DNA of 64,000 bases from Candidatus Nomurabacteria bacterium (lineage in GTDB: Bacteria; Patescibacteriota; Minisyncoccia; Phycocordibacterales; UBA9973): the NCBI GenBank assembly GCA_023267195.1, contig JAHFNT010000003.1, positions 10,841 through 74,840 of the forward strand, in the 5' to 3' direction. Under the pieces are notes generated by a model. That model did no database searches. It was not told the origin of the DNA and saw only the letters and a list, made by a program, of their open reading frames with translations. Every line of letters starts with the position of its first letter. The stretch's first letter is position 1. The position numbers and the translations under genes were made by a program. This document shows positions 1 to 64,000 of the stretch, piece after piece.

Positions 1-10
1 AAGTAAAATT

Positions 11-1228
11 TTATTCTATACTGCCTAAAATGGAATACAGCGGTGAAATCATGGAAATCGCAAAAAAGCCGACTGCGCCGCCAATAATAATCATCAGCAC
101 AGGTTCAATAATTGTAGAAAGGTTTTTGGTTTTATTTTCCACTTCTTCTTCATAAAATGAAGCGACCTGTAGAAGCATATCTGATAATTTTCCGGTTTCT
201 TCTCCCACTTCAATCATCTCCGACATCATGATGGGATACAGTTTGGTATTTTCTTTGAAAGCCTCAGAAAAAGGAGCTCCCTTTTCTATGATTGTTCTAG
301 CGTTAACTAAAACCTTTTTATAATAAATATTTTGTACAACATCTTCAGTAATTTCGAGCGCTCTAGTAATGGAAACTCCCGACAAAAGAAGCGAGGAGAT
401 GGTGCGAGAAGTGCGCGCGGTATTCAATTCTTGCGCCAAATTGCCGATAATTGGGAATTTTATTATTGCAAAATCAATATATCTTGCCATGAATTTCGCG
501 GTAAAAATAAAATAAACACCAAGTCCAGCACAAATTACAATTACAAAAGTTAAGATCAGATTATTGGAAAAAAAGTTCCCAAAAAAGATGATGATCCTAG
601 TTGAAAGAGGCAAAGTAACTCCCAATTCTTTGAAAGTGGAAGCTAAGGTCGGCACCACAAAAGCAAACATCAAAACACCAATCACGATCATTGCCGAGAG
701 AATAACCCCTGGATAAATGAGCGCCCCGCGTATCTTCTTCGTTAAAGAATGGGATTTTTCCAAATTGAGCGCTATGTCAGACAGGGCGCCGGCCAGATTT
801 CCAGATTCTTCCCCAGCTTTTACCATCGACACGAAAAGTTTCGAAAAAACATTGGGAAATTTTGCTAGCGCGGAAGAAAAAGTGTCGCCTGCATTTATGT
901 CGTTCGACAGAGAGGTAAATATTTTATCCAATTTTGGATTTTTGGTCTGCTTTTTTAAAACTGACACTGCTCGATAAAGCGAAAGACCAGCTCTGATCAT
1001 GCCGCTTAAATTTTTGGTTAAAATAATTTGCTCCGCAACGCTTACCCTGGAAAAAATGTCCAGAAGGGTAGAAAATCTAGCAACAAAATCTTTATTTTTT
1101 TCCGTAATTGAAACAGGAACGTAGCCACGAGACCGAAGGTCACGCGCCAGGGAAATGCGATCTTTGGCTTCAAGCTCGCCCTCCGTCGTCTCCCCTGTTT
1201 TTAATTTTGCGCTGTAGGCAAAAAGCAT
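11..1228 (-). CDS. pilC: type IV pilus / T2SS inner-membrane platform protein PilC (GspF family)
   Basis: 405-aa ORF, polytopic membrane protein with duplicated GspF-type cytoplasmic domains; 13 nt downstream of PilB ATPase gene. Confidence 0.8.
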   Translation of the reverse strand: MLFAYSAKLKTGETTEGELEAKDRISLARDLRSRGYVPVSITEKNKDFVARFSTLLDIFSRVSVAEQIILTKNLSGMIRAGLSLYRAVSVLKKQTKNPKLDKIFTSLSNDINAGDTFSSALAKFPNVFSKLFVSMVKAGEESGNLAGALSDIALNLEKSHSLTKKIRGALIYPGVILSAMIVIGVLMFAFVVPTLASTFKELGVTLPLSTRIIIFFGNFFSNNLILTFVIVICAGLGVYFIFTAKFMARYIDFAIIKFPIIGNLAQELNTARTSRTISSLLLSGVSITRALEITEDVVQNIYYKKVLVNARTIIEKGAPFSEAFKENTKLYPIMMSEMIEVGEETGKLSDMLLQVASFYEEEVENKTKNLSTIIEPVLMIIIGGAVGFFAISMISPLYSILGSIE

Positions 1229-1241
1229 AATTAATTTTCGC

Positions 1242-3002
1242 TTATTCTGAAACTACTCGGAACACTTCTTCTAAAGTGGTCACGCCAAGCACCGCCTGGA
1301 AAACTCCGTCTTCAATCATCGTCATCATTCCCTCTTTTTTTGCCTGAATCTCTATTTCATCCTGCGAACTTCCGCCAATAATCATTTCTTTGATAGCGGG
1401 CGTCACTTTCAACACCTCATGCATGCCTATGCGATTTGAATAGCCATCTTCAAATTCAGTGCTTTTCTTTGCTTTATAAAATGGAATTTTCTCCCAAGTA
1501 TCATCGGCGCCGATTATATTTTCAGTTTTCAAAAATGAAAGTACGCGGTCTAAATCGACCACTTTACTGAGATTTTTTATTTCCGCCGGGGATAAAAAAT
1601 ACTTTTCCTTGGTGGGTGTGAGCTTGCGCACCAATCTTTGCGCAATAATTGTTTTTACGGTAGCAGTTATTAAAAAAGGTTCTACCCCCATATCGATCAT
1701 TCGGGGTATTGCCCCGGCGGCAGAGTTGGTATGAATCGTAGATAAAACCAAATGTCCGGTAAGCGAAGCATTGACCGCGAGCCCCGCTGTCTCTCCATCA
1801 CGAATCTCCCCCACCATTACAATATCCGGATCTTGGCGCAGTAAAGAACGAAGGCCGTTGGCAAAAGTGAGACCGATTTCTGGCTTGACCTGGGTTTGGT
1901 TAATTCTCGGCATTTGGTATTCAATCGGATCTTCCACAGTAGAAATATTTACTTCCGGCCTATTTAAAATATCAAGCATGGTATAGAGCGTAGTAGTCTT
2001 TCCACTGCCCGTTGGCCCGGTAGCCAAAATCATTCCAGTTTTTTGTTTTAGTGAATTATGGATTCTTTCTAGTCCCTCGCCATGGAAACCAAGCGTCTCT
2101 AGTGAAAATCCGTGCGAAGTTTCTTTTAAAATTCTGATAACCGTTTTTTCTCCAAAAAAGGTCGGTAGGGTGGAAACACGAAAAGAAATTTTCTCTCCGT
2201 TTTGCTCTATTTTAAACCTTCCATCTTGGGGCAATCTTTTTTCATCAAGTTTTAAGTTTGATAACACCTTTATACGAGCGGTGATTCCCAAACCTGCGCT
2301 TTTTTCCAACACCATCGCATCGTGCAATATGCCGTCTATCCGATAACGCACCGTGAGCTCATGTTCGCCTGGTTCAATATGGATATCAGACGCGTTTTGT
2401 AAAATCGCATGAAAAATTAAAGAGTCCACTATTTTTACCACCGGCAAATCCTCCGCCATCTCTTTTAATTCCGACTCAGATTTTTCTACTGGTTTATCGC
2501 CATCTTTTTTAGAAGAAACATCTATGGCATTTGATTCTTTTTGAATAATATCTTGGAATTCTGCTTTCAGACTTTGCCGATACTGCACCAATACGGCTTT
2601 AATAGAAGAATTATCGGTCAGACGCGGTAAAATTTTTAAGCCTGAACGTTTCTTGATAAAATCAATTACCGGCAAATCGTCTACATCTAGCATTGCCACC
2701 TCTAGACCATTTTCACTCTTTTTGTAGGCGACAATGTTGTAATTGCGAGCAATTGGTTCTGGAATAAGAGAAAGTACAGAAAAATCTATTTTTTGATTTT
2801 TTAAATCAATAAAAGGTATGCCAAGCACAAATGCCTCCATTCTTTTCAAGTCCGTCTCAGATATTTTCCCTTCTGAAAGCAAAACATTGCCGATCTTTTG
2901 CTTAGTATCTAGAGCCTTTTTGGCCACCTCTTCAAAATCTGTTTTAGATACAAGCCCTGCTTCTAAAATAAATTTTTTTAACTGATCCTCGTTGATTTGC
3001 AT
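1242..3002 (-). CDS. pilB: type IV pilus assembly ATPase PilB (GspE family)
   Basis: 586 aa; Walker A GPTGSGKTTT, GspE/PilB Asp/His boxes, N-terminal GSPII-type domain. Confidence 0.85.
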   Translation of the reverse strand: MQINEDQLKKFILEAGLVSKTDFEEVAKKALDTKQKIGNVLLSEGKISETDLKRMEAFVLGIPFIDLKNQKIDFSVLSLIPEPIARNYNIVAYKKSENGLEVAMLDVDDLPVIDFIKKRSGLKILPRLTDNSSIKAVLVQYRQSLKAEFQDIIQKESNAIDVSSKKDGDKPVEKSESELKEMAEDLPVVKIVDSLIFHAILQNASDIHIEPGEHELTVRYRIDGILHDAMVLEKSAGLGITARIKVLSNLKLDEKRLPQDGRFKIEQNGEKISFRVSTLPTFFGEKTVIRILKETSHGFSLETLGFHGEGLERIHNSLKQKTGMILATGPTGSGKTTTLYTMLDILNRPEVNISTVEDPIEYQMPRINQTQVKPEIGLTFANGLRSLLRQDPDIVMVGEIRDGETAGLAVNASLTGHLVLSTIHTNSAAGAIPRMIDMGVEPFLITATVKTIIAQRLVRKLTPTKEKYFLSPAEIKNLSKVVDLDRVLSFLKTENIIGADDTWEKIPFYKAKKSTEFEDGYSNRIGMHEVLKVTPAIKEMIIGGSSQDEIEIQAKKEGMMTMIEDGVFQAVLGVTTLEEVFRVVSE

Positions 3003-3076
3003 TGCTTATATTATAGCAAAAAATTCCCGCGAACGTTAGAGAGCGGGAATTTTTTGCTAACTTTTTTATTAATCTG

Positions 3077-6000
3077 CTAATCTTCTATAAAGATCGGTAT
3101 CTTTTTGAATTCCAAACACGATGCGCCTCCACAAGACCATGTCCAAGCGGAGACACCGCTCGCCGCATCACCATTGTAATTGCCTTTAGTACAATTATTG
3201 TGTTTCAGGGCGCAAACGCCTCCACCCCAAGTATTAAACTTGCAGGAAGTGCTACATCCAACTGGTTCAGAATCGCCATTTAAATCTCCATAATCACAAT
3301 CTTCACCCGATTCCACTATACCATTTCCACAAACACCATTTTTTAATTCAACGCACGAAGGAAAAGCATTTGATCCGCCATTTATACCATTGCAATCCCA
3401 AGTATAGTCAGTAGCACTTTCTCTGTTATTGACACTAGTACCAGATACGCAAGCCCAGTGGATAATATCACAAACGCCATCAATGGGAGTCGCTATGCAC
3501 TTGCCTGTACCCGGATCCCATTCGGTGCCAGATGCACAACTGGAGAACACATTACTTAAAGCAAGCTGAACTCCATCATTGTAGAGATAAAAAGTTTCAA
3601 AATTATACTTGACCGCAAAAGGAACATTTGTCCCATTATTACCAGTAGCTACAGTGACACTGGGGGCTTTAGTAACTTCTGAAGTGCCTACTGGATTAGT
3701 CGTAGTCCAGGAAAAATTTATATTGCAACTGCTTGCTCCGAGCGGAATCGTGCAGGAAGGAACGGCAGGAGTAAGCGTGCCGGACATGCTGACAGGAAGG
3801 TCTGTAACAATCACATCTGTCCAAGGTCCGCAGTTATTGCCTTCGTTTGATTCGGCAATTACTCCTTGGCTCGAGGAATCTGTTTTGTCGGCACATGCCC
3901 TAATAGGATATTTCCCATTAGTGGTAAAAGTATAAGTATAAGATTGGGTCGTCACATTACTTGCGCCAGCGCCGAGAGCTGGCATTGGTGTCGCAGGAAG
4001 ATCCTCAACATTTAAACCTCTATTAGTAATCGGTATCTGAACCTGAAAGAAATTGGAGAAACTTTGGCCAGTCGAGGTGTCACCAAGGTTAGAAATAGTC
4101 GAAGAATATATTTGAGGCACACCCACCGTAGCTGTAGTTGGAGTTGTTGCGGAGGCGGTAAGATCTATCCCCGGAGGTAAAGCCGCAGCAACATTCACCG
4201 CTGTCCAGGAAGATGAGCAGTTGTTTCCTTCATTCGATTCAGTCACTGTGCCGACAAATGAAGCATTGTTGTCAGCGCAGGCTCGCATGTATTTGGTACC
4301 GACAGAAGTAAAGGTGTGAGGAGTTGAAATCACTACACTGCCGCCGGATGCGGACAAGGTACTAGTAGTTTGAACAATACTTGTTGTTTCGTTGCCACTA
4401 GCATGATTAGCATCTTCGTCAAACTGGTATAAATGCGTGATTGTTCCGGTTGCCGAGGTAGTGCCAATATTGGAAATTGTGGCGGTATAATTTTGAGCGA
4501 CATTAACAACCCCGGTGTTAGGAGAAGTGACGGAAGCAGTGAGGTCGGGGGCAAGTGGCGCTGTGACCGTTACTGTTGCACTAGAAGGACCCCCAGTACC
4601 ATTAGTATTTGTACAAGTCATTGTATAGGTGTAAGTCTTTATTTGTGTAAGCACCCCTTGAGAAATATTTGTTCCACTCACCGCATCGCCATTAGTATTT
4701 GTCCAATCTCCTCCGGTAAATGCACAAGAGGTTGGGTTGTTGGTAGCCGACCAAGTAAGCGCCGGGTTGACCACATTCACCACTCCAGAAGCCGGGTTAG
4801 CTGAAATAGTCACCACCGGCACGGGAACGGTTGTGACCACAATTGGCGTCCAAGCATAACAATTATTATTTTCATTAAACTCATTAACTACACCAAAATC
4901 GTACGGTGGTAAATCCGCGCAGACACGTAGGTAGTAAGTGCCAGCCGAGGAGAAAGTAAGCGATTTAAATATGGTAGTTGAATTTGGGACAGAACCATAT
5001 GGATCCCCGAGAGCTGGCGTTGCTACTGAATAGTTTGTAGGGTTGCTACCGCTTGCAGAACTGGAGACCTGGAAAAGAGAAGTGGAAGCGCTAGCAGAAA
5101 CTTCCCCATTATTTTTAATCGAGGCAAAATAATTTTGGGCTACATTTACGGTTGCGGTAGTTGGAGAAAGCGAAAGAACAGTTAGATCCGGCAGGAGACA
5201 AAACGGCGGAGCAGTAGCTGAGGCTTGAGCAGAATTTGGAGAAGTTCCAACAGTGTTTACCGCTTGCACCACGTAATAATAGCCAGTACTTGGAGTCAGG
5301 GAATTGCTGTCAGTGTAGGAAGTGCCAACGATACCACTAGCAAGCAAGGTATAACCGCTACCAGAAGTGGTACTGCGAAGCACTTTGTAACTTTCTGCTC
5401 CTGTCGATGCATTCCAGGATAAGTTAATCATACCAGTTCCACAACTTCCTGCAGAAGCAGAAAGATTGGTCGGCGCTAACGGCGCAGTACCGGACACTGC
5501 TACATCTCTCCAGTCTGAACAATTATTATTTTCGTTCGTTTCACTAACTACTCCACTTGAAGCAGAATTTGTTTTGTCGGCACAAACACGAACATAAAAT
5601 GTTCCCGGATAATCAGCAGTTATGGCAGGAGAAACTGCAGCAGTTGTGCCCCCGGCCGCAAGTGCACTGACAGTACTTGATGGAAGATCATTTAGAGTTC
5701 CCCCGCCATTCGGCTCAGTGGATGTCTGGAAAAAATAGGAGAAGGAAGCATTAGTAGATTCGTTGCCAACATTTGAAATTGTTGAATTGTATGTTTGAGG
5801 AACTCCCACCTGCGCCGTAGCTGGAGTAGGTAAAGAAGCAGTTAGATCCGGACCAGTTGGCGGAGAGGCAACCACGTACGCGCTTCCCGCAGGGCCAGCG
5901 CCGCTAATATTTGAACAAGTTAAGGTGTAGGTGTATGTTCCGGCTGATGGCAATACTCCTTGAGATACGCTTGAACCACTGACTGGTTTTGAACCGTTCC

Positions 6001-9000
6001 AATCACCCGAGGCGGTACAGGAACTAGGATTATTGGTCGCACTCCAAGTGATAGCTGGGTTAATACTCCCTGTTGTACCAGTACTAGGGGTGGCTGAAAT
6101 AGTTACTATCGGTACAGGAATCGTGGCCACCACCATTGCAGTCGCTTCTGCGCTATCTCCGCCAGCGTTGGAACAAACTAAACTATAGTTATATATTTTT
6201 TGTATTGGGAGTACTCCTTGCGACACACTAGTACCACTAACTGCTCCTCCGTTGGTATTGGTCCAGTTCCCAGAAAAAGTACAGGAGGTCGGATTGTTTG
6301 TAGCGCTCCAGGTTATAGCTGGGTTAATAGTTTGTGCTGGACCAGAAGCTGGAGAAACAGAAATAGTTACTACTGGTACAGGAGGAAGGGGTGGCTGACA
6401 CATACCTCCAATCCAACTTGTTCCTGATACACAAGTTGCGTAAGCTGTAGCGCTGGCTAGCGTTTCGCCATTGTTATTTAAAAAGAAATCTCTTAGACCG
6501 AAAGATGTTTGAACGGGATAGAAAGTTACTGGAATAGATACAGTGCCAGAATTGCCATTCCCAACTACAGTATTTGGGTTTTCCCTGTTTGAAGTGACAT
6601 TCGAAATACCAACTGGGTTTGTCGTATTCCAAGCCAAAGTCGTATTACAAGAACTAGCGCCGGAGGCAATTGTGCAGTTTGAAGCGGTCAAACTTCCGGA
6701 CATAACAGGCTTATCTTCGGAACATGAGGGAGAGGTATTGGACCCACCATTTTCGCCATTACAATTCCACAGATATTGTGTCGCGGAGTCTGGAATATCA
6801 CTTAAAATTCCTGCCTGACAAGCATTCACACTGACTCCACAGACGCCATTTACTGGACTACCTGGTGTGGTTTGACACATATTTTTTACTGCATTCCAAG
6901 TCGTACCCGAAGCGCAATTGGCGCTGACAATTGTTGTAGCTAGGGTACTTGAGTTATTAACCAAGCTGCAATTAACTGTGGGACTACTGTGAGAAATAGT
7001 TATAGACTGTGAACCAGAATTGGCGGTTATTGAACTAGGCGTAGCCCCCGGACAGGAAACAGTGGAAGTGCCAACCGGATAACTTGTATTCCAAGTCAAA
7101 GTTGAAGTACAAGAGTTTGCCCCAGAATTAATAGAACAGTTGGCGGGTGAAGCACTCAAGGTTCCGGATGTGAAGTTTTCTTGAACAAAGCTTGCCAGAA
7201 CTGCACATTCGGCATTAATAGGCCCAGTAGTATAAGTATTGCCAGCAAGAGAACCCCCGCAACCTGAAACCAAAGAAGTATATCCGGTATTGGGAGTAAC
7301 GGTAAAGGTTGTCGTGTTGCCCGCCGTCACCGTCCTAGAAGCAGGTGAAATAGATCCATTGGGACCGGCTGTGGCGGCGACACTATATGAGATCGAAGAT
7401 TTTGGCGCAGTGCAGGAAACACTTACTCCTCCATTTGACCCGTTGCAATCCCATCTATATTGGGTTGAAGTATCGCCAGTAGTACCACTGCTGGTACCCG
7501 CATCACAAGTGTAAGCAACCGCTGGGACTGAACAAGCGCCATTTATTGGGGAAGATGACGTCGCGCAAATTGTTCCATTCCAAAAAGTACCCGTATCACA
7601 GGAAGAAGTAACAGTTATACCGGCACCATTTGGCGATGTTGGAACAAGTGATTTGGCGTTGTTGTATAAATAAAAAGTTCTACTGCTGTAAGGAACAGTT
7701 AAAGTTTGACTGCCTGATGTGCCAGATAAATTTATATTTGACATTCCAGTTGCAGTGATAGCTGAACTTGCTGATTCTGGACTTGCCACACTCCAAGTTG
7801 AACCGACAGTACAACTACTCTGCCCTAAGGCGATGGTGCAAGAAGAAGATGCAGGAACAAGAGTACCGGTCATAGAAGGACATGGACTGGTAGTAAATGT
7901 TACATCTGTTCCAGCTCCAGTACCCACGCTGTTTACGGCATACGCGCGAAAATGATAAGCGGTATTGCATGTCAACCCGCTTACGTTTTGTGTAAAGTTT
8001 CCTGTTCCAAAACTTCCAGACTGAGGATAAGGACTTCCATAACTCGTACTGGTACCAAAATCAAAACCTCTTTGAGTTGCATTTACTCCTCCAGTATTTG
8101 TTATATTTCCATTTAGAGCGGCAGAAGTTTGAGTTACATTTGTAGCTGAGTTGGTGGTGACAGAGGGATCTATGATCGAGGATGATGTAAACGAAAAAGA
8201 AATATTACAGTCTTGGGTAATAGCCCCTGTGGTATATACACTACCAGATGTAAATGATCCTTTAATTGGACAGTAGTCCTGCACAATACTAGACAATGAT
8301 GAATTAACGCTAAAGAATGTGGTATCCCCATACACTACTGATCTAGATCCTGGAGATACTGTACCACCAGACCCATAACTTGCAGTAACAGTATGCGGTT
8401 GGACAGTATACACAGGACTAGAACAACTAGCTGAATTGCCAGCTAGATCTGTAATAGTAACACTACAAGAACTTCCAGCTGAAGCTGTACAAGTTCCACC
8501 GGCTACGTTTATGCCACTCTGCCCGCTAATACCACTGGCAGGCGCATCGGTTGCGCCGGAAAGTGTGTATGTAGGCCCTGATCCACTCCAATTTGCACTG
8601 CTAGGACTAGGACAAATAGGATCAAGCGTATCTATTCTATTCACCGGACTTTGACATGTAGTAAAATTTTGGGTTACTGATGGACAAGGAGTGAAGTATT
8701 GATAACTGGTAGTATCAATACAAGAGGCAGTACATGTAGCGTCATTAGAAGTACCAGTAGTACAACTACTTGTATGGTTAAGCGTACTGCTCCCATCGGT
8801 ATAACTTTGATTTAAAGTAAAATATTGAGAGCTCGCAGTTGTTTTCCAAGGAATAGGAGAAGCTGGGGTCCAAGTGGCTGGGTATGCAACACATTCTGCA
8901 TTAGTAGTTGGCTGTAAAGAAATAGTAACAGTTTTAGTGGGGCCATCGTAAGGGTCTGGTTGACAATTTTGCGCGATAAAGACAGCAATTTGCGCATTGG

Positions 9001-9316
9001 TGGTTATCGGGCTTGTGGTATAAGTTCTCCCGGTCGCATTTGGCCCAACATAATTATTTGATCCGCCAGGATAAGTAATATTATTCTGCGATCCTGGCTC
9101 CGCAACTGTGTATACCGTAAAAGTAAGCGTGTTTCCGGAAGCAACTTGCACTGAGCTATCTGTTGTATAATTATTTCCGTTGATGCTGAATGTTACGCCT
9201 GGGTCACCCACCGCACTACAGAGCGCAATTGCTTGTGCTCTATTAGAATTAAAATTAAAAACTCCAGTTAGAATAAAAATCAAAAAGAAGATAATTCTTA
9301 AAAATTTATTTTTCAT
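3077..9316 (-). CDS. giant secreted modular cell-surface protein (Ig-like, CARDB-like, Fn3-like and Cys-containing tandem modules)
   Basis: ORF 3077..9358 begins with TTG; an in-frame ATG at 9316 preceded by GGAG gives a classic signal peptide MKNKFLRIIFFLIFILTGVFNFNSNRAQA. Ser/Thr/Gly-rich. Four copies of a ~100-aa module (SGTL..C.I..G.SSC...W.T..PVG ... C.SGT.W....C), each followed by a QY.W.CNG.NGG...SC module. Three Ig-like repeats (VTISA.P..G..NPA.TWSATNNP.SC). Four CARDB-like repeats ending CAD......G.V.ESNE.NNC. One Fn3-like domain (SYKVLRSTTSGSGYTLL...YYYVVQAVNTVG). Confidence 0.75.
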   Translation of the reverse strand: MKNKFLRIIFFLIFILTGVFNFNSNRAQAIALCSAVGDPGVTFSINGNNYTTDSSVQVASGNTLTFTVYTVAEPGSQNNITYPGGSNNYVGPNATGRTYTTSPITTNAQIAVFIAQNCQPDPYDGPTKTVTISLQPTTNAECVAYPATWTPASPIPWKTTASSQYFTLNQSYTDGSSTLNHTSSCTTGTSNDATCTASCIDTTSYQYFTPCPSVTQNFTTCQSPVNRIDTLDPICPSPSSANWSGSGPTYTLSGATDAPASGISGQSGINVAGGTCTASAGSSCSVTITDLAGNSASCSSPVYTVQPHTVTASYGSGGTVSPGSRSVVYGDTTFFSVNSSLSSIVQDYCPIKGSFTSGSVYTTGAITQDCNISFSFTSSSIIDPSVTTNSATNVTQTSAALNGNITNTGGVNATQRGFDFGTSTSYGSPYPQSGSFGTGNFTQNVSGLTCNTAYHFRAYAVNSVGTGAGTDVTFTTSPCPSMTGTLVPASSSCTIALGQSSCTVGSTWSVASPESASSAITATGMSNINLSGTSGSQTLTVPYSSRTFYLYNNAKSLVPTSPNGAGITVTSSCDTGTFWNGTICATSSSPINGACSVPAVAYTCDAGTSSGTTGDTSTQYRWDCNGSNGGVSVSCTAPKSSISYSVAATAGPNGSISPASRTVTAGNTTTFTVTPNTGYTSLVSGCGGSLAGNTYTTGPINAECAVLASFVQENFTSGTLSASPANCSINSGANSCTSTLTWNTSYPVGTSTVSCPGATPSSITANSGSQSITISHSSPTVNCSLVNNSSTLATTIVSANCASGTTWNAVKNMCQTTPGSPVNGVCGVSVNACQAGILSDIPDSATQYLWNCNGENGGSNTSPSCSEDKPVMSGSLTASNCTIASGASSCNTTLAWNTTNPVGISNVTSNRENPNTVVGNGNSGTVSIPVTFYPVQTSFGLRDFFLNNNGETLASATAYATCVSGTSWIGGMCQPPLPPVPVVTISVSPASGPAQTINPAITWSATNNPTSCTFSGNWTNTNGGAVSGTSVSQGVLPIQKIYNYSLVCSNAGGDSAEATAMVVATIPVPIVTISATPSTGTTGSINPAITWSATNNPSSCTASGDWNGSKPVSGSSVSQGVLPSAGTYTYTLTCSNISGAGPAGSAYVVASPPTGPDLTASLPTPATAQVGVPQTYNSTISNVGNESTNASFSYFFQTSTEPNGGGTLNDLPSSTVSALAAGGTTAAVSPAITADYPGTFYVRVCADKTNSASSGVVSETNENNNCSDWRDVAVSGTAPLAPTNLSASAGSCGTGMINLSWNASTGAESYKVLRSTTSGSGYTLLASGIVGTSYTDSNSLTPSTGYYYVVQAVNTVGTSPNSAQASATAPPFCLLPDLTVLSLSPTTATVNVAQNYFASIKNNGEVSASASTSLFQVSSSASGSNPTNYSVATPALGDPYGSVPNSTTIFKSLTFSSAGTYYLRVCADLPPYDFGVVNEFNENNNCYAWTPIVVTTVPVPVVTISANPASGVVNVVNPALTWSATNNPTSCAFTGGDWTNTNGDAVSGTNISQGVLTQIKTYTYTMTCTNTNGTGGPSSATVTVTAPLAPDLTASVTSPNTGVVNVAQNYTATISNIGTTSATGTITHLYQFDEDANHASGNETTSIVQTTSTLSASGGSVVISTPHTFTSVGTKYMRACADNNASFVGTVTESNEGNNCSSSWTAVNVAAALPPGIDLTASATTPTTATVGVPQIYSSTISNLGDTSTGQSFSNFFQVQIPITNRGLNVEDLPATPMPALGAGASNVTTQSYTYTFTTNGKYPIRACADKTDSSSQGVIAESNEGNNCGPWTDVIVTDLPVSMSGTLTPAVPSCTIPLGASSCNINFSWTTTNPVGTSEVTKAPSVTVATGNNGTNVPFAVKYNFETFYLYNDGVQLALSNVFSSCASGTEWDPGTGKCIATPIDGVCDIIHWACVSGTSVNNRESATDYTWDCNGINGGSNAFPSCVELKNGVCGNGIVESGEDCDYGDLNGDSEPVGCSTSCKFNTWGGGVCALKHNNCTKGNYNGDAASGVSAWTWSCGGASCLEFKKIPIFIED

Positions 9317-9441
9317 ATTTATTTTTTCTCCGCTCCCATGGTTTAATAATACTTTCAATTGTACTACAAAAAATGTAAAAAGTTATCTAAAAAGTTATCC
9401 ACATAATTTAAAAAATTTAAAATTATAAATTTAGGCAAATT

Positions 9442-9484
9442 AAAACGAGAAAGCGGCGTGGCCTCCAGAGGAAGCTCGCCGCTC
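9442..9484 (-). terminator. rho-independent terminator of the GC-rich cassette gene (minus strand)
   Basis: reverse strand reads AGCGGCG-loop-CGCCGCT followed by TTCTCGTTTT directly after the stop at 9568. Confidence 0.45.
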
Positions 9485-9567
9485 TCTCAACCGCGCGATT
9501 GTGCGCAGTCGAGTGATGTGAGGGGGAAGAAGGGCCCCCTCGATCCCTTGCTCTAACCTATCAGGGG

Positions 9568-10347
9568 CTAGTTAGTGGGTGGCCGATAAACGGCCACCAC
9601 CCGGCTGGAGCAACGACCTCCTTCGCAGTAGGTCATGACCCAGTCGTTGTTAGGAAGGCTCCCCATGGAGATCTTCCCGTTGACGATTGGGACTTTGTTC
9701 CCCCCGAGAGTTACCACGGGGGGGGTCACCGAGACCGTCGGTACAGAGACGTTGATTTCGGACCCGTCCTCAGAGGGCCAGGCCCGAACGAACGGCCCAC
9801 ACGCGGGGGCCGCCGCCATCCGCACAGGCACCTCGGCAGACACGAACGAAACAGCACCAGTGGTCCCGTCAGTGATCACCGCCTCGAAAGCCGTAACCCC
9901 AACCGGCCAGGGGTCAGGGAACTTGGAACCCCAGAGCTGGGACCACCAGGTCCCACCACCCGAACCCGCCGGCACAGTGAAGCTGTTAAGCGGGATTGTT
10001 GCCCTCGAGGGCAGCACGATGTTGAAAAGGATCGTGCTTCCCTCGGGAAGCGGGTCGAACTGGTAGAAGTTCACGTGGGTTATCCGGGCGAATCCCGGGG
10101 GACCCACGAAAGAGACCTCGATTGTGGCGTTAGCCGGCGTCATCGCCGGCTCTGCAGCCCTGATCGAGGACCGAGAGCCGATATGAGTGGTGATGATGCC
10201 ACTCGTACCGTCGGTCAGCATGTCACCGGCGAAGTCTTCTGTGCCCGAAGGCACCAACTCAGCCAGCGACCGCCGAGGAGCCGTGGGCTGCGTGGCGTCC
10301 ACAGAGGACGCCAGCAGAAAGAAGAGGGTAACGAGAGTGGCGCGCAT
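9568..10347 (-). CDS. hypothetical secreted protein encoded in a GC-rich (~60%) cassette
   Basis: 259 aa; signal peptide MRATLVTLFFLLASSVDA; strong SD AAGGAGGG 7 nt before ATG; codon usage/GC clearly unlike flanking genes; several long shadow ORFs on both strands typical of GC-rich DNA. Confidence 0.55.
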   Translation of the reverse strand: MRATLVTLFFLLASSVDATQPTAPRRSLAELVPSGTEDFAGDMLTDGTSGIITTHIGSRSSIRAAEPAMTPANATIEVSFVGPPGFARITHVNFYQFDPLPEGSTILFNIVLPSRATIPLNSFTVPAGSGGGTWWSQLWGSKFPDPWPVGVTAFEAVITDGTTGAVSFVSAEVPVRMAAAPACGPFVRAWPSEDGSEINVSVPTVSVTPPVVTLGGNKVPIVNGKISMGSLPNNDWVMTYCEGGRCSSRVVAVYRPPTN

Positions 10348-10537
10348 GGCGCCCTCCTTTCCGACCCGCCTTTCTTTGCGGATCTGTTGTTAGTCTACTC
10401 TTCTGTTGTCGACGAACCGACAACCGAAGAACCAGTAATTCCTTATGAGTATACCATAAAAAAGTAAAAAACACAATTGCAAGTGGATAACCTGTGGACA
10501 ATTTTTGCCGTATACTGTCAATGTTTTTGGCTCGAAT

Positions 10538-10586
10538 TCTCCCCTCTCCTTACTAAGGGGAGGGGTTTTGGGTAAGGTGAGTGGGG
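10538..10586 (+). repeat. G/C-rich palindromic repeat element, copy A (hairpin + G-tract tail)
   Basis: CTCCCCTCTCC-TTACTAA-GGGGAGGGG followed by TTTTGGGTAAGGTGAGTGGGG; same architecture as copies at 20331..20392 and 51797..51838. Confidence 0.5.
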
Positions 10587-10691
10587 CTATGGGAAAACAA
10601 TTTGCATTAAAACACACTCTGTGATAAACTTCTCTACGTACGAGTCCTGCGAAACAGGGCTTTATTTTTTACCAAAATTTAATAAAAATTT

Positions 10692-11858
10692 ATGTTAGAC
10701 ATCAAAACATTCAAATCAGCGCTGGAACAGTTAGAAGAAGAAAGGAAAATTCCAAAAGAAAAAATACTCGAAGCGATCGAGCAGGCGATGGCGGCGGCTT
10801 ACAAGAAGGATTACGGCAAAAAGGGGCAGATCATTCGCGCCAAGTTTGATATGGAAACCGGCAAGACGGATTTCTATCAAATCAAAATCGTCGTCGATGA
10901 AAGCATTGCGATTTTAGATGAAGAAAAAAAGGATGAGGGAGAATATTCAGTCAAAGAAGAAGGTGATGAACGCGTGCATTTTAATCCAGAACATCACATT
11001 CTGCTAGAAGATGCAAAGAAAATTAAAAAGGGAGTAGAACTCAATGACGAGATAGTTTTTCCGCTGGAAGCGAAAGATGATTACGGCCGTATCGCCGCAC
11101 AAACTGCCAAACAAGTTATCATTCAGAAAATTCGCGAAGCAGAACGCACCTCTATCATCGATGAATACGGCACCAAAGAAGGGGAAATCATTTCCGGCGT
11201 CGTGCAAAAAGTGGAAAGAGGCAATGTGTATGTTGATTTCAACCGCGCTACAGGCATTTTGCCAGCCGAAGAACAAATTCCAGGAGAATATTGGACCCGC
11301 GGACAAAGAGTACGAGCATACCTCTACAGTGTGGAAGACACGCCTAGAGGCATAAACTTGCGCCTCTCTCGCACTCATCCAAAATTTATCGAAAAACTTT
11401 TTGCCATGGAGGCGCCAGAAATAGAAAACGGGATTGTAGAAATAAAATCTGTCGCCCGCGAGGCTGGCGCACGTTCCAAGATTGCTGTTCATTCAAACGA
11501 TGAACACATTGACGCAGTCGGGTCTTGCGTCGGACAAAAAGGCACCCGAGTAAATACGATTACTGGAGAGCTTTCCGGAGAAAAAATTGATATAATTCCA
11601 TGGTCAGAAGATCCGAAACAGTTTGTTTCAAACTCAATTTCGCCAGCCAAAGTTATCTCAATTGAGATAGATGAAAAAGAGCACAAAGCAATAGTAGAGG
11701 TAGCAAATGATCAATTATCGCTCGCCATCGGCAAAGGTGGACAAAATGTGCGCCTAGCCGCCAAGCTTACCGGTTGGAGAATCGATATCAAAGGTGATGG
11801 AACAGAAGTCGCTAAATCAGACGGAGAAAAGGTGGAAATTTTAGAAGAGGAAAAATAA
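10692..11858 (+). CDS. nusA: transcription termination/antitermination factor NusA
   Basis: 388 aa; N-terminal domain, S1 domain and tandem KH domains (GKGGQNVRLAAKLTGWRIDIK). Confidence 0.9.
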   Translation: MLDIKTFKSALEQLEEERKIPKEKILEAIEQAMAAAYKKDYGKKGQIIRAKFDMETGKTDFYQIKIVVDESIAILDEEKKDEGEYSVKEEGDERVHFNPEHHILLEDAKKIKKGVELNDEIVFPLEAKDDYGRIAAQTAKQVIIQKIREAERTSIIDEYGTKEGEIISGVVQKVERGNVYVDFNRATGILPAEEQIPGEYWTRGQRVRAYLYSVEDTPRGINLRLSRTHPKFIEKLFAMEAPEIENGIVEIKSVAREAGARSKIAVHSNDEHIDAVGSCVGQKGTRVNTITGELSGEKIDIIPWSEDPKQFVSNSISPAKVISIEIDEKEHKAIVEVANDQLSLAIGKGGQNVRLAAKLTGWRIDIKGDGTEVAKSDGEKVEILEEEK

Positions 11859-11903
11859 ATTTATTATTAAATAATTTACCTCGCTCGGACGGGGAAAAAA
11901 CAT

Positions 11904-13925
11904 ATGAATCAATTTTTGTTGTTTGCAATTGTTAGCTCAGTTGTAGCTATTGTTTATGGTTTATTTTTAGCCAAATCAATTTTAAAAAAGAGCCCGGGCA
12001 ACGAGCGAATGCAAGAAATTGCTAAAGCGATTCAAGCAGGAGCCGGCGCTTACTTGAACAAACAATATAAGACTATCGGAATGATTGCGGTAGTGCTTTT
12101 CTTTGTTATTGGATTTAGTCTAGGCTGGACTATGGCTTTTGGATTTTTAGTGGGAGCGGTTTTTTCCGCACTCGCTGGATACATCGGCATGAATGTATCG
12201 GTGCGGGCTAATGTCCGCACTACGGAAGCGGCTAGGCAAGGTTTAAATAAAGCCCTTTCTCTCGCCTTTCAAGGCGGAACGGTTACTGGACTTTTAGTAG
12301 TAGGGCTTGCTCTCTTAGGAGTAACTTTATTTTATGCAATTACCAAGGACGTCAATGCGCTTATTGGGCTTGGTTTTGGCGCCTCTTTGATTTCAGTTTT
12401 TGCAAGACTTGGTGGAGGAATTTTTACCAAAGCAGCAGACGTGGGAGCAGATCTCGTCGGTAAATTGGAAGCTGGTATTCCAGAAGACGATCCGAGAAAT
12501 CCGGGGGTGATCGCGGACAATGTCGGAGACAATGTCGGAGATTGCGCTGGTATGGCCGCGGATTTATTTGAAACTTATGCTGTTACTTCAGTAGCCACCA
12601 TGCTTCTCGGCTCTTTGCTTTTTATTGGTTTTGAAAATGCAATTCTTTATCCGCTAGCTATTGGTGGCATAGCCATCTTCGCTTCCATCATCGGCACTTG
12701 GTTTGTGCGTTTAAGCAAACCAAAAAATGGAGAAAAGGCAAACATTATGGGCGCTTTGTATAAAGGCTTGATTGCTTCCGGTATCATTGCGGCAGCGGCG
12801 TTTTATCCCGTGACTAAATTATTAATGGCAGGCAATGGCAAATATGAAGTAATGGATTTATTTATTTGCTCGCTGGTCGGACTCTTGGTTACCGGCGCTC
12901 TCGTCGTTATTACCGAATATTTCACTTCTACCAAATACTCTCCCGTTAAATCAATAGCACTCGCTTCAGTCTCCGGCCACGGCACCAATGTGATTCAAGG
13001 TTTGGCAATTTCCATGAAATCTACCGCTCTTCCATTGATCACGATCGTTTCAGGAATATTGGTTAGTTATCAATATGGCGGACTTTATGGTATAGCAGTC
13101 GCGGCAATGTCTATGCTCTCCATGACTGGGATTATCGTAGCAATCGATGCTTACGGACCGATCACCGACAACGCCGGAGGCATCGCCGAGATGGCTGAAC
13201 TTCCAGAATCAGTGCGCAATGTTACAGATCCTCTCGATGCAGTCGGCAATACCACCAAAGCAGTAACGAAAGGTTATGCCATCGGTTCCGCGGGTTTAGC
13301 AGCTCTAGTACTTTTCGCTTCTTACACAGAAGAAATTATAAAAGCTGGTAAAAGCATAACTTTTGATTTAAGCAATCCATATGTAATCATTGGTTTATTT
13401 ATCGGGGGTCTTCTTCCCTACTATTTCGGAGCGCTTTGCATGGAAGCTGTAGGAAAAACTGCCGGAAAAGTCGTGGAAGAAATTCGCAGACAATTTAGAG
13501 AAATAAAAGGAATCATGGAAGGCAAAGCGAAACCAGATTACGCCAAAGCGGTTTCCATCATCACTGGCGCCGCGATCAAACAAATGATCTTGCCGGCCTT
13601 GATACCAGTTTTGGCACCGATTTTGGTAATTTTAATTTTTGGACAAGAGAATGGTTTGGTTGTTTTGGGAGGTCTGCTTGTCGGCTCTATTGTCACTGGC
13701 CTTTTTGTGGCAATTTCTATGACCTCTGGGGGAGGTGCCTGGGATAATGCCAAAAAATATATTGAACAAGGCAATCACGGAGGCAAGGGTGGAGATGCGC
13801 ACAAGGCCGCAGTAACTGGAGATACTGTCGGTGATCCATATAAAGACACAGCGGGCCCAGCTATAAACCCAATGATTAAAATACTAAATATCGTAGCTTT
13901 GCTTTTGGTAGCTTTCTTGGTATAA
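11904..13925 (+). CDS. hppA: membrane-bound proton/sodium-translocating pyrophosphatase
   Basis: 673 aa, ~15 TM helices, signature [21 protein letters not shown] and C-terminal [14 protein letters not shown]. Confidence 0.9.
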
Positions 13926-13969
13926 TCTATTTGGGTCCGATTATTAATCTAAATATAAGAAAAATACTT

Positions 13970-14893
13970 ATGAAAAAATACTTAAGTCTATTTATTGTTT
14001 TATTAATGGCATTTGCTATAAATGCCAACGTTTCAAGGGCAAGAGATGATGAATCTTTTGACGCTTCTGGTAAAGAAAAGGTCCAAGTTGAAACTAATTT
14101 AAAAATCGGGGTAAATGTTTCCGATGAAGATAGTCAAGATAACAGTAATGAAGATGAAGATAAGGATGGGGTTAATGATACTGAAGACAGGGATGACGAT
14201 GATGATGGCATATTAGACATCAAAGACCTCAAACCACTGGATCATGACAACGATGGTATTGATGATGCAAAGGACGAAGATGATGATAATGATGGCATAT
14301 TAGACATCAAGGATTTGAGTTTGTTTGACCGTAACAATGATGGCATCAAAGACAAAGAGGCTTTAGACATCGAAGCAAAAACAAGAACTGAGGCTGCTCG
14401 GGAAGAAGCCAAGAAAAAATTAGAAGCTTTGCGAGAAAATTTAAAAGAGGAGAAAGATGAAGCCAAAGCAAAAATCAAAGAATTAAGAATCACCGGGAGA
14501 GAGAAAGCGTTGGAGCGATTTGATAATGCAGTCGAAAGAATTAGTGAATTAAAAGACAAGGTAAACGAAAAAATTGTTAAATTGGAAGCAAAAGGGGTAG
14601 TTGTAGTGGAGGCAAAAGCTTTCGTTGCCTCAGCTGAAACAAAATTGAATGAGGCTAAAGCAAAAATTACTGAAATTAATACTGTACTGGCTGCGTCGAT
14701 TACTGAACTTTCTCTAGAGAGTAAAACAAAATTAAGAACTCTGGCGCAAGAAACTCAAACTCTCCTTGTGGAAGCGCATAAAGCATTAAGGGATGCGGTT
14801 AAGTCACTCAAGGATGCTGTAAAGGTAAAAATTGAAGCAAATGCAAACCTAAAGGTATCAGAAAACAATGATAAAAATGAAGGTAGTAATTAA
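13970..14893 (+). CDS. secreted protein with thrombospondin-type-3-like calcium-binding repeats and coiled-coil C-terminus
   Basis: ORF 13931 begins with TTG; ATG at 13970 gives signal peptide MKKYLSLFIVLLMAFAINA; repeated DxDxDGxxD motifs (DKDGVNDTEDRDDDDDGILD, DHDNDGIDDAKDEDDDNDGILD); Lys/Glu-rich coiled-coil tail. Confidence 0.55.
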   Translation: MKKYLSLFIVLLMAFAINANVSRARDDESFDASGKEKVQVETNLKIGVNVSDEDSQDNSNEDEDKDGVNDTEDRDDDDDGILDIKDLKPLDHDNDGIDDAKDEDDDNDGILDIKDLSLFDRNNDGIKDKEALDIEAKTRTEAAREEAKKKLEALRENLKEEKDEAKAKIKELRITGREKALERFDNAVERISELKDKVNEKIVKLEAKGVVVVEAKAFVASAETKLNEAKAKITEINTVLAASITELSLESKTKLRTLAQETQTLLVEAHKALRDAVKSLKDAVKVKIEANANLKVSENNDKNEGSN

Positions 14894-14921
14894 TATTTTA
14901 TAAATTAAATTATTCAACACT

Positions 14922-15140
14922 ATGGAACCAGATAAAAAATCAAATGGAGCGCTTGTGGGCTTAGTAGCAATAATAATCATTTTGGTGCTGGGTGGAGTAT
15001 ATATTTGGATGTCTAACAAAAATCAACCAGATAATTCTGGAGCTCTTTCAGATCAAGATTCTGCTGCTCTAGATGCTTTAGACCAAGATGCAGCCAGTGT
15101 AGATGTAAATACTGGAGTAGATGTAAACGCCTTGCAGTAA
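14922..15140 (+). CDS. small membrane protein (single TM, Asp-rich tail), hypothetical
   Basis: 72 aa, TM helix LVGLVAIIIILVLGGVYIW; position in gene-dense strand-consistent block. Confidence 0.4.
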   Translation: MEPDKKSNGALVGLVAIIIILVLGGVYIWMSNKNQPDNSGALSDQDSAALDALDQDAASVDVNTGVDVNALQ

Positions 15141-15229
15141 AAATATTTAGAGTTAACCTAAAAAATCCCATCATCAAAAATGATGGGATTTTTTGACAAA
15201 AAACCTAAATAAATATAAACTGAAAATCT

Positions 15230-16291
15230 ATGAAAATAACAGTAAAAAAATTGCCAAAAAGCGAAGTGGAGATTGAGGGCGAACTCGAGGCGGATAAGTT
15301 TGAGTCTTATTTTGCCCAAGCGTTAAAAAAGGTAGGGGAAAATCTGGAATTGGATGGATTCAGAAAAGGCAAGATACCGGAAAGTGTTTTGCTGTCCAAG
15401 GTACCTGAAATATCTATCTTGGAAGAAATGGCACAGCTGGCTCTGGGAGAACACTACCCCAAAATTCTAGAAGATGAAAAGATAGACGCGATCAGCCGGC
15501 CGGAAATCTCGATTACTAAATTAGCGCGCAAAAATCCGCTTGGTTTCAAAATCAAAACTGCCACCCTGCCCGCCATAAAACTTCCCGATTACAAAAAAAT
15601 TGCCAAGAATATAATTTCAAAAATAACTGACGCTGAAAAAAATGTAACAGTTACTGAGGAGGACCTAGAAAACATGATAATAGATATTAGGAAATCTCGC
15701 GCACCGAAAGTGCACATGGCGGAAGGAGCCGACCCTGTGCACAAAGAGGGAGAAACCCATCCAGAACCCGAGTTGCCAGAATTCAATGATGAATTTGTAA
15801 AAGCGCTTGGCCCTTTTAAGGATGTGGCAGACTTTAAAGAAAAACTTAAAATAAATTTAAAACTAGAAAAAGAAAACACACAGAAAGAGAAAACCAGGCT
15901 GAAGATAATTGACGAAATAATTGAAGGCAGCACGCTTGATTTACCTGAAATTTTAGTTGAAATTGAGCTGGATAAAATTTTATACCGAATGGAATCAGAT
16001 ATTGCTCAAATGGGTCTTCAGTTTGACGATTATTTAAAGCACCTGAACAAAACAAAGGATGATTTGCGAAAAGATTTTCGTAAAGACGCAGAGAAAAAAG
16101 CTAAACTCGCTCTGGTTTTGAATGAAATATCTAAAGTTGAAAAAATAGTTGCTGATTCGGAACAAGTAGCTAAAGAGGTGGCCGCTATTTTGGAACAATA
16201 CAAAGAAGCAGATCCGGAACGTGCTCGCATGCACGCCGAGCAAGTTCTAACCAACGAAAAAATCTTTCAGTTTTTAGAAACCCAACAATAG
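15230..16291 (+). CDS. tig: trigger factor (short form lacking recognizable PPIase domain)
   Basis: 353 aa; N-terminal ribosome-binding signature GFRKGKIP; C-terminal helical arm domain; no FKBP-like block. Confidence 0.7.
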   Translation: MKITVKKLPKSEVEIEGELEADKFESYFAQALKKVGENLELDGFRKGKIPESVLLSKVPEISILEEMAQLALGEHYPKILEDEKIDAISRPEISITKLARKNPLGFKIKTATLPAIKLPDYKKIAKNIISKITDAEKNVTVTEEDLENMIIDIRKSRAPKVHMAEGADPVHKEGETHPEPELPEFNDEFVKALGPFKDVADFKEKLKINLKLEKENTQKEKTRLKIIDEIIEGSTLDLPEILVEIELDKILYRMESDIAQMGLQFDDYLKHLNKTKDDLRKDFRKDAEKKAKLALVLNEISKVEKIVADSEQVAKEVAAILEQYKEADPERARMHAEQVLTNEKIFQFLETQQ

Positions 16292-16292
16292 G

Positions 16293-17015
16293 CTATTTTG
16301 GGAGATCTTTCTTCTTTGTATAGGCTTCTATGTCTATGAGCACTAGATGAAATTCTGTACCCCGTCTAACTATCATAAAACTGTTCCATTTTAAATCGTG
16401 CGGAATTATTCCATTCTCAAGAAAAAGTTTTCTTAATTCATCGGCTAGTCTTATAAAAATTTGTGGATTTTGGACGTCAACTCCTTTTATATTTTTATAC
16501 ACGGCATACTTCTGGGTAGATTCTTTGTCAACGAATGCCGCAATTGGCTCTGCAAGCTCAAGCCCAGCATAACCATACTTTTTTGCTAATTTCTGAAATA
16601 CGCCCTTGGAAATTATTTCTTTTATTTTTTCTGATAAAGTAATTTCATTTAATACACTGGCTCGAGCATAGATGGACTCCGTGTCAAAGTCGGAGCGAAA
16701 TGTTGGGTTGATGGGATTTATTTTAGACCGACCTCGAGCAAAATCTATATGTTCTTTTGTCCCACCTTTTTTATCTTTTACATAAAATCGCGCTCTTGTG
16801 TCAGAATCTTTAACCTGTCTAATTTTTTCTAATAAAACATCAAAGTCAACTGGATTCTTTTGCGCTATTTCGTGTTTAATAATCTCAAGAACAAGATCGC
16901 GATCTTTCGGCGATGGATAATCTAAATTAAGGACAACATCAACTCCCGGCAGGTGTTCAATTTTATAATTGCCTTTTAATTCCTTTTTAGGTGTGCTTAA
17001 TTCAAGTGTCTTCAT
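16293..17015 (-). CDS. small protein-kinase-like-fold phosphotransferase (APH/Kdo-kinase-like motifs), hypothetical
   Basis: 240 aa; catalytic-loop-like HDLKWNSF (HxDLKxxN) and LVLIDIE (IDxE) resembling aminoglycoside/Kdo kinase motifs. Confidence 0.35.
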   Translation of the reverse strand: MKTLELSTPKKELKGNYKIEHLPGVDVVLNLDYPSPKDRDLVLEIIKHEIAQKNPVDFDVLLEKIRQVKDSDTRARFYVKDKKGGTKEHIDFARGRSKINPINPTFRSDFDTESIYARASVLNEITLSEKIKEIISKGVFQKLAKKYGYAGLELAEPIAAFVDKESTQKYAVYKNIKGVDVQNPQIFIRLADELRKLFLENGIIPHDLKWNSFMIVRRGTEFHLVLIDIEAYTKKKDLPK

Positions 17016-17040
17016 ATATTAGACATACCAAAAACGTAAA

Positions 17041-17958
17041 TTATAATCCAAGTACATAAAGTAACAAGACCATGCGGATATAAAGTCCATTTTGGGCTTG
17101 GCGGAAATAGGCGGCGCGGGGATCAGAGTCAACTTCTAATTCTATTTCATTTATTTTTGGCAGTGGGTGCATAATAATCGCGTTTTTTTTCATATTTCTT
17201 AAATGCTCTTTTTTGAGTACAAACAAATCTTTCACCTTTTCATAATCTATCGGGTTGGTGAAACGCTCTTTTTGTACACGAGTCATGTATAAAACATCCA
17301 ATTCAGGCAATTTCTCTTCCAAACTTCTAAGTTCTTCCAATAAAACTCCCTGGTCTTTTAGATCTTTAACAAATTCTCTCGGAAGTTGCAATTCTTTCGG
17401 CGATATAAAATAAAATTTATTGCCCTCATATAATCGCAGGAGCGGAACCAGAGATTTAAGCGTACGGCTGTTTAATAAATCTCCCCCAAAACCAATATTT
17501 AAATTATCAAGCCTGCCGTGCTCCTTTTTTATCGTATAAAGATCAAGCAGTCCTTGAGTGGGATGTTGGTTATTTCCATCGCCAGCATTGATAAGTGGCT
17601 TGGTGGCAACTTTTGCCGCTTTTTCAAGTGTTCCTACTGCAGGATGGCGAATCACAACAACATCTGCATAGGAGCAAAGAATTTTTGTTGTATCTTCAAT
17701 GGTTTCACCCTTGTGGGCCGATGAATTTTCCATTGCGTTTTCAGCAGAAATAACTTGCGCCCCCAATTTGAGCGCCGCTGTTTCAAAAGAAAGCCGGGTT
17801 CTTGTGGAAGGCTCAAAAAAGACACAAGCGATTATTTTATTTTTTAATAATTGATTCACGTTACCATTCTGAACACTCTCTTCCACAGCCTTGGCACGAG
17901 ACAAAATTTTTTCAATTTCACTTTTATTAAATTGACTAGCAGAAATTATATTGGGCAT
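17041..17958 (-). CDS. pyrB: aspartate carbamoyltransferase catalytic subunit
   Basis: 305 aa; STRTR carbamoyl-phosphate motif, HPTQ, HPLP; last gene of pyrC-carA-carB-pyrB operon. Confidence 0.85.
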   Translation of the reverse strand: MPNIISASQFNKSEIEKILSRAKAVEESVQNGNVNQLLKNKIIACVFFEPSTRTRLSFETAALKLGAQVISAENAMENSSAHKGETIEDTTKILCSYADVVVIRHPAVGTLEKAAKVATKPLINAGDGNNQHPTQGLLDLYTIKKEHGRLDNLNIGFGGDLLNSRTLKSLVPLLRLYEGNKFYFISPKELQLPREFVKDLKDQGVLLEELRSLEEKLPELDVLYMTRVQKERFTNPIDYEKVKDLFVLKKEHLRNMKKNAIIMHPLPKINEIELEVDSDPRAAYFRQAQNGLYIRMVLLLYVLGL

Positions 17959-17962
17959 AATT

Positions 17963-20900
17963 TTAATTATTTAAATATTCTCTAAAAGATTTGATTTCCA
18001 AACTTTGGATCGGGTAACGAGCTAAAGCTTTGATAAAAGCTCGCGCCAAATGTAAATCAGTAAATAATGGAATTTGGCTATCGACCGCGGCCCGGCGAAT
18101 GCGAAACCCGTCGGTAACCACATGGTTCCTATCGCCAATACTTGTCTCCCCGGTAATTTCAGTCTTACTTAAATTTACCACAAAAGAAACTTTTTTGTTT
18201 TCAATAACATCGAGTGCATTGGGCGAATGCTCAAATGCTTTACGCACAACTGTGCATTTTATATTTTGTTTCTTGAAAAATTCTGCAGTCGTGTCGGTGG
18301 CAAAAATTTTATAATGGAGGGCAATCAATATTTGAGCTGTTTCTAAAAATTTAGCCTTGTTCAGCTCGCCTCCCAAGGAAAGCAAAACATTTTTATTTTT
18401 AAAATCAAATTTATTCGTGCTCAAGATTGACTTGAGAAGCGCTTCATCGTAATCTTTGCCAAAACAAGCCGCTTCTCCAGTGGAAGACATTTCTACTCGA
18501 AGCACCGGATCAGCCCCGAGCAATCTCCCAAAGGAAAACTGAGGAGATTTAACTAAGACACTTTTGGGATAAACAAAATTATGGATTTTAGCGCGGCCAA
18601 AAAAACTATCTACGGCTATCTCAGGAAAATTGGCATCCATCGCCTTAGAAAGAAATGGGAAAGTCCGGCTAGCTCTCGCATTGACTTCAATCACAAATGG
18701 TCTATTGTCCTTAACGAGAAATTGAATGTTGAATGGTCCGGTAATAGAAAGCTCGCGCGCGATTTTTTTAGAAATTTCACGCAATTGGAATTCTGTAGAA
18801 GCATAAACTCTCTGCGTGGGATATACGATAGTCGCATCGCCGGAATGAACTCCGGCATTTTCCACGTGTTCAGATATTCCATAAATCATCAGGTTGCCAT
18901 CTTGAGCCACAGCATCAAACTCAAGTTCTTTTGCGTTCTCAATATATTTGGAAATAGTTACAGGATGAAGCGGAGATAAAATAGCCGCTTTCCCTATAAA
19001 ATTATGGAGTTGTTTTTTGTTATAGCACACACGCATAGCCGAACCGGAAAGCACGTAAGAAGGACGAACTAAAACCGGGAATCCTTCTTTTTTTGTAAAT
19101 GAAAAAGCCTTTTCCATAGACGAAAAACTCTGCCACTTTGGCTGAAGTATGCCTAGTTTGTCCAATAGTGCCGAAAATTTATTGCGATCTTCTGCTCGGT
19201 CTATATTTTCAGCACTAGTTCCTAAAATATTAATACCAGACTGAGAAAGTTGTTTGGCTAAATTATTTGGTCTTTGTCCGCCGACAGAAATTATCAACCC
19301 TCCACTATTTTCAAATTCAAAAATATCAGCCACTGTTTCAAAAGACAAATTTTCAAAATACAATCGATCAGACATGTCATAATCAGTAGAAACAGTTTCA
19401 GGATTGCAATTCACGATAATAGATTTTTTGTTGTGTCGTTTAAGAGCCAACCCAGCATAAACAGAGGACCAATCAAATTCCACCGAAGAACCGATGTGAT
19501 ACGGACCGCTTCCTAACACAATAATTGCATTTTTCCCTAATGGAGATGTGTCATGGTGACTACCATGATAAGTCAGATATAAATAATTGGTTTTTGCCGG
19601 CACTTCTCCCGCCAAAGTATCAATGGCAAAAACAAAGGGTTTAATTCCTAACCGAATGCGCAATTGTCTAATTTCCAATTCTTTTTTATTGCACAAAAGG
19701 GCAATTTTCTTATCAGAAAAACCAACTCGTTTCAACTCCATCAAAGCAACTTTGTCTAAATTTTTATGTTTCAATAGCTTTTTTTCTGTATTTACAATAT
19801 TTTCTATGCGATATAAAAACCAAGGATCAATTCCGGTGATCTTATGAATTTCTTCTACACTCATCCCCCGCTTAATACTTTCGGCAACAGCGAATATTCT
19901 GTTCGGGGTAGCAGTATTTAAAAAATATTTCAGATCCTCGCCTGCTTTTGTTCTGGCAAACTTATCATCTCTAAAAAAGTTATCTGTAACGCTTTCCTGG
20001 AGACCAGACTGCATACGTACTGCTTTTTGAAAAGCTTCTTCAAAAGTTCTCCCGATAGCCATTACTTCACCCACTGATTTCATCGCGCTGCCGATATGCA
20101 GAAGCGCGCCATCGAATTTCACCAAATCCCATCTCGGCATCTTCACTACTATATAATCAAGCGCCGGTTCAAAGAAACTTTGAGTCACCTTGGTAACTTT
20201 ATTTTCTATTTCGAGTAAACTATATCCGAGAGCAAGTTTGGCGGCTACATAAGCAAGCGGATAACCAGTGGCCTTGGACGCAAGCGCGCTTGACCTAGAA
20301 AGACGCGCGTTGACTTCAATTACAAAAAAATCCACCCCACCCTTCTCCCTCCCCTGCGAAGGGGAGGGTTGGGGAGGGGTCGGGTTAAGCGCAAATTGCA
20401 CATTGCATTCCCCAACTATTTCCAAACTCTGCACTATTTTTATGCTTGCTTCTCGGAGCTTATGATATTCCTCGTTATTTAATGTTTGGCTGGGCGCTAC
20501 GACTATGGAATCCCCTGTGTGAATTCCAAGCGGATCTAAATTTTCCATATTGCATACTGTTACTATATTTCCAAATTGGTCGCGTACAACTTCGTATTCT
20601 ATTTCTTTAAAATGGTGCAGGTATTTTTCAATTAAAACTTGCGGAGATATTGAAAGGGCGCCTTTTACTATTTCCTCCAATTCTTTTAGAGAATTTACGA
20701 CGCCTGATTTCTGCCCTCCCAAAGCAAAAGCTGCCCTAACCATGAGCGGAAAACCAATTTTTTGGGCCACTATCTTTGCTTGCTTTAAATTGGTCGCGCT
20801 ACCAGACGGCGGAACCGGAATATTAATACTTTTCAAGTGCGTAGCAAACTTTTCTCTATCCTCCGTCAATAAAATTGAAGAAATCGGACTGCCAATAACT

Positions 20901-21238
20901 TTTACATTATATTTTTTTAAAATTCCCTTAGTATAAAGCGCCAATCCGCAATTGAGCGCTGTCTGCCCCCCAAAGGATAAACAAATAGCGTCGGGTTTTT
21001 CTTTGATGATTACTTTTTCAACAAAATATTCGTCCACCGGCAAGAAATAAACTTCATCGGCAAGGTTTTTGGATGTTTGAAATGTGGCAATATTTGGATT
21101 AACTAAAATAACTTTTATCTTTTCTTCTTTGAGCGCTTTGATCGCTTGACTGCCAGAATAGTCAAACTCCCCAGCCTCTCCGATCTTTAGGGCACCTGAA
21201 CCAAGTATTAAAATTTTTTTGTATTTATTTTTAGTCAT
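17963..21238 (-). CDS. carB: carbamoyl-phosphate synthase large subunit
   Basis: 1091 aa; duplicated ATP-grasp halves plus MGS-like domain; contains a ~15-aa Pro/Gly-rich insertion (TPPQPSPSQGREKGG) encoded by the repeat element at 20331..20392. Confidence 0.95.
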   Translation of the reverse strand: MTKNKYKKILILGSGALKIGEAGEFDYSGSQAIKALKEEKIKVILVNPNIATFQTSKNLADEVYFLPVDEYFVEKVIIKEKPDAICLSFGGQTALNCGLALYTKGILKKYNVKVIGSPISSILLTEDREKFATHLKSINIPVPPSGSATNLKQAKIVAQKIGFPLMVRAAFALGGQKSGVVNSLKELEEIVKGALSISPQVLIEKYLHHFKEIEYEVVRDQFGNIVTVCNMENLDPLGIHTGDSIVVAPSQTLNNEEYHKLREASIKIVQSLEIVGECNVQFALNPTPPQPSPSQGREKGGVDFFVIEVNARLSRSSALASKATGYPLAYVAAKLALGYSLLEIENKVTKVTQSFFEPALDYIVVKMPRWDLVKFDGALLHIGSAMKSVGEVMAIGRTFEEAFQKAVRMQSGLQESVTDNFFRDDKFARTKAGEDLKYFLNTATPNRIFAVAESIKRGMSVEEIHKITGIDPWFLYRIENIVNTEKKLLKHKNLDKVALMELKRVGFSDKKIALLCNKKELEIRQLRIRLGIKPFVFAIDTLAGEVPAKTNYLYLTYHGSHHDTSPLGKNAIIVLGSGPYHIGSSVEFDWSSVYAGLALKRHNKKSIIVNCNPETVSTDYDMSDRLYFENLSFETVADIFEFENSGGLIISVGGQRPNNLAKQLSQSGINILGTSAENIDRAEDRNKFSALLDKLGILQPKWQSFSSMEKAFSFTKKEGFPVLVRPSYVLSGSAMRVCYNKKQLHNFIGKAAILSPLHPVTISKYIENAKELEFDAVAQDGNLMIYGISEHVENAGVHSGDATIVYPTQRVYASTEFQLREISKKIARELSITGPFNIQFLVKDNRPFVIEVNARASRTFPFLSKAMDANFPEIAVDSFFGRAKIHNFVYPKSVLVKSPQFSFGRLLGADPVLRVEMSSTGEAACFGKDYDEALLKSILSTNKFDFKNKNVLLSLGGELNKAKFLETAQILIALHYKIFATDTTAEFFKKQNIKCTVVRKAFEHSPNALDVIENKKVSFVVNLSKTEITGETSIGDRNHVVTDGFRIRRAAVDSQIPLFTDLHLARAFIKALARYPIQSLEIKSFREYLNN
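20331..20392 (+). repeat. G/C-rich palindromic repeat element, copy B, inserted in-frame inside carB
   Basis: CCTTCTCCCTCCCC-TGCGAA-GGGGAGGG followed by TTGGGGAGGGGTCGGGTTAAGCGC; canonical G-quadruplex-capable G-runs; translated in carB as NPTPPQPSPSQGREKGG where E. coli CarB has NPKNGR. Confidence 0.55.
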
Positions 21239-22293
21239 TTTAAGAGTCCAGCTTTTTTAAAGAAATAATCAAATATCCAGTCAGTATCAAGCGGACCAGG
21301 AGAACTTTCTGGATGAAACTGCACTGACATAAAAGGCAAAGTTTTATGAATTATTCCCTCATTAGTATTGTCGTTCCCATTATGAAACCATTCCTGAAAA
21401 TCATCAGGGATTTGTTTAACAGCGAAACCATGATTTTGGGTTGTTAAATAGCACTTTTGGGTGCCATTTTCTACTACTGGCTGATTTTGGCTTCGATGTC
21501 CAAATTTCAATTTATATGTAGCGCCCCCTAGTGCTAGGGTCAAAATCTGATTTCCCAGACAAATGCCAAGCGTTGGTATTTTTTTCTCAATAATCTTTTT
21601 TACATTCTGAATCGTAGCCTTTACTTTGGCGGGATCTCCGGGACCATTTGAAATAACAACCGCAGAAAATGAAAATTTAAGTTTTAAAATATCCGTATCC
21701 CATGGCACCACTGCAACCTTAAAGCCCCGAGCAACAATCCTTCTTATGATATTATGTTTGACTCCGCAATCCAAAAGTATGATAGTTTTATCACCTTCAC
21801 CACAAAACAAAATTTCTTTTGTACTAACTTCCGCAACTAAATTTCTTAAATTTGGATCTTCAAATTTTATATCTTCCTTGCCAAAAATTATTTTACCCAA
21901 ACTCACTCCTTCGTCTCTTAATTTTTGCGTCAAAACTCTGATATCTTTGATTTCAATAAGCGGCACTCCTTCTTTTTTGAACCATTTTGCGAGAGTCGTT
22001 TGTGAGGCATGATGTGAAGGCGTATCAATATAATTAGAAACCACCAATCCTGCGACTTGAATTTTCTCCGACTCCCAAAATTCTTTTTTCGGAACGCCGT
22101 AATTGCCAATAATCGGATAAGTCATCACTAAAATCTGTCCCCGAAACGATGGATCAGTCAAGGCCTCGGGATACCCCACCATCCCAGTGGCAAAAACAAC
22201 TTCACCGGCTACTGATTTACAAGCGCCAAAATTAACACCCTCAAAAAAGGTACCGTCTTTCAAAATTAATTTTGTCTTTTTATCTTTTGCCAT
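21235..22293 (-). CDS. carA: carbamoyl-phosphate synthase small (glutamine amidotransferase) subunit
   Basis: 352 aa; class I GATase triad region GICLGNQIL; ATGA overlap with carB. Confidence 0.9.
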   Translation of the reverse strand: MAKDKKTKLILKDGTFFEGVNFGACKSVAGEVVFATGMVGYPEALTDPSFRGQILVMTYPIIGNYGVPKKEFWESEKIQVAGLVVSNYIDTPSHHASQTTLAKWFKKEGVPLIEIKDIRVLTQKLRDEGVSLGKIIFGKEDIKFEDPNLRNLVAEVSTKEILFCGEGDKTIILLDCGVKHNIIRRIVARGFKVAVVPWDTDILKLKFSFSAVVISNGPGDPAKVKATIQNVKKIIEKKIPTLGICLGNQILTLALGGATYKLKFGHRSQNQPVVENGTQKCYLTTQNHGFAVKQIPDDFQEWFHNGNDNTNEGIIHKTLPFMSVQFHPESSPGPLDTDWIFDYFFKKAGLLK

Positions 22294-23506
22294 AAGTTTT
22301 ACCTTTAATCACAGTCAGCACGACACTTCCGGGGAAAGTCACTCCTTCAAAAGGCGACCAGCCACATTTTGTTTTCAACATTTCCTTTTTTATAGTTATG
22401 GGGTTGTTCATATCAAGAACGGTAAGCGACCCAGCGTATCCTTCTTTTATTTCTCCATATTTCTCGCCAGTAAACTCCTCCAAGAATTTACCTGGATTAT
22501 ATGCACATACTCGCGCAATTTCCTCTCCGGCAAAACCATGCTCTTTTATAAGCCAAGAAACAAAAGGTCCGTAGGTATCAAGCTGCGGCGTGCCAGAAAT
22601 TCCCTTTAATTTTTCTTCTTTGGTATGAGGAGCGTGATCGGTCGCCAAAAAATCTATAGTGCCGTCTTTCAGGGCCTGTAATAAATATTTTTTATCGTTA
22701 GGGGTCCGAAGCGGCGGATTCATTTGCATTAAATTTCTGTTGTTTTCCGTAATCGCTTCTTGATCAAAATATAGATGATGCGGAGAAACTTCTACCACAA
22801 CGTTCACACCTCGCATTTTGGCACTTTTGATTTTTTCTATCCCTTCCTTGGTTGAACAATGGCAAATTTTCCCCTGCAAATTATATTTCTCAATCATCCC
22901 CAGGGCAAAATCTATGGCAGATATTTCAGCCTCTTCCGGGCGACGTTTCTCGTGAGTTAATTCATTTTTATTTTTCTCTAAAATTTCCGGATCTTCGCAG
23001 TGAAAGCTGATATTTTGTCCCTTATATAACTTTATCGTTTCTTCTAAATCCTTTTTTGAGTGAAAAAATAAATCCCCCACTGAGGGTCCCATAAAAACTT
23101 TGTAAGGAACTTTTCTGGACAGTGGTTTCGTCTGATTGCCAATTCCAGCATAAAGGAAAACTGGTACAGAAGATTTTTTGGCTAGCTCCTGTTTGCCTTC
23201 ATAACTTTCTTCATCTATTGGCGGAATTGGATTGTTGGGCATTTCCGCAAAGGCGACAACTCCCCCATTTATCGCCGCCTCTCCAGCTGTAATAAAATCT
23301 TCTTTATAATCTTGGGTATGGCTTGCATCTTCCCTCGCGTGTGCGTGTAAATCCACAAATCCTGGAAAAATTAATTCATCTTTAAAAATAAAATCGGCGG
23401 AACCTTTCGGTTCGCCGATTTTCGTAATTAATCCGCTTTCATCAATCTCTATCCGTCCGCGGAAAATTTTGTTTGTATTTACAATATTGCCTTCTAGGGT
23501 AAGCAT
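22280..23506 (-). CDS. pyrC: dihydroorotase (amidohydrolase superfamily)
   Basis: 408 aa; metal-binding DLHAH motif; first gene of pyrimidine operon; overlaps carA start by 14 nt. Confidence 0.75.
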   Translation of the reverse strand: MLTLEGNIVNTNKIFRGRIEIDESGLITKIGEPKGSADFIFKDELIFPGFVDLHAHAREDASHTQDYKEDFITAGEAAINGGVVAFAEMPNNPIPPIDEESYEGKQELAKKSSVPVFLYAGIGNQTKPLSRKVPYKVFMGPSVGDLFFHSKKDLEETIKLYKGQNISFHCEDPEILEKNKNELTHEKRRPEEAEISAIDFALGMIEKYNLQGKICHCSTKEGIEKIKSAKMRGVNVVVEVSPHHLYFDQEAITENNRNLMQMNPPLRTPNDKKYLLQALKDGTIDFLATDHAPHTKEEKLKGISGTPQLDTYGPFVSWLIKEHGFAGEEIARVCAYNPGKFLEEFTGEKYGEIKEGYAGSLTVLDMNNPITIKKEMLKTKCGWSPFEGVTFPGSVVLTVIKGKTYGKR

Positions 23507-23587
23507 TTTTAAATATAATTAATCTGACACATTGCCTAGAATCTTAACACAGCTTGAAAAAGTTCGCAATTCGTATATAATTGACGC

Positions 23588-24202
23588 ATGCTAATACCAA
23601 CAGTCATTGAAAAATCACAATTTGGAGAGCGGGCTTATGACATTTATTCTCGCCTTTTACGCGAGCGAATAATCTTTCTGGCTGGACCGATTGATGACCA
23701 TACTGCCAACATTGTCATTGCCCAACTTCTATTTTTGGAGTCTGAAGATTCGAAAAAGGACATTTATCTTTACGTCAATTCCCCTGGCGGATCTGTCACC
23801 TCTACAATGGCCATCGTAGATACCATGAATCACGTCCGGCCGGATGTTTCCACTTTCTGCGTTGGCCTGGCCGCTTCTGGCGCCGCTATAATTTTATCTT
23901 CCGGCAAAAAAGGCAAACGCTACATCTTGCCAAATGCGGAAGTGATGATTCACCAGCCACTCGGTGGCGTGGAAGGCCAAGCGACAGATATCGCCATTAC
24001 CGCGAAACACATCCTAAAAACGAGAGATAATTTAAATAAACTGCTAGCAAAAAATACTGGCAAATCTTTCGCTCAGATAGAAAAAGACGTGGAGCGAGAT
24101 TTCTTTATGGATGCCGAAGAAGCCAAGAAGTACGGCATCGTGGATGAAATAGTCACCAAATCCAAAACTACAGCTTCAAATTCCAAACCGGAAAGTCTAT
24201 AA
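23588..24202 (+). CDS. clpP: ATP-dependent Clp protease proteolytic subunit
   Basis: 204 aa; MLIPTVIE... start; Ser-His-Asp context ([19 protein letters not shown]). Confidence 0.95.
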
Positions 24203-24268
24203 AACAAGCTGTAATTGGTGGGTTGAATGTGGGATACTAGAATTAGAATGGGAATCTAGCCCCAACTA

Positions 24269-24298
24269 TTGACTTTTTATATAAATATGTGTTATAAT
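24269..24298 (+). promoter_or_regulatory. near-consensus sigma70-type promoter (TTGACT-18-TATAAT) upstream of GC-rich cassette gene
   Basis: TTGACT at 24269-24274, TATAAT at 24293-24298. Confidence 0.4.
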
Positions 24299-24320
24299 TG
24301 ATCAAGAAGTTCGTTAGTGC

Positions 24321-24370
24321 TTGATTGCAGTTTTGAGGGTGTTTATTAGTACTTTCAAAACCGCAATCAA
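24321..24370. promoter_or_regulatory. 16-bp near-perfect inverted repeat (candidate operator) between promoter and SD
   Basis: TTGATTGCAGTTTTGA ... TCAAAACCGCAATCAA (1 mismatch) separated by 18 bp; ends ~25 nt before the start codon. Confidence 0.45.
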
Positions 24371-24395
24371 GCGGAATTTAGAGAAGGAGGAGATC

Positions 24396-24920
24396 ATGAA
24401 GATCTCTCGTGTCATCGCTCTGTTCGTCTCTACCTTCGTCATGGGGTTCTCCCTATGTTTCGTGGGGCGTTGTCTCGACAGCGCCATGGAGGCGTTCGAA
24501 GAGGCCAAGACGTCTCTCGTTCAGGCTGGCGGAGCCGAGACCCACGGTTACTACCTGTGGCACCAGGCCGGCAACCGCGCCCTGATCATCGGGGCGATCC
24601 TGACTGTCGTAGCGGTGATCTCGTGGGTGGCAAGCTTCTTCCTGATCCGACGTCATGGGTGGGGAAAGCTCATCTCTCACACCGAACTCCGACCGGGTAT
24701 CTATCGTCTCGTGTGTGCGGGGCGACAGGTGGGACGCGCGACACCCCTGGCGATCATCGAGTACGAGGGCTCTCTGGTGGCGTGCAAACTCCCCGTCCTT
24801 GATGACGAGAGGATACTCCAGTCTGGAGAATACATCAGGGTGGAGTATTCCAAGACGAGCAACCGCTGGTACGCCAGCGTGCTGCCTGACGACACATCGG
24901 TCGCCAACGTGACCACCTAG
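24396..24920 (+). CDS. hypothetical two-TM membrane protein encoded in GC-rich (~60%) cassette
   Basis: 174 aa from ATG at 24396 with strong SD GAGAAGGAGGAG; TM helices ALFVSTFVMGFSLCFV and LIIGAILTVVAVISWVASFFLI; surrounding ORFs on other frames judged shadow ORFs. Confidence 0.55.
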   Translation: MKISRVIALFVSTFVMGFSLCFVGRCLDSAMEAFEEAKTSLVQAGGAETHGYYLWHQAGNRALIIGAILTVVAVISWVASFFLIRRHGWGKLISHTELRPGIYRLVCAGRQVGRATPLAIIEYEGSLVACKLPVLDDERILQSGEYIRVEYSKTSNRWYASVLPDDTSVANVTT

Positions 24921-25020
24921 CTCTTTCCCTTCTCCCCCACTTCCTCGCCGCGAACTGGTGATCTTCGCAATAACTAACCAAAGGGCCCGAGAGAGCCCCA
25001 TCAAATCTCTCGTATCGAAA

Positions 25021-25060
25021 AACGGCGTCGCCCACATCGGGCGCGCCGTTTCCTCGTTTT
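25021..25060 (+). terminator. GC-rich rho-independent terminator of cassette gene
   Basis: AACGGCGTCGCCC-ACATC-GGGCGCGCCGTT followed by TCCTCGTTTT. Confidence 0.5.
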
Positions 25061-25094
25061 AGGTTATATTTATATTTTACTTGGGCAAATAAAA

Positions 25095-26984
25095 CTAAAG
25101 TATTTTTATTGTACCGCCTGTGTTCCCGGCCATAATATATTCGGCGACTTTGTTTTCAACTATTTCTTCAATCGCTCGCTTGATGGGGCGAGCGCCAAAA
25201 TCAGGGTCAAAACCGGCCGCGGAAACTTTTTCCACTAGCGCGTCGGTGACAAGCAGGATAATTTGCTTATCTCCAAGGAGACGTGAAGCAAATTCATCTA
25301 GCAAAAGTTTAGTAATTTTCTTTACTTCATTTTGTCCAAGTGGTTTGAAAAGAATAATGCCATTCCACCGGTTCAAAAATTCCGGCGCAAACACCCCAGC
25401 CTGAATCAGATTATTTATTAATGTCTTTTTTTCTACGCTCGGATTATTTATTATCTCTTTACTCCCAGCGTTGGAAGTGGCAATAATGAGAGCATCGCGA
25501 AAACTTGCTTCTCTCCCAGAGCTCCGAGTCAAGCGTCCTTCATCGAGCACTTGCAAAAGTAAATTGCGAACCGAAACATTAGACTTTTCCAGCTCATCAA
25601 AAAATACCAAAGAGAGAGGCGCTTCTTCTATGGCACCTGAGAGCCTTTCGGTAAAAGTTTCAACTGAATCAGGGCCAGAAAACTCACTCATATCAAAACG
25701 AATCATTGCATTTTTGCGACCAAAATAACTTTCCGCTAAAATTTTTGCCGTGTAAGTCTTCCCCACTCCCGTCGGGCCCAAAAAAAGAAAACTACCGGCT
25801 GGCTTGGTGTGGTCGGCAATACCGGTGCGCAGACGAATGAGCGCCTGTGACACGTCGGAGACTGCCTCCTCCTGCCCGATTATTTTATGCTTCATTGACA
25901 TTTCCAATCCAGCCAAAACTTTCCTTTCATCCGCGCCGATTTCTCCTATTGGTACATTCGTCTTATCGGAAATTATTTGCCTGACGTCATCTATAGTTAT
26001 GGTCTTGTGCAGTGTCTCGAGTTCTTCTAAAATTCTAAGAGAGCGTGCGGGCTCTAATTCATTGCCAATTAAACGCTCCGCCAAACGCGCAATTTCTAAA
26101 AGAGCCTCCTGTTTGATAGACACCCCGAGCGACTGCGCGCTGTTTTCAAGTATTAGAATAGTATCTTCTTTGTTGGTAGGAGCCACATCTACTTTTTCAA
26201 ATTTGGAAAGAAACTCTGGATGTTTTTTTAGTACCCGATCATAATTAGAAAAATCAGTGGTAACGATAATTCCCAAATGGGGAATTTTTAGATACGGCAT
26301 CAGATTTTCAAAAAAGTTCTCATACCGATCTATATTTTCAATCACCAGCACCACATCGCCCGAGAGCGCCGCTTCCTCTAAACATTTCTCAAAATCAGAC
26401 AAGTTAATTCCTTCAGTAAAAAGTTCTACCACTCGGCGGTGGCGAATGCCCGGAAAAGAGAGACCCGACCGTCCCAACCTGCCTAAATAAGAAACCAGGG
26501 TTGACTTGCCAACGCCATTGTCCCCCACCAAAAGCACATTGTGATTGGTGTCTTTAGAAAGCGCGCGTTCGATCATCCGAAGCGCTTTCTCTTTACCATA
26601 AATCCTCTTTGAGGAATCACTTAGAACTTCGCGGCCATGCGCATTTAAAATATAAGTCTCGCTATAAGAGAGCGACGCGCCAATACTGCCTAGATTTTGC
26701 AAATAATCACGACTAATTTTTATGGGTAAAAGAAAAAATACCGGGAAAATTAAAATGACTAGAATAGTAAAAATCAAACCGATAATTATCAAAACCACCC
26801 GCGCCACAAAACCTAAAATTCTTGAGAAAATAAAAAAAACTGCCTTTTCTAAAAAGGAAACATTTTTCCCGGCGTCTTTATCCATTTTCCACGGCAAAAA
26901 AAGAGTTTTAAAGAGAAGCGGAATAGAAAAAGCATTAAAGGCATACAACACAAGATTTTTCCACGACTGTATTCCCGGGTGCAT
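25095..26984 (-). CDS. membrane-anchored double-AAA+ Clp/Hsp100-family ATPase (no N-domain or M-domain)
   Basis: 629 aa; ~95-aa N-terminal region with 3 predicted TM helices; D1 Walker A GDNGVGKST, D2 Walker A GPTGVGKTYTAK, sensor-2 GARPIKR; no obvious IG[FL] ClpP-docking loop. Confidence 0.7.
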   Translation of the reverse strand: MHPGIQSWKNLVLYAFNAFSIPLLFKTLFLPWKMDKDAGKNVSFLEKAVFFIFSRILGFVARVVLIIIGLIFTILVILIFPVFFLLPIKISRDYLQNLGSIGASLSYSETYILNAHGREVLSDSSKRIYGKEKALRMIERALSKDTNHNVLLVGDNGVGKSTLVSYLGRLGRSGLSFPGIRHRRVVELFTEGINLSDFEKCLEEAALSGDVVLVIENIDRYENFFENLMPYLKIPHLGIIVTTDFSNYDRVLKKHPEFLSKFEKVDVAPTNKEDTILILENSAQSLGVSIKQEALLEIARLAERLIGNELEPARSLRILEELETLHKTITIDDVRQIISDKTNVPIGEIGADERKVLAGLEMSMKHKIIGQEEAVSDVSQALIRLRTGIADHTKPAGSFLFLGPTGVGKTYTAKILAESYFGRKNAMIRFDMSEFSGPDSVETFTERLSGAIEEAPLSLVFFDELEKSNVSVRNLLLQVLDEGRLTRSSGREASFRDALIIATSNAGSKEIINNPSVEKKTLINNLIQAGVFAPEFLNRWNGIILFKPLGQNEVKKITKLLLDEFASRLLGDKQIILLVTDALVEKVSAAGFDPDFGARPIKRAIEEIVENKVAEYIMAGNTGGTIKIL

Positions 26985-27207
26985 CTTGTTATTCTACCAC
27001 AAATAGACAATTTATGAGTAATTTGTTATACTGCGGGTGTTGAATTTTACAAATTTATTGCGCTTAATTTATAGTTGGGTTCGCAGGAATATTCCATATA
27101 TTATGAAATTTAAAAAGGAAAATATTCAAATCTTTGAAAATTGTTTTACCGAGATGGGGATAGGGCTCTAATATAATGGTCTGTTCTTGTAAGCTCGCAC
27201 AAAGCTT

Positions 27208-28734
27208 ATGAGTATAATAATAATTTTGATGGGAGTCGGAGTACTCCTCTTAGGTATTGGGGTAGGATATTACCTCCGCGTGTTGGTCGCGCTCGGCAAA
27301 AGGAGATCCATAGAAATAGATATCAAGCAGATGATGGTCGGGGCTAAAGAAGAGGCCCAAAGAATTACCGATGAGGCCAAGAAAAAATCAGAAGAAACAC
27401 TCTCAAATTTAAAAGAAGAAGAGAAGAAAAAAGAGCAAGAATTCAGGGAAACGGAAAAACGACTTATCAAAAAAGATGAGTTCTTGGATGCACGGCAGGT
27501 TGAGGTGAATAAAGAAGCAGAAGGCATCAAGCAAAAAGCCGAGGAAGTTAAAAAAATTCAGGAAAAAGTTCTGAAAATAGAAGAAGAAAAAAGATCGGAA
27601 CTCGAAAGAGTATCCAAGCTCACTGAGGTTGAGGCTAAAGAAGAACTTCTGAAAGACGTTGAAAAAAAATATGAAGAGGATATCATGGTGCGAATCCAAA
27701 AATTGGAAAATAGCAATGAAGAGAAGCTGGACAGACGCGCGAAAGATATTTTAGCAACCTCCATCCAGCGCTTGGCTGCCAGCACCGCTTCTGAACTAAT
27801 GACCACGATAGTAACCATACCCAACAATGAAATTAAGGGCAAGATTATCGGGAAAGAAGGCCGAAACATCAGAGCCTTTGAGCGAGCAGCCGGAGTGGAA
27901 TTAATAGTGGATGATACTCCGGGCTCAATCATCATTTCCTCTTTTGACCCAATCCGCAGACAAGTGGCAAGATTGGCGCTGGAAAATCTTATCTTGGACG
28001 GACGCATTCAACCTGCCAAAATTGAAGAGCTGGTGGAAAAAGCCAAAGAGGAAATAAATAAAATTATTAAAGAAAAAGGCGAACAAGCAGTCTATGAATG
28101 TGGGATTTTCAATTTTGACCCACGTATTGTGTCAATCATCGGCCGATTATATTTCCGCACTAGCTATGGGCAAAATGTTCTCCAACACTCTATCGAAATG
28201 GCGCACATCGCTGGCATGATAGCAGAAGAATTGGGCGCAGATGTAGCCATAGCGAAAGCTGGGGCCTTAGTGCACGACATCGGTAAAGCGCTAGACCACG
28301 AAGTGCAAGGCACGCACGTCGAAATAGGCATGCGCATCTTGCAAAAATTTGGCGCCGATGAACGCATTGTGACTGCCATGAAATCTCACCACGAGGAATA
28401 TCCTTATGAGACCATAGAATCCATAATCGTGCAGACGGCCGACGCCATTTCCGGAGGCCGCCCAGGCGCGCGCCGAGATTCCGTAGAAAACTACTTGAAA
28501 CGCTTGCAAGAACTTGAAGCGCTAGTAAATGCTTTCCCGGGTGTAGAAAAATCATACGCATTGCAAGCCGGACGCGAAATTCGCATCTTCGTAACGCCAG
28601 AAAAAGTTTCTGACGCTGAAGCGAAGTTGATGGCCCGCGAAATTGCTATCAAAATTGAACAAGAACTCAAATACCCTGGCGAAATCAAAGTCACGATGAT
28701 CCGTGAGACCAGGATTATCGAATATGCTAGGTAA
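27208..28734 (+). CDS. rny: ribonuclease Y
   Basis: 508 aa; N-terminal TM anchor, long coiled coil, KH domain (GKIIGKEGRNIRAFE), HD domain (HSIEMAHIAGMIAEELG...HDIGKA). Confidence 0.9.
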   Translation: MSIIIILMGVGVLLLGIGVGYYLRVLVALGKRRSIEIDIKQMMVGAKEEAQRITDEAKKKSEETLSNLKEEEKKKEQEFRETEKRLIKKDEFLDARQVEVNKEAEGIKQKAEEVKKIQEKVLKIEEEKRSELERVSKLTEVEAKEELLKDVEKKYEEDIMVRIQKLENSNEEKLDRRAKDILATSIQRLAASTASELMTTIVTIPNNEIKGKIIGKEGRNIRAFERAAGVELIVDDTPGSIIISSFDPIRRQVARLALENLILDGRIQPAKIEELVEKAKEEINKIIKEKGEQAVYECGIFNFDPRIVSIIGRLYFRTSYGQNVLQHSIEMAHIAGMIAEELGADVAIAKAGALVHDIGKALDHEVQGTHVEIGMRILQKFGADERIVTAMKSHHEEYPYETIESIIVQTADAISGGRPGARRDSVENYLKRLQELEALVNAFPGVEKSYALQAGREIRIFVTPEKVSDAEAKLMAREIAIKIEQELKYPGEIKVTMIRETRIIEYAR

Positions 28735-28855
28735 CTTGCCTTAAAAAACCCTTGATATATAATGGAGGGGTATTAAAAATAAGGGTTAAATGCCACTCCG
28801 ATCTAGATCTGGAGGGCTAGGTCGAGAATAATTATAAAAATAACTAAAAAAATAT

Positions 28856-29128
28856 ATGAATAAACAAGCATTAGCAGAGTGGGTACATGGAAAACTAGGA
28901 GGAACCAAGGTTCAAGCAGAAGAAATCGTTGATGGATTGTTTGATGCTATAATCCAAACCTTGAAAAAGGGCGGTGAAGTATCAATCGCCGGCTTCGGAA
29001 TCTTTTCTGTAAAATCTCGCGCTGCTCGCATGGCTCGCAATCCAAAAACTGGGGAGCAGGTCAAGGTAGCTGCCAAGAAAGTGCCAAAATTCCGACCTGC
29101 AAAAGGTTTGAAGGATATGGTTGCCTAG
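28856..29128 (+). CDS. hup: HU-family nucleoid-associated DNA-binding protein
   Basis: 90 aa; HU/IHF fold signature GFGIFSVKSRAARMARNPKTGE. Confidence 0.9.
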   Translation: MNKQALAEWVHGKLGGTKVQAEEIVDGLFDAIIQTLKKGGEVSIAGFGIFSVKSRAARMARNPKTGEQVKVAAKKVPKFRPAKGLKDMVA

Positions 29129-29151
29129 TTTTTACTTCGAAGTAAAAATAA

Positions 29152-29177
29152 AAAGCCCCACAAGGGGTTTTTTATTT
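29152..29177. terminator. strong bidirectional rho-independent terminator
   Basis: AAAAGCCCC-ACAA-GGGGTTTTTTATTT; preceded by perfect palindrome TTTTTACTTCGAAGTAAAAA. Confidence 0.7.
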
Positions 29178-29196
29178 GGACAACAAATCAAATTTT

Positions 29197-29721
29197 TTAT
29201 TTTTGAGGTATTGGTAATCCAAGCTTTTGTAATGGTAAATATTTAAAATAATATTGACACCCAACAGATATTATATAATCACAAACATCTTTATAGGACG
29301 AGTGTTTGAACCAATCACTAAGTATATAAATGTATTCCACTTCTATGTTTAGAGGAGCCATTAACTTTGCATATTGTTTTCTTTTAAAATCACATGTTTG
29401 TAATTTTTCATCAACAGAACCTGCGACTTTTTGAAATTTTACTTCAATAATAAAAAGTGTGTTATTTACAATTACATAAATAGCTTCATCTGGCAATAAT
29501 TTCTTAGAAAGAATCTTTTTATAATCAATTTTTTTAGATTCGAGAAATTTATACAATGCGTTCTTCTTGAAACTCCTTGCAACTTCTTTCCCATTGTAAA
29601 GTATAATATTACCATTAATTTTGTAACCTTTCTGTTTTTTTAGTAACGCCAAAATATCACTTTCTTTTTCAAAATTTAACCCAGTTATTGTATTACCACC
29701 ACCCTTTCCTTTTTCAATCAT
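29197..29721 (-). CDS. Type II restriction endonuclease (PD-(D/E)xK fold), candidate
   Basis: 174 aa; D...IIEVKFQK PD-ExK-like core; start overlaps stop of the DNA methyltransferase; very AT-rich relative to neighbours. Confidence 0.5.
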   Translation of the reverse strand: MIEKGKGGGNTITGLNFEKESDILALLKKQKGYKINGNIILYNGKEVARSFKKNALYKFLESKKIDYKKILSKKLLPDEAIYVIVNNTLFIIEVKFQKVAGSVDEKLQTCDFKRKQYAKLMAPLNIEVEYIYILSDWFKHSSYKDVCDYIISVGCQYYFKYLPLQKLGLPIPQK

Positions 29722-29722
29722 A

Positions 29723-30544
29723 TTATTTTTTTAAATCATTAAATCGCTTTATTGATAAATCTAGATAATTTTTTTCCATATCAATACCAATGAATTTTCT
29801 ACCATTCATTACTGAAGCTATGCCAGTAGTAGAACTTCCCGCAAAAGGATCTAGAACAACGTCCCCTTTGTTTGTGCTGGATAGAACAATACGCTTCAAC
29901 AAATCTAAGGGCTTCTGAGTAGGGTGCTTTCCGTACTTCTTCTCCTCTGGTTTAGGTGTGCCCATAGACCAAACTGATCTCATTTGAAGTCCTGGTTTTT
30001 TTAATCTATCTTCCGGCCAATTTCCATCTTTCATTTCTCTATAATTAAAAGTGTGTTTTGCTCTTTTGTCTTTTCTGGCCCAAATGATTGTTTCATGACT
30101 TGCTGTAAAAAAACGACAACTCAAATTTGGTGAAGCATTAGGTTTAAACCAAGATATATCATTTAAGATATGGTAACTTAGGGACTGTAAGGCATGTCCA
30201 CATTGATAAATGGAATGGTATGTGCCGCTCACCCATAAGGTACCATTTGGTTTTAAAACACGTTTACATGCTTGAAGCCAACGATAATGGAAGGCATAAT
30301 CATCTAAAAAACCTTTACTGATGTCCCACTCACCTTTATTTACACTAACCATTTGTCCTGCGTGCACAGTAAAGCCTCCATTTGACAGATTATATGGCGG
30401 ATCTGCAAAAATCATATCAACTGAATCTTCTGGAAGTTGATTTAAAATATCTAGACAATCTCCATTGTATAAAACAAAATTATCCTTAGAAAAATAAGGC
30501 TTATTTTTAACTACCGAAAGAATTTTTTTATCTACAACTACCAT
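29723..30544 (-). CDS. DNA methyltransferase, beta-class N6-adenine/N4-cytosine (DPPY)
   Basis: 273 aa; motif IV DPPYNL near N-terminus and motif I LDPFAGSSTTG near C-terminus (beta-class order). Confidence 0.85.
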   Translation of the reverse strand: MVVVDKKILSVVKNKPYFSKDNFVLYNGDCLDILNQLPEDSVDMIFADPPYNLSNGGFTVHAGQMVSVNKGEWDISKGFLDDYAFHYRWLQACKRVLKPNGTLWVSGTYHSIYQCGHALQSLSYHILNDISWFKPNASPNLSCRFFTASHETIIWARKDKRAKHTFNYREMKDGNWPEDRLKKPGLQMRSVWSMGTPKPEEKKYGKHPTQKPLDLLKRIVLSSTNKGDVVLDPFAGSSTTGIASVMNGRKFIGIDMEKNYLDLSIKRFNDLKK

Positions 30545-30567
30545 ATACTTATATTAACATTTTTTGG

Positions 30568-31080
30568 CTAAAAACGAATTTCTTCATTGTATAACCTTTT
30601 ATAAACTTCCGTTGATTCTTTAATAAGGCGAATAATATGTCTCTTTAGGTAAATTTTGTACTCACCATAGAAAAAAGCTATATCATCTTCATAATCTGCT
30701 CCATGCGATACACCATCTATGCTTATTGCATTCGGAACTTTACCACTAATCATATTGAAAACAAATTTAATCTGATATTTCTTATCTAGTAGGTTTTCAG
30801 GAGAACTAAGATGAAAAGCGGAATTACGAACTTTATTTACTAAATCAGTAATATCGGAAATGTCTGTGTTAATAGAAACATCGTCCTTAAAATTTATACG
30901 CTCTCCTAATTTAACAAATTTCTGTAATAAATCATCAAGTTTTAGAATTATGGAAATAAAAACTGGCTCACGAAACACTCTAAGAACATCAGCCCCAAAT
31001 ATACCTGTGTTAATAAACTGGACTATGTCCCGAATGTTTGATTCTATTTGAGATTTTATAAAAAAATTATCTTTATCCAT
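30568..31080 (-). CDS. HEPN-like (Rx4H motif) protein, candidate abortive-infection/RNase toxin
   Basis: 170 aa, predicted all-alpha; motif RNSAFH matching HEPN Rx4-6H; ATG 2 nt after lexA stop with AGGAAA SD inside lexA 3' end. Confidence 0.35.
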   Translation of the reverse strand: MDKDNFFIKSQIESNIRDIVQFINTGIFGADVLRVFREPVFISIILKLDDLLQKFVKLGERINFKDDVSINTDISDITDLVNKVRNSAFHLSSPENLLDKKYQIKFVFNMISGKVPNAISIDGVSHGADYEDDIAFFYGEYKIYLKRHIIRLIKESTEVYKRLYNEEIRF

Positions 31081-31082
31081 TT

Positions 31083-31661
31083 TTAGTATTTCCTAATCAC
31101 CGCTTTTACCACTGCATTTATATTTAAAGAATGTTCTGGGTAAATGGGTTGATAATTTTTATTGGCAGGTTCAAGCCAGGCTTTGGCACCACTCTTTCTA
31201 AAATATTTCATCGTGAATTCCCCATCCACTTCGGCTATGACTATTTGCCCATCGTCGGCTTTATTCGTCTTCTCCACGAGCACCATATCTCCGGGTTCGA
31301 TGTGCGCCTCGATCATAGAATCGCCGTCAACTTCGAGCATATAGGTAAGCGGTTTATTTTTTATTAAAAGATCGTCGAGGTTTACAGTATCTGCCAGCTC
31401 TTCTTCGACTGTCGCGGGAAAACCGGCCGTGACAAAACCGAGCAATGGCACACCCCCAGCTTCCTCTCCAAAAGTTTCAGACGGAATTAATCTGCCAAGA
31501 TGATCCTTCGCCACAATTCCCGCCTCGATTAACTTTTCCACCACGCGAAACACCGCGTTCTTTGATTTAAAACCGAATAACTGCAGCATCTCCGAATACG
31601 ACGGCATGCGTTTATTGTCTCGGTAAAAGGATTCTAGTTTTATTTGATGCAAACTACGCAT
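31083..31661 (-). CDS. lexA: LexA-family repressor (wHTH + S24 self-cleaving peptidase)
   Basis: 192 aa; N-terminal wHTH, cleavage-site region, S24 Ser/Lys dyad context (DGDSM ... K). Confidence 0.85.
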   Translation of the reverse strand: MRSLHQIKLESFYRDNKRMPSYSEMLQLFGFKSKNAVFRVVEKLIEAGIVAKDHLGRLIPSETFGEEAGGVPLLGFVTAGFPATVEEELADTVNLDDLLIKNKPLTYMLEVDGDSMIEAHIEPGDMVLVEKTNKADDGQIVIAEVDGEFTMKYFRKSGAKAWLEPANKNYQPIYPEHSLNINAVVKAVIRKY

Positions 31662-31860
31662 AAATGTTCGTTCGGAAAAATAGAGTAACTAGTTTGTTGG
31701 TGAAACTTGTTCTCGTATTATAGCGAACTTTCTTCAAAAGCAATTTGTGATCCCTCGCCTCTTTGCGATAATCCAATCCTTGGAGAATTTTTAAGTCAAT
31801 TTTTTTATTGATCTTTTGAATCTCCCTCTCTAACATTTTTACATATTGTGATTGTGACAT
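31654..31860 (-). CDS. small basic coiled-coil protein overlapping lexA start, hypothetical
   Basis: 68 aa; ATGA-type 8-nt overlap with lexA; first ORF downstream of the LexA-box promoter. Confidence 0.35.
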   Translation of the reverse strand: MSQSQYVKMLEREIQKINKKIDLKILQGLDYRKEARDHKLLLKKVRYNTRTSFTNKLVTLFFRTNIYA

Positions 31861-31900
31861 AAAATTTATAAATTAAATTGCTAAACGACCTGCCTATATA

Positions 31901-31929
31901 GTATAAGTGAACGAGCGTTCACCTGTCAA
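31901..31929 (-). promoter_or_regulatory. sigma70-type promoter for the lexA operon (minus strand TTGACA-17-TTATAC)
   Basis: minus strand reads TTGACAggtgaacgctcgttcacTTATACtatata; LexA box lies in the spacer. Confidence 0.5.
31907..31922. promoter_or_regulatory. LexA operator (Cheo-box type GAAC-N4-GTTC), perfect palindrome
   Basis: GTGAACGAGCGTTCAC, 6-bp perfect arms; located between divergent lexA operon and ORF 31989. Confidence 0.65.
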
Positions 31930-31988
31930 TAAGCAAACTGTGGATAACTTCTAGGCCCTATAAAATATAAATATATTATACTTAAATT

Positions 31989-32303
31989 ATGAAACCCGAA
32001 GGTCCATCAAAATTACAAGATATAAGTTTAGATGGGAGAAAAAGGAATAAAGAATATCAAGAGTTTATTCTTGTATTTTTACGAGAGAAATTGTTTGAGA
32101 TTTTACTCCCCGGAAAATCAAAAATATTATGGACACTTGGATTAACTGGCTCTTCAAAAAACAAAGAAGGGGTAACGGAAGATGACATAAAAACATTTAA
32201 AGAGATATTAAAATTGGGAAATATAAAAGAAATAGAAAGTTATTGCAAAACAAAAGGAATAGACTTTGAAAAAATTTTAAAGGAGGCAGAGGAGGAGAAA
32301 TGA
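31989..32303 (+). CDS. hypothetical protein
   Basis: 104 aa ORF divergent from lexA operon; no recognizable motifs. Confidence 0.35.
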   Translation: MKPEGPSKLQDISLDGRKRNKEYQEFILVFLREKLFEILLPGKSKILWTLGLTGSSKNKEGVTEDDIKTFKEILKLGNIKEIESYCKTKGIDFEKILKEAEEEK

Positions 32304-32564
32304 AATATAAACTTTAAAGAAGGGGACGAGTGTCTCGTTGCCCCTCCTAGAGCTCGACGAATTGGTTACGGGTTTGGGGCCTTTCTCCCCTCTCCCCATA
32401 ACACCTGGAGTGACATCGGCGCCGAGACTTTTCGTCCCAGCAGTCGTACTCCCAGGTGTGGATTTCGTTGTTGCAGATGGAACAGATTTCTATTTCGACG
32501 TAGATCTCAGCAGACTCTTCCACGGTACACCTCTTCGTTTATTATACTAGCACAAAAACAAAAG

Positions 32565-34154
32565 CTAGCTATTCACCTTTGGCCTGTATTGTAGAGCTTC
32601 CAGGATGTGATTCGCTTCTATATTTTCTTTGTTTTCTAGGTCCGCAATCGTGCGGGCGATTTTGATAACGCGGTGATAAGCGCGAGCAGAGAGAGCTAGG
32701 CGTTCGGCGCTGTTATTTAGAAGCTGTTTGACTTCAGGCGCAAGTGGAGCAAAAATTCCCAGCTCTTTCACATTCATGTCGCTGTTAGTTTTCACTTTTC
32801 TGCTTTTGTTGTCATTTTTCTGAAATGTTTTGAATCTTTTCTCTTGAATGAGCCGCGCATTTTTCACTCGTTCTTTGATGGTCGCAGTTTTCTCCCCTGT
32901 TCCGGCCGTATCACTCAATTTTTTATAATCAACGTTTGCCACCGTCACCCATAGATCAATGCGATCAATAATCGGTCCAGAAATCCTCCGCGCATATCTA
33001 TCCAAATCATTCTGCCGGCAAATGCAACTCTTATCTTTGTTCCCCTTATTGCCACATGGACAAGGATTCATCGCCGCCACTAAAATAAAATTGGAGGGAA
33101 AAATAGCCGAACCTCGCGCCCGCGAAATTGAAACGATGTTATCTTCGAGCGGCTGGCGCAATGCCTCTAAAACTCTTTTTTCAAATTCAGGAAATTCATC
33201 CAGAAACAACACGCCTTTGTGCGCCAGAGTTACTTCCCCGGGCTTGGGGTTTGATCCTCCGCCAATCATAGACACATAACTCGCAGTGTGGTGCGGGGCG
33301 CGGAATGGAGGTTCGGTCACTAGAGAATCCTCGAGCAAACCCACGATAGAATGAATGCCAGTAATTTCTAAAATATCATCATTGGGTAGTTCCGGTAAGA
33401 TATGAGAGAAAACTCTCGCGAGCATTGTCTTGCCAGTGCCAGGTGGCCCAGAAAGAGCAATGTTGTGCCCTCCCGCAGCTGCGATTTCGAGCCCGCGCTT
33501 TGCGCTCTCTTGCCCCCGGATATCCGAAAAGTCTATATCATGAATCGCATTTCGGCGGATTATTTCTGTGTCTTTTTGCGGTAAAATTTTTGGTCGCGTT
33601 TTTTCTATCCCATTTCCATTTTTATCCAAAGGTATTTTTGAAACATGATCAATAACTTCTTTAAGCGTCCTTGCGCCGTAGATCGTGATGCCGTGAACGA
33701 GCGCCGCTTCCTCAGCATTCGCGATCGGCACAAATATTTCTTTATATCCCAAACGCATTGCTTGTTCGGTGAGAGGCAATACGCCTTTGATCGGCTGAAG
33801 CTCCCCATTTAACGAAAGTTCTCCCAAAAATATTTTTCCTTTTGGATCAAAATCTATTTCTTCAGCGGAAAGCAAATAAGCAAGCGCAATCGCCAAATCA
33901 AAATACGGGCCTTCTTTCTTTAAATCTGCTGGGGATAAGGAAATGACAATTTTTTGATTCTGGTTTTTGGGAGACTTGAAACCGGAATTTTTTAAAGCCG
34001 AACTCATGCGATCTTTCGATTCATCGACAGCTTTGTCGGGAAGACCAACCAAGGTAAAAGCATGCAAAGTATTTTTAGTAATATCAACTTCAACGGTAAC
34101 AATTTTCCCTTTTAATAGGTGGGTTTGCGCAGAATATACTCTGGAGAAGCTCAT
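32565..34154 (-). CDS. comM: Mg-chelatase-like AAA+ protein ComM/YifB
   Basis: ORF extends to 34223 but ComM-like start MSFSRVYS at 34154; Lon-like N-domain, Walker A GPPGTGKT, ChlI-type motifs, C-terminal zinc-finger-like CPCG. Confidence 0.85.
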   Translation of the reverse strand: MSFSRVYSAQTHLLKGKIVTVEVDITKNTLHAFTLVGLPDKAVDESKDRMSSALKNSGFKSPKNQNQKIVISLSPADLKKEGPYFDLAIALAYLLSAEEIDFDPKGKIFLGELSLNGELQPIKGVLPLTEQAMRLGYKEIFVPIANAEEAALVHGITIYGARTLKEVIDHVSKIPLDKNGNGIEKTRPKILPQKDTEIIRRNAIHDIDFSDIRGQESAKRGLEIAAAGGHNIALSGPPGTGKTMLARVFSHILPELPNDDILEITGIHSIVGLLEDSLVTEPPFRAPHHTASYVSMIGGGSNPKPGEVTLAHKGVLFLDEFPEFEKRVLEALRQPLEDNIVSISRARGSAIFPSNFILVAAMNPCPCGNKGNKDKSCICRQNDLDRYARRISGPIIDRIDLWVTVANVDYKKLSDTAGTGEKTATIKERVKNARLIQEKRFKTFQKNDNKSRKVKTNSDMNVKELGIFAPLAPEVKQLLNNSAERLALSARAYHRVIKIARTIADLENKENIEANHILEALQYRPKVNS

Positions 34155-34158
34155 AAAA

Positions 34159-34563
34159 TTAGCTCTCCAAGTGTTTCTTGCAGGTTCGAGCCGCTCCATT
34201 TGCCTCAAGCCTGCTCGTTTCAATATCTTTTTTGCAAACTTCGCACTTACCGAAAGATTCTCTATTTAACCCTTTTAATGCTTTTAAAATATTGTTCAAT
34301 CTAGGCTCTAAGGTTTTCATCATAGAACTTCGCGCTTCAAAATCTTCAAACCGGTCGGCCTTATCATTTTCATCCGATTCAGGGAACTCCAACTCTTCTG
34401 GGATAGCCTCCCACTCTCCGGTTTCATTATTTAACTTGCCCATATCTTTCATCTGTTCAAGCATGGCGTCTCGTTCTTTTTCCAATTTCTCTTTAATTTT
34501 TTTCTTGTCCAACATGTGAGTATCATAACATGTACATTTTTCATAGCAAGAGCGCCAACTCAT
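34159..34563 (-). CDS. DksA/TraR-family C4 zinc-finger protein
   Basis: C-terminal CEVCKKDIETSRLEANGAARTCKKH C4 finger, coiled-coil before it; alternative start MLDKKK at 34515; stop overlaps comM start. Confidence 0.65.
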   Translation of the reverse strand: MSWRSCYEKCTCYDTHMLDKKKIKEKLEKERDAMLEQMKDMGKLNNETGEWEAIPEELEFPESDENDKADRFEDFEARSSMMKTLEPRLNNILKALKGLNRESFGKCEVCKKDIETSRLEANGAARTCKKHLES

Positions 34564-34618
34564 TGAAAATAGGAAAAATAAGATTTACTTTTCTACATTT
34601 TTGTGTTAGAATATCTGC

Positions 34619-35881
34619 ATGCAATATAAAATCAAAGATATTGATTTGGCAAAACGAGGAATGACAAAAATCGAATGGGCCAAGAAAGACATGCCGGTGC
34701 TCTCTCTCCTGGCTGAAAATGTTAAAAGGAAAAAATTGTTCAAAAATATTGTCATCGGAGCTTGCATGCACGTGACCGCAGAAACCGCCAATTTAATGAT
34801 CGCGCTTAAAAACGGCGGAGCAAAAGTGACTCTTTGCGCTTCCAACCCCCTCTCTACAGATGACAGCGTAGCCGCAGCTTTGGTAAAAAATTTTAATATA
34901 CCTGTTTTTGCCAAAAAAAACGAAAACAAAAAAGAATACTTTACGCATTTAAAAAATGTGCTAAATACAAAGCCAAATATTGTGATGGATGACGGCGCTG
35001 ATTTAATTGGAGAACTTCATTCAAAAAGAAAGAGTCAGGCGAAAAAAATCCTTGGGGGGACAGAAGAAACAACCACTGGAGTCTCTCGCCTAAAATCGAT
35101 GGAAAAAGAAGGTACGCTCTTTTTCCCAGTTATTGCGGTAAATGATTCTATGACCAAACATTTTTTTGACAACCGCTACGGAACCGGACAGTCCACGCTC
35201 GATGGGATAATCAGAGCGACAAATAAATTGATTGCCGGCTACGTGTTTGTGGTCGCTGGCTATGGCTGGTGCGGAAAAGGACTCGCTATGCGCGCCAGAG
35301 GGATGGGGGCAAATGTTATCATTACGGAAATTGATTCCGTAAAAGCCATTGAAGCCTTGATGGACGGTTTTCGTGTCATGCCGATGATGGAGGCGGCAAA
35401 AATTGCTGATTTCATTTGCACGGTAACTGGAAATATAAATGTGATTGGTGGAGAAGTATTTAAAAAAATAAAAGATGGTTGTATTATTTCAAATTCAGGA
35501 CATTTTGATGTAGAAATTGATCTGGTGGCTCTTCGGAAAATAACCAAAAACAGAAAGACACTCCGAGATTCCGTGGAATCTTATACTTTAAAAAATGGCA
35601 AGACTGTGTTTGTGCTCTCCGGAGGAAGACTGGTAAATTTGGGAAGCGCGGAAGGCCATCCGGCATCGGTGATGGATATGAGTTTTGCCAATCAACTATT
35701 GGCCGTAGAATTTATTCTCAAAAATAAAAGTCATTTGCCTCATTCGGTCCACGTTTTACCGGAAATTTTAGACAGAAAAATAGCAACTTTAAAATTGCAT
35801 AGTTTAGGCACAAAAATAGACACACTCACTGAACGCCAGAGGAAATATATGGCTGGCTGGCGAGATGGCACAAATGCGTAG
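34619..35881 (+). CDS. ahcY: adenosylhomocysteinase
   Basis: 420 aa; NAD-binding GYGWCGKG and SAHH signature blocks. Confidence 0.9.
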   Translation: MQYKIKDIDLAKRGMTKIEWAKKDMPVLSLLAENVKRKKLFKNIVIGACMHVTAETANLMIALKNGGAKVTLCASNPLSTDDSVAAALVKNFNIPVFAKKNENKKEYFTHLKNVLNTKPNIVMDDGADLIGELHSKRKSQAKKILGGTEETTTGVSRLKSMEKEGTLFFPVIAVNDSMTKHFFDNRYGTGQSTLDGIIRATNKLIAGYVFVVAGYGWCGKGLAMRARGMGANVIITEIDSVKAIEALMDGFRVMPMMEAAKIADFICTVTGNINVIGGEVFKKIKDGCIISNSGHFDVEIDLVALRKITKNRKTLRDSVESYTLKNGKTVFVLSGGRLVNLGSAEGHPASVMDMSFANQLLAVEFILKNKSHLPHSVHVLPEILDRKIATLKLHSLGTKIDTLTERQRKYMAGWRDGTNA

Positions 35882-35896
35882 CATTTGTGAGCCGGA

Positions 35897-35930
35897 GCGC
35901 GACGGCGCGAGGTGGGGTCGCGAGATTTTT
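35897..35930 (+). terminator. GC-rich rho-independent terminator after ahcY
   Basis: GCGCGAC-loop-GTCGCGAG followed by ATTTTT. Confidence 0.55.
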
Positions 35931-35965
35931 CAGCAGAAAAAGACTTGTGACCAAAATAAACATTT

Positions 35966-36487
35966 ATGAAGATTGCAATCACTGGAGCTCAGGGAGTCGG
36001 CAAGACCACCTTAGCAAAACAAATAAATAGAGATTTTCCAGATTTTAAAATATTACCAGAAGCAGCACGACTGGCTAAAGAGGCAGGATATAATCTTGAT
36101 CAAACCGCTACAATAGAAACAGAATTTTGGCTAATCACAAAACAAATTGAGCTAGAAAGTGAGGGAGGCAAATGGGTGGCTGATCGATGTGGGATAGATT
36201 TGCTTGCGTATATACACCATTTATTTCCGCAAGAGTCAGCTCTGATTGAATTCGCCCAAAAAACATTGGTGCCGAGATTTGAGAACTATGATTTGGTTTT
36301 ATATTTACCTAGTGGAGAATTTCCTATCGAAAATGATGGCTTACGGGCAACTGATTTAAAATTTCAACAAGACATTGATCAAAAAGTTAGAGATATTTTA
36401 AGAAAACATAAAATTCCATTTGTGGAAGTGGTGGGTTCGCCAAAAGAACGGTTGGCAAAAATTAAAGGCTTGTTTAAAGGCACCTAA
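35966..36487 (+). CDS. P-loop NTPase (AAA_28/NadR-like small ATPase), hypothetical
   Basis: 173 aa; Walker A GAQGVGKTT at N-terminus. Confidence 0.5.
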   Translation: MKIAITGAQGVGKTTLAKQINRDFPDFKILPEAARLAKEAGYNLDQTATIETEFWLITKQIELESEGGKWVADRCGIDLLAYIHHLFPQESALIEFAQKTLVPRFENYDLVLYLPSGEFPIENDGLRATDLKFQQDIDQKVRDILRKHKIPFVEVVGSPKERLAKIKGLFKGT

Positions 36488-36530
36488 TCTTCTCATTTGC
36501 TATTTTTAAAATTCGCGCTAGGATAAAAAG

Positions 36531-39500
36531 ATGCAATCGGGCCAAGCAACCACTTTGTCGGGCACTTACTCCAAAGTAACATTTCTTCACAAATTGCTAG
36601 CGTTTTCGCTGGCTTTTTTGTTTTTAGTAGTTCCGCTTGCTCCAGTTTGGGCAGAAAAAGTTACCGAGGACCCATCTGCGATTTCTAAAGTTGAATCAAC
36701 CACCACAGAACCGGAAATTGTTACTGAGAATAGCGAGGACGCAGATGTTTCAACAAAAGTAGACATGGATAAACAACCACCGGCACCACAGTCGTTTACC
36801 GTAAATAATATATCTGGGGATAATCGCGATAAACCAAATTTGAGTTTTCCTCAAGTGGATCAGGCCTCTGGCGGGTTAGCTTATAGTTATCCCTTAAATA
36901 TACCGCCCGGTAGAAATGGTTTTAATCCAAATTTAACTTTGCAATATTCAAGCCAAGATACAGATCAAGCATCGGTTTTTGGTTATGGATGGTCAATCAA
37001 TATACCTTACATAAAACGTTTGAATAAAACTGGAGTAGAAAAATTATATACAACCAATTACTTTACCTCTTCACTCTCCGGTGAATTGGTAAATGTTTCT
37101 GGTTCTACCTATGCGCCTAAGGTGGAAAATGGGGATTTTCTAAAATATAACTACGATGGCACCTCTTGGATCGTAACCGATAAAAAAGGAACAGTCTACA
37201 AATTTGGGACAAGCACACCAGCCAGACAAGACGACACCACTGGAACGAAAATTTACAAATGGATGCTCGAGGAAGCAAGAGATACAAATAATAATTTCAT
37301 CAAATATGAATATTACAAAGACACTGGGCAAATTTATCCTGAAACTATAAAATACACCGGCAACGACACGACCAATGGAGTGTTTTCAGTAAGTTTGATT
37401 CGTTCTGGAAGAAATGACAACATTACACAAAACTCAACGCTCTTTAGTATAACTACCAATTATAAAATATCTGAAATACAAACAATAACCAATGGGACTT
37501 GGAATAAAAAATATATTTTGGGTTATTCAAATGGTGACAATGGTTATAAATCATTAATAACTAGCATCACGGAGTCAGGACAGGATGAAAATGCAAATGT
37601 TGTCACATTGCCACCTGTGCAATTTACTTATCAAGTAGCGACAACGCCAGGAAGTGATTTTGTTTCTGATTTTGCCTGGTCTAATCCTGTTTCTCCAACA
37701 ATTTCTACCAATCCATCTTATGGAGCGGTGGTAGCAGATGTTAATAGTGATGGTCTGCCGGATATTATGGAATCATATAGAAGTTCCGGAACTCTTATTT
37801 GGTACAAAGGAACTTACTTAAATAACGGCAACGGAACCTGGACCCAAAATCCAAATCTTGAACCGCCAACAATTTTTGGAGATAATAATCCAGTAACGGA
37901 ACAAGGGATAAGGGCAGTTGACTTGAATGCGGATGGATTTGTAGATCTGGTTCAAAGTTCTGGGTCTCTGTCGAAAGTTTATATAAACACAGGAACTTCA
38001 TGGGTTTTGAATAATAACTGGATTCCCAAATGTGCCTTTGCTAGCCCAATATATGGAGACATTGGTTGTAGATTAGATGATATAAATGGTGACGATTTGC
38101 CAGATTTTTTCATAGCGAGAGGTGATAACACCGGCAACCCACCAATCAATACCGAAGTATATTTAAATAATGGGAACGGTTGGAGTGAAAATCCTGAACC
38201 AGGCTGGAGTATACCTGCAGACTTAAGATTTGGCACAGTACCCGTAGATTATAATGGTGACGGACTTTTGGATTTTTTACAAGGCTACAAAAATACTTTG
38301 AGCAACCCAACAGTTGAAATAAAAAAGGCATATAAAAATAACGGGGACAAAACTTGGTCTTTGGATGGTGCATATACATCTCCAGTAATTTTCGCAACTC
38401 AAACAAACTTAGCTTCATTGCCGTTTACTACCGGAGCTTTAGTAGCGGATGTGAATGGAGATGGTTTAGTTGACATATTACATGGCACCGAAACAACTGA
38501 TGGTGGACATCTAAATAAGGGCACAGGCTGGAGTTTTACACCAAACTGGGACTTTGGTCATGGTTCTATTCCAATCGAAGCACCACTCCGGGCTAGATTA
38601 GGAGATTTTGATGGAGATGGAATGATTGATTATTATGAAAGTGGAAGTGGTAGCGCAACTTTTTCTAAAAATCAAAACATAAAGGCGGATCTAATCAAAA
38701 CCATAAAGAATCAATATGGTGGAATTTCAACCATTACTTACAAAGGCTCAACTCAATACAAAAATGGCAATAGCTTAGCAAACCCAAATCTGCCATTCAA
38801 TATAATAACTGTAAGCAGTATTTCCTCTAACCCCAGCCTTGGAGGAACAAGTGTTGTGAAAAATTACACTTATGAACAAGGAGATTATTATTACAACACA
38901 ATACTGGATAGAAAATACGCCGGTTTTGGAAAGATAATTGACCTTGATTCTTCTGGCGCCAAAACCGCCAGCTATTTTCATCAAGGCAATGAGACAAATT
39001 CTAGCTTAGGTGAATACGATGATCATCCGTCAAAAATCGGCAAAATTTACCGCACCGAAATTAGAGACAGCTCCGGGAATTTATATGAGAGCGTGATCAA
39101 TAAATGGGAAAAACAAAATTTGGGCCCGGGTAGAGATTTTGCCAAACTGGCACGAACAATGGTCATGTCTTTTGACGGCAATAGCGACAACAGAAGCAAG
39201 GCGGAAGAATACTCATACGATAGTTATGGCAATCTAACGCAAAAAATTTCCTGGGGAGAAGTGATAGGCGCAACTGACGGAACATTCACCGACCTGGGGA
39301 ACGACAAATTTACGGAAAATATTTCTTATGTTTCAAATACTGGCAATTATGTCGTGGGTTTACCATCTCAAGATATAGTACTCGATCAAAATTCAGACAA
39401 AGTTCGTGAGACAAAAATGTATTATGATGGACTCGCTTTTGGTTCGGTCGGCACGGGCAATGAAACCAAACTGGAAAAATGGAAATCTGGCAGTTCGTAT

Positions 39501-42500
39501 GTAAATACTCAAAAATCTTACAATATAACTTACGGGATTTTGACTTCCTCCACCGATGAACGAGGCAAGGTTACAACTTACTCTTATGATTCTTATAATC
39601 TATACCCAATTTCAGTAACTAATCCTGCCCTGCAGATAGTACGATATCTTTATGATTATTCTCTCGGCAAACCAAAACAATTGATTGATCAAAACAGCTT
39701 CACTTATCAAACAATTTTTGATGGACTGGATAGAGTATTGCAAGAAAAAGTTCCGGACTTATCTTCACCTGATACTTTAGTAGTCAAAACAGCCTACACC
39801 TATGCTGACACCTCTCTCGCGGTAGGTGTTTTGAAAACAGATTATTTAGATAGCACAAATTCTGTAAATACCTACCAATATTTTGACGGCCTGAATCGTT
39901 TGATCCAAGAACGCAAAGAGGCCGAGCAGAGCAACTCCTACAATACTCGCGATATTGTGTACAATAATTTCGGTTTAATCCAAAAAGAATCTTTACCTTA
40001 TGCGTCAAATGGGTATGCCAGGACAAATCCAACTACCGACAATGCCCTTTACACTTCCTATTCTTATGACGCGCAAAAGAGAATCAGCAATGTCGCAAAT
40101 GCAGTGGGTAACACCTCGACCAATTACGATGACTGGAAAACTTCCATTACTGATCCGAATGGTAAAATCAAACATTTCTTGAGCGATGGGTATGATAATC
40201 TAGTAAAGGTGGAGGAAATAAATGCTGGCAATACTTACAACACTTACTACGAATGGGATGGTAACAAATTTCTGACTAAAATCACCGATGCTCTCGCCAA
40301 TGTTCGCAATTTCACTTACGACGGGCTGGGCAGGAGGCTCACTGCAGAAGATTTGCATGCCATGGGAGACAGTACTTATGGCACTTGGGCTTATACCTAT
40401 GACGATGCAGGCAATCTGACGCGAAGTATAAGCCCAGAAACAAAAATTATAAATTATTCTTATGACGACATTAATAGATTGCAAACTGAAGATTATGTGG
40501 GAGGTAGCGGAATGGAAATATCCTATGTTTATGATAATTGCACAAACGGCATAGGAAAATTATGCTCTTCAACAGTTTTGGGCGGAGGAGACAATGTCTA
40601 CACTTATGATAGTGTAGGTAATATTGCTTCTGATCAAGCCACTATCAACGAAAATATTTATCTCACGTCGTATTCATACGATCGACAAAATAATTTGTCA
40701 CTCATAACCTATCCAGATAATGCACAAGTGAAATATATCTACAATGCTGCCGGCTTGCTTGAAAAAGTTGAAAGAAAAGAAAATAGTGGAACATTTGTAG
40801 ATGTAATTTCAAATTTTGATTATAATCCAACAGAACAAGTGGCCGTGCAAGCAGATGCAAATGGCATCACTACGACAAATACTTATGATTCAGGAAAATT
40901 ATACCGTTTGACAAATAAGAAAACTTTGAATTCTACCCCCATTTCTCCTTGGAAAGATCCTAACCCCGCTATCACCCCCATAGATCCATATGTAACAAAT
41001 TTTGGGAACATAAATATTACCCCTAAAACAAATCTATCGATTGCCTTGCAAGATTTATCTTATATTTATGATAATGTCGGTAATATTATTAAAATCATTG
41101 ATTCATCAAATACTACCACTGCCAAAACTGCTGATTATGTCTACGACGATCTATACCGCTTAGTTTCTGCTACTATCACTGGCGTACCATCTCCCCAAAC
41201 TCCCTACATTCAAACCTTCACCTATGACGCTATTGGTAACATCACTTCCGGCCCGCTTGGCACTTATCTTTATCAAGGTAACACCGGAGTAAACTACGCC
41301 AACCCCCACGCTACCACCTCTATTGGTGGAGTAGAACAAACTTACGACAAAGATGGCAATCTAATTTCTGCTGGAGATATTACTTACTCTTGGAATTACA
41401 AAGGGAAACTTGCTGAAACTCTTTCAGTATACAACTATTACAACGCCAAAGGAGACAGAGTACAAACCAATGCTTTCTCTTCTATCAATACCTATTATCC
41501 CAATAAATTCTATAGCACCTCCTGCCCCAATTGTTCCGACAGGCAACCTCCAGATCAAGAACGTCAAATCAAATTAACCAAACAAATCTACATTGGAGAT
41601 ACACTGGTAGCCACCACTGAAACTCTAAGCGCCGTTGTCACCCCATATTATGATCACACCGATCAATTAGGTTCCATTACCATTGTCTCTGATGCCAACA
41701 AGAATATTGCGCAAACTTTAGATTACTATCCTTATGGCAAGAAAAGAGTCGTTGCCCCTCCTGGAGACTATGATTCACAGCGCCAATACATCGGACAAAT
41801 CTATGATCTAGATACTGGACTAAACTATCTAAATGCGAGATACTATGATGGAAACAAGGGGCAGTTTATTTCGCAGGATCCGATGTTTTGGAACTTTGAC
41901 AATTCCTGGTTGCTTGATCCACAGAACATGAATGCGTATAGCTATGCAAGGGGGAATCCGATGAATAGGTCGGATCCGGGTGGTATGGCTAGTAAAGAAT
42001 TTAATTTTCCTACGTTTACGATGATAAAATCGTTTTTCAATTCTTTGGTGGGGAAAACAAATACGCAGAGGGAGACAACGCAAATTCCATTTATAAATCA
42101 AAATAATTCTCAAAAAAAGACCGACAATTCTGGCCAAAATAAAAATACTTCTGGTTATATAAGAAGCAATGATGTTAATATCACCTTTAGCCCGGGAGCT
42201 GATAATGTTGTTAACCAAAAAATGGTTGATGGATATAAAAATGTATTTAAAGAAGCAGGACATTATGGTATAATTTCTGTTAATTTTTATTCAACCACAA
42301 ACCATGTATCAGAACCACCCGGCAGTTTTTCTTGGCATGACTTTGCGCTTGCTGGTGATATTAATATGGTCAATGGCATGAAAGCAACCGAAGATAATTT
42401 TTATGCAAAAACTTTGCAGGAAGTTATAAACCGGACACAAGGAGTAAGAGAGAATTTTGGTCCATTTATGATTACACATTCCAGTAAAATATATTCTCAA

Positions 42501-42563
42501 GAAGAATATTCAAGGTTAAGCAAACAGCACCAAGATCATCTTCATACTTCTTTTAATCAATGA
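36531..42563 (+). CDS. RHS/YD-repeat polymorphic toxin, Tc-toxin TcB-TcC fusion-like (SpvB N-domain + FG-GAP propeller + RHS shell + variable C-terminal toxin domain)
   Basis: 2010 aa; signal peptide; SpvB-type N-domain (GGLAYSYPLNIPPGRNGFNPNLTLQYSS); six FG-GAP/VCBS-like DxNxDGxxD repeats; many YD repeats (YSYDSYGNL, YTYDDAGNL, YVYDDLYRL); RHS core end RYYDGNKGQFISQDP...YSYARGNPMNRSDPGG; ~190-aa C-terminal domain with H-x6-D and HxH. Confidence 0.85.
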   Translation: MQSGQATTLSGTYSKVTFLHKLLAFSLAFLFLVVPLAPVWAEKVTEDPSAISKVESTTTEPEIVTENSEDADVSTKVDMDKQPPAPQSFTVNNISGDNRDKPNLSFPQVDQASGGLAYSYPLNIPPGRNGFNPNLTLQYSSQDTDQASVFGYGWSINIPYIKRLNKTGVEKLYTTNYFTSSLSGELVNVSGSTYAPKVENGDFLKYNYDGTSWIVTDKKGTVYKFGTSTPARQDDTTGTKIYKWMLEEARDTNNNFIKYEYYKDTGQIYPETIKYTGNDTTNGVFSVSLIRSGRNDNITQNSTLFSITTNYKISEIQTITNGTWNKKYILGYSNGDNGYKSLITSITESGQDENANVVTLPPVQFTYQVATTPGSDFVSDFAWSNPVSPTISTNPSYGAVVADVNSDGLPDIMESYRSSGTLIWYKGTYLNNGNGTWTQNPNLEPPTIFGDNNPVTEQGIRAVDLNADGFVDLVQSSGSLSKVYINTGTSWVLNNNWIPKCAFASPIYGDIGCRLDDINGDDLPDFFIARGDNTGNPPINTEVYLNNGNGWSENPEPGWSIPADLRFGTVPVDYNGDGLLDFLQGYKNTLSNPTVEIKKAYKNNGDKTWSLDGAYTSPVIFATQTNLASLPFTTGALVADVNGDGLVDILHGTETTDGGHLNKGTGWSFTPNWDFGHGSIPIEAPLRARLGDFDGDGMIDYYESGSGSATFSKNQNIKADLIKTIKNQYGGISTITYKGSTQYKNGNSLANPNLPFNIITVSSISSNPSLGGTSVVKNYTYEQGDYYYNTILDRKYAGFGKIIDLDSSGAKTASYFHQGNETNSSLGEYDDHPSKIGKIYRTEIRDSSGNLYESVINKWEKQNLGPGRDFAKLARTMVMSFDGNSDNRSKAEEYSYDSYGNLTQKISWGEVIGATDGTFTDLGNDKFTENISYVSNTGNYVVGLPSQDIVLDQNSDKVRETKMYYDGLAFGSVGTGNETKLEKWKSGSSYVNTQKSYNITYGILTSSTDERGKVTTYSYDSYNLYPISVTNPALQIVRYLYDYSLGKPKQLIDQNSFTYQTIFDGLDRVLQEKVPDLSSPDTLVVKTAYTYADTSLAVGVLKTDYLDSTNSVNTYQYFDGLNRLIQERKEAEQSNSYNTRDIVYNNFGLIQKESLPYASNGYARTNPTTDNALYTSYSYDAQKRISNVANAVGNTSTNYDDWKTSITDPNGKIKHFLSDGYDNLVKVEEINAGNTYNTYYEWDGNKFLTKITDALANVRNFTYDGLGRRLTAEDLHAMGDSTYGTWAYTYDDAGNLTRSISPETKIINYSYDDINRLQTEDYVGGSGMEISYVYDNCTNGIGKLCSSTVLGGGDNVYTYDSVGNIASDQATINENIYLTSYSYDRQNNLSLITYPDNAQVKYIYNAAGLLEKVERKENSGTFVDVISNFDYNPTEQVAVQADANGITTTNTYDSGKLYRLTNKKTLNSTPISPWKDPNPAITPIDPYVTNFGNINITPKTNLSIALQDLSYIYDNVGNIIKIIDSSNTTTAKTADYVYDDLYRLVSATITGVPSPQTPYIQTFTYDAIGNITSGPLGTYLYQGNTGVNYANPHATTSIGGVEQTYDKDGNLISAGDITYSWNYKGKLAETLSVYNYYNAKGDRVQTNAFSSINTYYPNKFYSTSCPNCSDRQPPDQERQIKLTKQIYIGDTLVATTETLSAVVTPYYDHTDQLGSITIVSDANKNIAQTLDYYPYGKKRVVAPPGDYDSQRQYIGQIYDLDTGLNYLNARYYDGNKGQFISQDPMFWNFDNSWLLDPQNMNAYSYARGNPMNRSDPGGMASKEFNFPTFTMIKSFFNSLVGKTNTQRETTQIPFINQNNSQKKTDNSGQNKNTSGYIRSNDVNITFSPGADNVVNQKMVDGYKNVFKEAGHYGIISVNFYSTTNHVSEPPGSFSWHDFALAGDINMVNGMKATEDNFYAKTLQEVINRTQGVRENFGPFMITHSSKIYSQEEYSRLSKQHQDHLHTSFNQ

Positions 42564-42576
42564 TTATAAAAAATTT

Positions 42577-43020
42577 ATGAAAAAAATAGGGAAAATCATT
42601 ATACTTACTGGTATTGTATTAATAACATTTTTTATATTCTATAAAAATACATCCCGTATAGTATTAGGAACCTTTTTAGAAGTTCCAGAAAATTTGATGG
42701 ATTCCGGTTGTACTTTTTATTGGAGCCAAGAAGATAGTGTTAATAAAAAATATGCTTTTGTATCTACCTTTGGATCCAATAAAGATTTAACTCCAAATGC
42801 TTTGATTGTTATCAACAATAATCCAGAAAAATTAAACGAAACAAATTCAGGTAGCAACAATTTATATAAATATTCAAATAGTAAATTTGATGTCGTAATA
42901 AAAATTACAAGCAGTATTCCGTCTGGCAACGAAGGCTCCTCTGAAAAAGGTATTTTAACTGTTGAGGATAAAAGTGGGAAAAGTACTTCAAAGGAAGTGA
43001 CGGGATATTGTGGAACCTAG
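42577..43020 (+). CDS. candidate cognate immunity protein (membrane-anchored, periplasmic-facing)
   Basis: 147 aa; 13 nt after toxin stop; N-terminal signal-anchor MKKIGKIIILTGIVLITFFIF then soluble domain. Confidence 0.4.
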   Translation: MKKIGKIIILTGIVLITFFIFYKNTSRIVLGTFLEVPENLMDSGCTFYWSQEDSVNKKYAFVSTFGSNKDLTPNALIVINNNPEKLNETNSGSNNLYKYSNSKFDVVIKITSSIPSGNEGSSEKGILTVEDKSGKSTSKEVTGYCGT

Positions 43021-43057
43021 GTAAAAATAAAAGCGAATACTTTTTATCAAAAATTAA

Positions 43058-43936
43058 ATGAAGGATAAATTAATACAATTAAAAAATTCAAAATTATTTA
43101 ATGTATTAATTGTTATTTTTGTGTTTATTTTTGTTGGTTTTTTGTTAGTTAATCAGCAAAATCTTAAAGTAAAAGGTATTGATGAAAAAGTTGCCGCGAT
43201 TGAAAAAGACAATAGTCTTAGAAAAAGAACATTCACGAATGACCAATTTATTGAAATTGACTCGGTAACAGATAATGGCCAAGAGCTAATTGTATATTAT
43301 AAAGATAATCAAATTAAAAAATTGGAATATTCATTGGGGCTTTCTTTTGGCGTAAAAAAATTGGCTTCTTATTTTGACACAGGAAAAGTATTTTATGTTC
43401 ATGAAACAGAACAGGACTTTCCTGTACTAAATAACGCTGAGGGACTTAATTATGAAAAACTAAATCTTGCCTTCGAGGGATGGTATTACTTTGATAACAA
43501 TAAACTAATAAAGCAAAAAACCATTGGGAAGAAAAGATTTGAAGATGATAACAAGATAGATGCTGTACTGAAACTTTCGGCTGGAGCAGAAGAAAGTCTA
43601 AAATTGTTATTAGATAATGAGAATAAATCTAAAGAAGAAAAACTCTCATCCTGTTTAATGTTATTAGAGCAAGTCAATGCATCATTAATCGATGAAAGCG
43701 AATGGGAGGCAGTAGAAATAGATAAAGTTAATGAGGAAAAGGTGTCTCTTAATAACTTGGCAGCAAAAAAGTTTCAGGAGGCATCTAGGAATAAGGAAGA
43801 AATTCAAGCAAATTATGGACCCTTCATCATGGAAAAAACTAAGACCAGAGGAGGTGAGATTATACAAGAAACTAATCCTGAGTTGATAAAATGTGCTCAA
43901 GACAGAATTATTATATCAATTTGGCAACCTAAATAA
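43058..43936 (+). CDS. hypothetical membrane-anchored protein
   Basis: 292 aa; single N-terminal TM; same strand in toxin/immunity neighbourhood. Confidence 0.4.
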   Translation: MKDKLIQLKNSKLFNVLIVIFVFIFVGFLLVNQQNLKVKGIDEKVAAIEKDNSLRKRTFTNDQFIEIDSVTDNGQELIVYYKDNQIKKLEYSLGLSFGVKKLASYFDTGKVFYVHETEQDFPVLNNAEGLNYEKLNLAFEGWYYFDNNKLIKQKTIGKKRFEDDNKIDAVLKLSAGAEESLKLLLDNENKSKEEKLSSCLMLLEQVNASLIDESEWEAVEIDKVNEEKVSLNNLAAKKFQEASRNKEEIQANYGPFIMEKTKTRGGEIIQETNPELIKCAQDRIIISIWQPK

Positions 43937-44078
43937 TGCAAAAGACAGCTGATAAAGCAAATCAGGTAAAAAATTATGTTAAAAATTTTGTTAGATCTAT
44001 TACTAATTAATGAATACTATATATGGAACAGAAAACAATAAATGTATGGGTGGTTAGGTTTATTAAAAATATAGTTAA

Positions 44079-44432
44079 AATTTTTATTGGGGGAGGAGGA
44101 GTCGCGATAATTCTTGCAATGTTGCTGGAATATTTTTTGCTTATTCAGAAGGATTAGGGTGGAGTAATGGATTACAGGATTACTTATTCGCCTTTTATCT
44201 TATTGGTATCACTTCAATTTTTACTTCTGCTATTTTTGCTTCATCTTTTTTTATAGTTACACTAAATAAGCAGGATGCAAAGTGGTATATCCTCGCAGTT
44301 TTGTCTGGTTTCTTTAATTTCCTATTCTATTTTATCCTTAAGGATTTAACTTCAGGGTTAAAAGGCATAATCATGCTGTTCGTTATTGGATTAGTAGTAA
44401 ATATTATCTCATTCCGGAGAAGTGTAATATAA
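44079..44432 (+). pseudogene. start-less open frame encoding multi-TM membrane-protein fragment (possible decayed immunity/orphan gene)
   Basis: 118 sense codons after a TAA with no ATG/GTG/TTG at its 5' end; encodes hydrophobic helices (LFAFYLIGITSIFTSAIFASSFFIV); surrounding 1.1 kb lacks intact ORFs. Confidence 0.25.
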
Positions 44433-44539
44433 TCCATGTAGAAACAATAGTGGCTATCCCCGTTATTCTTTCAGTTTGGTCATTTTTGGACAAAAAAATT
44501 ACAAAAACTAAGGAAAATTAATAACATAATTATAACATA

Positions 44540-44902
44540 ATGGACATATTTATATTCTTTGGTTTCGTGTTGTTTATGGTGGGTATTATTTTAATGTTTT
44601 ATTTCCCACCAATGAGAAAAATTGAAGTAAAGTATTGGGTGAGTATAGTCATATCTTTAATATGTCTACTAGAGATTATTGGTGTTTCAACTTCTTCTGA
44701 TGATCTATATGCCATTTTTATGTATCAAATTATAACTGCCCCCTTAGGCATCATTTCTTTTCTGGTTTCACTTATTATTCAGAGAATGGAAAAAAGTAAA
44801 GAAAAATGGAAAACATATACTACAATAGGAGGAATTATATTAGGACTAATTACTGCCATATTGCCAATAGTCTTATTCAAGATGGGTATGATGCTCAGAT
44901 AA
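44540..44902 (+). CDS. small 4-TM membrane protein, hypothetical
   Basis: 120 aa, four hydrophobic helices. Confidence 0.35.
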   Translation: MDIFIFFGFVLFMVGIILMFYFPPMRKIEVKYWVSIVISLICLLEIIGVSTSSDDLYAIFMYQIITAPLGIISFLVSLIIQRMEKSKEKWKTYTTIGGIILGLITAILPIVLFKMGMMLR

Positions 44903-45107
44903 ATACCGTTTTTGATAAATAAAGATAGATAGGCGCAGCCACCATTTCTACTCTCCCCATTCTGGTTTTCTAATACCCAATTTTTCTTTTACAAAAAAGT
45001 CTACTCCATCTGATAAAACTTTCCCCCAACCTCCCTGCCTGAATGCTCCTTCACTCAAAATTTTTACAATTCCCAATTTAAAATTTTTGCGGTATAATTA
45101 ACCAACA

Positions 45108-45737
45108 ATGCCATTCAATTTCAGTTTTGAAGATGCGAAGGTTGTTTTAGGTATCGTCGCTGGAATTATTGCCTTGTTTGCTTATATAGTTTATGTAATA
45201 TCTATATTTCGGGGTGGTTCAAAACCAAACCGCGCCACTTGGTGGATCTGGGCTTTTATGGGCTTAGTGCTAGCGCTAAGTTATCAATTTTCTGGTGCTG
45301 GAAATACTATCTGGGTACCATACGTTGAATTTTTAGGACCATTCACCATCGCACTGCTATCTTTAAAATATGGAGAGGGTGGATTGAGTGATAAAACAGA
45401 TTTGTTTTGTCTGTTTGGCGCAATTTTCAGCGTCATACTTTGGATTATTTTTGATAATCCGACAATCGCGTTAGTAACAAATCTAGCTATTGATTCTTTT
45501 GCCATAGTTCCAACAATTAAGAAATCGTATTTGCGTCCAGAGGGAGAAGATTTTTGGGCATGGTTTGGCACTGGCGTGGCAGATAGCCTCAATATGTTCG
45601 CGGTTGAGAAATTTACTTTTGCAATACTTGTATACCCTATCTATATGCTTGTTTCTGATCTTATAATAATTTTTATACTTCTTTTACGAAAAAAAGGTAT
45701 AATGAAAGACGTAAGTTTTCTCACCAAGCATGATTAA
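45108..45737 (+). CDS. polytopic membrane protein, hypothetical
   Basis: 209 aa, ~6 TM helices; 3 nt before SET-domain gene. Confidence 0.4.
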   Translation: MPFNFSFEDAKVVLGIVAGIIALFAYIVYVISIFRGGSKPNRATWWIWAFMGLVLALSYQFSGAGNTIWVPYVEFLGPFTIALLSLKYGEGGLSDKTDLFCLFGAIFSVILWIIFDNPTIALVTNLAIDSFAIVPTIKKSYLRPEGEDFWAWFGTGVADSLNMFAVEKFTFAILVYPIYMLVSDLIIIFILLLRKKGIMKDVSFLTKHD

Positions 45738-45740
45738 TTT

Positions 45741-46283
45741 ATGAAAATATATATCGGGAAAAGTAAGCTAGATGGAAAAGGATTGTTTGCGGCAAGAAAA
45801 ATAAAAAAGGGAGAAATTGTTTTTATAATAAAAGGAAAAAAGGTTAAATTTTTAATAGATGGTGAAAAACAAGCTAGAATTGCTGGATTGAATTGGGTTG
45901 GCATAGGAAAAAATGAATGGATAGATCCCATTAATCATTGTATTTACTTTAACCACTCCTGTAATCCAAATTCAGGGATAAAAGGAACAGTTACAGTGGT
46001 AGCACTTCGAGACATAAAGAAAAACGAAGAAGTAACTTTTGACTACTCTTTGGATGAAGCAGATATTTTTTGGCATTTAAAATGTAATTGTAATAACACA
46101 AATTGCAGAAAAATAATTAGATCGATACAATTTTTACCCCACAAAATTTTTAACCAACGTATAAATTCTATACCAAAATACTTTCAACAAGTCTATAAAA
46201 AATATAAGATATCTAATTTTGCAAACGAGCAAGAACTTCAGGAAAAGTGGGTAAATTTTCTTAAAAAAGATTTTAATGTATAA
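45741..46283 (+). CDS. SET-domain protein (putative protein lysine methyltransferase)
   Basis: 180 aa; GKGLFA...GE.V N-SET region, NHSCNPN, EEVTFDY, post-SET Cys cluster CNCNNTNC. Confidence 0.7.
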   Translation: MKIYIGKSKLDGKGLFAARKIKKGEIVFIIKGKKVKFLIDGEKQARIAGLNWVGIGKNEWIDPINHCIYFNHSCNPNSGIKGTVTVVALRDIKKNEEVTFDYSLDEADIFWHLKCNCNNTNCRKIIRSIQFLPHKIFNQRINSIPKYFQQVYKKYKISNFANEQELQEKWVNFLKKDFNV

Positions 46284-46448
46284 TATGTATTGTATGATTA
46301 ATAAGGGGTCTAAAATTTTTTTCACAATCTTTTTTATTCTCGTAATAAGTTCAGTTATATTTACCTATTATCGATATGTAGTATTAAAAGATTTTGACTT
46401 TTTTACCGACAAAGAGGCTTTTGATGCTTCACTATCCGAAGAATAAAT

Positions 46449-48104
46449 ATGGAAACCTCCATTCAAACATTTATAGACATGTGCCAATGGGATACTACAA
46501 AGTTTTTAATCTTTTCAAATAATGTTTTTGGTATGTTAATATACTATTCCCATCTTTCTGCTCTAGTTTTATCGCTAGCAATTGGCATTTTTATATTTTT
46601 TAGGGATAAAAAATCACTTATTAACAAACTACTTTTTTTTATAACACTAACATTTTCATTGTGGGTGTTTCTTGACTTGTTTTTGTGGGCTAATGAAAAA
46701 CCTGATTTACAAATGTTTGCCTGGTCGATGATCATATTGGTGGAACTCTTAATATATATATTAAGCCTTTATTTTATAGATGTTTTTATAAACAAACAAG
46801 ATATAAGTCTTAAAAAAAAATTTGGGATATTTTTACCATTATTACCAGTAATAATTTTACTCCCTACCAAGTTTTTATTACAAGGTTTTGATCTAACTAA
46901 CTGCTACAGAGACACATCTGAAGGATTTTTAGCTATATATTACGTATATCTAATAGAAATATTCTATGCTTTTTGGATATTATTATTTTTGTTTAAAGAA
47001 TATAAGAAGGCGTTACCAGATATAAAAAAACAGATAATACTTATATCAACAGGAATAATTTTGTTTCTAATCAGTTTTGTTTCAGGAAATATTATAGGAA
47101 GCTTGACGGACAGTTGGACTACGGCGCAGATTGGCCTTTTTGGTATGCCGATTTTTGTTGGGTTTTTGGCATACATGATCGTAAAATTTAAAACTTTCAA
47201 TATAAAAATGATCGGGGCGCAGGCACTTGTTTTTGCTTTGGGGTTTTCTGTGCTTGGAATTATTTTTATTAGAACGGTTGAAAATGTGCGTCTTGTAGCA
47301 ATTGCCACCTTACTTCTAATAATTATAGTTGGATACCTTCTCATAAAAGGGGTCAAACGGGAAGTTGCGCAGAAAGAGCAACTGGCAGCGCTGAATGAGA
47401 GTTTGAAGAATTTGATCAAGCAAAGGGAGAGCTTGGTGCACCTTATTACCCATAAAGTTAAAGGATCTTTCACTCGCACAAAGTTTCTTTTTGCTGGAAT
47501 GCTCGATGGCACTTTTGGAGAAATATCGCCGGAGATCAGAAAAAGAGCAGAGCAAGGTCTAGAATTTGACAATGGAGGAATACAGACAGTTGATCTCGTG
47601 TTAAACGCCGCCAATCTGGAAAATGGCATTATTAAATACGATATGAAAAAGGTTAATTTCAAAGATGTGGTCAGTGAGACCATCAATGATAAAAAGTTGG
47701 CCGCCGAGGCAAAGAGTCTGCAGATAGAAACAAAAATGGAAGATGGATTTTACAATGTGGAAGGCGATGCTTTTTGGTTGAAAGAAGTAGTAAATAATTT
47801 AATTGATAATTCAATAAAATATACCAGGGAGGGCAAGATCCTGGTGGAGCTCAAAGATGGAGATGGAAAAGTGAGGCTTTCTATTACCGATACCGGCATC
47901 GGCATCACCGAAGAAGATAAGACAAATCTGTTTAAAGAAGGTGGCCGGGGGAAAGATTCCGTCAAGATAAACGTGGATTCGACCGGCTATGGACTCTATA
48001 CAGTTAAATTGGTCGTAGAAGCACATAAAGGCCGCGTCTGGGCCGAATCTGAAGGATCGAATAAAGGCTCCAAATTCTTTGTAGAATTGCCAGCGATAAA
48101 ATAA
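46449..48104 (+). CDS. sensor histidine kinase with ~8-TM N-terminal sensor domain (orphan)
   Basis: 551 aa; phospho-acceptor HKVKGSF; HATPase_c N/G1/G2 boxes (NLIDNSIKYT, DTGIGI, GYGLY); no adjacent response regulator. Confidence 0.8.
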   Translation: METSIQTFIDMCQWDTTKFLIFSNNVFGMLIYYSHLSALVLSLAIGIFIFFRDKKSLINKLLFFITLTFSLWVFLDLFLWANEKPDLQMFAWSMIILVELLIYILSLYFIDVFINKQDISLKKKFGIFLPLLPVIILLPTKFLLQGFDLTNCYRDTSEGFLAIYYVYLIEIFYAFWILLFLFKEYKKALPDIKKQIILISTGIILFLISFVSGNIIGSLTDSWTTAQIGLFGMPIFVGFLAYMIVKFKTFNIKMIGAQALVFALGFSVLGIIFIRTVENVRLVAIATLLLIIIVGYLLIKGVKREVAQKEQLAALNESLKNLIKQRESLVHLITHKVKGSFTRTKFLFAGMLDGTFGEISPEIRKRAEQGLEFDNGGIQTVDLVLNAANLENGIIKYDMKKVNFKDVVSETINDKKLAAEAKSLQIETKMEDGFYNVEGDAFWLKEVVNNLIDNSIKYTREGKILVELKDGDGKVRLSITDTGIGITEEDKTNLFKEGGRGKDSVKINVDSTGYGLYTVKLVVEAHKGRVWAESEGSNKGSKFFVELPAIK

Positions 48105-48106
48105 AT

Positions 48107-48979
48107 CTATTTCTTCTTCTGGCTTCCTGTCAAACGCAGCATTATTTCGTGTGCGGTGTTGGCTGAGTTGGTGATGAGTACAGAATTTTCATCTGTAAAA
48201 ATATACATCAATACTATTTTCCCGTCTTTATCATAGAGGATACGCGCGTTCTTATTTTCTACTATCCCATCCTCAAAATCTTTCGTGAAGAGGTAATTGG
48301 TGCTACTAGACAGATTGACATTCACTAAACCCCCAATGTCAGAGAGCATTTTCCCTTCCCACTCGCGCAAAGCATTAAAAATATCTGCAGTTGAACGAAC
48401 TTTTATTAAAACAAAGAATCCATTTGGCTCCTCCGCCAAAGAATCAGGCTTATTATTTACTACACCCATCAGAAAATTATCACTTACTAGAAAAGTGTCT
48501 TTAGCCAAAGAAAGCCTTGCCTTGATAAGGGAAATAAATTCCCGCAGTCCGATGATACGTTTATTTTTCGTAAGGTAAATGCCTTCCAGTCCGCCAGTTT
48601 TTACCGAGGTATTATTTACTTGATTCAGAATAGTTTGCACTATTTCTTCTTTCTTCAGCCCCAAAACTTCAAAATACGAAATTTTGTCGTTAAAAATAAT
48701 TGGGGTAAACTGTTGCTCTACTGGAATTGAGTTATCTTTTTTATTAAAAGATAAAAAAGATATAATTGCCAAACCTGAAATTATCAGCAAAATGCTAACT
48801 GCCACAAAAACTTTATTCTTCTTTGATTCGGGCGATAAATTCCTTTTTTCCGCTTCGTGCTGTTCTTCCCCATGAATTATTTTTTTAACCAAACCCGCTG
48901 TATCATTTTCAAGAATCTTCGCCATATCCTCGGCATAAGTTTCAGCAATTATATTTTTTATTTTTTTATCTTGCTCCAT
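48107..48979 (-). CDS. hypothetical membrane-anchored protein
   Basis: 290 aa; one TM (VFVAVSILLIISGLAIISFLSF); stop 3 nt from HK stop (convergent), start overlaps pnp stop. Confidence 0.4.
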   Translation of the reverse strand: MEQDKKIKNIIAETYAEDMAKILENDTAGLVKKIIHGEEQHEAEKRNLSPESKKNKVFVAVSILLIISGLAIISFLSFNKKDNSIPVEQQFTPIIFNDKISYFEVLGLKKEEIVQTILNQVNNTSVKTGGLEGIYLTKNKRIIGLREFISLIKARLSLAKDTFLVSDNFLMGVVNNKPDSLAEEPNGFFVLIKVRSTADIFNALREWEGKMLSDIGGLVNVNLSSSTNYLFTKDFEDGIVENKNARILYDKDGKIVLMYIFTDENSVLITNSANTAHEIMLRLTGSQKKK

Positions 48980-51095
48980 TCTTCTGGTGATTAAAAAAAT
49001 CTTTATCAGCTTCTTTAATAGACAAGCCTATCCTACTTTTTTCTATATCAATATTTATAACCTTAACTGGCACAATCATTCCTTCTTTAATTATATCGCT
49101 AACTCTTTCCACGCGAAATGGCGCCATTTCAGAAATATGCACCATCCCATCGGTAAAATCATTCAATCGGACAAAAGCTCCAAAATCAGCAATTTTTACA
49201 ACTTCCCCTTTCAGCGTCTCACCGACTTTAAATTCATGGGTCATTTCTTCAACTATGGTTTTCGCTTTTTCGGCAGAACCATCTTTGCCGGTCAGGTACA
49301 CTGTACCATCATCCTCAATCGTTATTTCAGCCCCAGTGCGTTCTTTGATATCTTTAATTGTTTTGCCTCCGCCCCCGATGACTAATCCGATTTTGTCCGG
49401 ATTAATTTTAATAATCAAGATTTTGGGCGCATTAGCAGAAATATTCGCGCGCGGCCCCGCAATTTCTTTTTCAATCACATCTAAAATTTGCAGTCGCGCA
49501 GCTTTAGATTGCCTCATTGCTTCTCCTAAAATCTTCACTGGCACACCTTCGACTTTCACATCGAGCTGGATCGCCGTAACCCCGCTCCTCGTTCCCGCAA
49601 TTTTAAAATCCATATCTCCATGATGATCTTCCGGTCCTTGGATATCGGTCAAGATTTTATATTTTTCATCAGTCGCGTGCATAAGTCCCATGGCGATACC
49701 AGCCACTGGAGCTTTAATTGGAACTCCCCCATCCATAAGCGCTAAGCTTGAAGCACAAATCGAGGCCTGAGAAGTGGAACCATTTGAAGCCATAGATTCG
49801 GAAACTAAACGCATTGTGTACGGAAATTCTGATACTGTTGGCAAGACCATCGCAAGCGCTTTTTCTGCCAGCGCCCCGTGTCCGATCTCTCGGCGATTAG
49901 TAAACCCTGCTCTACCCACCTCTCCGCCAGAATAAGGAGGAAAATTATAGTGGTGCATAAATCTTTTTTCTACTTTCAACTGTAGCCCATCGACTAAATT
50001 TCTCTCTTCTGGACCACCCAAGGTTAAAACCGAAAGCACATGCGTGCCCCCGCGATAAAAAATTCCAGAACCATGGAGCTGGCTGGAGAGACCGCCGGCT
50101 TGAGCATACAGCCCACGAAGCTCATCCATTTTTCTGCCATCCGCGCGCCTGTTTTCTTCTATCGCTTTTTTATGCAAAATTTCATTCTCCGTCTCATCAA
50201 ACAAATTGTCTTCCAGAGAAAAATCTTCTCTTTCGGTAAATTTATCTTTTACTAAGTCATTCCAGGTAGTATGAAGCGCATCTATTTTTGCCTTGCCCGC
50301 GCCAGAGAAAATAGCCTCTTCCATTTTAGGTAAAATATTTTCATTGAAAAGCTTCGCTGATTCTTCTGAAATTTTTTCTTTTTCAATAATTCTTTTCTCT
50401 TTGCCTATTTCTTTAACAATTTTTTTCTGGAAATCTTCCAACTTGGTTATCTCTTCGCTCGCCTTTGTAAGCGCAACTTCCAATTCTTCCTCCGCTATTT
50501 GGCGCGCTGAAGCCTCAATCATATTTATATTCCCATTTTTCCCGCAAACAGTCAGGTCAAATTTATATGGCGCGTCTTCATCTAGGCGCAAATTTTGCGC
50601 AGGATTGATAGCCAATTCGTCCTTATCATACTTGCCAATTCGCACACAACCGACTGGCCCAGCCCAAGGAATGTCGGAAACCGCCAAAGCGAGAGAAGCC
50701 GCGTTCACCGCGAGAATCGTCGGATCATTTTCATCCACAGACAATACTGTTACAATCACTTGCACTGCATGACGGATGGATTGATCAAAGAGTGGACGAA
50801 GCGTTCGGTCTATCACCCTGCTTGCCAAGATCGCCTCTTCAGAAGGCTTGCCTTCACGCCTGACAAAGCGTGAACCAAGGATTTTTCCGGCCGCGTAAAA
50901 TTTTTCTGTATAATCCACTGTTAAATTAAAAAATCCCAAACCAGCGTGGCTGTCTTTAGACATGCAGGCCGTCGCGAGAACAATTGTTTCACCGTATTTT
51001 AACATCACGGAACCATGTGCCTGCTCTGCTAAATCAGTAAACATGGCAGTCATTGTTTTGCCACCAATCTCTACACTATATTCTTTTTTTTGCAT
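48966..51095 (-). CDS. pnp: polyribonucleotide nucleotidyltransferase (PNPase)
   Basis: 709 aa; two RNase PH domains, KH (GGGGKTIKDIKERTGAEI) and S1 domains. Confidence 0.95.
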   Translation of the reverse strand: MQKKEYSVEIGGKTMTAMFTDLAEQAHGSVMLKYGETIVLATACMSKDSHAGLGFFNLTVDYTEKFYAAGKILGSRFVRREGKPSEEAILASRVIDRTLRPLFDQSIRHAVQVIVTVLSVDENDPTILAVNAASLALAVSDIPWAGPVGCVRIGKYDKDELAINPAQNLRLDEDAPYKFDLTVCGKNGNINMIEASARQIAEEELEVALTKASEEITKLEDFQKKIVKEIGKEKRIIEKEKISEESAKLFNENILPKMEEAIFSGAGKAKIDALHTTWNDLVKDKFTEREDFSLEDNLFDETENEILHKKAIEENRRADGRKMDELRGLYAQAGGLSSQLHGSGIFYRGGTHVLSVLTLGGPEERNLVDGLQLKVEKRFMHHYNFPPYSGGEVGRAGFTNRREIGHGALAEKALAMVLPTVSEFPYTMRLVSESMASNGSTSQASICASSLALMDGGVPIKAPVAGIAMGLMHATDEKYKILTDIQGPEDHHGDMDFKIAGTRSGVTAIQLDVKVEGVPVKILGEAMRQSKAARLQILDVIEKEIAGPRANISANAPKILIIKINPDKIGLVIGGGGKTIKDIKERTGAEITIEDDGTVYLTGKDGSAEKAKTIVEEMTHEFKVGETLKGEVVKIADFGAFVRLNDFTDGMVHISEMAPFRVERVSDIIKEGMIVPVKVINIDIEKSRIGLSIKEADKDFFNHQKNGAR

Positions 51096-51253
51096 TATAG
51101 CCCATTTAACATGGGTGAGCTCTCCTTCAGAATAAAGTATTGTTTCACACTGCTAAATGCAAAATGTGAGACATTATCTCTATCTGAAGGCGAACCTGAT
51201 TAACTAATAAATTATTTGTTCATTCTAGCACTTTTAGGGTAAAAAGCAAAAAT

Positions 51254-51763
51254 TTATTTCGCGCCCATTAAATATTTTCTAGGATTTTCTGATAGATCTA
51301 CAAAATCATCCACCGCTTCGCGTAGTTTCCCGGAGGTTGATTTACCGAAGGAAACAACTTCTACTTGCACGCCGATAGTCTGTAAATATTCTACAAGCGG
51401 AACAAAGTCTCCATCACCGGAAACGATCACGACAGAGTCTAGACGTGGAGACATTTTAATTGCGTCCACTGCCAACCCTACATCCCAATCCGCCTTTTTC
51501 GCGCCTCCGGCAAAAATTTGTAAATCTTTTGTCTTGGTCTCAATGCCAAGTTTGGAAAGCGCTTCAAAAAAATTCTTCTCATCCCCTGCTTCGGTAGTGA
51601 TCACATAAGCGACCGCGCGCACGAGCTTGCGTCCAGCCACCGCGTCTTTCAAAACTGCGCCGAAATTCACTCGTGCCTGGTATAAATTGCGAGCAGAGTG
51701 ATATAAATTTTGCGTATCAATAAAAACCCCAACTCTTTGTTCTTTATGTTTTATGACTGTCAT
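51254..51763 (-). CDS. NYN/LabA-like (PIN-like) domain protein, putative RNase
   Basis: ORF to 51799 but likely start MTVIKHK at 51763; VGVFIDTQNLYHSAR and SGDGDF motifs typical of NYN/DUF88. Confidence 0.6.
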   Translation of the reverse strand: MTVIKHKEQRVGVFIDTQNLYHSARNLYQARVNFGAVLKDAVAGRKLVRAVAYVITTEAGDEKNFFEALSKLGIETKTKDLQIFAGGAKKADWDVGLAVDAIKMSPRLDSVVIVSGDGDFVPLVEYLQTIGVQVEVVSFGKSTSGKLREAVDDFVDLSENPRKYLMGAK

Positions 51764-51796
51764 ATAAATAGTGTACCACCTCACCCGGCTTTCAGC

Positions 51797-51838
51797 CACC
51801 CTCTCCTGTCAGGAGAGGGTCTGGGGGTAAGGTTAAGC
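51797..51838 (+). repeat. G/C-rich palindromic repeat element, copy C (overlaps rpsO stop codon)
   Basis: CACCCTCTCC-TGTCA-GGAGAGGG followed by TCTGGGGGTAAGGTTAAGC; the rpsO TAA lies in the GGTTAAGC tail. Confidence 0.5.
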
Positions 51839-52096
51839 AAGCTCCATCTTCTTCATGAGCGCAGCGTAACGAGACTTGTCTTTCCTCTCTAAATATTTCA
51901 AATGAGTGCGTCTATCAGCCACCATCTTAATCAGACCGCGGCGTGAGTGATTATCCTTTTTGTGTTTCTTTAAGTGCTTGGCAAGCGCATCAATTTGCGT
52001 AGACAATACTGCCACCTGCACCTCCGGAGAGCCTGTGTCCTTATCGTGAATTTGATGTTTTTTGATAACTGCCTGTTTTTTCTTGGTTGCTAACAT
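51833..52096 (-). CDS. rpsO: 30S ribosomal protein S15
   Basis: 87 aa from MLATKKK (ORF extends to 52150); HSRRGL and conserved S15 helices. Confidence 0.9.
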
Positions 52097-52172
52097 ACTT
52101 AATATATTAGCATAAACTGGATAAAATTGCAACTCCTCATAATGTCGCACAATATTGTGCTAAAATAACTTT

Positions 52173-53129
52173 ATGGCCTCAGAAATTGACCAATTGCAAA
52201 GAGAATTTTTAGAATACCTTGAGATAGAGAAGGGCTCGGCTAGCCGCACTATTGAAAATTACGAACACTATCTATCGCGATTCTTTGAATTTGCAAAAAC
52301 CAAACAAGTGAAAAGTGTAGGGCAAATTACAACTGATCTGGTGCGAGAATTTAGATTGTGGCTAAACAAACAACCCGCCTCCTTAAAAGCAAAGCGTGGC
52401 AAACCTGTGCTAGTGGAAACTTTGTCCAAGAAAACCCAAAATTATTATTTAATCGCCCTGCGGGTATTTCTGAAATATTTAGGTAAAAGAGGAATAAAGT
52501 CTATCTCCGCGGATCAGATAGAATTGGCAAAAATTCCTGAACGTCCCATTGATCTTATTACTCCACTAGAACTCTCTCACCTGCTTGATGCTCCGTCAGG
52601 CAACGACCTGAAGGCCCTGAGAGACAAAGCAATTTTAGAACTTCTTTTTTCCACCGGACTTAGAGTTTCTGAACTTTGTTCTTTATCCAGAGAAATCGGC
52701 ACCAATCATGAAGAGTTGTCTATTAGAGGCAAGGGCGGTAAAGTGCGAGTAGTATTTTTATCCGAACAAGCGAGAACCGCCCTAAAGAAATATTTAGATG
52801 CCCGAAAAGATATGGAAGATGGACTTTTTGTGCAAGTGGAAAATGAAATTTCAAAAAACAAAGAACAGAAGAAAGAAATCAAACACCTCACCAAAAGATC
52901 AGTTGAGCGAATTGTAAAATATTATGCGATTAAAGCTGGTATTTCGAAAAAGGTGACTCCACATGTGATCCGCCACTGTTTTGCCACCGATCTGCTTTCC
53001 AATGGCGCCGACATCCGCAGTGTACAAATGATGCTAGGGCATGCCAACATCGGCACTACGCAAATTTATACGCACGTCACCGACAAACACTTGCACGATA
53101 TACATAAAAAATTCCATAATAAGGGATAA
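52173..53129 (+). CDS. xerC: tyrosine recombinase XerC/XerD family
   Basis: 318 aa; SAM-like N-domain; catalytic R...HxxR...Y (HVIRHCFAT ... GHANIGTTQIYTHV). Confidence 0.85.
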   Translation: MASEIDQLQREFLEYLEIEKGSASRTIENYEHYLSRFFEFAKTKQVKSVGQITTDLVREFRLWLNKQPASLKAKRGKPVLVETLSKKTQNYYLIALRVFLKYLGKRGIKSISADQIELAKIPERPIDLITPLELSHLLDAPSGNDLKALRDKAILELLFSTGLRVSELCSLSREIGTNHEELSIRGKGGKVRVVFLSEQARTALKKYLDARKDMEDGLFVQVENEISKNKEQKKEIKHLTKRSVERIVKYYAIKAGISKKVTPHVIRHCFATDLLSNGADIRSVQMMLGHANIGTTQIYTHVTDKHLHDIHKKFHNKG

Positions 53130-53141
53130 CAAATAAAATAC

Positions 53142-53915
53142 ATGAAAATAATTTCTTGGAACACAAATGGATTGCGCGCCACAGCCAAACAAGGCTTCTT
53201 TGCTCCCCTCTTTCAAGAACAAGCTCCAGATATTTTATGTTTACAAGAAACCAAAGCAGAACCAGCACAATTGCCAGAAAACGTGCGAGAGATTCCGGGA
53301 TATTTTTCCTATTTTTCGCATCCTAAAACCAAAAAGGGGTATTCCGGAGTCGCGATTTACACCAAAGAAAAACCACAAGAAGTTTTTTATGGTCTAGGTG
53401 TTGAAGAATTAGATAACGAAGGCAGACTGATCGGAATGAAATTTAAAAAATTTACTTTGATCAACTGTTATTTTCCAAATGGCGGTCAAGGGCCAGATAG
53501 ATTGAAATACAAACTTGAGTTTTATGAGGCTTTTTTGAAATTTATTTTAAAATTAAGAAAAGCGGGTGAAAATGTGATTTTTTGCGGAGACATAAACACT
53601 GCCCATGAGGCAATAGACCTCGCTCGACCGAAAGAAAATGAAGAAAATACAGGGTTTTTACCGATCGAGCGCGCTTGGCTCGATAAAGTGGTAAAAAATA
53701 ATTTTGTCGATGTCTGGCGCAATCTGAATCCAAATAAAAAAGATGTTTACACCTACTGGGATCAAAAAACTCGTGCCCGAGACCGCAATGTCGGCTGGCG
53801 CATTGATTATTTCTTTGTGGACGCCAAAATTTTAAACAAAATAAAAGATACAGGCGTCTTAGGAGATTATTACGGCTCCGACCACTGCCCAATTTGGCTA
53901 GAAATTTCTAATTAA
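53142..53915 (+). CDS. xth: exodeoxyribonuclease III (AP endonuclease)
   Basis: 257 aa; WNTNGLR, LCLQETK, GSDHCPIWLEI. Confidence 0.9.
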   Translation: MKIISWNTNGLRATAKQGFFAPLFQEQAPDILCLQETKAEPAQLPENVREIPGYFSYFSHPKTKKGYSGVAIYTKEKPQEVFYGLGVEELDNEGRLIGMKFKKFTLINCYFPNGGQGPDRLKYKLEFYEAFLKFILKLRKAGENVIFCGDINTAHEAIDLARPKENEENTGFLPIERAWLDKVVKNNFVDVWRNLNPNKKDVYTYWDQKTRARDRNVGWRIDYFFVDAKILNKIKDTGVLGDYYGSDHCPIWLEISN

Positions 53916-54835
53916 TTTGATCGAACACAACGGATGTTTAAGATTCCACCACCTAGTTTTAACCTACCATCATATTCAGTGCCATCGTCAAAATCGACAT
54001 ATAAAGCATAATCATCATAATCAGGATCTTGATATGAAGTACTTGACCAATACTGAACGCCACCCCCCGAACTAAAATCAAATACGGGATTTGCTGCTGG
54101 ATAAATTCTACCAAAATCAACTATAGAAAATAACTCCTTTATGTTTGGCAATCTCCAGTCCGTATATCCTCCAGTAGTATCGGCTTCACAAGACGCTAGG
54201 GCAGTTCTTTGGTTTACAAAAGACAAAGCTCCTGTAGCGCAAGTAGCACCAGTTTTTCCTTGAGAACATTTTTTCCACATCAAGCCAGTAGTGTTGTCTG
54301 TAACAGTGCCGTCTCCATTGTCGGTATAAGAAAGCGCTGTACCTGCAAGGTAATATGCATCTTGTCCACCATCAGTATTGCTTCCGTCCAAACAAGGGCT
54401 CTGAGCGGAACCATCAGCATTAGAACACGCCGTCTGCCCTGTGGCTGGCAACCCTCCCGCCGTCGCCGTCCCAGGATAAGTAGCAGTCGTTAAGACTTTG
54501 GAAGCATCCGTGTCACCATAGAGGGTACCAGTGAAACCAAAAGCCGAGATGCCGCTCGCTATTCTACCATTGGTTAGATTATCGATTTCTCCGGCAATAG
54601 CCGTGTAAACTTCTGTGAGAGATTTACCAGAAGCTGTGACAGTACCGGGGGTGGAAGGAATAGTGCCTGAATCTTCGGTGGTGGTGGTGCCAGTGGATAA
54701 ATTAAAGATGTCAGTGAGACTGTACATGGTATCAGCTACAGAACCGGGTGGTGTAAGGGAGCCGGCGTAGGAGATAGTATAACCGACGAGGACGGCAACT
54801 GCGAGGTAGGAGAGAATGTTGAGGAGTTTTTGCAT
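53912..54835 (-). CDS. secreted DUF1566 (Lcl C-terminal-like) domain protein
   Basis: 307 aa; signal peptide; Thr/Gly-rich linker; TGLMWKK...GYTDWRLPNIKELFSIV...RCVR matches DUF1566 signature. Confidence 0.6.
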   Translation of the reverse strand: MQKLLNILSYLAVAVLVGYTISYAGSLTPPGSVADTMYSLTDIFNLSTGTTTTEDSGTIPSTPGTVTASGKSLTEVYTAIAGEIDNLTNGRIASGISAFGFTGTLYGDTDASKVLTTATYPGTATAGGLPATGQTACSNADGSAQSPCLDGSNTDGGQDAYYLAGTALSYTDNGDGTVTDNTTGLMWKKCSQGKTGATCATGALSFVNQRTALASCEADTTGGYTDWRLPNIKELFSIVDFGRIYPAANPVFDFSSGGGVQYWSSTSYQDPDYDDYALYVDFDDGTEYDGRLKLGGGILNIRCVRSN

Positions 54836-54927
54836 AAAAAAATTATGTATTTACTTGCTAATACAGTAAAGTATACCCTCACCTGAACACTGTTAGCAAG
54901 AAAATTGAGGGGATAAGTTAAACTATC

Positions 54928-55722
54928 TCAAAGCTGAACTAATTCTGGTTTTGTTTTTGTTCCAAACCATTTTTTGGAAAGTATTTCTATGTTTTTAGTT
55001 ATATCGGTCACTAAAATTTTTGCAGTTTTATTTTTAGAAAGTTTTTGGGCAATTTCTGGGTGTCTTTCCAAATATTTTTTCAATTTTTTCGGGATTATTT
55101 CATCTTGAGAAATTATTCGCACATTTTTAGGCAATAATTTTCTAATTTGCTTCTTGAAAATTGGATAATGCGTACAACCGAGAACTAAGACCTCTAATTT
55201 TTTATTAAAAAAAGGCTTTAAATACTTAACTAAAAATGGCGAAGCGTTCTTCGTCTCCCCTTCTTCGGCGAGCGGCACAAGCATCGGCGCAGCCTTTTGA
55301 AAAATTTTAGATTTTTGATTAAATTTATTTATCTCTGTCGGAAAAGTATGAGAATCCACTGTTCCTTTTGTTCCCAAAACTCCGATTCTCTTAAATTTGG
55401 CGCATTCTTCGGCAGCTGGAATCAAAACACCTAATACTTTTCTATCTGCAAAATTTTTGGGCAAATATTCTTGTTGGATTTTTCGCAAAGCACGCGCCGA
55501 AGCGGTATTGCAAGCGACGATAACAATCGAGCAATTTTCTTTCTGCAAAAGATGCTCGACACCTTCTTTAGTAAACTCAAATACTGTGTCGGGTGAACGA
55601 TTGCCATAAGGCACCCGTTTCGTATCCCCTAAATACACATAATCATATTCTGGCATTGCTTTTACTATTGATTTTGCGATCAAAAGCCCCCTTAGTCCCG
55701 AATCAAAAATCCCAATCTTCAT
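54928..55722 (-). CDS. murI: glutamate racemase
   Basis: 264 aa; FDSGLRG, CNTAS and GCTHYP motifs. Confidence 0.9.
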   Translation of the reverse strand: MKIGIFDSGLRGLLIAKSIVKAMPEYDYVYLGDTKRVPYGNRSPDTVFEFTKEGVEHLLQKENCSIVIVACNTASARALRKIQQEYLPKNFADRKVLGVLIPAAEECAKFKRIGVLGTKGTVDSHTFPTEINKFNQKSKIFQKAAPMLVPLAEEGETKNASPFLVKYLKPFFNKKLEVLVLGCTHYPIFKKQIRKLLPKNVRIISQDEIIPKKLKKYLERHPEIAQKLSKNKTAKILVTDITKNIEILSKKWFGTKTKPELVQL

Positions 55723-55753
55723 GTTTTTATTCTAGCATGTTATACTCTCAGAT

Positions 55754-56416
55754 ATGAATCATACAAGACTAGACCAGCTCTCAGATGGTATCTTCGCCAT
55801 AGTTATGACTATTCTGGTTTTTGAAATAAAGGTTCCGCCCGTTTGGGGACCCATCAGCAATCTGGACCTGTGGCTCAAAATTGAAAACATGCTGCCTCTC
55901 CTTCTTAGTTATGTTTTGAGTTTTGCCTTGCTTTTTACTTACTGGCGCGCACATCATTTTTTCATTTCAATTTATGCCAAGAATATTGATTCGCGACTCA
56001 CCAACATAAATGCCTTGTTTTTCATGCTGATCAGTTTGGTACCATTTTCCACAAGTATTTTGGGCGGTTTTAGCAACAACGAGCTTTCCATAATTATCTT
56101 CGGCTCTCACATAATATTAATTGCATTGTCCTTGTACTGGATGCGACGCTATGTTTTATATTCTCCGCATATTCAAAATCCAGAAATTACCAAACGAGAA
56201 ATACGCGGAAGTACTATCCGCACCCTGGTTCCGGTGGTTATCGCACTTATCGCCATACCTTTGTCTTTTTTTAGTATAAAAGTTTCTCTCGCTTTGTTCA
56301 CCTTGGCTGTAATTTTCAACCTTTCTTCTTACAGCACTCGCTTGTTTGAAAAAATCATGAAAACTATCCACGCTTCCCTTTTCGGCGCTGACGTTAAAGG
56401 ACATTTTGCGGATTAA
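55754..56416 (+). CDS. TMEM175/DUF1211-family putative K+ channel
   Basis: 220 aa; signature RLDQLSDGIFAIVMTILVFEI at TM1, 6 TM. Confidence 0.65.
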   Translation: MNHTRLDQLSDGIFAIVMTILVFEIKVPPVWGPISNLDLWLKIENMLPLLLSYVLSFALLFTYWRAHHFFISIYAKNIDSRLTNINALFFMLISLVPFSTSILGGFSNNELSIIIFGSHIILIALSLYWMRRYVLYSPHIQNPEITKREIRGSTIRTLVPVVIALIAIPLSFFSIKVSLALFTLAVIFNLSSYSTRLFEKIMKTIHASLFGADVKGHFAD

Positions 56417-56422
56417 ATAGCC

Positions 56423-58102
56423 ATGCAGAAATTTTGCAAAACATGCAATAAAAAATTTGAAATAAGGGAAGAAGATCTTATTTTCTATGAACAAGTAAAA
56501 ACCACTCCCCCGCTCTTCTGCCCTGATTGCCGCATGATGCAACGTTTGGCATTTAGAAATGAAAGAACTTTTTATAAAAGAACATGCGACCTTTGTAAGA
56601 AAAATATAATTTCTATATATACGGGGAGTGCGCCCTTCCCGATTTATTGTCATGAATGTTGGTGGAGCGATGCCTGGGATCCAAAAAGTTTTGCCCAAGA
56701 TTACGATTTAAATAAAACTTTTTTTGAACAATACAAAAAGTTACAGAGCAAGGTTCCCAGACTAGCCCTTATGATTGTTAACTCGGTCAGAAGTGAGTAC
56801 ACAAACGGCGCCGCGGAAAACAAAGATTGTTATTTAATTTTCGCGGCAGACTATAATCAGGATTGTCTGTATGGGAGATTGGTCCAAAGATCTCGAAGTT
56901 GCGTCGATTGTGCTTTTATCTATGATTCTGAGCTTTGTTATGAATGCATAGATGTACATAAATGCTTTAAATGTATGTATTCGGAGCAATGTGAAGGATC
57001 AAGCGATCTCATTTTTTGTTACAATATGCGTGATTCTAACAATTGTATTTTTTGCACCAATGGAAGACATATATCAAATGCAATTCTGAATGTTAAATAT
57101 ACGAAGGAAGAATACGAAAAAAAGAAAACAGAAATTTTCTCTAATTACGAAAATATTGAAAAAGCAAAAAAAGAATTTGAGGAATTAAAAAAGAAAACTA
57201 TTGTAAAGTACGCCCTACAAACAAAATGTCATAAAGTCACGGGTGATTATATCTATAATTGTTATGACGGGGAAAGTGTTTTTGATAGTTCAGATTTAAA
57301 AAATTGTTCATATATGGCAGATGCGGAAAGTGGAATTGATAGTATGGATTGTAATAATTATTACCATAAAAATGAATTATGCTATAACATCATGGGTGTT
57401 TTGCAAAGTAGTAAATCAAAAAATTGTGCGTTCGTCTTTTACAGTAATGAAGCGGAGTATTGTGAAAATTGTTATCATATGACAAATGCTTTTGGTTGCA
57501 TTGCTATTCGTAAGGGACAGTACATGATATTAAATAAAGAATACTCCAAAGAAAAGTATTTCGAACTACGAAAAGAAATTGATGAACAAATGAAAAAGGA
57601 TGATACCTTTGGTCAGTTTTTTCCACCAGAAATTGCCCCTTTTGGATTTAACGAAACTCTTGGCTATGACTATTACCCAATTACCAAAGAGGAAAGCATA
57701 AAAAGAGGTTTTAATTGGCAAAATCAAACCACCGGCACTTATGGCAAAGAAACAATTAAAGAAAAAGATATGCCAAAGACTATTGGAGAAGTTACCGAAA
57801 ATATTTTGAACGAGATTTTGGTTTGTAAAGATTGCAAAAAAAATTTTCGCATCACTAAGTCGGAATTAGATTTTTACAAAAGAATGAATATCCCTCTTCC
57901 GCATAAAGATTTTGAATGCCGCCACCAGGACAGGATGAAAAAGCGTAATCCGCGCAAACTCTGGCATCGTTCCTGCATGTGTGAAGTAAAAAACCACCAA
58001 CATGGCACAGAAAAATGCGAAAATGAATTTGAAACTAGTTACTCCCCTGATCGGCCAGAGATAGTCTATTGCGAAACTTGTTATCAACAGGAAGTGTACT
58101 AA
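56423..58102 (+). CDS. cysteine-rich repeat protein with duplicated terminal zinc-ribbon-like modules, hypothetical
   Basis: 559 aa; N-terminal C.TC.KKF.I.E.DL.FY...P..C..CR...R...RN.R..YKR.C..C mirrored at C-terminus (CKDCKKNFRITKSELDFYKRMN...CRHQDRMKKRNPRKLWHRSC); central region of ~12 CxxC-containing short repeats; 6 nt after TMEM175-like gene. Confidence 0.5.
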   Translation: MQKFCKTCNKKFEIREEDLIFYEQVKTTPPLFCPDCRMMQRLAFRNERTFYKRTCDLCKKNIISIYTGSAPFPIYCHECWWSDAWDPKSFAQDYDLNKTFFEQYKKLQSKVPRLALMIVNSVRSEYTNGAAENKDCYLIFAADYNQDCLYGRLVQRSRSCVDCAFIYDSELCYECIDVHKCFKCMYSEQCEGSSDLIFCYNMRDSNNCIFCTNGRHISNAILNVKYTKEEYEKKKTEIFSNYENIEKAKKEFEELKKKTIVKYALQTKCHKVTGDYIYNCYDGESVFDSSDLKNCSYMADAESGIDSMDCNNYYHKNELCYNIMGVLQSSKSKNCAFVFYSNEAEYCENCYHMTNAFGCIAIRKGQYMILNKEYSKEKYFELRKEIDEQMKKDDTFGQFFPPEIAPFGFNETLGYDYYPITKEESIKRGFNWQNQTTGTYGKETIKEKDMPKTIGEVTENILNEILVCKDCKKNFRITKSELDFYKRMNIPLPHKDFECRHQDRMKKRNPRKLWHRSCMCEVKNHQHGTEKCENEFETSYSPDRPEIVYCETCYQQEVY

Positions 58103-58125
58103 GTAAACTAATACTAAACCGCAAG

Positions 58126-59664
58126 TTATTTCTTTACCCCGTGTTTTTGGTGCAATTTAGCAACCTCATCTTCTTCTAGTTCTTCTTTTTTTTCTTTTCC
58201 TCTATCCCCTAACGTTTTCAATTCCGCATCGCCGAGCATATTTAGAGATTTTGTAAGTTCAGACAAATGTTCCACAGTATTTTTCTCCGGCGCATCGAGC
58301 ACTTCTTCGAGCAACGCATTCAAAATCCATCCCATGCGAGGCCCAGGGGCAATTCCCAATTCTTTTATCATAAACTCTCCATTAATTTTTAACTGCCCGA
58401 CAGAAATCGGATCTCGAAGTGCTTCTTCAATCATGGCAAAATACTTGCGCAAGCGATATGGCGCTTCCTTTTTCTTCATCCCCGCTCGGTCACACGCGCG
58501 GATATCCATGAGAAGCCAAATATTTTCCTTTCCGACTTTGGCAATAATTCTCCGTACTGCGGAGAGAGTAATTTTTTCTGTATCAGAAAAAAACATATGA
58601 TTACGCACCAGACTTTCTACTAAATTAATTTCTTTACTTGGAAATTTCAATCGCTCCATTATTTTTCTTGACATTCTTGCGCCGACCACTTCATGCCCAT
58701 AAAAGGTATACATTTTCTTGGCAGGATTGGTGCCGACCCTGCGAGTTTTGGGTTTTCCAATATCATGGAAAAGCGCTGCCAACCTTATTTCTGTTGGCCA
58801 ATCTTTATCTGCCGCATATTGCATAGCTAGAAGCGCATGATTCCAAACATCATAAAAATGCTCGCCGGACTGATCACACCCTATCCCCTCTTCGAGCTCT
58901 GGAATTATGTTTTTAAGCAAGCCAAATTTTTGCAACATCATAATTCCACTTGCGGGATTTTTAGAAGAAATTATTTTTACTAATTCATCATGAATTCTTT
59001 CTGCAGAAATTTTTTTTATTAATTCAGAATTTTTTAAAATACTTTCTGTTGTTTCATACGACACAGAAAAATTTAATTGGCAAGCAAAACGTATTGCCCG
59101 CAACATCCGCAAGGCATCTTCCTTAAATCTATCATTTGGATCCCCAACTGATCTGAGTGTTTTGTTTTTAATGTCCTTTATACCTTCAAACAAATCTACC
59201 AGCTGTCCTTTAGGACTTAAGGCGAGCGCATTGACTGTGAAATCACGTCTTTTAAGATCATCTTCGAGTTTAGAACTGAATTTAACCTCATCGGGATGTC
59301 TAAAATCACTATATTTTGCCTCAGTTCTATAGGGAGTCACCTCAACTTGTATATATTTTGTTTCTTGTGAAACCTCTCCTTCTTGTGTTTCACATGGAAC
59401 CATCACTGCCACAGTCCCAAAGGTATTCTCATAAACTGTTTTTTCAAACATAGCAATGATTTCTTCAGGTTTAGCATTGGTTGTAATATCCCAATCTTTT
59501 GGTTCCCTCTCTCCTTCGGCTTTGCTCAGGATCTGCGACATTAAAAGATCTCGCACACATCCCCCGACTAAATACGCTTCAAAACCAGCTTTTTCTAGGG
59601 TGTTAGTTACATGTGAAACTTCTTTGGGTATTTTTTGTATTAAATTTTGAGTATATTGTTCCAC
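58126..59664 (-). CDS. cca: CCA tRNA nucleotidyltransferase / poly(A) polymerase family with C-terminal HD domain
   Basis: 512 aa; LVGGCVRDLL head motif, DxD region, HD motif LAALFHDIGKP. Confidence 0.85.
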   Translation of the reverse strand: MEQYTQNLIQKIPKEVSHVTNTLEKAGFEAYLVGGCVRDLLMSQILSKAEGEREPKDWDITTNAKPEEIIAMFEKTVYENTFGTVAVMVPCETQEGEVSQETKYIQVEVTPYRTEAKYSDFRHPDEVKFSSKLEDDLKRRDFTVNALALSPKGQLVDLFEGIKDIKNKTLRSVGDPNDRFKEDALRMLRAIRFACQLNFSVSYETTESILKNSELIKKISAERIHDELVKIISSKNPASGIMMLQKFGLLKNIIPELEEGIGCDQSGEHFYDVWNHALLAMQYAADKDWPTEIRLAALFHDIGKPKTRRVGTNPAKKMYTFYGHEVVGARMSRKIMERLKFPSKEINLVESLVRNHMFFSDTEKITLSAVRRIIAKVGKENIWLLMDIRACDRAGMKKKEAPYRLRKYFAMIEEALRDPISVGQLKINGEFMIKELGIAPGPRMGWILNALLEEVLDAPEKNTVEHLSELTKSLNMLGDAELKTLGDRGKEKKEELEEDEVAKLHQKHGVKK

Positions 59665-59675
59665 CTTGGAATCTG

Positions 59676-59746
59676 TGCGGCCAGAGAGAATCGAACTCTC
59701 GTCTCATCCTTGGCAAGGACGTGTTCTACCACTAAACCATGACCGC
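59676..59746 (-). tRNA. tRNA-Gly (anticodon GCC)
   Basis: manual cloverleaf fold of reverse strand: acceptor GCGGTCA/TGGCCGC, anticodon loop TTGCCAA, T-arm GAGAG-TTCGATT-CTCTC, discriminator A, no encoded CCA. Confidence 0.8.
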
Positions 59747-59875
59747 TAATTAAATTATTAATATTTTAACCAGTAAATTATAGTATTTTATTTACTATAA
59801 TGCAATTATATTTTTTAAGCTTGTAAAATATGAATATTTTGATTATTTTATAAATAATGTATAATTAACTAGATT

Positions 59876-59947
59876 GCACCCGTAGTGAAATGGATATCAC
59901 AACAGTCTTCGGAACTGTCGTTGGGGGTTCGAGTCCCTCCGGGTGCA
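59876..59947 (+). tRNA. tRNA-Arg (anticodon TCG)
   Basis: acceptor GCACCCG/CGGGTGC, anticodon stem ACAGT/ACTGT with loop CTTCGGA, T-arm GGGGG-TTCGAGT-CCCTC. Confidence 0.75.
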
Positions 59948-59981
59948 CACCAAAAAGCAATTTAAAGAATAAATTATTTGT

Positions 59982-60016
59982 CCTTTACTTAAAGCTTTGT
60001 CAGTAAAGGGTTTTAT
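59982..60016 (+). terminator. rho-independent terminator after tRNA-Arg
   Basis: CCTTTACT-TAAAGCTTTGTC-AGTAAAGG followed by GTTTTATT. Confidence 0.5.
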
Positions 60017-60214
60017 TAACTTATGTGGATAACTATGTTAGTAATGTTTATAAAGGACATATTTAAAAATTGTTTTTTAATGCCATTTTTAACTAAAATA
60101 CATTGTTAAATAAAGATATTTTGATAAAAGACACAAAAAATTTCTATTTTGTTTCATGTGAAACATGTTTCTTGTGAAACATCAGAATTACTTGCAAAAT
60201 AAGGATAGAATAGA

Positions 60215-60625
60215 ATGCCAAAAATATTTACATCAAAAAGCCAAAAAATAGGGGAAATTGGGGAAAATATAGCTGTAAAGTTTCTCATGAAACATAATTT
60301 CATTATAAAAGGCAGAAATTATACTAAAAAATGGGGAGAAATAGATATAATTGCTGAAAAGGCCAATAAATTATATTTTATTGAGGTAAAAAGTGTTTCT
60401 CGTGTAACATTAATTAATGTTACTCATGAAACTCTTGATCTTTATCACCCTGAAGACAATATGCATCCATGGAAATTGAAAAGATTATCACGGACAATTC
60501 AAACGTATCTTTTATCCCAAAAAATAGACGGCGATAAAGAATGGCAGGTAGATTTATTGGTTGTATTTCTTGACATAAACAACAAAAAGGCAAGGATAAA
60601 AGTAGTCAGTGGTATTATTTTGTGA
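60215..60625 (+). CDS. yraN: YraN-family (UPF0102) PD-(D/E)xK endonuclease
   Basis: 136 aa; GEIDIIA ... FIEVKS signature of UPF0102. Confidence 0.7.
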   Translation: MPKIFTSKSQKIGEIGENIAVKFLMKHNFIIKGRNYTKKWGEIDIIAEKANKLYFIEVKSVSRVTLINVTHETLDLYHPEDNMHPWKLKRLSRTIQTYLLSQKIDGDKEWQVDLLVVFLDINNKKARIKVVSGIIL

Positions 60626-60708
60626 CTCTTCGCTCTGAGGCTCAGCTCGAAGAGGTCATGGTGGAAAAAATTAAATCATGATATACTCTTTTTGTTTTAA
60701 ATCGCAAA

Positions 60709-60779
60709 CGGGCCGTAGTATATCGGTTGTACAAGTGCTTTGGGAGCATTTAGGCTGGGTTCGACTCCCAGCGGCCCGA
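60709..60779 (+). tRNA. tRNA-Pro (anticodon TGG)
   Basis: acceptor CGGGCCG/CGGCCCG, D-arm GTAT-ATCGGTT-GTAC, anticodon loop TTTGGGA, T-arm CTGGG-TTCGACT-CCCAG. Confidence 0.8.
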
Positions 60780-60828
60780 CCCTTCGACAAGCTCAGGGTC
60801 TTCGACCAGGAGCACAATTAAATAATTT

Positions 60829-60899
60829 GCGGGATTAGTTTAATGGTAAAACGTCAGTTTTCCAAACTGAGGTTGGGAGTTCGATTCTCCCATCCCGCA
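60829..60899 (+). tRNA. tRNA-Gly (anticodon TCC)
   Basis: acceptor GCGGGAT/ATCCCGC, anticodon stem TCAGT/ACTGA loop TTTCCAA, T-arm GGGAG-TTCGATT-CTCCC. Confidence 0.8.
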
Positions 60900-60959
60900 C
60901 ACTAAAATGTTTGACTAAAATTTCAATAGTTGTAGTGTTAAAGATGGAAGGAGAACACT

Positions 60960-61082
60960 ATGACCAACTTGGTGGCTACGACTACCAAGGTGGTGGTCGT
61001 GGTTATGTTTAGAGTCGTTCTCTTCGCGGTGCTTGGAAGCATCGCGATCTGGAACGCGGCAACGGCTCCCTCGGGCCGTTAA
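60960..61082 (+). CDS. 40-aa hydrophobic micro-protein in a GC-rich mini-cassette, hypothetical
   Basis: MTNLVATTTKVVVVVMFRVVLFAVLGSIAIWNAATAPSGR; SD GGAAGGAG 6 nt upstream; followed by perfect terminator; local GC far above background. Confidence 0.35.
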   Translation: MTNLVATTTKVVVVVMFRVVLFAVLGSIAIWNAATAPSGR

Positions 61083-61105
61083 CTGCACCGTGCCTGCGCA
61101 TCGTA

Positions 61106-61148
61106 GGGCGGGTCGTCGAGGCAACTCGACGACCCGCCCTTTCAAATT
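61106..61148 (+). terminator. perfect GC-rich rho-independent terminator
   Basis: GGGCGGGTCGTCGAG-GCAA-CTCGACGACCCGCCC followed by TTTCAAATTT. Confidence 0.7.
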
Positions 61149-61199
61149 TAAAAAAGTTTTTGCAAATAAATCTTATTTAGTATACGATAAACGCATCTT

Positions 61200-61949
61200 A
61201 TGATAACAACTTATATATATTCTTTCCTTGGAGTTTTGATAGTAAGTTTGGTTTCTTTTGTTGGGTTATTATCGCTTTCGATTAAAGAAGAATTCTTAAA
61301 AAAATATATTTTTATTTTTATTTCTCTCGCTGTTGGAGCGCTTTTGGGAGATGCTTTCATTCATCTTATACCAGGTGCTTTTGAAAGTTCTACAAATAGT
61401 ATGCTGATAAGTATTTTAATAATTGTTGGGGTTTTGATATTTTTTGTTTTGGAAAAGTTCTTGCATTGGCATCACCATGGAGAAGACACTGCGGAGCCCA
61501 ACATACACCCAATGGGAAAGCTAATTCTCTTTTCTGACGGAGTTCATAATTTCATAGACGGCATCATCATAGGGGCAAGTTTCCTAGTGAGCATACCGGT
61601 TGGAATAGCCACCACCATAGCTGTTGTTCTTCATGAAATACCCCAAGAAATAGGGGATTTTGCGGTATTACTGCATTCTGGATATGCCAAATCGCGCGCG
61701 CTCTGGCTCAACTTTTTGTCGGCACTTTCAGCTTTTCTTGGATTATTGATAGCCTTAGCATTTGGAGGCACAGGAGAAACATTTACTTTCTGGATTCTGC
61801 CAATCGCAGCCGGAGGATTTATTTATATTGCTGTCGCTGATTTGATACCCGAACTTCATAAAACAAAAAAAATACAGCATTCTGTATTTCAAATTTTCGC
61901 AGTCATCGTCGGAATTCTTGCTATGATTGCGCTAGCCTATTTAGAATAA
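61200..61949 (+). CDS. zupT: ZIP-family zinc transporter
   Basis: 249 aa; 8 TM; HEIPQEIGDFAVLL and HNFIDGIIIG signature motifs. Confidence 0.85.
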   Translation: MITTYIYSFLGVLIVSLVSFVGLLSLSIKEEFLKKYIFIFISLAVGALLGDAFIHLIPGAFESSTNSMLISILIIVGVLIFFVLEKFLHWHHHGEDTAEPNIHPMGKLILFSDGVHNFIDGIIIGASFLVSIPVGIATTIAVVLHEIPQEIGDFAVLLHSGYAKSRALWLNFLSALSAFLGLLIALAFGGTGETFTFWILPIAAGGFIYIAVADLIPELHKTKKIQHSVFQIFAVIVGILAMIALAYLE

Positions 61950-61961
61950 AATTTCTTAAAT

Positions 61962-63101
61962 TTAATTTGCCCAAGACCAATCTGCTCCCGGATTTCTGGC
62001 ATTGAATACTTCAAAATGAACGTGTGGACCAGTTGAGCGTCCAGTGGAGCCGACTAGCCCAACAACTTCACCTCGAGCGACTGAGGCCCCGGTATGCGTG
62101 ATTACCTTAGACATATGAGCATAAAGAGTTTTGGTACCGTTTGGGTGTTCAATAATTACCATATTGCCGTAACCTCCACCACATCTTGGTTTTCCAACGG
62201 TACAACCTGTCTTAACGATAGTTACTATTCCGGGAGCGGACGCATAAAGATTTGTGCCGGTCGGCGCTCCTATATCTATGCCTCGATGACCTGGACCATG
62301 TAATCCCTGAGTTTTGTGCCCTGTAGGCAATGGATTTATAAAATAGCCCAAAATATTTTGGATCGGATTAAGCGCGTAGTAATTTTTATCTTTAGTTTGA
62401 ACTGTTCCAAGATTTGCTGCCGGCTTGTCACCCCCTTCATCAAACATTTCTCCGTCTGGAATAAGAAGCTTATCACCTACAGCAAGTTTCGCATCTTGAG
62501 TAATATCGTTGTAAAGAATAATATCGTTCACATCTGCTTTATAAAGCTTCGCTATGCTTTGCAGGGTTTGTCCTTTAGCTACAGTGTGCTCAACACCAGA
62601 GACAGGCAGAATGAAAAGGACATCGCCCTCCTTGAGCTTATCGCCCTTCTTCATATCATTCGCCCACAGAATAGTATTGACCGAAATGCCAAAGATGTCC
62701 GCTATTTGAGAAACTGAATCGCCCTTTCTGACCACATAAACGCTTATCGTCTGATCTGATGAAGAATTTACATCTGGACCACCCTCAGAAACACCCAATG
62801 GGCCAGTCGCAGGCAAAAGAGAGTTTTCGGAAATAATATTAATATTTTGATTGGCATCTATGCTGTCTTTTTTACTATCTTTAGTATCTTTTTCTTTTAA
62901 AATCGAGGAGGAAGAAACATTCGCTTCCAAAAGCGCAATATTTTGGGAATTATCGCCGGGAAGTGGAGGTTTTATAATATTTACATTCGTTTCTTCTTCA
63001 GCATAGGCCTGATCTCCAGCGCCAAAAAGAGAAGAAAAGAACCCTGCTTGAACAGAGCGTGCTGGCACAAAAAGAACCCCAAATAGAAGGGAATATGACA
63101 A
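61962..63101 (-). CDS. M23-family peptidoglycan DD-endopeptidase with two LysM domains
   Basis: 379 aa; signal peptide; LysM x2 (YVVRKGDSVSQIADIFG, HTVAKGQTLQSIAKLYK); M23 motifs HRGIDIGAPTGT and GSTGRSTGPHVHFEV. Confidence 0.85.
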   Translation of the reverse strand: MSYSLLFGVLFVPARSVQAGFFSSLFGAGDQAYAEEETNVNIIKPPLPGDNSQNIALLEANVSSSSILKEKDTKDSKKDSIDANQNINIISENSLLPATGPLGVSEGGPDVNSSSDQTISVYVVRKGDSVSQIADIFGISVNTILWANDMKKGDKLKEGDVLFILPVSGVEHTVAKGQTLQSIAKLYKADVNDIILYNDITQDAKLAVGDKLLIPDGEMFDEGGDKPAANLGTVQTKDKNYYALNPIQNILGYFINPLPTGHKTQGLHGPGHRGIDIGAPTGTNLYASAPGIVTIVKTGCTVGKPRCGGGYGNMVIIEHPNGTKTLYAHMSKVITHTGASVARGEVVGLVGSTGRSTGPHVHFEVFNARNPGADWSWAN

Positions 63102-63470
63102 GATAGATCTTAATATTTTTATTTTAGATTTTATAAAACAAACTAAATGTCGCGAGATTTCCTTTCCAACCCCAATTTAGACTAATGAAAATAAGGGTAG
63201 AATCACAGGACGACCAATAGGTTCTGCAAACAAAGGTTCTCACGATGGTTACTGTCGTTTCTGGTCTTTCGGTCAGCTCATACCCAACTCCCATTCGGAA
63301 CTACAATTGCAATGATAGCTCAAAAAGGGTCAAAAGTCAATCTGGCAAGGTTTAGCTGTGGATAAGTATTTTTGGTCAAAATTTGACAAAGTTGGGTAAA
63401 AATATGCCTAATTATAAAGGACATGGGATTGAAAATTAGACGAGAATTTTAAAGGGTATATAATACTACC

Positions 63471-64000
63471 ATGAAAGAAGAACTAGGAACCATTAGCATT
63501 CAAAAATTTAGTACTAGCACTGTCGAGCAAATTAATTTAGAATTGGAAAAACTTCTCTTGTCCGCAGACGACAATGATACAGAATATAAAAATAGGGCAA
63601 TTAGTCAGTTGAGAAGCAACCCCCTGGCTTTTTTTGAGGATAAATTAAGAACCGAAAGAAAATCACTGGAACTTCTGAAGGATAAAGACTATGGGACACC
63701 AAAACAAATAGCAAACTCTGAAAAAGGTATTGAAATTACCGAAGAAGTTATTGCTGACATTAAAGAATTAAAGGAAAAGGTATTATCCGCACAAAATTTA
63801 GAAGAATTTTTTAGTGCTATTCGTTTGGTTGAATTTATTCCATCATCAAAAGGAGAAATACCATCTGTTTATATCGTTAATACAATAAAAGAGATAAAAC
63901 AGACAATAGCTGAATCGCCTATTAAATCCAAAAAGGACCTCGCGCGTCTTTTGGGCCGTAGACGCATAACTAATAATTTCGGAATTCGGGATAAAGCAGT
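63471..64000 (+). CDS. hypothetical protein, 3'-truncated by window edge
   Basis: open from ATG at 63471 to window end (at least 176 codons), not in ORF track because no stop; preceded by TATAAT-like box. Confidence 0.4.
   Translation, partial: MKEELGTISIQKFSTSTVEQINLELEKLLLSADDNDTEYKNRAISQLRSNPLAFFEDKLRTERKSLELLKDKDYGTPKQIANSEKGIEITEEVIADIKELKEKVLSAQNLEEFFSAIRLVEFIPSSKGEIPSVYIVNTIKEIKQTIAESPIKSKKDLARLLGRRRITNNFGIRDKA

Follow-up and report, generated by a model that had tools for sequence, protein, structure and literature searches.

Little is known, to our knowledge, about the means by which ultrasmall CPR bacteria that have escaped cultivation identify their host cells and stay attached to them, and we know of no adhesin pinned down outside the Saccharibacteria; type IV pili have been implicated in CPR host attachment. 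A Candidatus Nomurabacteria locus that places the gene for a giant modular surface protein beside the pilus motor genes raises the question of whether that protein is an adhesin, and how it might be fastened to the pilus or the cell. In the window (the whole stretch of 64,000 nucleotides that was analysed), an open reading frame occupies 3077..9358 on the minus strand, as do all features given below with window coordinates. A Shine-Dalgarno-like GGGAGCGGAG (9328..9337, read from the sequence) lies 11 nt before an ATG at 9316, which is the likely start, giving a gene at 3077..9316 (stop codon 3077-3079) and a product of 2,079 aa; the identical protein (P0001) occurs in two public assemblies. 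A sequence-only reading had placed this large frame immediately upstream of pilB-pilC on the same strand, and so it was found, with a gap of 74 nt to the pilB ATG at 3002. The identity of the neighbours was likewise borne out by T2SSE (8e-121) and MshEN domains in pilB, the T4P/T2SS extension ATPase (1242..3002), and by T2SSF (1e-54) in the platform gene pilC (11..1228). Past the window's left edge, a minor-pilin cassette on the opposite strand (L001 19311-22680) encodes pilins of 442 and 202 aa and a 478-aa ComZ/PilK-like pilin, with pilB-pilC lying between the cassette and the gene for the modular protein in one locus.

The protein consists of a Sec-type signal peptide (aa 1-29, MKNKFLRIIFFLIFILTGVFNFNSNRAQA, 9230..9316, read from the sequence), present in 56 of 63 family members, and a string of about 20 small bead-like domains, mapped by chunked self-BLAST and alignments of the 2,079-aa product. 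An N-terminal Cys-rich region of ~280 aa (aa 30-307, 8396..9229), probably the distal, variable end, gave no family match in a Pfam scan and has its only homologue in the protein at the same position in relative L002. It is followed by an InlB B-repeat-like domain, B1 (aa 308-381, 8174..8395, 40% identical to B2), an fn3-like domain (aa 384-481, 7874..8167; fn3 at 5.5e-3, with many repeated matches in homologues), the modules X1 (aa 484-589, 7550-7867) and Y1 (aa 590-640, 7397-7549; together 7397..7867, from self-BLAST and alignments), the InlB B-repeat domain B2 (aa 642-712, 7181..7393; Pfam Flg_new_2 at 7.3e-6), X2 (aa 714-820, 6857-7177) and Y2 (aa 821-868, 6713-6856; together 6713..7177), and X3 (aa 872-975, 6392..6703), after which no Y stands. 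The central part holds two 2-Cys Ig-like repeats, Ig1 and Ig2, 60% identical (aa 979-1152, 5861..6382; 6125-6382 and 5861-6124), CARDB1 (aa 1153-1274, 5495..5860), an fn3 domain (aa 1275-1373, 5198..5494; Pfam 1.3e-5, PDB Fn3 2e-14), CARDB2 (aa 1374-1495, 4832..5197), a third 2-Cys Ig-like repeat found by alignment, Ig3 (aa 1496-1586, 4559..4831), and CARDB3 and CARDB4 (aa 1587-1838, 3803..4558; 4184-4558 and 3803-4183), all four CARDB domains being supported by Pfam and self-comparison. Towards the C-terminus come X4 (aa 1843-1943, 3488-3790) and Y3 (aa 1944-1992, 3341-3487; together 3341..3790, from alignment and AlphaFold2), a Cys-rich acidic, myxo-type repeat (aa 1993-2030, 3227-3340; TIGR02232 at 2.5e-3, below cut-off), a degenerate Y4 recognised by alignment (aa 2031-2070, 3107-3226) and a nine-residue tail, KKIPIFIED (aa 2071-2079, 3080..3106), the sole element common to all proteins encoded at this position in relatives.

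Domain search and self-comparison thus reproduced the module boundaries proposed from sequence alone, including four CARDB-like repeats close to their original positions and all three Ig-like repeats. Of the four X/Y pairs proposed, the four X modules stand, with three canonical Y modules, one degenerate and X3 unpaired; the single Fn3-like domain lies at 5198-5494, close to where it had been placed, and the second fn3-like domain, B1 and B2, the Cys-rich acidic repeat, the N-terminal 280 aa and the nine-residue tail had been overlooked. Both CARDB (83.2 bits against a cut-off of 22.7, in four stretches, 1.6e-23) and fn3 (25.7 bits against 25) exceed their Pfam thresholds in this secreted protein, which places it among the CARDB/fn3 repeat cell-surface proteins. 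The Ig-like repeats are 55-60% identical to one another and the X modules 34-46%, and AlphaFold2 models X as a beta-sandwich (pLDDT about 98), with the C-terminal tail at pLDDT <50 in the monomer model. The protein contains 72 Cys (3.5%), an even number per module, and the description of a Cys-containing, modular, adhesin-type protein holds for what is a Sec-exported, disulfide-rich chain of beta-sandwich modules. Searches of the whole protein and its segments against Pfam and NCBIfam matched only CARDB, fn3, Flg_new_2 and the weak Cys-rich repeat, and found neither a PilY1/PilC beta-propeller nor another known tip-adhesin domain; a PDB sequence search returned fn3 only. Neither Pfam nor NCBIfam has a model for the X, Y or 2-Cys Ig-like modules, and X alone occurs in about 1,600 representative proteins.

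Among 26 assessable relatives with PilB at least 75% identical, 20 have in the same slot a gene whose product, 312-2,296 aa long, carries a signal peptide; it lies upstream of pilB on the same strand and in 17 cases directly adjacent; no tail-bearing gene of this type was found at other positions among the 80 loci. Colinear identity between slot proteins has a median of 4% identical residues, compared with 79% for PilB and 67-83% for the PilK-like pilin, and their modules are shared but shuffled between genomes, a pattern that would fit a surface-exposed specificity determinant. The locus is variable, as had been predicted, with the slot hypervariable between genomes, but the proposed cause, recombination-prone repeats, was not upheld at the DNA level: the best internal DNA repeat is 72% identical over 122 nt, making repeat collapse in the assembly unlikely, and the differences between genomes look as if modules had been shuffled or replaced, and not as if their copy number had slipped. 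The slot is empty in two close relatives, L007 and L017, so the protein is dispensable for having pilus genes, and in L024 it holds another secreted protein, tail-fibre-like with Peptidase_S74. Conservation of the neighbourhood extends equally to nusA and the genes for H+-PPase, TIM and PGK, so adjacency to pilB may be inherited gene order.

Slot proteins end in the consensus K-K-x-P-x-[FY]-x-E-x-COOH, with E(-2) in all 33 non-redundant sequences, F/Y/W(-4) in 31, P(-6) in 30 and K(-8) in 27. Tail codons vary synonymously, indicating selection at the protein level. In a pattern-only metagenome scan, pilB followed 22-102 nt downstream of all 12 assessable long-ORF tails, and the four homologues with the tail that domain searches brought up (P0004, P0005, P0021 and P0295) all lie upstream of pilB-pilC, P0295 without nusA as its other neighbour. 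The association has exceptions: P0227 has the tail but is flanked by nusA and TIM-PGK, with no pilBC, and the tail gene P0188 has no pilB within 4 kb. A paralogous X-module class with a related tail, ..VKVIxLxIKE[NQ], is found upstream of tuf (tuf-rpsJ, 3/3 cases) and not of pil genes, and 92 of the 143 top X-module proteins (64%) end in hydrophobic-x-E-x, half of them in this second class; on these grounds the tail may be a general surface-anchoring signal. No C-terminal hydrophobic stretch was found in the last 70 aa of 63 family members, no sortase, exosortase or archaeosortase sorting motif in the protein, which ends ..LEFKKIPIFIED, and no S-layer or wall-binding domain (SLH, PG_binding, LysM and similar) in Pfam or NCBIfam searches. 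With a Sec signal and no hydrophobic anchor, the family is left with the tail as its only candidate attachment element.

A possible acceptor is encoded in the same locus. The 478-aa pilin lacks Glu5 and finds its best PDB match in Thermus ComZ (9e-10). In its AlphaFold2 model (pLDDT 85), the pilin domain carries a large beta-rich insert, and a flexible linker leads to a terminal strand. The conserved end of this pilin, ..[IL]SW[KQ]E[VI]x (..SWQEIK at this locus), shares an aromatic-x-Glu signature with the slot-protein tail, and in the model the pilin appears to supply this strand to itself in cis. A motif scan found prepilin motifs only in two pilins beyond pilC; the modular protein, whose N-terminus is MKNKFLRIIFFLIFILTGVFNFNSNRAQA, has no class III signal peptide (G|F-T-L-I-E) with a hydrophobic helix.

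A role as a pilus-associated adhesin is plausible, and our preferred reading, held tentatively and at rather less than even confidence, is that the protein is a PilY1/MshQ-like tip adhesin, a functional analogue and not a homologue, docked by C-terminal beta-strand addition. Large tip adhesins are anchored through their last ~10 aa by strand addition to PilK-family pilins (PMC13533445), and according to Ellison et al. (PMC13533445) it is the beta-sheet of PilK that this stretch of PilC/PilY1 and MshQ completes. By analogy, the roughly 20 modules, beta-sandwiches and small Cys-knots strung together in a chain that is Sec-exported and stabilised by disulfides, would form a hypervariable adhesin stalk, and the tail would act as a donor beta-strand fastening it non-covalently to a tip complex made of the Glu5-less ComZ/PilK-like pilin and partner pilins encoded just past pilC. 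The analysis establishes the architecture, the export signal, the conservation of the tail, the terminator/promoter junction with pilB, the synteny and the hypervariability; strand formation by the tail, a minor pilin as its acceptor, and binding of host or partner cells through the variable part are what we infer. Against this reading, the apparent cis strand of the PilK-like pilin matches the published arrangement of filaments without a tip adhesin (PMC13533445), and P0227, P0188, the tuf-linked class, the empty slots, the possibly inherited gene order and the lack of a known tip-adhesin domain also weigh against it. A bolder extension, which we regard as quite unlikely, is that Paceibacteria have families of interchangeable, hypervariable adhesins that dock by a nine-residue donor strand; this strand would mimic, and displace or extend, the tethered cis strand of the ComZ/PilK-like pilin. 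Through such a donor-strand exchange, one type IV filament for DNA uptake or attachment could vary the host-recognition modules at its tip, those of class 1 (the tail described here) being encoded beside pilB and those of class 2 beside tuf.

The junction also separates the gene from pilB by a terminator-like element and a predicted promoter, a further point against a tip adhesin. The gap contains an intrinsic-terminator-like hairpin (3014..3059; 17 bp, 12-nt loop, A and U tracts on its flanks) with a folding energy of -25.2 kcal/mol (z -5.45; none of 200 shuffles folds as well), and fused to it a TGnTATAAT extended -10 box, TGCTATAAT (3010..3018), which ends 7 nt short of the pilB ATG and so implies a leaderless-type pilB promoter; the same leaderless-type arrangement recurs at other genes in the window. 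The junction is kept in 16 of 18 relatives, with stem sequences that differ in a compensatory manner and a TGnTATAAT/TATACT box placed 6-9 nt ahead of the pilB start codon, so that the predicted hairpin combines a stable, conserved stem-loop with a U tract, as in Rho-independent terminators. The gene for the modular protein would accordingly be transcribed alone, as a leadered mRNA implied by its Shine-Dalgarno-like element, stopping at the strong terminator, and pilB would restart transcription from its own promoter. These features tell against the co-transcription with the pilus machinery that had been thought probable, and make it highly improbable that the gene heads one operon with pilB-pilC and owes its variability to internal-repeat recombination, against which the divergence of the internal DNA repeats also counts; the shared strand and short gap agree with such an operon, and terminators can be leaky, so some read-through into pilB is possible.

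The separate promoter and terminator speak for a rival explanation, a Sec-exported general cell-envelope adhesin or coat protein, whose hydrophobic-x-E-x tail would be a clade-wide anchoring or sorting signal for the wall, S-layer or another receptor, unrelated to pili, and whose position beside pilB would be an ancestral variable-gene slot. The tuf-linked proteins, the retention of tail and nusA side of the slot in P0227, the equal synteny of unrelated housekeeping genes and the slots that are empty or hold other secreted proteins all favour this explanation, yet we consider it somewhat unlikely: the class-1 tail tracks pilB throughout the unbiased scan and also in P0295, where nusA is not kept; the known wall-binding domains, sortase signals and transmembrane anchors are missing; and nine residues are short for wall binding but suit strand addition to a protein partner, and they resemble the minor pilin's own terminal strand. 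Very unlikely, in our judgement, is a pilus-dependent cargo that the terminal peptide would deliver to the tip of the pilus, to be pushed through the envelope or released. A Sec-exported product of a pilus-locus gene, with a short conserved terminal peptide and no anchor, could behave in this way, but in the precedents, TcpF and CofJ, the peptide is N-terminal and the T4b tip is homotrimeric, where this locus has an I/J/K-type set with a ComZ-like pilin, and family members of 312-3,566 aa, bead-strings without an enzymatic or toxin domain, look like tethered stalks and not soluble effectors.

The locus therefore offers a concrete candidate in which the body of the protein is reshuffled between species and the nine-residue tail and pilus-motor address are kept, and these two constants may reflect how an exchangeable adhesin is held on the tip of the pilus or on the cell surface. 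As a CPR bacterium, the organism is presumed to have a single membrane and no secretin. Should the tail dock on tip pilins, the newly described beta-strand-addition rule would extend to a CPR pilus and to adhesins without a PilY1 domain, metagenomes could be searched for host-range determinants with the tail as a sequence tag, and the X, Y and 2-Cys Ig-like modules, as yet without family models, would be defined; should it dock elsewhere, it would still be an undescribed surface-anchoring signal.

Compared with known systems, the protein is closest to type IVa PilC/PilY1 and the predicted MSHA analogue MshQ, which are likewise large, Sec-exported, disulfide-rich non-pilins with a variable N-terminal part, from pilus loci also encoding an I/J/K-type minor-pilin set; function there resides in the last ~10 residues, and here the last nine, a candidate docking element, are the only conserved segment. 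It differs from PilC/PilY1 in having no C-terminal beta-propeller (PF05567, Neisseria_PilC) and no sequence homology, in being encoded upstream of pilB and not inside the minor-pilin operon, in a PilK-like partner that apparently has its own cis strand, and in belonging to a CPR bacterium. ComZ of Thermus thermophilus (PDB 6qvi) resembles the neighbouring 478-aa pilin, with its pilin domain and large beta-rich insert, and not the slot protein; identity is only about 12%, and Thermus has no associated giant tail-bearing protein. TcpF and CofJ attach to the minor pilin at the tip of type IVb pili through a terminal peptide that is short and flexible (PMC9565799, PMC6048534); pilus-locus genes, Sec export and a short terminal peptide are shared features, whereas theirs is N-terminal, on small soluble proteins and a homotrimeric tip. 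The interchangeable minor-pilin 'Tips' of the Myxococcus Kil (Tad) pilus (PMC12075869) and the modular pilins of Streptococcus sanguinis (PMC8179133) are alike in concept, a conserved filament with swappable end domains recognising different cells, but carry their variable modules on true pilins with class III signal peptides, where the slot protein lacks a pilin domain and is preceded by a Sec signal of the ordinary kind. Patescibacteria surface proteins built from CARDB, fn3, Ig-like and InlB B-repeat domains, such as the 'Cell wall/surface repeat protein' of Ca. Nomurabacteria (P0008), have the same domains and mosaic organisation, and it is the class-1 tail and the fixed position on the pilB side that mark out the slot proteins as a distinct subset.

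The minus-strand ORF at 3077-9358 of the window encodes a modular surface protein (P0001), most plausibly from the ATG at 9316, which lies 11 nt after GGGAGCGGAG and gives a product of 2,079 aa with a typical Sec signal peptide (MKNKFLRIIFFLIFILTGVFNFNSNRAQA) at its N-terminus. Two public assemblies contain the identical protein, one on a 142 kb and one on a 65 kb contig; Thr and Ser make up 14.5% each, and there are 72 Cys. Immediately downstream on the same strand lie pilB (1242-3002; T2SSE, 8e-121, and MshEN) and pilC (11-1228; T2SSF). In the promoter region of this adhesin gene, a 12-bp tandem repeat (GATAACTTTTTA twice; 9376-9403, minus strand) overlaps a perfect DnaA-box sequence (TTATCCACA), and two near-perfect DnaA boxes (10482-10501) occur upstream of the neighbouring high-GC ORF. 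An origin of replication was considered on account of these DnaA-box-like sequences (9395-9403 and 10482-10501) and the divergent genes, and was rejected: boxes are not enriched (24 versus 17.7 expected), and GC skew tracks gene strand with no skew signal of an origin. The DnaA-box-like sequences may be regulatory.

Module order was determined by chunked self-search, which is noisy without composition correction, together with explicit module alignments; whole-protein self-BLAST returned the identity match only. The signal peptide (aa 1-29) and a Cys-rich region without family assignment (30-307) are followed by an InlB B-repeat-like module, B1 (308-381), an fn3-like domain (384-481), X1/Y1 (484-640), B2 (642-712), X2/Y2 (714-868), X3 (872-975), Ig1 and Ig2 (979-1152), CARDB1 (1153-1274), fn3 (1275-1373), CARDB2 (1374-1495), Ig3 (1496-1586), CARDB3 and CARDB4 (1587-1838), X4/Y3 (1843-1992), a Cys-rich acidic repeat (1993-2030), a degenerate Y4 (2031-2070) and the C-terminal tail KKIPIFIED (2071-2079). 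Pfam recovered the four CARDB domains and the single fn3 proposed by the sequence-only reading, and segment scans added the InlB B-repeat (Flg_new_2, 7e-6) together with weak signals of fn3 and of a Cys-rich repeat. The modules of that reading were reproduced, with coordinates right to roughly 50-200 nt; its count of Y modules was too high, and it lacked several domains as well as the tail. Copies of each module share 34-60% identity. The X module is modelled as a beta-sandwich (AlphaFold2, 32-sequence module alignment, pLDDT about 98) for which Foldseek found generic Ig/fn3 resemblance only (E about 0.01); its profile matched 1,643 representative proteins among 1.84 billion, and X is therefore a real family without a Pfam model. 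In DNA sequence, the gene's repeats are old, the best being 72% identical over 122 nt, so neither slippage nor assembly collapse is a concern, and the repeat-driven instability envisaged earlier does not hold.

Several other features of the window were recorded. A second giant gene (36531-42563, plus strand; 2,010 aa) carries SpvB, TcdB_toxin_midN, FG-GAP and RHS repeats, a predicted Tc/RHS-type polymorphic-toxin architecture in a CPR genome. A 307-aa secreted protein (53912-54835, minus strand) has an Lcl C-terminal domain (PF07603, 2e-26), a family also present in several distant matches of the adhesin. Rfam identified four tRNA genes, clustered at 59676-60899, and nothing else in the window.

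Comparison of 80 loci around PilB homologues (64-88% identical) showed that the position directly upstream of pilB, bounded on its other side by nusA, is a slot for such proteins. Where PilB is at least 75% identical, 20 of 26 assessable loci have, upstream of pilB and on the same strand, a large ORF ending in the tail, in 17 cases directly adjoining pilB and in most with a signal-peptide-like N-terminus. Slot proteins range from 312 to 2,296 aa and reuse X, Y, CARDB, Ig-like and fn3 modules in differing orders; along a colinear chain, 120 pairs share a median of 4.1% identical residues (maximum 24%), against a PilB median of 78.6%. Two loci (L007 and L017) have nothing in the slot, and different secreted proteins occupy it in some others. 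In L020, L022, L024, L025 and L031 the alternative occupant directly upstream of pilB belongs to a secreted family with a common N-terminal motif (W.xP...PP..N...P.N.G...Q.K.G.L); that of L024 ends in a Peptidase_S74 intramolecular-chaperone domain, like phage tail fibres, and a Gly_rich_2 domain occurs in that of L025. In the window, the interval from nusA to the adhesin gene also holds a 259-aa ORF with a signal peptide (9568-10347, minus strand) of 60-64% GC in a genome of roughly 42% GC, an ORFan: a search of 5.8 billion protein clusters gave only the ORF itself. Upstream of their tail genes, six loci (L004, L005, L011, L013, L015 and L016) have secreted ORFs of a similar kind, 230-420 aa long and higher in GC, that of L004 being 27% identical to the window ORF (E 1.6e-4). 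Foreign DNA may have been inserted here repeatedly, or the ORF may belong to a family that evolves fast.

The 74-nt spacer between the adhesin gene and pilB folds as a 17-bp hairpin flanked by A and U tracts (-25.2 kcal/mol, z -5.45; 0/200 shuffles fold as well). Directly after the hairpin comes TGCTATAAT, its last T 7 nt before the pilB ATG. This layout recurs in 16 of 18 related loci with differing stem sequences, and the -10-like box at related pilB junctions (TATAAT, TATACT or TACAAT) is placed 6-9 nt ahead of the ATG. Since several other window genes have such a box at equal distance from their ATG, that of pilB looks like the leaderless-type promoter of this genome. Many window genes (for example those with starts at 23588, 25095-26984 on the minus strand, 34619, 45108, 52173 and 55754) lack a Shine-Dalgarno sequence and have a TAnAAT-like box, often with a preceding TG, ending 6-9 nt before the ATG, which points to leaderless transcripts being common; the adhesin gene is an exception in having a leader and a strong SD. 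A terminator-like hairpin and a promoter box thus separate the two genes, and on the sequence-only reading's own terms this refutes obligatory co-transcription with pilB; leaky read-through from the adhesin gene is possible. What stands of the earlier interpretation is the adhesin-like protein and its hypervariable slot, and not the transcriptional coupling or the instability.

The one element common to the slot proteins is the extreme C-terminus, K-K-x-P-x-[FY]-x-E-x-stop, carried within the 64-kb window by the 2,079-aa protein only. All 33 non-redundant examples have Glu at -2; an aromatic residue stands at -4 in 31 of them, Pro at -6 in 30 and Lys at -8 in 27. Codons of the tail vary at synonymous positions, third-position changes leaving the amino acids intact, and on this ground a role of the tail as a DNA element serving pilB was rejected. 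A C-terminal hydrophobic segment is found in 0/63 family members and a Sec-like N-terminus in 56/63. Linkage to pilB did not depend on sampling by pilB: when metagenomes were scanned for the codons of the tail followed by a stop, 19 loci were recovered, 13 terminating long ORFs and six in very short frames, and all long-ORF tails with enough downstream sequence (12/12) were followed by pilB after 22-102 nt. Likewise, tail-bearing homologues found via domains only (P0004, P0005, P0021 and P0295) are each encoded upstream of pilB-pilC.

Beyond pilC, just left of the window in this locus (L001, 19311-22680), a minor-pilin cassette, inverted in this genome, encodes two prepilins (442 and 202 aa) with G|FTL[IV]E motifs and, next to them, a 478-aa pilin-like protein without Glu5. 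Across about 37 related loci plus L001 the cassette takes two forms, either the 442/202/478 type (sometimes inverted) or three small pilins with a 420-600-aa Glu5-less pilin; its last gene encodes a Glu5-less ComZ/PilK-like pilin whose C-terminus is strongly conserved (PSGGWxIxSWKEVx or YxILSWQEVK). More than 100 relatives have the 478-aa protein at 67-83% identity, and its best match in the PDB is ComZ, the tip pilin of Thermus (9e-10). The AlphaFold2 model of this protein (pLDDT 85) has a helix and sheet of pilin type with a large beta-rich insert, and a linker of low confidence before a terminal strand, LSWQE. The protein's conserved end, ..[IL]SW[KQ]E[VI]x, has an aromatic-x-Glu signature in common with the tail. 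An internal IIFIED of this pilin, matching five residues of the tail, lies within a beta-solenoid turn and is probably a chance match, and mimicry of a pilin N-terminus (KG|FTLIE) by the tail found no support, the register being different. In 21 loci, tail variants showed no pattern of covariation with the PilK-like C-terminus or cassette type. In the monomer AlphaFold2 model the tail fell below pLDDT 50.

The association with the pilus is weakened by several observations, among them the empty or otherwise filled slots. The 143 top-ranking X-module proteins include 46 with the class-1 tail described above; a further 46 end in hydrophobic-x-E-x, mostly with a related class-2 tail (..VKVIxLxIKE[NQ]). 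Three class-2 proteins (P0009, P0020 and P0247, in L085, L086 and L107) are encoded directly or nearly upstream of tuf-rpsJ (3/3) and not of pil genes, which suggests that variable surface proteins have a second conserved slot there. The gene of a class-1-like protein, P0227, has nusA on one side and TIM-PGK on the other, the entire pil block being missing, and P0188 has no pilB within 4 kb. In the one genome where pilBC does not come after the tail gene, that gene is followed (L108, 9016-9870) by one for a 284-aa protein matching Por_Secre_tail, a T9SS C-terminal domain, an unexpected match in Patescibacteria. Moreover, the wider order is itself kept (H+-PPase, nusA, slot, pilB, pilC, minor pilins, TIM, PGK), and adjacency to pilB alone is therefore moderate evidence of function only. 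The main rival reading takes the tail for a general surface-anchoring signal and the slot for simply inherited; in its favour are the tuf-linked class-2 paralogues and the cis strand that the local PilK-like pilin appears to have, and we consider it somewhat unlikely. A cargo role like that of TcpF or CofJ is a minor alternative that we regard as improbable.

A literature search found no published account of the tail motif or of pilB-adjacent giant proteins in Patescibacteria; with no Pfam or NCBIfam model either, no earlier description seems to exist of the conserved tail, its tight pilB linkage, the conserved terminator-promoter junction or the two tail classes. In known systems, PilC/PilY1 uses its last ~10 residues to complete, in trans, the beta-sheet of a PilK-family minor pilin, MshQ is predicted to complete a PilK-type sheet likewise, and GspK, ComGG, CpaL and ComZ-type pilins provide the strand in cis (Ellison et al., PMC13533445). 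A conserved nine-residue tail on a mosaic, anchor-less, Sec-exported protein of the pilus locus agrees well with trans donation, and by analogy with PilY1 and MshQ the best explanation, to which we give somewhat less than an even chance, would be that this tail is a trans donor strand. Unlike PilC/PilY1, the 2,079-aa protein has no beta-propeller and so stands outside the PilY1 family, making the likeness one of analogy only.

Follow-up and report, generated by a model that had tools for sequence, protein, structure and literature searches.

GC-rich, Shine-Dalgarno-led single-gene units between housekeeping genes of a Candidatus Nomurabacteria chromosome

The DNA analysed here, a 64,000-nt stretch of the chromosome of an ultra-small Candidatus Nomurabacteria bacterium of the Paceibacterota/CPR (the window), has an overall GC content of 39.6% and contains four units, C1 to C4, with a GC content of 53-63%. 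As predicted from the sequence, each has a single small ORF, which is preceded by a leader and a Shine-Dalgarno (SD) match of 6-8 nt and followed by a strong hairpin terminator. We consider it probable that they are genuine single-gene accessory cassettes, which have been recurrently imported into fixed slots, or replaced there, from a gene pool that is richer in GC, uses SDs and lies partly within the Patescibacteria.

Composition, layout and initiation signals of the four units

The GC content of the window was scanned with 120-nt windows (mean 0.396, standard deviation 0.080). Values above 0.55 were sustained over a long stretch at only two places, 9423-10429 (C1; 1007 nt, 60.9% GC) and 24386-25065 (C2; 680 nt, 59.0% GC). 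Smaller peaks mark C3 (60955-61170, 53.7% GC) and C4 (32309-32488, 53.3% GC, within a unit at 32309-32545 whose ORF is on the minus strand). GC at third codon positions (GC3) is 0.75, 0.76, 0.71 and 0.68 for C1 to C4, and has a mean of 0.338 in 45 other genes of the window (standard deviation 0.069, maximum 0.46); in composition and GC3, the cassettes are outliers by 5-6 standard deviations. Their codon preference is inverted with respect to the host, with ATC making up 92% of Ile codons (host 22%) and TTC 92-100% of Phe codons (host 18%), and C-ending and G-ending codons are both enriched. The RSCU of the cassettes correlates with that of host genes at r = -0.51, but at r = +0.54 each with L098, a genome of 53% GC, and L026, a relative of 51% GC found in the search with the AAA ATPase of the window. 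Of the overlapping ORFs that were compared in each cassette, the SD-led one has the highest GC3. A codon bias tied to expression was rejected, as GC3 is at host level in the genes for HU (0.38), ClpP and trigger factor.

An earlier interpretation made from the letters alone (the sequence-only reading) had proposed three patches of deviant composition and possibly a fourth. GC windows, GC3 and codon usage bear this out and rule out a uniform GC; the fourth patch is real, with its best ORF on the minus strand (32347-32523, 58 aa). The ORFs of 259, 174 and 40 aa proposed for the other three read as described, and so do their intergenic positions: C1 lies between the genes for a CARDB/fn3 adhesin and NusA, C2 between those for ClpP and a ClpB/C-type AAA ATPase, and C3 between tRNA-Gly and a ZIP transporter gene. 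A strong SD and a separate hairpin terminator for every unit were likewise recovered. The 3' hairpins with their U-rich tails fold with z-scores against shuffles of -5.6 (C1), -3.2 (C2), -6.6 (C3) and -3.1 (C4). The terminator tails of two units, thought to be identical, are merely similar (C1 ...CTTTCTCGTTTTA, C2 ...GTTTCCTCGTTTTA), and beyond this resemblance there is no DNA similarity among C1 to C4. No meaningful matches to Pfam, NCBIfam, PHROGs or PADLOC were obtained for the four cassettes or those of relatives, and the only Rfam matches in the window are tRNAs.

In 10/13 units, maximum-likelihood estimation placed the 3' edge of the GC island at the terminator stem or a few nt from it. 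The 5' edge is variable and ranges from 95 nt upstream of the ORF to 113 nt inside it. Because of these variable 5' edges and the AT-rich leader of C2, we rejected the idea that the island corresponds to the whole transcript, which would have hinted at an RNA-mediated process.

A contrast in translation initiation between cassettes and host genes, absent from the sequence-only reading, is a new observation here. The SD matches are AAAGGAGG (C1), AAGGAGG (C2), AAGGAG (C3) and GAGGTG (C4). A match of at least 6 nt precedes 4/4 cassettes and 0/38 host genes; with at least 5 nt, the host count is 2/38. In 9/38 host genes, a strict -10 box lies 4-10 nt ahead of the start (random positions, 2%), and many host genes look leaderless. 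C1 to C4 are thus the only SD-led genes among those checked, and because the host genes have none, the SD of the cassettes is itself anomalous. SD-led, GC3-rich ORFs of a similar type, coding for secreted proteins or lipoproteins, are present in L009, L020, L031 and L032. In the literature searched, we found nothing relevant on GC-rich or hypervariable cassettes, or on SD usage, in CPR bacteria.

C1 is read from the minus strand. Its predicted promoter-like element (10448-10482) has TTGCAA/TTGTGT upstream of an extended -10 box, TGgTATACT (-10 hexamer 10453-10448), and adjoins a TTATCCAC motif (10483-10490). It was not called by a consensus promoter scan. The region aligns with the DNA upstream of positional homologues in L096 and L085 (local score 81 vs 26 +/- 5 for shuffles; z = 10.9 and 7.6). 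The leader of about 95 nt (10348-10445, fold z = -2.3) carries the SD at 10353-10360. The coding sequence (9568-10347, 259 aa) has an open frame longer than in all of 2000 shuffles and specifies a predicted secreted protein with a signal-like N-terminus, a disordered linker (residues ~20-69) and two Ig-like beta-sandwich domains (~70-175 and ~185-255). By eye, the short N-terminal hydrophobic stretch, which ends in VDA, resembles a signal peptide; it stays under the 19-residue Kyte-Doolittle threshold of 1.6. Four hairpins form in the 3' UTR (9441-9567, MFE -63.0 kcal/mol), and the last of them (9447-9488), followed by a U-tract, is the predicted intrinsic terminator. The maximum-likelihood edge of the GC island is the end of this terminator stem. 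The terminator half of the 3' UTR resembles that of the family member in L093 (z = 5.8).

C2, on the plus strand, has a predicted promoter at 24269-24298 (TTGACT, 18 nt, TATAAT, with TG) that matches 11 of 12 consensus positions. The leader (24305-24395) is AT-rich like the host, contains the arms of a long hairpin (24319-24336 and 24355-24372, inverted repeat I1; fold z = -4.8) and carries the SD at 24384-24390. The coding sequence (24396-24920, 174 aa; GC1/2/3 of 0.58/0.45/0.76) specifies two predicted TM segments (3-27 and 57-86, Kyte-Doolittle) and a C-terminal soluble part. The 3' UTR and terminator (24921-25062, MFE -41.1 kcal/mol) include a hairpin at 25020-25051 with the tail UUCCUCGUUUUAG; the GC-island edge lies 136 nt past the stop codon, in the tail directly after the terminator stem. 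No homologues of the C2 protein were found in the word-indexed protein search described below, phages, plasmids or viral contigs, and the public gene calls in C2 are in the wrong frame or on the wrong strand.

C3 is on the plus strand, with tRNA-Gly(UCC) (60829-60900) immediately 5' of it. A weak promoter-like element and the SD (60911-60959) comprise TTGACT at 60911-60916, where the scan called no promoter, and AAGGAG at 60948-60953. The coding sequence (60960-61082) specifies a hydrophobic peptide of 40 aa with one TM segment (hydropathy peak 3.07), and is followed by a putative terminator (61105-61150) with a 16-bp G+C-rich stem and a U-rich tail (MFE -39.7 kcal/mol). The scan also marked a weak promoter-like site on the minus strand (61206-61179), directly downstream of the C3 terminator and pointing back at C3.

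C4 lies directly downstream of comM, on the minus strand (32347-32546), and has a TATAAT-like box at 32541-32546, the SD at 32528-32533 and a GTG start. Its ORF, with a GC3 of 0.68 versus 0.48 in the opposite-strand ORF, is absent from the public annotation. The product has Cys residues at positions 14, 17, 28, 37 and 41 and is possibly a small zinc-binding protein. The terminator (32306-32346, with the hairpin at 32319-32346 and a U-rich tail) was matched by the scan. As public callers mis-frame such ORFs, protein databases are blind to genes of the C2-C4 type.

In the mechanism we propose, a sigma-70-type promoter would start transcription of each cassette, the strong SD in the leader would recruit the ribosome to a short ORF with the codon usage of a ~55-60% GC genome, and the G+C-rich hairpin terminator would shield the unit from adjacent genes. 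Of the four products, three would be bound for the envelope, namely a Sec-type secreted two-Ig-domain protein (C1), a two-TM protein (C2) and a one-TM peptide (C3).

The C1 protein family and the occupancy of slots in relatives

A word-indexed protein search (5.8 billion clusters) matched C1 to itself only and returned nothing for C2. A profile search with the same tool gave just 2 proteins, and scanning metagenomes with an alignment of six family sequences gave only a self match. Exhaustive HMMER searching of 1.84 billion representatives, carried out for C1, yielded 42 homologues besides the query, and C1 is thus not an orphan. The closest relative, P0002, comes from a 1-kb contig and shares 49% identity with C1. 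With a median pairwise identity of 31%, the family is hypervariable, as one would expect if hosts or phages exerted diversifying selection on a surface or matrix protein. With the family homologues, AF2 predicted two Ig-like beta-sandwich domains with a pLDDT >90 over most of residues 70-259; the prediction from the C1 sequence alone was poor (pLDDT 55.6). Foldseek searches of the PDB produced generic Ig/Fab matches only, and those of the viral folds in BFVD generic Ig-like domains with low TM-scores.

The genomic context of the family was read in ~15 contigs. All are small-genome, SD-poor contigs that resemble Patescibacteria, and one member is named 'Candidatus Paceibacterota' in one source. 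The genes beside the family members differ between most contigs read. In 7/7 AT-rich genomes, the family gene exceeds the GC of its surroundings by +12.5 to +23 points; in L098, it is near-native (+3.7). The GC of the gene tends to follow that of the host (Spearman 0.68, p = 0.06, n = 8). An SD of at least 5 nt precedes the family gene in 7/8 genomes versus 8/113 other genes. As it is kept in L098, where the gene is compositionally native, the SD is a family trait and not simply a relic of the donor.

The C1 slot could be followed in a close relative of the window, L096/L097 (NusA 89-92%, PilB-like T2SSE 89% and ClpP 93% identical). Here, a C1 family member with an alignable promoter and SD also lies between nusA and the CARDB adhesin gene, and L085 has a probable further positional homologue. 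In L010, L014 and L021, nusA is directly beside the adhesin gene, with no cassette between them. At another locus, L090 and L094 share a topA flank that is 86% identical, and their C1 family proteins are 32% identical. The sequence-only reading had reasoned that orthologous cassettes of the same GC in all relatives would mean ancient genes. A positional homologue does exist in the close relative, but the proteins are just 28% identical, which argues for allele replacement at a fixed slot and against both a one-off import and simple ancient inheritance. At 4-fold sites of the flanking genes, window and L096 differ by 59-75% (JC distance at least 1.2), while the GC3 of the two alleles is still 0.75 and 0.68. 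A gene present since the two lineages separated should by now have drifted to the GC3 of the host; by this amelioration argument, the C1 allele either postdates the separation from the nearest relative or has an actively maintained GC.

Turnover is also seen at other slots. The clpP/ATPase gap, which holds C2 in the window, measures only 12-43 bp in 14 relatives, so that empty sites, which the sequence-only reading had suggested checking for, exist for both the C2 and the C1 slot. In L012, the clpP/ATPase slot contains a GC-rich lipoprotein cassette that is unrelated to C2 and has the same orientation. L007, L018 and L020 have AT-rich inserts there, and slot turnover is thus not GC-specific. 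Downstream of comM, in the C4 slot, L016 carries a different GC-rich cassette of 91 aa. Neither C2 and the L012 cassette nor C4 and the L016 cassette have significant similarity, promoter regions included. The 188 nt read beyond clpP in L097 are AT-rich and by eye unlike the corresponding sequence of the window. The best relatives of the AAA ATPase in the window are Ca. Nomurabacteria/Paceibacterota MAGs, with at most 76% identity.

Origin of the cassettes

From three independent contrasts (composition, codon usage and initiation mode) and from slots that relatives leave empty or fill with something else, we infer horizontal transfer. The cassettes would have entered from a GC-richer, SD-using gene pool, which for C1 includes other Patescibacteria-like genomes, and would turn over by replacement in the same slots via recombination in the conserved flanks. 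In groundwater Patescibacteria, 83% of the detected incoming transfers came from other Patescibacteria (PMC12455944). The recent horizontal acquisition proposed by the sequence-only reading thus holds with respect to foreign composition, self-contained layout and slots that are empty or refilled, but for C1, the 28%-identical positional homologue changes it into replacement of alleles.

Searches for a source and a vehicle were negative. No donor sequence was found for any of the four cassettes, and the C1 family had no matches in viral contigs, GenBank phages or PLSDB plasmids. There are no flanking repeats, att sites or target duplications of note around C1 and C2, and we identified no recombination handles of the kind that a replacement just 3' of a conserved promoter would need. 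The scanned ORFs of the window include no RT or transposase, and no integrase flanks a cassette. The sole recombinase in the window is a XerC/D-like gene (52173-53129) distant from them, and only C3 adjoins a tRNA. A DGR mechanism was rejected since there is no RT and no TR/VR-like repeat in or near C1, and an integron mechanism since there is no IntI and no repeat. The suggested family of mobile micro-cassettes had to be given up as well, because the four units have no common sequence, recombination site or mobility gene.

Two readings would deprive the islands of their biological meaning as genes. GC-rich fragments might have been joined onto an AT-rich contig by chimera formation or contamination, with which the sharp breaks in composition and the isolated position of P0002 on its short contig would agree. 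Comparison with further assemblies makes such an artefact scarcely credible. Two contigs, one from MEGAHIT (ENA ERZ27279942) and one from Logan (SRR14366796), which were assembled by different software from read sets that are possibly shared, agree base for base at both C1 junctions. A 3.6-kb Logan contig carries an identical ClpP gene and repeats the antisense call of a 194-aa ORF within C2, and thus by its gene content spans clpP, C2 and the ATPase gene. Moreover, the C1 slot is occupied by a homologous cassette in samples of independent origin (a MAG from NCBI and a groundwater metagenome), resident-type promoters run directly into the units, and the four islands are separate and each a complete transcription unit. 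The islands might instead be large structured RNAs, as they often occur in AT-rich genomes, with long ORFs arising by chance in GC-rich DNA; ORFs are indeed present on both strands of C1 and C2, and the UTRs are strongly structured. This, too, is very hard to uphold in view of the absence of Rfam families other than tRNAs, the GC3 peak in the SD-led frames and the codon-position periodicity, a C1 frame that outlasts every shuffle, and a conserved C1 protein family with a confident fold.

The other alternatives accept the cassettes as genes and concern their history. The GC elevation of the C1 family in all AT-rich genomes read, including two pairs of positional homologues, could equally mean that a GC-rich state is maintained in place. 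The cassettes would then be long-standing Paceibacterota genes. Their GC-rich, SD-led and strongly terminated design would be preserved by GC-biased gene conversion in the course of frequent allele exchange, or by selection, which might for instance favour stable and structured mRNAs that depend on an SD where translation is otherwise leaderless. The correlation with host GC, the SD retained even in the compositionally matched L098, the promoter and SD common to positional homologues, and the failure to find a donor or mobility machinery favour such a resident origin. We nevertheless judge it unlikely, since C- and G-ending codons are both enriched, as a general GC mutational bias would have it and unlike what selection for translation should produce in an AT-rich genome, HU, although highly expressed, has host-like GC3, many relatives have empty slots, AT-rich inserts enter the same slots, and the GC edges are abrupt, where conversion would leave a gradient. 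A wider version, to which we give similarly little credence, has Paceibacterota with two expression regimes: a leaderless, SD-less core and a phylum-wide class of GC-rich, SD-led, hairpin-terminated single-gene cassettes, with the composition maintained by selection on mRNA stability or SD-dependent translation or by biased conversion. Still less likely, in our estimate, is direct capture, in which an episymbiont took up DNA from an SD-using host or neighbour of ~60% GC and retained genes for small envelope proteins. Codon usage of the kind found at ~55-60% GC would be expected from it, and so would the strong SDs that many such bacteria have; DNA uptake agrees with the presence of ComM in the window and of DprA on a related contig; a 3.5-kb island of 60% GC in L032, with OmpA-like and small beta-barrel-like proteins, looks diderm-derived; and C2 to C4 have no known CPR homologues. 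However, all readable contexts of C1 homologues are SD-poor contigs with small genes, none of them typical of a high-GC bacterium, neither the word-indexed nor the exhaustive search gave a named high-GC homologue, plasmids and phages gave no matches, and the promoters are of the resident type, that of C1 being conserved with relatives. The high-GC host suggested by the sequence-only reading as donor thus does not emerge: where its context could be read, the C1 family occurs only on Patescibacteria-like, SD-poor contigs, and it is near-native in one genome of 53% GC. We therefore retain recurrent import and replacement from a GC-richer pool as the preferred explanation.

Implications and relation to known systems

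CPR bacteria/Patescibacteria are thought to live attached to other cells, and their contact proteins and the diversification of these are largely unknown. The cassettes provide a small set of candidate interaction genes that can be recognised by GC3, SD and terminator and whose fixed slots turn over between relatives, and they reveal an unannotated, hypervariable family of predicted secreted two-Ig-domain proteins. They also expose a practical blind spot, in that callers whose training set is the AT-rich host miss such ORFs or put them in the wrong frame, which gives the ORFs the look of orphans in protein databases. Should the composition be maintained and not imported, it would indicate a second regime of translation initiation and mRNA in reduced genomes. 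If the reading with two regimes were true, the class would consist mostly of hypervariable envelope proteins in fixed slots, with the C1 family as its first recognisable member and the rest missed by standard callers.

In a catalogue of transfers within Patescibacteria (PMC12455944), most transfers are likewise intra-Patescibacteria, and islands make up a measurable share of the genome. The survey used island predictors and best matches of called genes, and GC-rich, SD-led single-gene cassettes and the C1 family are not described in it; mis-framed gene calls would hide such units. By the compositional definition of a horizontally acquired islet, the deviant composition and the empty sites at the C1 and C2 slots agree, but a donor or close xenologue and a signature of mobility are missing. 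With integron cassettes, our units share a compact single-ORF layout, a foreign composition and a structured 3' end. Unlike these, C1 to C4 are dispersed over 51 kb without forming an array, each has a promoter-like element, their 3' ends are ordinary, dissimilar terminator hairpins and not a common attC-like site, and there is no IntI or attI. A target of a diversity-generating retroelement would require an RT, of which the scanned ORFs contain none, and a TR/VR repeat, of which there is none at C1. The Rfam result, the coding periodicity and the protein family set the units apart from the large structured ncRNAs of AT-rich genomes. C3 (40 aa, one TM segment) is as small and hydrophobic as the peptides of <60 aa in type I toxin-antitoxin systems. 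RbmA of Vibrio cholerae (PDB 4be5), a secreted matrix protein of tandem beta-sandwiches, is just 10% identical to C1; the fold is generic, with Ig, FnIII and macroglobulin matches scoring nearly as high, and nothing points to a common function or descent.

Two further systems invite comparison. Phage morons, a concept of Hendrix and Juhala, are single extra genes with their own promoter and terminator that lie between conserved genes and have a deviant composition. The cassettes are like them in being units of atypical composition with a predicted promoter and terminator of their own. Unlike morons, they lie between chromosomal housekeeping genes (nusA, clpP, comM, tRNA) without PHROG or phage matches, are GC-richer than their surroundings and reuse the same slots across related genomes. 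Replacement-type flexible islands are conserved loci, for example for surface structures, whose content differs between strains. The C1, C2, C4 and topA slots have the same character of conserved flanks around divergent or unrelated cassettes in relatives, and because the products are mostly envelope-exposed, diversifying selection is plausible. The cassettes differ from flexible islands in being single small genes and not multi-gene clusters, in a comparison made here between species and not strains, and in that they change the mode of initiation, being SD-led inside an SD-less genome.

Anatomy and composition of the cassettes

A GC scan of the window (39.6% GC) and the reading of four individual units, C1 to C4, confirmed the compact GC-rich units that the sequence-only reading had described in this AT-rich DNA. 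In windows of 120 nt, GC rises above 55% over just two long stretches, 9423-10429 (61%) and 24386-25065 (59%); smaller peaks lie at 60955-61170 and 32309-32488. C1 is encoded on the minus strand (ORF 9568-10347, 259 aa), with a leader of ~95 nt, the Shine-Dalgarno (SD) sequence AAAGGAGG and a structured 3' UTR of 125 nt, in which a terminal hairpin is followed by a U-tract. For C2, on the plus strand (24396-24920, 174 aa), the predicted promoter (TTGACT-18-TATAAT) agrees with the consensus at 11 of 12 positions; the leader of 90 nt contains a long hairpin, the SD is AAGGAGG, and the 3' UTR of 140 nt includes the terminator. The 40-aa C3 (60960-61082, plus strand) lies immediately 3' of a tRNA-Gly and has the SD AAGGAG and a terminator with a 16-bp stem. 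The fourth unit, which had been listed as possible, is real: C4 reads coherently on the minus strand immediately downstream of comM (32347-32523, 58 aa, Cys-rich), with a TATAAT-like box, the SD GAGGTG and a terminator. The predicted terminators of C1-C4 have folding z-scores of -3.1 to -6.6 against shuffles. C2 is also flanked by a perfect 10-nt inverted repeat (ATATAAATAT / ATATTTATAT, at 24279-24288 and 25066-25075), which runs from the promoter spacer to just beyond the terminator, is AT-rich and may be due to chance.

GC at third codon positions (GC3) is 0.75 in C1, 0.76 in C2, 0.71 in C3 and 0.68 in C4, compared to a mean of 0.338 (sd 0.069, maximum 0.46) in the window's 45 other genes; the gene for the abundant protein HU has 0.38. 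Synonymous codon choice in the cassettes is the inverse of the host's (Ile ATC 92% vs 22% in host genes, Phe TTC 92-100% vs 18%, Asn AAC 100% vs 25%, Gln CAG 100% vs 35%). As both G-ending and C-ending codons are enriched, the pattern resembles a general GC bias, not translational selection.

That the GC-rich units are non-coding RNA or assembly chimeras can effectively be excluded. The open frame of C1 is longer than those of all 2000 shuffles, that of C2 is equalled or surpassed in just 1.25% of them, and an Rfam scan of the window returned four tRNAs and no other RNA family. A 65-kb MEGAHIT contig (ENA ERZ27279942) and a 7.9-kb Logan contig (SRR14366796), from two assemblies that may share reads, both match the 259-aa gene and its two junctions at every base, and a homologous cassette occupies the corresponding slot in independent samples. 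A 3.6-kb Logan contig spans clpP, C2 and the ATPase gene, as judged from its gene content (exact ClpP gene). Public gene calls replace C2 by an ORF of 115 aa from a different frame (ENA) or by one of 194 aa on the antisense strand (Logan), and C4 is missing from the loci examined, which excluded the C3 region. Annotation thus fails systematically on GC-rich cassettes in AT-rich MAGs, leaving protein databases with too few of them.

Translation signals and predicted products

Of 38 resident genes, none has an SD match of at least 6 nt before the start codon and only two reach 5 nt (SD-less examples are 1242-3002, 23588-24202, 25095-26984, 34619-35881, 52173-53129 and 54928-55722). A strict -10 box ends 4-10 nt ahead of the start codon in nine of the 38, as against 2% of random positions; these start-proximal boxes often read TGnTAnAAT, and their position indicates that the nine mRNAs are probably leaderless. 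With SDs of 6-8 nt and true leaders, the cassettes are thus set apart from the host by a third, independent feature. SD poverty is shared by seven other Paceibacterota-like contigs, and the ClpB/C-type ATPase has its best relatives in Candidatus Nomurabacteria/Paceibacterota MAGs (identity at most 76%).

C1 is predicted to be secreted, C2 to have two transmembrane segments and C3 one, so that three of the four products are putative envelope proteins with predicted export. Hypervariability and an Ig-like architecture suggest that C1 is a protein of the surface or matrix on which hosts or phages exert diversifying selection. C4 is probably a small Cys-rich cytoplasmic protein, and C3 could alternatively be a type I toxin-like peptide. 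In two genomes the C1-family gene lies beside a CARDB/fn3 adhesin (2093 aa in the window) and PilB/PilC-type genes; its neighbours differ in other genomes, and a fixed functional partner is therefore not indicated. The adhesin gene (3077-9358; four CARDB repeats and fn3), located upstream of the PilB/PilC-type T2SSE (1242-3002) and T2SSF (11-1228), is one of two giant ORFs in the window, the other being 36531-42563 (2010 aa).

The DnaA-box core TTATCCAC occurs seven times in the window (3458, 9395, 10483, 31940, 54693, 60025 and 63358; 1.8 +/- 1.3 expected), with copies adjoining the predicted promoters of C1 and of a 104-aa gene at 31989 as well as the promoter region of the adhesin gene. In L096, a related MAG, GTGGATAA and TTATCCACA flank the cassette at about 9855 and about 10880. 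These copies may represent a regulator-binding site, not an origin. Upstream of nusA, ~87 nt (10602-10690) are 73-86% conserved in at least seven relatives and include a hairpin with a T-run (10642-10662), which may serve as a nusA leader/attenuator or mark where a small RNA ends.

Slots and the C1 family in related genomes

About 15 contigs with C1-family genes and the loci of 43 relatives, at the level of species, were read. The nearest relative identified, L096/L097 (an NCBI MAG and a groundwater metagenome), shares the gene order nusA, C1-family gene, CARDB adhesin, T2SSE, T2SSF and is 89-92% identical to the window in NusA, 89% in T2SSE and 93% in ClpP. Its C1-family protein is just 28% identical to C1. 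The predicted C1 promoter, portions of the leader and the SD/start region do align (score 81, vs 26 +/- 5 for shuffles), and the upstream region is also present on the 1-kb contig of the closest homologue, P0002 (49% identical). Similarly, L090 and L094 are 86% identical in the topA flank and 32% in their C1-family proteins.

Empty sites occur among relatives: nusA directly adjoins the adhesin gene in the more distant L010, L014 and L021, which lack the cassette, and the ClpP-ATPase gap that holds C2 measures 12-43 bp in 14 relatives. The same gap holds an unrelated GC-rich, SD-led, terminator-ended gene for a 296-303-aa lipoprotein in L012, oriented as C2, and AT-rich inserts in L007, L018 and L020. 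The slot of C4, just downstream of comM, is taken in L016 by another GC-rich unit, which encodes 91 aa and ends in a hairpin terminator. Further SD-led, GC3-rich ORFs for secreted proteins or lipoproteins were found in L009, L020, L031 and L032. The window and L096 also contain low-GC islands; the genomes are therefore mosaic, and it is not only GC-rich DNA that turns over at the slots.

In the window these islands (25-35% GC, GC3 0.19-0.25) lie at 29197-31080, probably a restriction-modification unit (PD-(D/E)XK nuclease-like gene, N6/N4 DNA methyltransferase, 170-aa ORF), and at 42400-47200 (SET-domain protein at 45741-46283 and several ORFs lacking assigned function). In L096, an AT-rich insert (6839-9814, 25-31% GC; IS200-like Y1 transposase, methyltransferase, DUF6922 protein, 126-aa ORF) separates nusA from the C1-type cassette, and the nusA-adhesin interval is thus a general insertion hot spot. 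L032, a relative with 43% GC, carries a 3.5-kb island of ~60% GC directly 3' of the ATPase gene (11982-15519). Its products look diderm-derived: a Pro-rich lipoprotein of 585 aa, an OmpA-like protein of 418 aa and a protein of 172 aa that starts with a signal-like segment, has no family match and was read as small beta-barrel-like. The H+-pyrophosphatase (11904-13925) shares 90-91% identity with its counterparts in L009 and L016, but only 48% with that of the otherwise closest L096 (3362-5392), whose gene is inverted relative to nusA; this suggests a putative xenologous replacement of a core gene.

A word-indexed search with the C1 protein returned only C1 itself, while exhaustive HMMER yielded 43 proteins at E <= 1e-3, including the query, 17 of them at E <= 1e-10. 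Members have 230-300 aa, 29-49% identity (median pairwise identity 31%) and common motifs such as QAxAxIEV, LWNGxFPxxWPxGxTxFE and CSxGxCSxRxVY. The exhaustive search was done for C1 only and public calls mis-frame C2 and omit C4, so that the lack of C2-C4 homologues is weak evidence. Nine distinct genomic contexts of the C1 family were readable; they are SD-poor, with neighbours including SecDF, topA, type IV secretion genes and L20/IF3, and one cluster is labelled 'Candidatus Paceibacterota' by NCBI. An SD of at least 5 nt precedes the C1-family gene in 7/8 genomes and 8/113 other genes. In all seven AT-rich genomes the gene is GC-elevated relative to its surroundings (window 62.6 vs 39.6%, L096 57.2 vs 41.4%, L086 57.4 vs 43.9%, L094 53.7 vs 40.4%, L090 50.5 vs 36%, L093 51.7 vs 36.4%, L089 48.5 vs 36%); the 1-kb contig L085 is uninformative. 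In L098 (53% GC, neighbour GC3 0.53-0.72) the gene is close to native composition (56.7% GC, GC3 0.61).

Origin of the cassettes and comparison with known systems

At 4-fold degenerate sites of the conserved flanking genes, 59-75% of positions differ between the window and L096 (Jukes-Cantor distance at least 1.2). Under Jukes-Cantor-type relaxation, a gene resident since this split and drifting neutrally would be expected to retain little of its GC3 excess; by our own back-calculation from 0.75 and 0.68, the starting GC3 would be above 1, which is impossible. Two readings remain: either each allele arrived at the same slot after the split, or GC3 is actively maintained. The main rival to import is a resident class of genes with an actively maintained GC-rich, SD-led design, in favor of which are the uniform GC excess across AT-rich genomes, a weak tracking of host GC by gene GC (Spearman 0.68, p = 0.06, n = 8) and the SD, a trait of the C1 family even in L098. 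Most economical is horizontal import with repeated same-slot replacement: single-gene cassettes would enter from a GC-richer, SD-using pool and would repeatedly be replaced at conserved slots.

GC-richer Patescibacteria are plausible members of this pool in the case of C1. The near-native family member lies in L098; L026, recovered via the same ATPase (66% identity), has 51% GC and a GC3 of 0.72; and cassette codon usage correlates with both (r = +0.54 each, vs -0.51 with the host). Such a source agrees with a survey in which 83% of transfers into groundwater Patescibacteria originate in other Patescibacteria (PMC12455944). The sequence-only reading, which had proposed acquisition from a high-GC donor, perhaps a host, is partly supported. 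A high-GC host, possible as the donor of C2-C4, has no positive evidence in its favor.

The cassettes are of a known kind: accessory islets of foreign composition, comparable to phage morons, that occupy replaceable slots. What is new is the presence of SD-led cassettes within a CPR genome whose other genes lack SDs and are often leaderless, the previously unannotated hypervariable family of C1, GC-elevated in all AT-rich genomes examined, and the reuse of the same slots by relatives.

What the first reader, a model, noticed from the sequence alone, without database searches (positions are those of the whole stretch)
20331..20392. G/C-rich palindromic repeat inserted in frame inside carB, adding a 15-aa Pro/Gly loop (RPE-like behaviour)
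carB here contains NPTPPQPSPSQGREKGGVDFF where E. coli CarB has NPKNGRLIV. The extra residues are encoded exactly by a hairpin-plus-G-tract element (CCTTCTCCCTCCCC-TGCGAA-GGGGAGGG TTGGGGAGGGGTCGGGTTAAG). Near-identical architecture recurs at 10538-10586 upstream of nusA and at 51797-51838 overlapping the rpsO stop. Short palindromic elements that colonise coding sequences in frame are known from Rickettsia (RPEs) but would be new here. The G-runs also fit the canonical G-quadruplex pattern.
Basis: partly seen in the sequence, partly recalled or inferred. Interest (0 to 1): 0.72.

Follow-up and report, generated by a model that had tools for sequence, protein, structure and literature searches.

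The report
Triplex-motif DNA repeat inside carB
A 47-base G/C-rich repeat of a known kind (an "intrastrand triplex motif", called BoxC in E. coli) sits in frame inside the essential carB gene of an ultra-small (CPR) bacterium. Relatives carry such repeats in the same protein loop and in other core genes, so this class of repeat, so far described as intergenic, can live inside proteins.

Summary
carB (17963-21238, minus strand) carries a G/C-rich element at 20334-20380 that encodes TPPQPSPSQGREKGG. This is 12-13 residues more than E. coli or human CPS and 9 more than the empty CPR loop (NPNPKNGELDYF).

The element is not a new kind of repeat. It is a class II purine-type intrastrand triplex motif: C-stem, G-stem and a mirror-image G third strand. 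Here it is perfect on both strands. It belongs to the same class as E. coli BoxC/PIT/TMECO (Holder 2015).

The G-quadruplex pattern is present. However, the family obeys the mirror (triplex) rule, not a G4 rule. The "GGTTAAG" tail is simply the conserved Leu-Asn-Pro codons.

What looks new is the behaviour:
- In 84 related CPR loci, 39 of 48 such sites lie in long open frames, in carB, carA, tig and nusA.
- The carB loop was hit or remodelled many times (at least 30 state changes among 120 homologs).
- The element occurs in both orientations and as doublets.
- It is the most variable patch between two 99.6%-identical strains.

The loop is the tip of a beta-hairpin (E. coli N289-R294) and also tolerates unrelated inserts.

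Best reading: selfish or neutral structured DNA kept only at permissive loops, behaving like RPEs without belonging to that family. How it spreads is unknown.

The parts
17963..21238 (-). carB (carbamoyl-phosphate synthase large subunit, 1091 aa), the host gene. It is intact and full length.
   Evidence: ORF list and translation. It scores 1045 bits to human CPS1 and 781 bits to E. coli CarB. An identical protein, P0001, is found in three assemblies.
20334..20380 (.). Double-sided intrastrand triplex motif, in frame in carB. It encodes residues 287-301, TPPQPSPSQGREKGG.
   Evidence: The triplex finder hits it on both strands with 0-1 mismatch. As single-stranded DNA it folds at -18.6 and -18.3 kcal/mol (z about -2.7). 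It shows as an indel against PDB CarB/CPS1 and against CPR homologs.
20334..20343 (-). Third strand of the minus-strand triplex. AGGGTGGGGT is read on the carB sense strand; the + strand shows its complement, ACCCCACCCT.
   Evidence: One search gives ACCCTCCCCT-tcgc-AGGGGAGGGA-ga-AGGGTGGGGT with 0 third-strand mismatches.
20347..20355 (+). Pyrimidine stem, CCCTCCCCT.
   Evidence: Perfect 9-bp hairpin with 20360-20368.
20356..20359 (+). Hairpin loop, GCGA on the + strand and TCGC on the carB sense strand.
   Evidence: The loop has the same sense-strand sequence as in L003, although the flanks are inverted.
20360..20368 (+). Purine stem, AGGGGAGGG.
20372..20380 (+). Third strand of the plus-strand triplex, GGGAGGGGT. 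It is the mirror image of the purine stem and follows loop 2 (TTG, 20369-20371).
   Evidence: Parsed by the G*G, A*A and T*A rule with 0 mismatches (read directly from the sequence). The finder's alternative register gives no more than 1 mismatch.
51799..51833 (+). Intergenic single-sided triplex motif, CCCTCTCCT-gtc-AGGAGAGGG-tctgg-GGGTAAGGT. It lies immediately 3' of rpsO (stop codon at 51833-51835, minus strand) and upstream of an NYN-domain gene.
10540..10590 (+). Decayed relative upstream of nusA. The hairpin CCCCTCTCC/GGGGAGGGG is followed by the G-rich tail TTTTGGGTAAGGTGAGTGGGG, which breaks the mirror rule at about 3 positions.

Best explanation
[quoted passage not shown] Each has a pyrimidine stem, a complementary purine stem and a G-rich third block that mirrors the purine stem. 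This is the class known as BoxC/PIT/TMECO in E. coli. The carB copy is double-sided: it has a third block on each side, so either strand can fold back twice.

**How it persists.** It behaves as selfish or neutral DNA. It has landed, or been copied, into the tip of the beta-hairpin that links the strand carrying the Q285-equivalent to the strand carrying the E299/N301-equivalents of the first ATP-grasp domain of CarB. It persists there for two reasons:
- The loop is structurally permissive.
- C-runs followed by G-runs translate, in most frames and in both orientations, into stop-free Pro/Ser/Leu ... Gly/Arg/Glu peptides that make a flexible surface loop.

**Why it is found in genes.** In these gene-dense CPR genomes, permissive protein loops are where most surviving copies sit. 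Once there, the motif makes the site locally unstable: doublets form and collapse, elements invert, and patches are replaced. This produces the observed patchwork among relatives.

**Shown:** the architecture, family membership, in-frame coding location, recurrence, orientation differences, strain-level hypervariability and loop position.

**Inferred:** that the element has no function of its own for CarB, that selection filters insertions down to permissive loops, and that single-stranded folding (triplex or hairpin) during replication or repair drives spread and instability. The copying mechanism itself is unknown.
For: **Architecture**
- The carB copy parses with 0-1 mismatch as a class II triplex on both strands.
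- Among 37 perfect Y/R hairpins (74 strand views) in the window and 83 related loci, the 3' block obeys the antiparallel mirror rule with 0 mismatches in 31 views. The figure is 4 for a direct-repeat rule and 0.7% for shuffled tails. The rule holds across subfamilies whose A positions differ: GGGGGAGG/GGAGGGGG, GGGGGGAA/AAGGGGGG, GAGAGGGG/GGGGTGAG.
- There were 62 hits against 0, 0, 0 in shuffled controls.

**Known class**
- Holder et al. 2015 give the pattern CCCTCNCCC-N3-6-GGGNGAGGG-N3-GGGNGAGGG and list 23 E. coli copies.
- The L003 intergenic copies are near-identical to these.

**Coding location**
- 39 of 48 sites lie in open frames of at least 120 codons.
- Protein alignments show them as indels in carA, tig and nusA.
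- TMs are stop-free in 4.1-4.8 of 6 frames on average.

**Dispersal rather than local evolution**
- The same two-hairpin doublet occurs in tig and nusA of one genome (L009), in carB of L009, and in tig of L007.

**Recurrence and turnover at the carB loop**
- 40 of 120 homologs have long loops, with at least 30 state changes on an NJ tree.
- At least six TM subfamilies occupy the site.
- The window element matches the L003 element 48/53 only when inverted.
- L009 and L208 are 99.6% identical over 9.2 kb, yet 34 of 69 differences fall in the TM patch.

**Permissive loop**
- The same loop also carries unrelated inserts: a GTAG palindrome in L048, a tandem repeat in L075 and others.
- It aligns to E. 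coli N289-R294.
- AlphaFold models it as coil with pLDDT below 50 (residues 292-300) between strands 276-285 and 303-311.
Against: - No mobilising enzyme and no target-site duplication were found, so 'insertion' is inferred from presence/absence patterns only.
- The net length gain (9-15 aa-equivalents) is smaller than the element. Each event therefore also removed native loop codons, or part of the motif grew in place.
- Perfect conservation of both third strands in the carB copy, and the three-block covariation across subfamilies, could mean the structure is under selection. That fits a purely neutral passenger less well.
- Published work found no triplex in vivo in E. coli by DMS footprinting.
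- The NJ tree used for counting gains and losses is poorly resolved at 75-85% identity. Short-patch recombination, seen, could inflate the count.
- Only about 20 kb around carB was sampled per genome, so whole-genome copy numbers and the true coding/intergenic ratio are unknown.
Confidence: 0.8

Rival explanations
1. The relevant structure is a G-quadruplex. The element would be a quadruplex-forming sequence acting on replication, transcription or translation of carB.
For: The carB copy contains the only two canonical G3+N1-7 x4 patterns of the window, one per strand. Comparable archaeal repeats switch between triplex and G4 in K+ in vitro (PMC8044849).
Against: Most family members lack four G3 tracts. 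For example, the rpsO copy reads GGAGAGGG-TCTGG-GGGTAAGG, and the L003 copies read GGAGAGGG-CTA-GGGTGAGG. Two of the four tracts are locked in a 9-bp G:C hairpin. The third block follows the mirror rule and not just G-richness (31 against 4 against 0.7%).
Confidence: 0.1
2. The elements are REP/REPIN-type repeats mobilised in trans by a RAYT-like Y1 tyrosine transposase.
For: RAYT-like Y1_Tnp genes occur in 11 of 88 related loci. TMs occur as inverted doublets reminiscent of REPINs. A GTAG-tagged palindrome occupies the same carB loop in L048.
Against: The Y1 gene in L007 is flanked by a different palindrome, TTGTGCAACATCGGATGTTGCACAA, and not by TMs. No Y1 homolog is found in the 64-kb window. 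TMs lack the GTAG/CGTC tag. The E. coli TMs were reported without association to mobile elements.
Confidence: 0.1
3. The Pro/Gly-rich loop is selected at the protein level, as a linker or interaction surface of CarB, and the DNA palindrome is a by-product.
For: Pro ... Gly loops recur at the same CarB position in about a third of CPR homologs.
Against: The same DNA architecture occurs intergenically (51799 in the window; L003, L004, L038, L050, L053 and L063). It occurs in both orientations and in different frames, giving different peptides such as PSPSQGR, PLPKGEG, LRRGEKKGG and SLRGGQGG. The mirror rule is a DNA-level constraint with no protein meaning. The closest relatives function without the loop.
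Confidence: 0.03
4. The motif has a host function at the DNA or RNA level, for example as a recombination or gene-conversion hotspot, a replication pause site or an mRNA hairpin. Under this view it is maintained by selection rather than being selfish.
For: There is three-block covariation across subfamilies. The carB copy is perfect on both strands. The strain-level difference between L009 and L208 is concentrated at the motif. Holder et al. link TMs to local instability. The rpsO copy places a G/C hairpin right after a stop codon.
Against: Presence at any given site is patchy, even among close relatives. No positional rule relative to genes was seen. The E. coli elements showed no promoter or terminator activity and no in vivo triplex.
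Confidence: 0.1

Closest known systems
[quoted passage not shown] 2015, PMC4666352)
   Same: - It has the same three-block architecture: C-stem, G-stem, mirror G third strand, and short loops.
- The sequence is almost the same. E. coli has CCCTCTCCC-TGT-GGGAGAGGG-TTA-GGGTGAGGG; CPR locus L003 has CCCTCTCC-TTTCA-GGAGAGGG-CTA-GGGTGAGG.
- It is a multi-copy dispersed family and occurs as inverted pairs.
- It is associated with local sequence instability between close strains.
   Different: - In E. coli the copies are reported as always intergenic. Here most sampled copies are in frame inside core genes.
- The window's carB copy does not fit the literal TMECO consensus (CCCTCCCCT against CCCTCNCCC).
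- The carB copy is double-sided.
- The host is a CPR/Patescibacteria genome of about 40% GC, a group not covered by the 2015 survey as far as the text read here shows.
Recurrent G4/triplex repeats of Methanomicrobiaceae archaea (PMC8044849)
   Same: A G-rich block lies next to a complementary C-run. A hairpin/triplex/G4 equilibrium was shown in vitro. It is a dispersed multi-copy family.
   Different: The C-run lies 3' of the G blocks. All copies are reported as intergenic. The hosts are archaea.
Rickettsia palindromic elements (RPEs; Ogata et al. 2000, 2002, as summarised in PMC10969869)
   Same: These are palindromic repeats inserted in frame in unrelated housekeeping genes. They add peptide segments at positions compatible with the protein fold, in a reduced genome.
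   Different: RPEs are about 100-150 bp and encode a conserved peptide of about 30-50 aa. They have no triplex architecture and are restricted to Rickettsia. Here the elements are 30-50 nt (up to about 70 nt as doublets), and the peptides vary with frame and orientation.
REP / REPIN elements with RAYT transposases (PMC3116915, PMC3733652)
   Same: These are short imperfect palindromes in high copy number, and inverted doublets may be the mobile unit. RAYT-like genes are present in related CPR genomes.
   Different: The elements here have no GTAG/CGTC tag and no RAYT adjacency. REPs are extragenic by definition. The third-strand block has no counterpart in REPs.

Membership tests
G/C-rich class II intrastrand triplex motif (BoxC/PIT/TMECO class) | Three consecutive blocks on one strand: a pyrimidine (C-rich) stem, a Watson-Crick complementary purine stem, and a third G-rich block, separated by short loops. 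| tested here: met
   The window copy reads 20347-20355 / 20360-20368 / 20372-20380, with loops of 4 and 3 nt. The same arrangement exists on the minus strand.
G/C-rich class II intrastrand triplex motif (BoxC/PIT/TMECO class) | The third block is antiparallel to (a mirror of) the purine stem, with G*G, A*A or T*A triads and at most one mismatch. | tested here: met
   The carB copy has 0-1 mismatches on both strands. Family-wide, 31 of 74 strand views are perfect under the mirror rule, against 4 under a direct rule and 0.7% for shuffled tails.
G/C-rich class II intrastrand triplex motif (BoxC/PIT/TMECO class) | Literal TMECO consensus CCCTCNCCC-N3-6-GGGNGAGGG-N3-GGGNGAGGG. | tested here: not met
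   The carB copy has CCCTCCCCT / AGGGGAGGG / GGGAGGGGT, which matches 8 of 9 positions per block. It therefore belongs to the broader class and is not TMECO in the strict sense. The L003 intergenic copies match 8 of 9 positions per block with the same A/T positions.
G/C-rich class II intrastrand triplex motif (BoxC/PIT/TMECO class) | Multi-copy, dispersed and over-represented relative to scrambled sequence. | tested here: met
   The window holds two good copies and one decayed copy in 64 kb. There are 48 sites in 84 non-redundant related loci and 0 in shuffles. The whole genome was not available.
G/C-rich class II intrastrand triplex motif (BoxC/PIT/TMECO class) | Intergenic location (reported as 'always' in E. 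coli MG1655). | tested here: not met
   The carB copy is in frame, and 39 of 48 sites in relatives lie in long open frames. This is a behaviour reported for E. coli, not a structural criterion.
G/C-rich class II intrastrand triplex motif (BoxC/PIT/TMECO class) | The single strand folds into a stable triplex in vitro (CD, NMR). | not testable with these tools
   Only the Watson-Crick hairpin energy could be computed: -18.6 kcal/mol, z = -2.7.
Rickettsia palindromic elements (RPE) | A palindromic repeat of about 100-150 bp encoding a conserved peptide, belonging to one of the defined RPE families of Rickettsia. | tested here: not met
   The element is 47 nt. The peptides differ between copies. 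The host is a CPR bacterium. Sequence similarity to RPEs was not tested, as no RPE sequences were at hand.
Rickettsia palindromic elements (RPE) | In-frame insertion in unrelated housekeeping genes at positions compatible with the fold. | tested here: met
   This holds for carB, carA, tig and nusA. The carB site is a beta-hairpin tip modelled as low-confidence coil.
REP/REPIN-RAYT | A conserved GTAG or CGTC tetranucleotide at one end of the palindrome. | tested here: not met
   No such tag is present in any of the copies listed.
REP/REPIN-RAYT | A cognate RAYT (Y1 transposase) flanked by the repeats. | tested here: not met
   tblastn with the L007 Y1 protein finds no hit in the window. The L007 gene is flanked by a different palindrome. 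The rest of the genome was not searched.
Canonical G-quadruplex motif | Four tracts of at least 3 G separated by 1-7 nt. | tested here: inconclusive
   The criterion is met by the carB copy on both strands. It is not met by the rpsO copy or by most family members.

The most novel reading that the evidence does not exclude
Intrastrand triplex motifs would be an actively propagating, structure-defined family of tiny mobile DNA, with the inverted doublet as the unit, analogous to REPINs. In Patescibacteria they would live mainly inside protein-coding genes and be a major source of loop indels and strain-level variation in core proteins. The coordinated variation of all three blocks across subfamilies would then be the first comparative-genomic evidence that the triplex fold, or a protein that reads it, matters in vivo. 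Biophysical work in E. coli could not show this.
Probability: 0.25. Interest if true: 0.8.

Novelty: new variant of a known kind. Interest (0 to 1): 0.55.

Why it matters
Intrastrand triplex repeats (BoxC/PIT/TMECO) have been known for about 30 years without an established function or copying mechanism. They have been described as intergenic.

Here they are tolerated, recurrent and hypervariable inside essential genes of streamlined CPR bacteria. This matters in four ways:
1. It shows that a second, unrelated repeat class behaves like Rickettsia RPEs.
2. It offers natural filled, empty and inverted site series at orthologous codons, from which insertion and turnover mechanisms can be inferred.
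3. It gives a covariation argument that the three-strand architecture is constrained.
4. It warns annotators and phylogeneticists that Pro/Gly-rich indels in CPR marker proteins are DNA-repeat artefacts of evolution rather than lineage signatures.

Tried and rejected
- **Rfam, whole window, gathering threshold:** only four tRNAs were found and nothing at the elements.
- **Generic repeat finder:** it did not pick up the family because the copies are too short and too divergent. A custom hairpin and triplex scan was needed.
- **RAYT link:** a Y1 transposase was found in L007, but it is flanked by a different palindrome and is absent from the window.
- **Target specificity for the carB loop:** rejected as the main cause of the hotspot, because unrelated inserts occupy the same loop. 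A role for CCN...GGN microhomology was considered but could not be tested.
- **Literature searches:** searches for CPR/Patescibacteria combined with palindromic, intragenic or triplex repeats found nothing relevant. The cyanobacterial 'small dispersed repeats' paper I recalled is not in the library, so that comparison rests on memory only.
- **Window genome in genome contigs:** it is not a species representative there (best match 84%), so no whole-genome census was possible.
- **ORF-context test on IMG/VR hits:** unreliable for GC-rich contigs, because long spurious frames are common. Only two in-frame viral cases were confirmed by Pfam.
- **Second CarB indel (FARTKAGE, about aa 426):** the DNA shows no palindrome.
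- **AlphaFold model:** quality is only moderate (mean pLDDT 67). I used it only for secondary structure around the loop.
Full report
**1. The observation**

carB is the 1091-aa ORF at 17963-21238 on the minus strand. The + strand at 20332-20380 reads CCACCCCACCC-TTCT-CCCTCCCCT-GCGA-AGGGGAGGG-TTG-GGGAGGGGT. On the coding strand this gives residues 287-301, TPPQPSPSQGREKGG.

phmmer against PDB sequences shows these residues as a gap:
- 13 aa against human CPS1 (5dot).
- 12 aa against E. coli CarB, where the equivalent is the NPKNGR turn, N289-R294 by my count from the alignment.

From established knowledge of the E. coli structure, that turn lies between the strand carrying Q285 and the strand carrying E299/N301, which are the metal and nucleotide ligands.

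The identical gene is present in three independent assemblies, so the insertion is not an assembly artefact.

The element stands out from its background:
- It is the strongest C-run/G-run island in the window.
- It holds the only canonical G4 patterns in the window, one per strand.
- As single-stranded DNA it folds at -18.6 kcal/mol, z = -2.7.

It is the complement of the conserved Leu-Asn-Pro codons that every homolog has.

**2. Anatomy**

The hairpin (9 bp, loop of 4) is followed by a G-rich block that is the mirror image of the purine stem: AGGGGAGGG, then TTG, then GGGAGGGGT. This gives nine G*G, A*A or T*A triads. The same holds on the other strand (AGGGGAGGGA - GA - AGGGTGGGGT), so the carB copy is double-sided.

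This is the architecture of a class II (purine-motif) intrastrand triplex.

A literature search by sequence words led to Holder et al. 2015 (PMC4666352). They describe the BoxC/PIT/'TMECO' repeat as follows:
- The pattern is CCCTCNCCC-N3-6-GGGNGAGGG-N3-GGGNGAGGG.
- There are 23 copies in E. coli MG1655, always intergenic.
- There are 3610 copies in 262 proteobacterial genomes, and many G/C triplex motifs in cyanobacteria.
- It forms a stable triplex as a single strand in vitro, but none was detected in vivo.
- It has no promoter or terminator activity.
- It is associated with local instability, and five loci carry inverted pairs.

Similar repeats that switch between triplex and G4 occur intergenically in Methanomicrobiaceae (PMC8044849).

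**3. The family**

The host is a CPR/Patescibacteria bacterium of the Paceibacteria/Nomurabacteria type.

*Copies in the window.* The window has a second good copy at 51799-51833. It is intergenic and abuts the rpsO stop codon. A decayed copy lies at about 10540-10590, upstream of nusA.

*Related DNA sampled.* I fetched the carB neighbourhood of relatives: 7 loci by exact protein look-up, 80 from GTDB species genomes, and 1 further strain.

*Triplex finder.* I used stems of at least 8 nt, with at most 1 Watson-Crick mismatch and at most 1 third-strand mismatch. It gave 62 hits in 1.5 Mb, against 0, 0, 0 in block-shuffled controls.

*Less circular test.* I first collected perfect pyrimidine/purine hairpins without looking at the flanks (37 hairpins, 74 strand views).
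- The 3' block satisfied the mirror rule with no mismatch in 31 views.
- It satisfied a direct-repeat rule in only 4 views.
- Shuffled tails satisfied the mirror rule in 0.7% of trials.
- Subfamilies whose A positions differ all obey the rule.

The family is therefore defined by triplex geometry, not by G-richness or G4 potential. Intergenic copies in L003 (CCCTCTCC-TTTCA-GGAGAGGG-CTA-GGGTGAGG) are nearly the E. coli type A sequence.

**4. The carB loop across relatives**

*Distribution among homologs.* In a MAFFT alignment of 120 CPR CarB homologs (75-84% identity), the common state is NP-xPKNGx-LDYF. Forty homologs have longer loops, most of them Pro/Ser ... Gly/Arg/Glu. The closest relatives P0005, P0007 and P0008 lack any insert.

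*DNA of the site.* In 88 loci the empty site reads AAT CCA AAT CCA AAA AAT GGN GAA CTN GAT TAT TTT. At least six different TM subfamilies fill it.

*Gains and losses.* On an NJ tree with the loop masked, loop length needs at least 30 state changes. This is a rough figure, because the tree is weakly resolved.

*Orientation.* The window element matches the L003 element 48/53 without gaps only when the window's antisense strand is compared with L003's sense strand. The sense-to-sense comparison gives 41/50 with gaps. The 4-nt hairpin loop nevertheless has the same sense-strand sequence in both. The two are thus related by inversion of the flanks or by independent insertion. I cannot tell which.

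*Strain-level change.* L009 and L208 are 99.6% identical over 9.2 kb. Of their 69 differing columns, 34 fall in the roughly 60-nt TM patch of carB, where a doublet in one strain is a singlet in the other. This echoes the instability reported for E. coli.

*Other inserts at the same loop.* Some genomes carry unrelated inserts here: a GTAG-tagged perfect palindrome (L048), another hairpin (L023 and P0112), and a tandem repeat (L075). The hotspot is therefore best explained by structural permissiveness, not by target specificity.

*Structure model.* An AlphaFold model of residues 1-410 (moderate quality, mean pLDDT 67) places the insert as coil with pLDDT below 50 (residues 292-300) between strands 276-285 and 303-311.

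**5. Other genes**

Of 48 non-redundant TM sites, 39 lie inside open frames of at least 120 codons. Since 92% of bases lie in such frames, TMs are mildly depleted from coding sequence (p = 0.012), but most are still coding.

Alignments of carA, tig and nusA from the window and relatives show these sites as in-frame indels: for example HPILHPPLRRRGSGRG in carA, TSPQPSPEGGEGEIL in tig and RPLPSLPLNKGEVP in nusA.

A composite two-hairpin doublet recurs with closely similar sequence in several places:
- tig and nusA of one genome (L009);
- carB of L009;
- tig of L007.

The composite has the order C third block, hairpin 1, spacer, hairpin 2, G third block. This shows dispersal of a unit rather than convergent local evolution.

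TMs are stop-free in 4.1-4.8 of six frames on average, which makes them intrinsically tolerable in ORFs.

The canonical motif also occurs in more than 120 IMG/VR contigs. These include in-frame copies in a CHC2 primase and a Bro-N protein. Coding copies are therefore not confined to CPR.

**6. Mechanism**

*Shown:*
- The element belongs to a dispersed, triplex-shaped repeat family.
- Copies sit in frame in permissive loops of core proteins.
- Such sites turn over quickly.

*Inferred:*
- The element is a selfish or neutral passenger.
- Selection removes copies everywhere except in loops, termini and the scarce intergenic DNA.
- Fold-back of the single strand during replication or repair underlies both copying and instability.

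No transposase link was found. RAYT-like Y1 genes exist in 11 related loci, but the one examined is flanked by a different palindrome, and the window has none. No target-site duplication is evident. The net gain is shorter than the element, so native codons were lost or part of the motif arose in place.

**7. Comparison and novelty**

In structure the element belongs to the BoxC/PIT/TMECO class. It does not fit the literal TMECO consensus, and its location breaks the 'always intergenic' description. In behaviour it resembles Rickettsia RPEs (as summarised in PMC10969869), but it is not a member: the size, the family and the host are all different. It lacks the tag and the RAYT adjacency of REP/REPINs.

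I found no paper in the library describing triplex motifs inside genes, or any such repeats in CPR. Absence from this library is not proof that none exists.

I rate it as a new variant of a known kind, of moderate interest. The most novel reading not excluded by the evidence is that the three-block covariation reflects in vivo constraint on the triplex fold, and that doublets are the mobile unit.

Noticed in passing
CarB homolog alignment: N-terminus, about window CarB aa 423-426 and about aa 489 (window about 19960-19985 for the aa 426 site): CPR CarB proteins have further indel hotspots with recurring peptides: PRRLSGSGSRPKASA at the N-terminus; AKSGSVSD, AQGGSASG and GSASGGKN near aa 425; and LRLRTG, GYGRA and LGRSLTGEA near aa 489. 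One of these is present or absent within a single 90%-identity cluster (P0152 against P0004). They are probably other short repeat families. The window's own FARTKAGE segment shows no palindrome.
   Followed up: partly
L048 carB loop (about 4040-7351 in the locus): The same CarB loop carries an in-frame, GTAG-tagged perfect palindrome, GTAGGGAACGGTCTAGACCGTTCCCTAC (peptide RVGNGLDRSLQG). This is a REP-like element inside a gene.
   Followed up: no
L007 14232-15100: A 217-aa Y1_Tnp (RAYT-like) gene lies between pyrB and tig. It is flanked by three copies of the palindrome TTGTGCAACATCGGATGTTGCACAA. Homologs occur in 11 of 88 related loci and none in the window.
   Followed up: partly
L003 14166-15421: An N6/N4 methyltransferase plus a DUF559 (Vsr-like) gene are inserted between pyrB and tig, bracketed by four triplex motifs. 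The window has an unannotated 240-aa ORF (16293-17015) with no Pfam hit at the equivalent place.
   Followed up: partly
window 17963-21238: This bacterial CarB scores much higher to human mitochondrial CPS1 (1045 bits) than to E. coli CarB (781 bits). One relative (P0033, 1455 aa) is a CarA-CarB fusion.
   Followed up: no
Some copies are in frame inside a CHC2 DnaG-type primase (ASPQPSPRGEGVG) and a Bro-N protein (MPSPQPSPKTGEGV).
   Followed up: partly
L009 against L208 (carB region, 9.2 kb): Outside the triplex-motif patch, the few differences between these two 99.6%-identical strains are clustered in short tracts, for example 9 differences in 21 nt at L208 5416-5436. This suggests short-patch recombination within carB.
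   Followed up: no
window 9500-10400 and 3077-9358: A locally GC-rich stretch with several G/C hairpins contains a 259-aa ORF (9568-10347, minus strand). Gene calls for the same DNA (L001) list no Pfam hit on record for it. It lies next to a 2093-aa ORF with weak CARDB/fn3 hits, probably a surface protein.
   Followed up: no
window 14153-14364: Imperfect tandem 87-nt repeats encode Asp-rich segments (DEDKDGVNDTEDRDDDDDGILDIKD-like) inside ORF 13931-14893.
   Followed up: no
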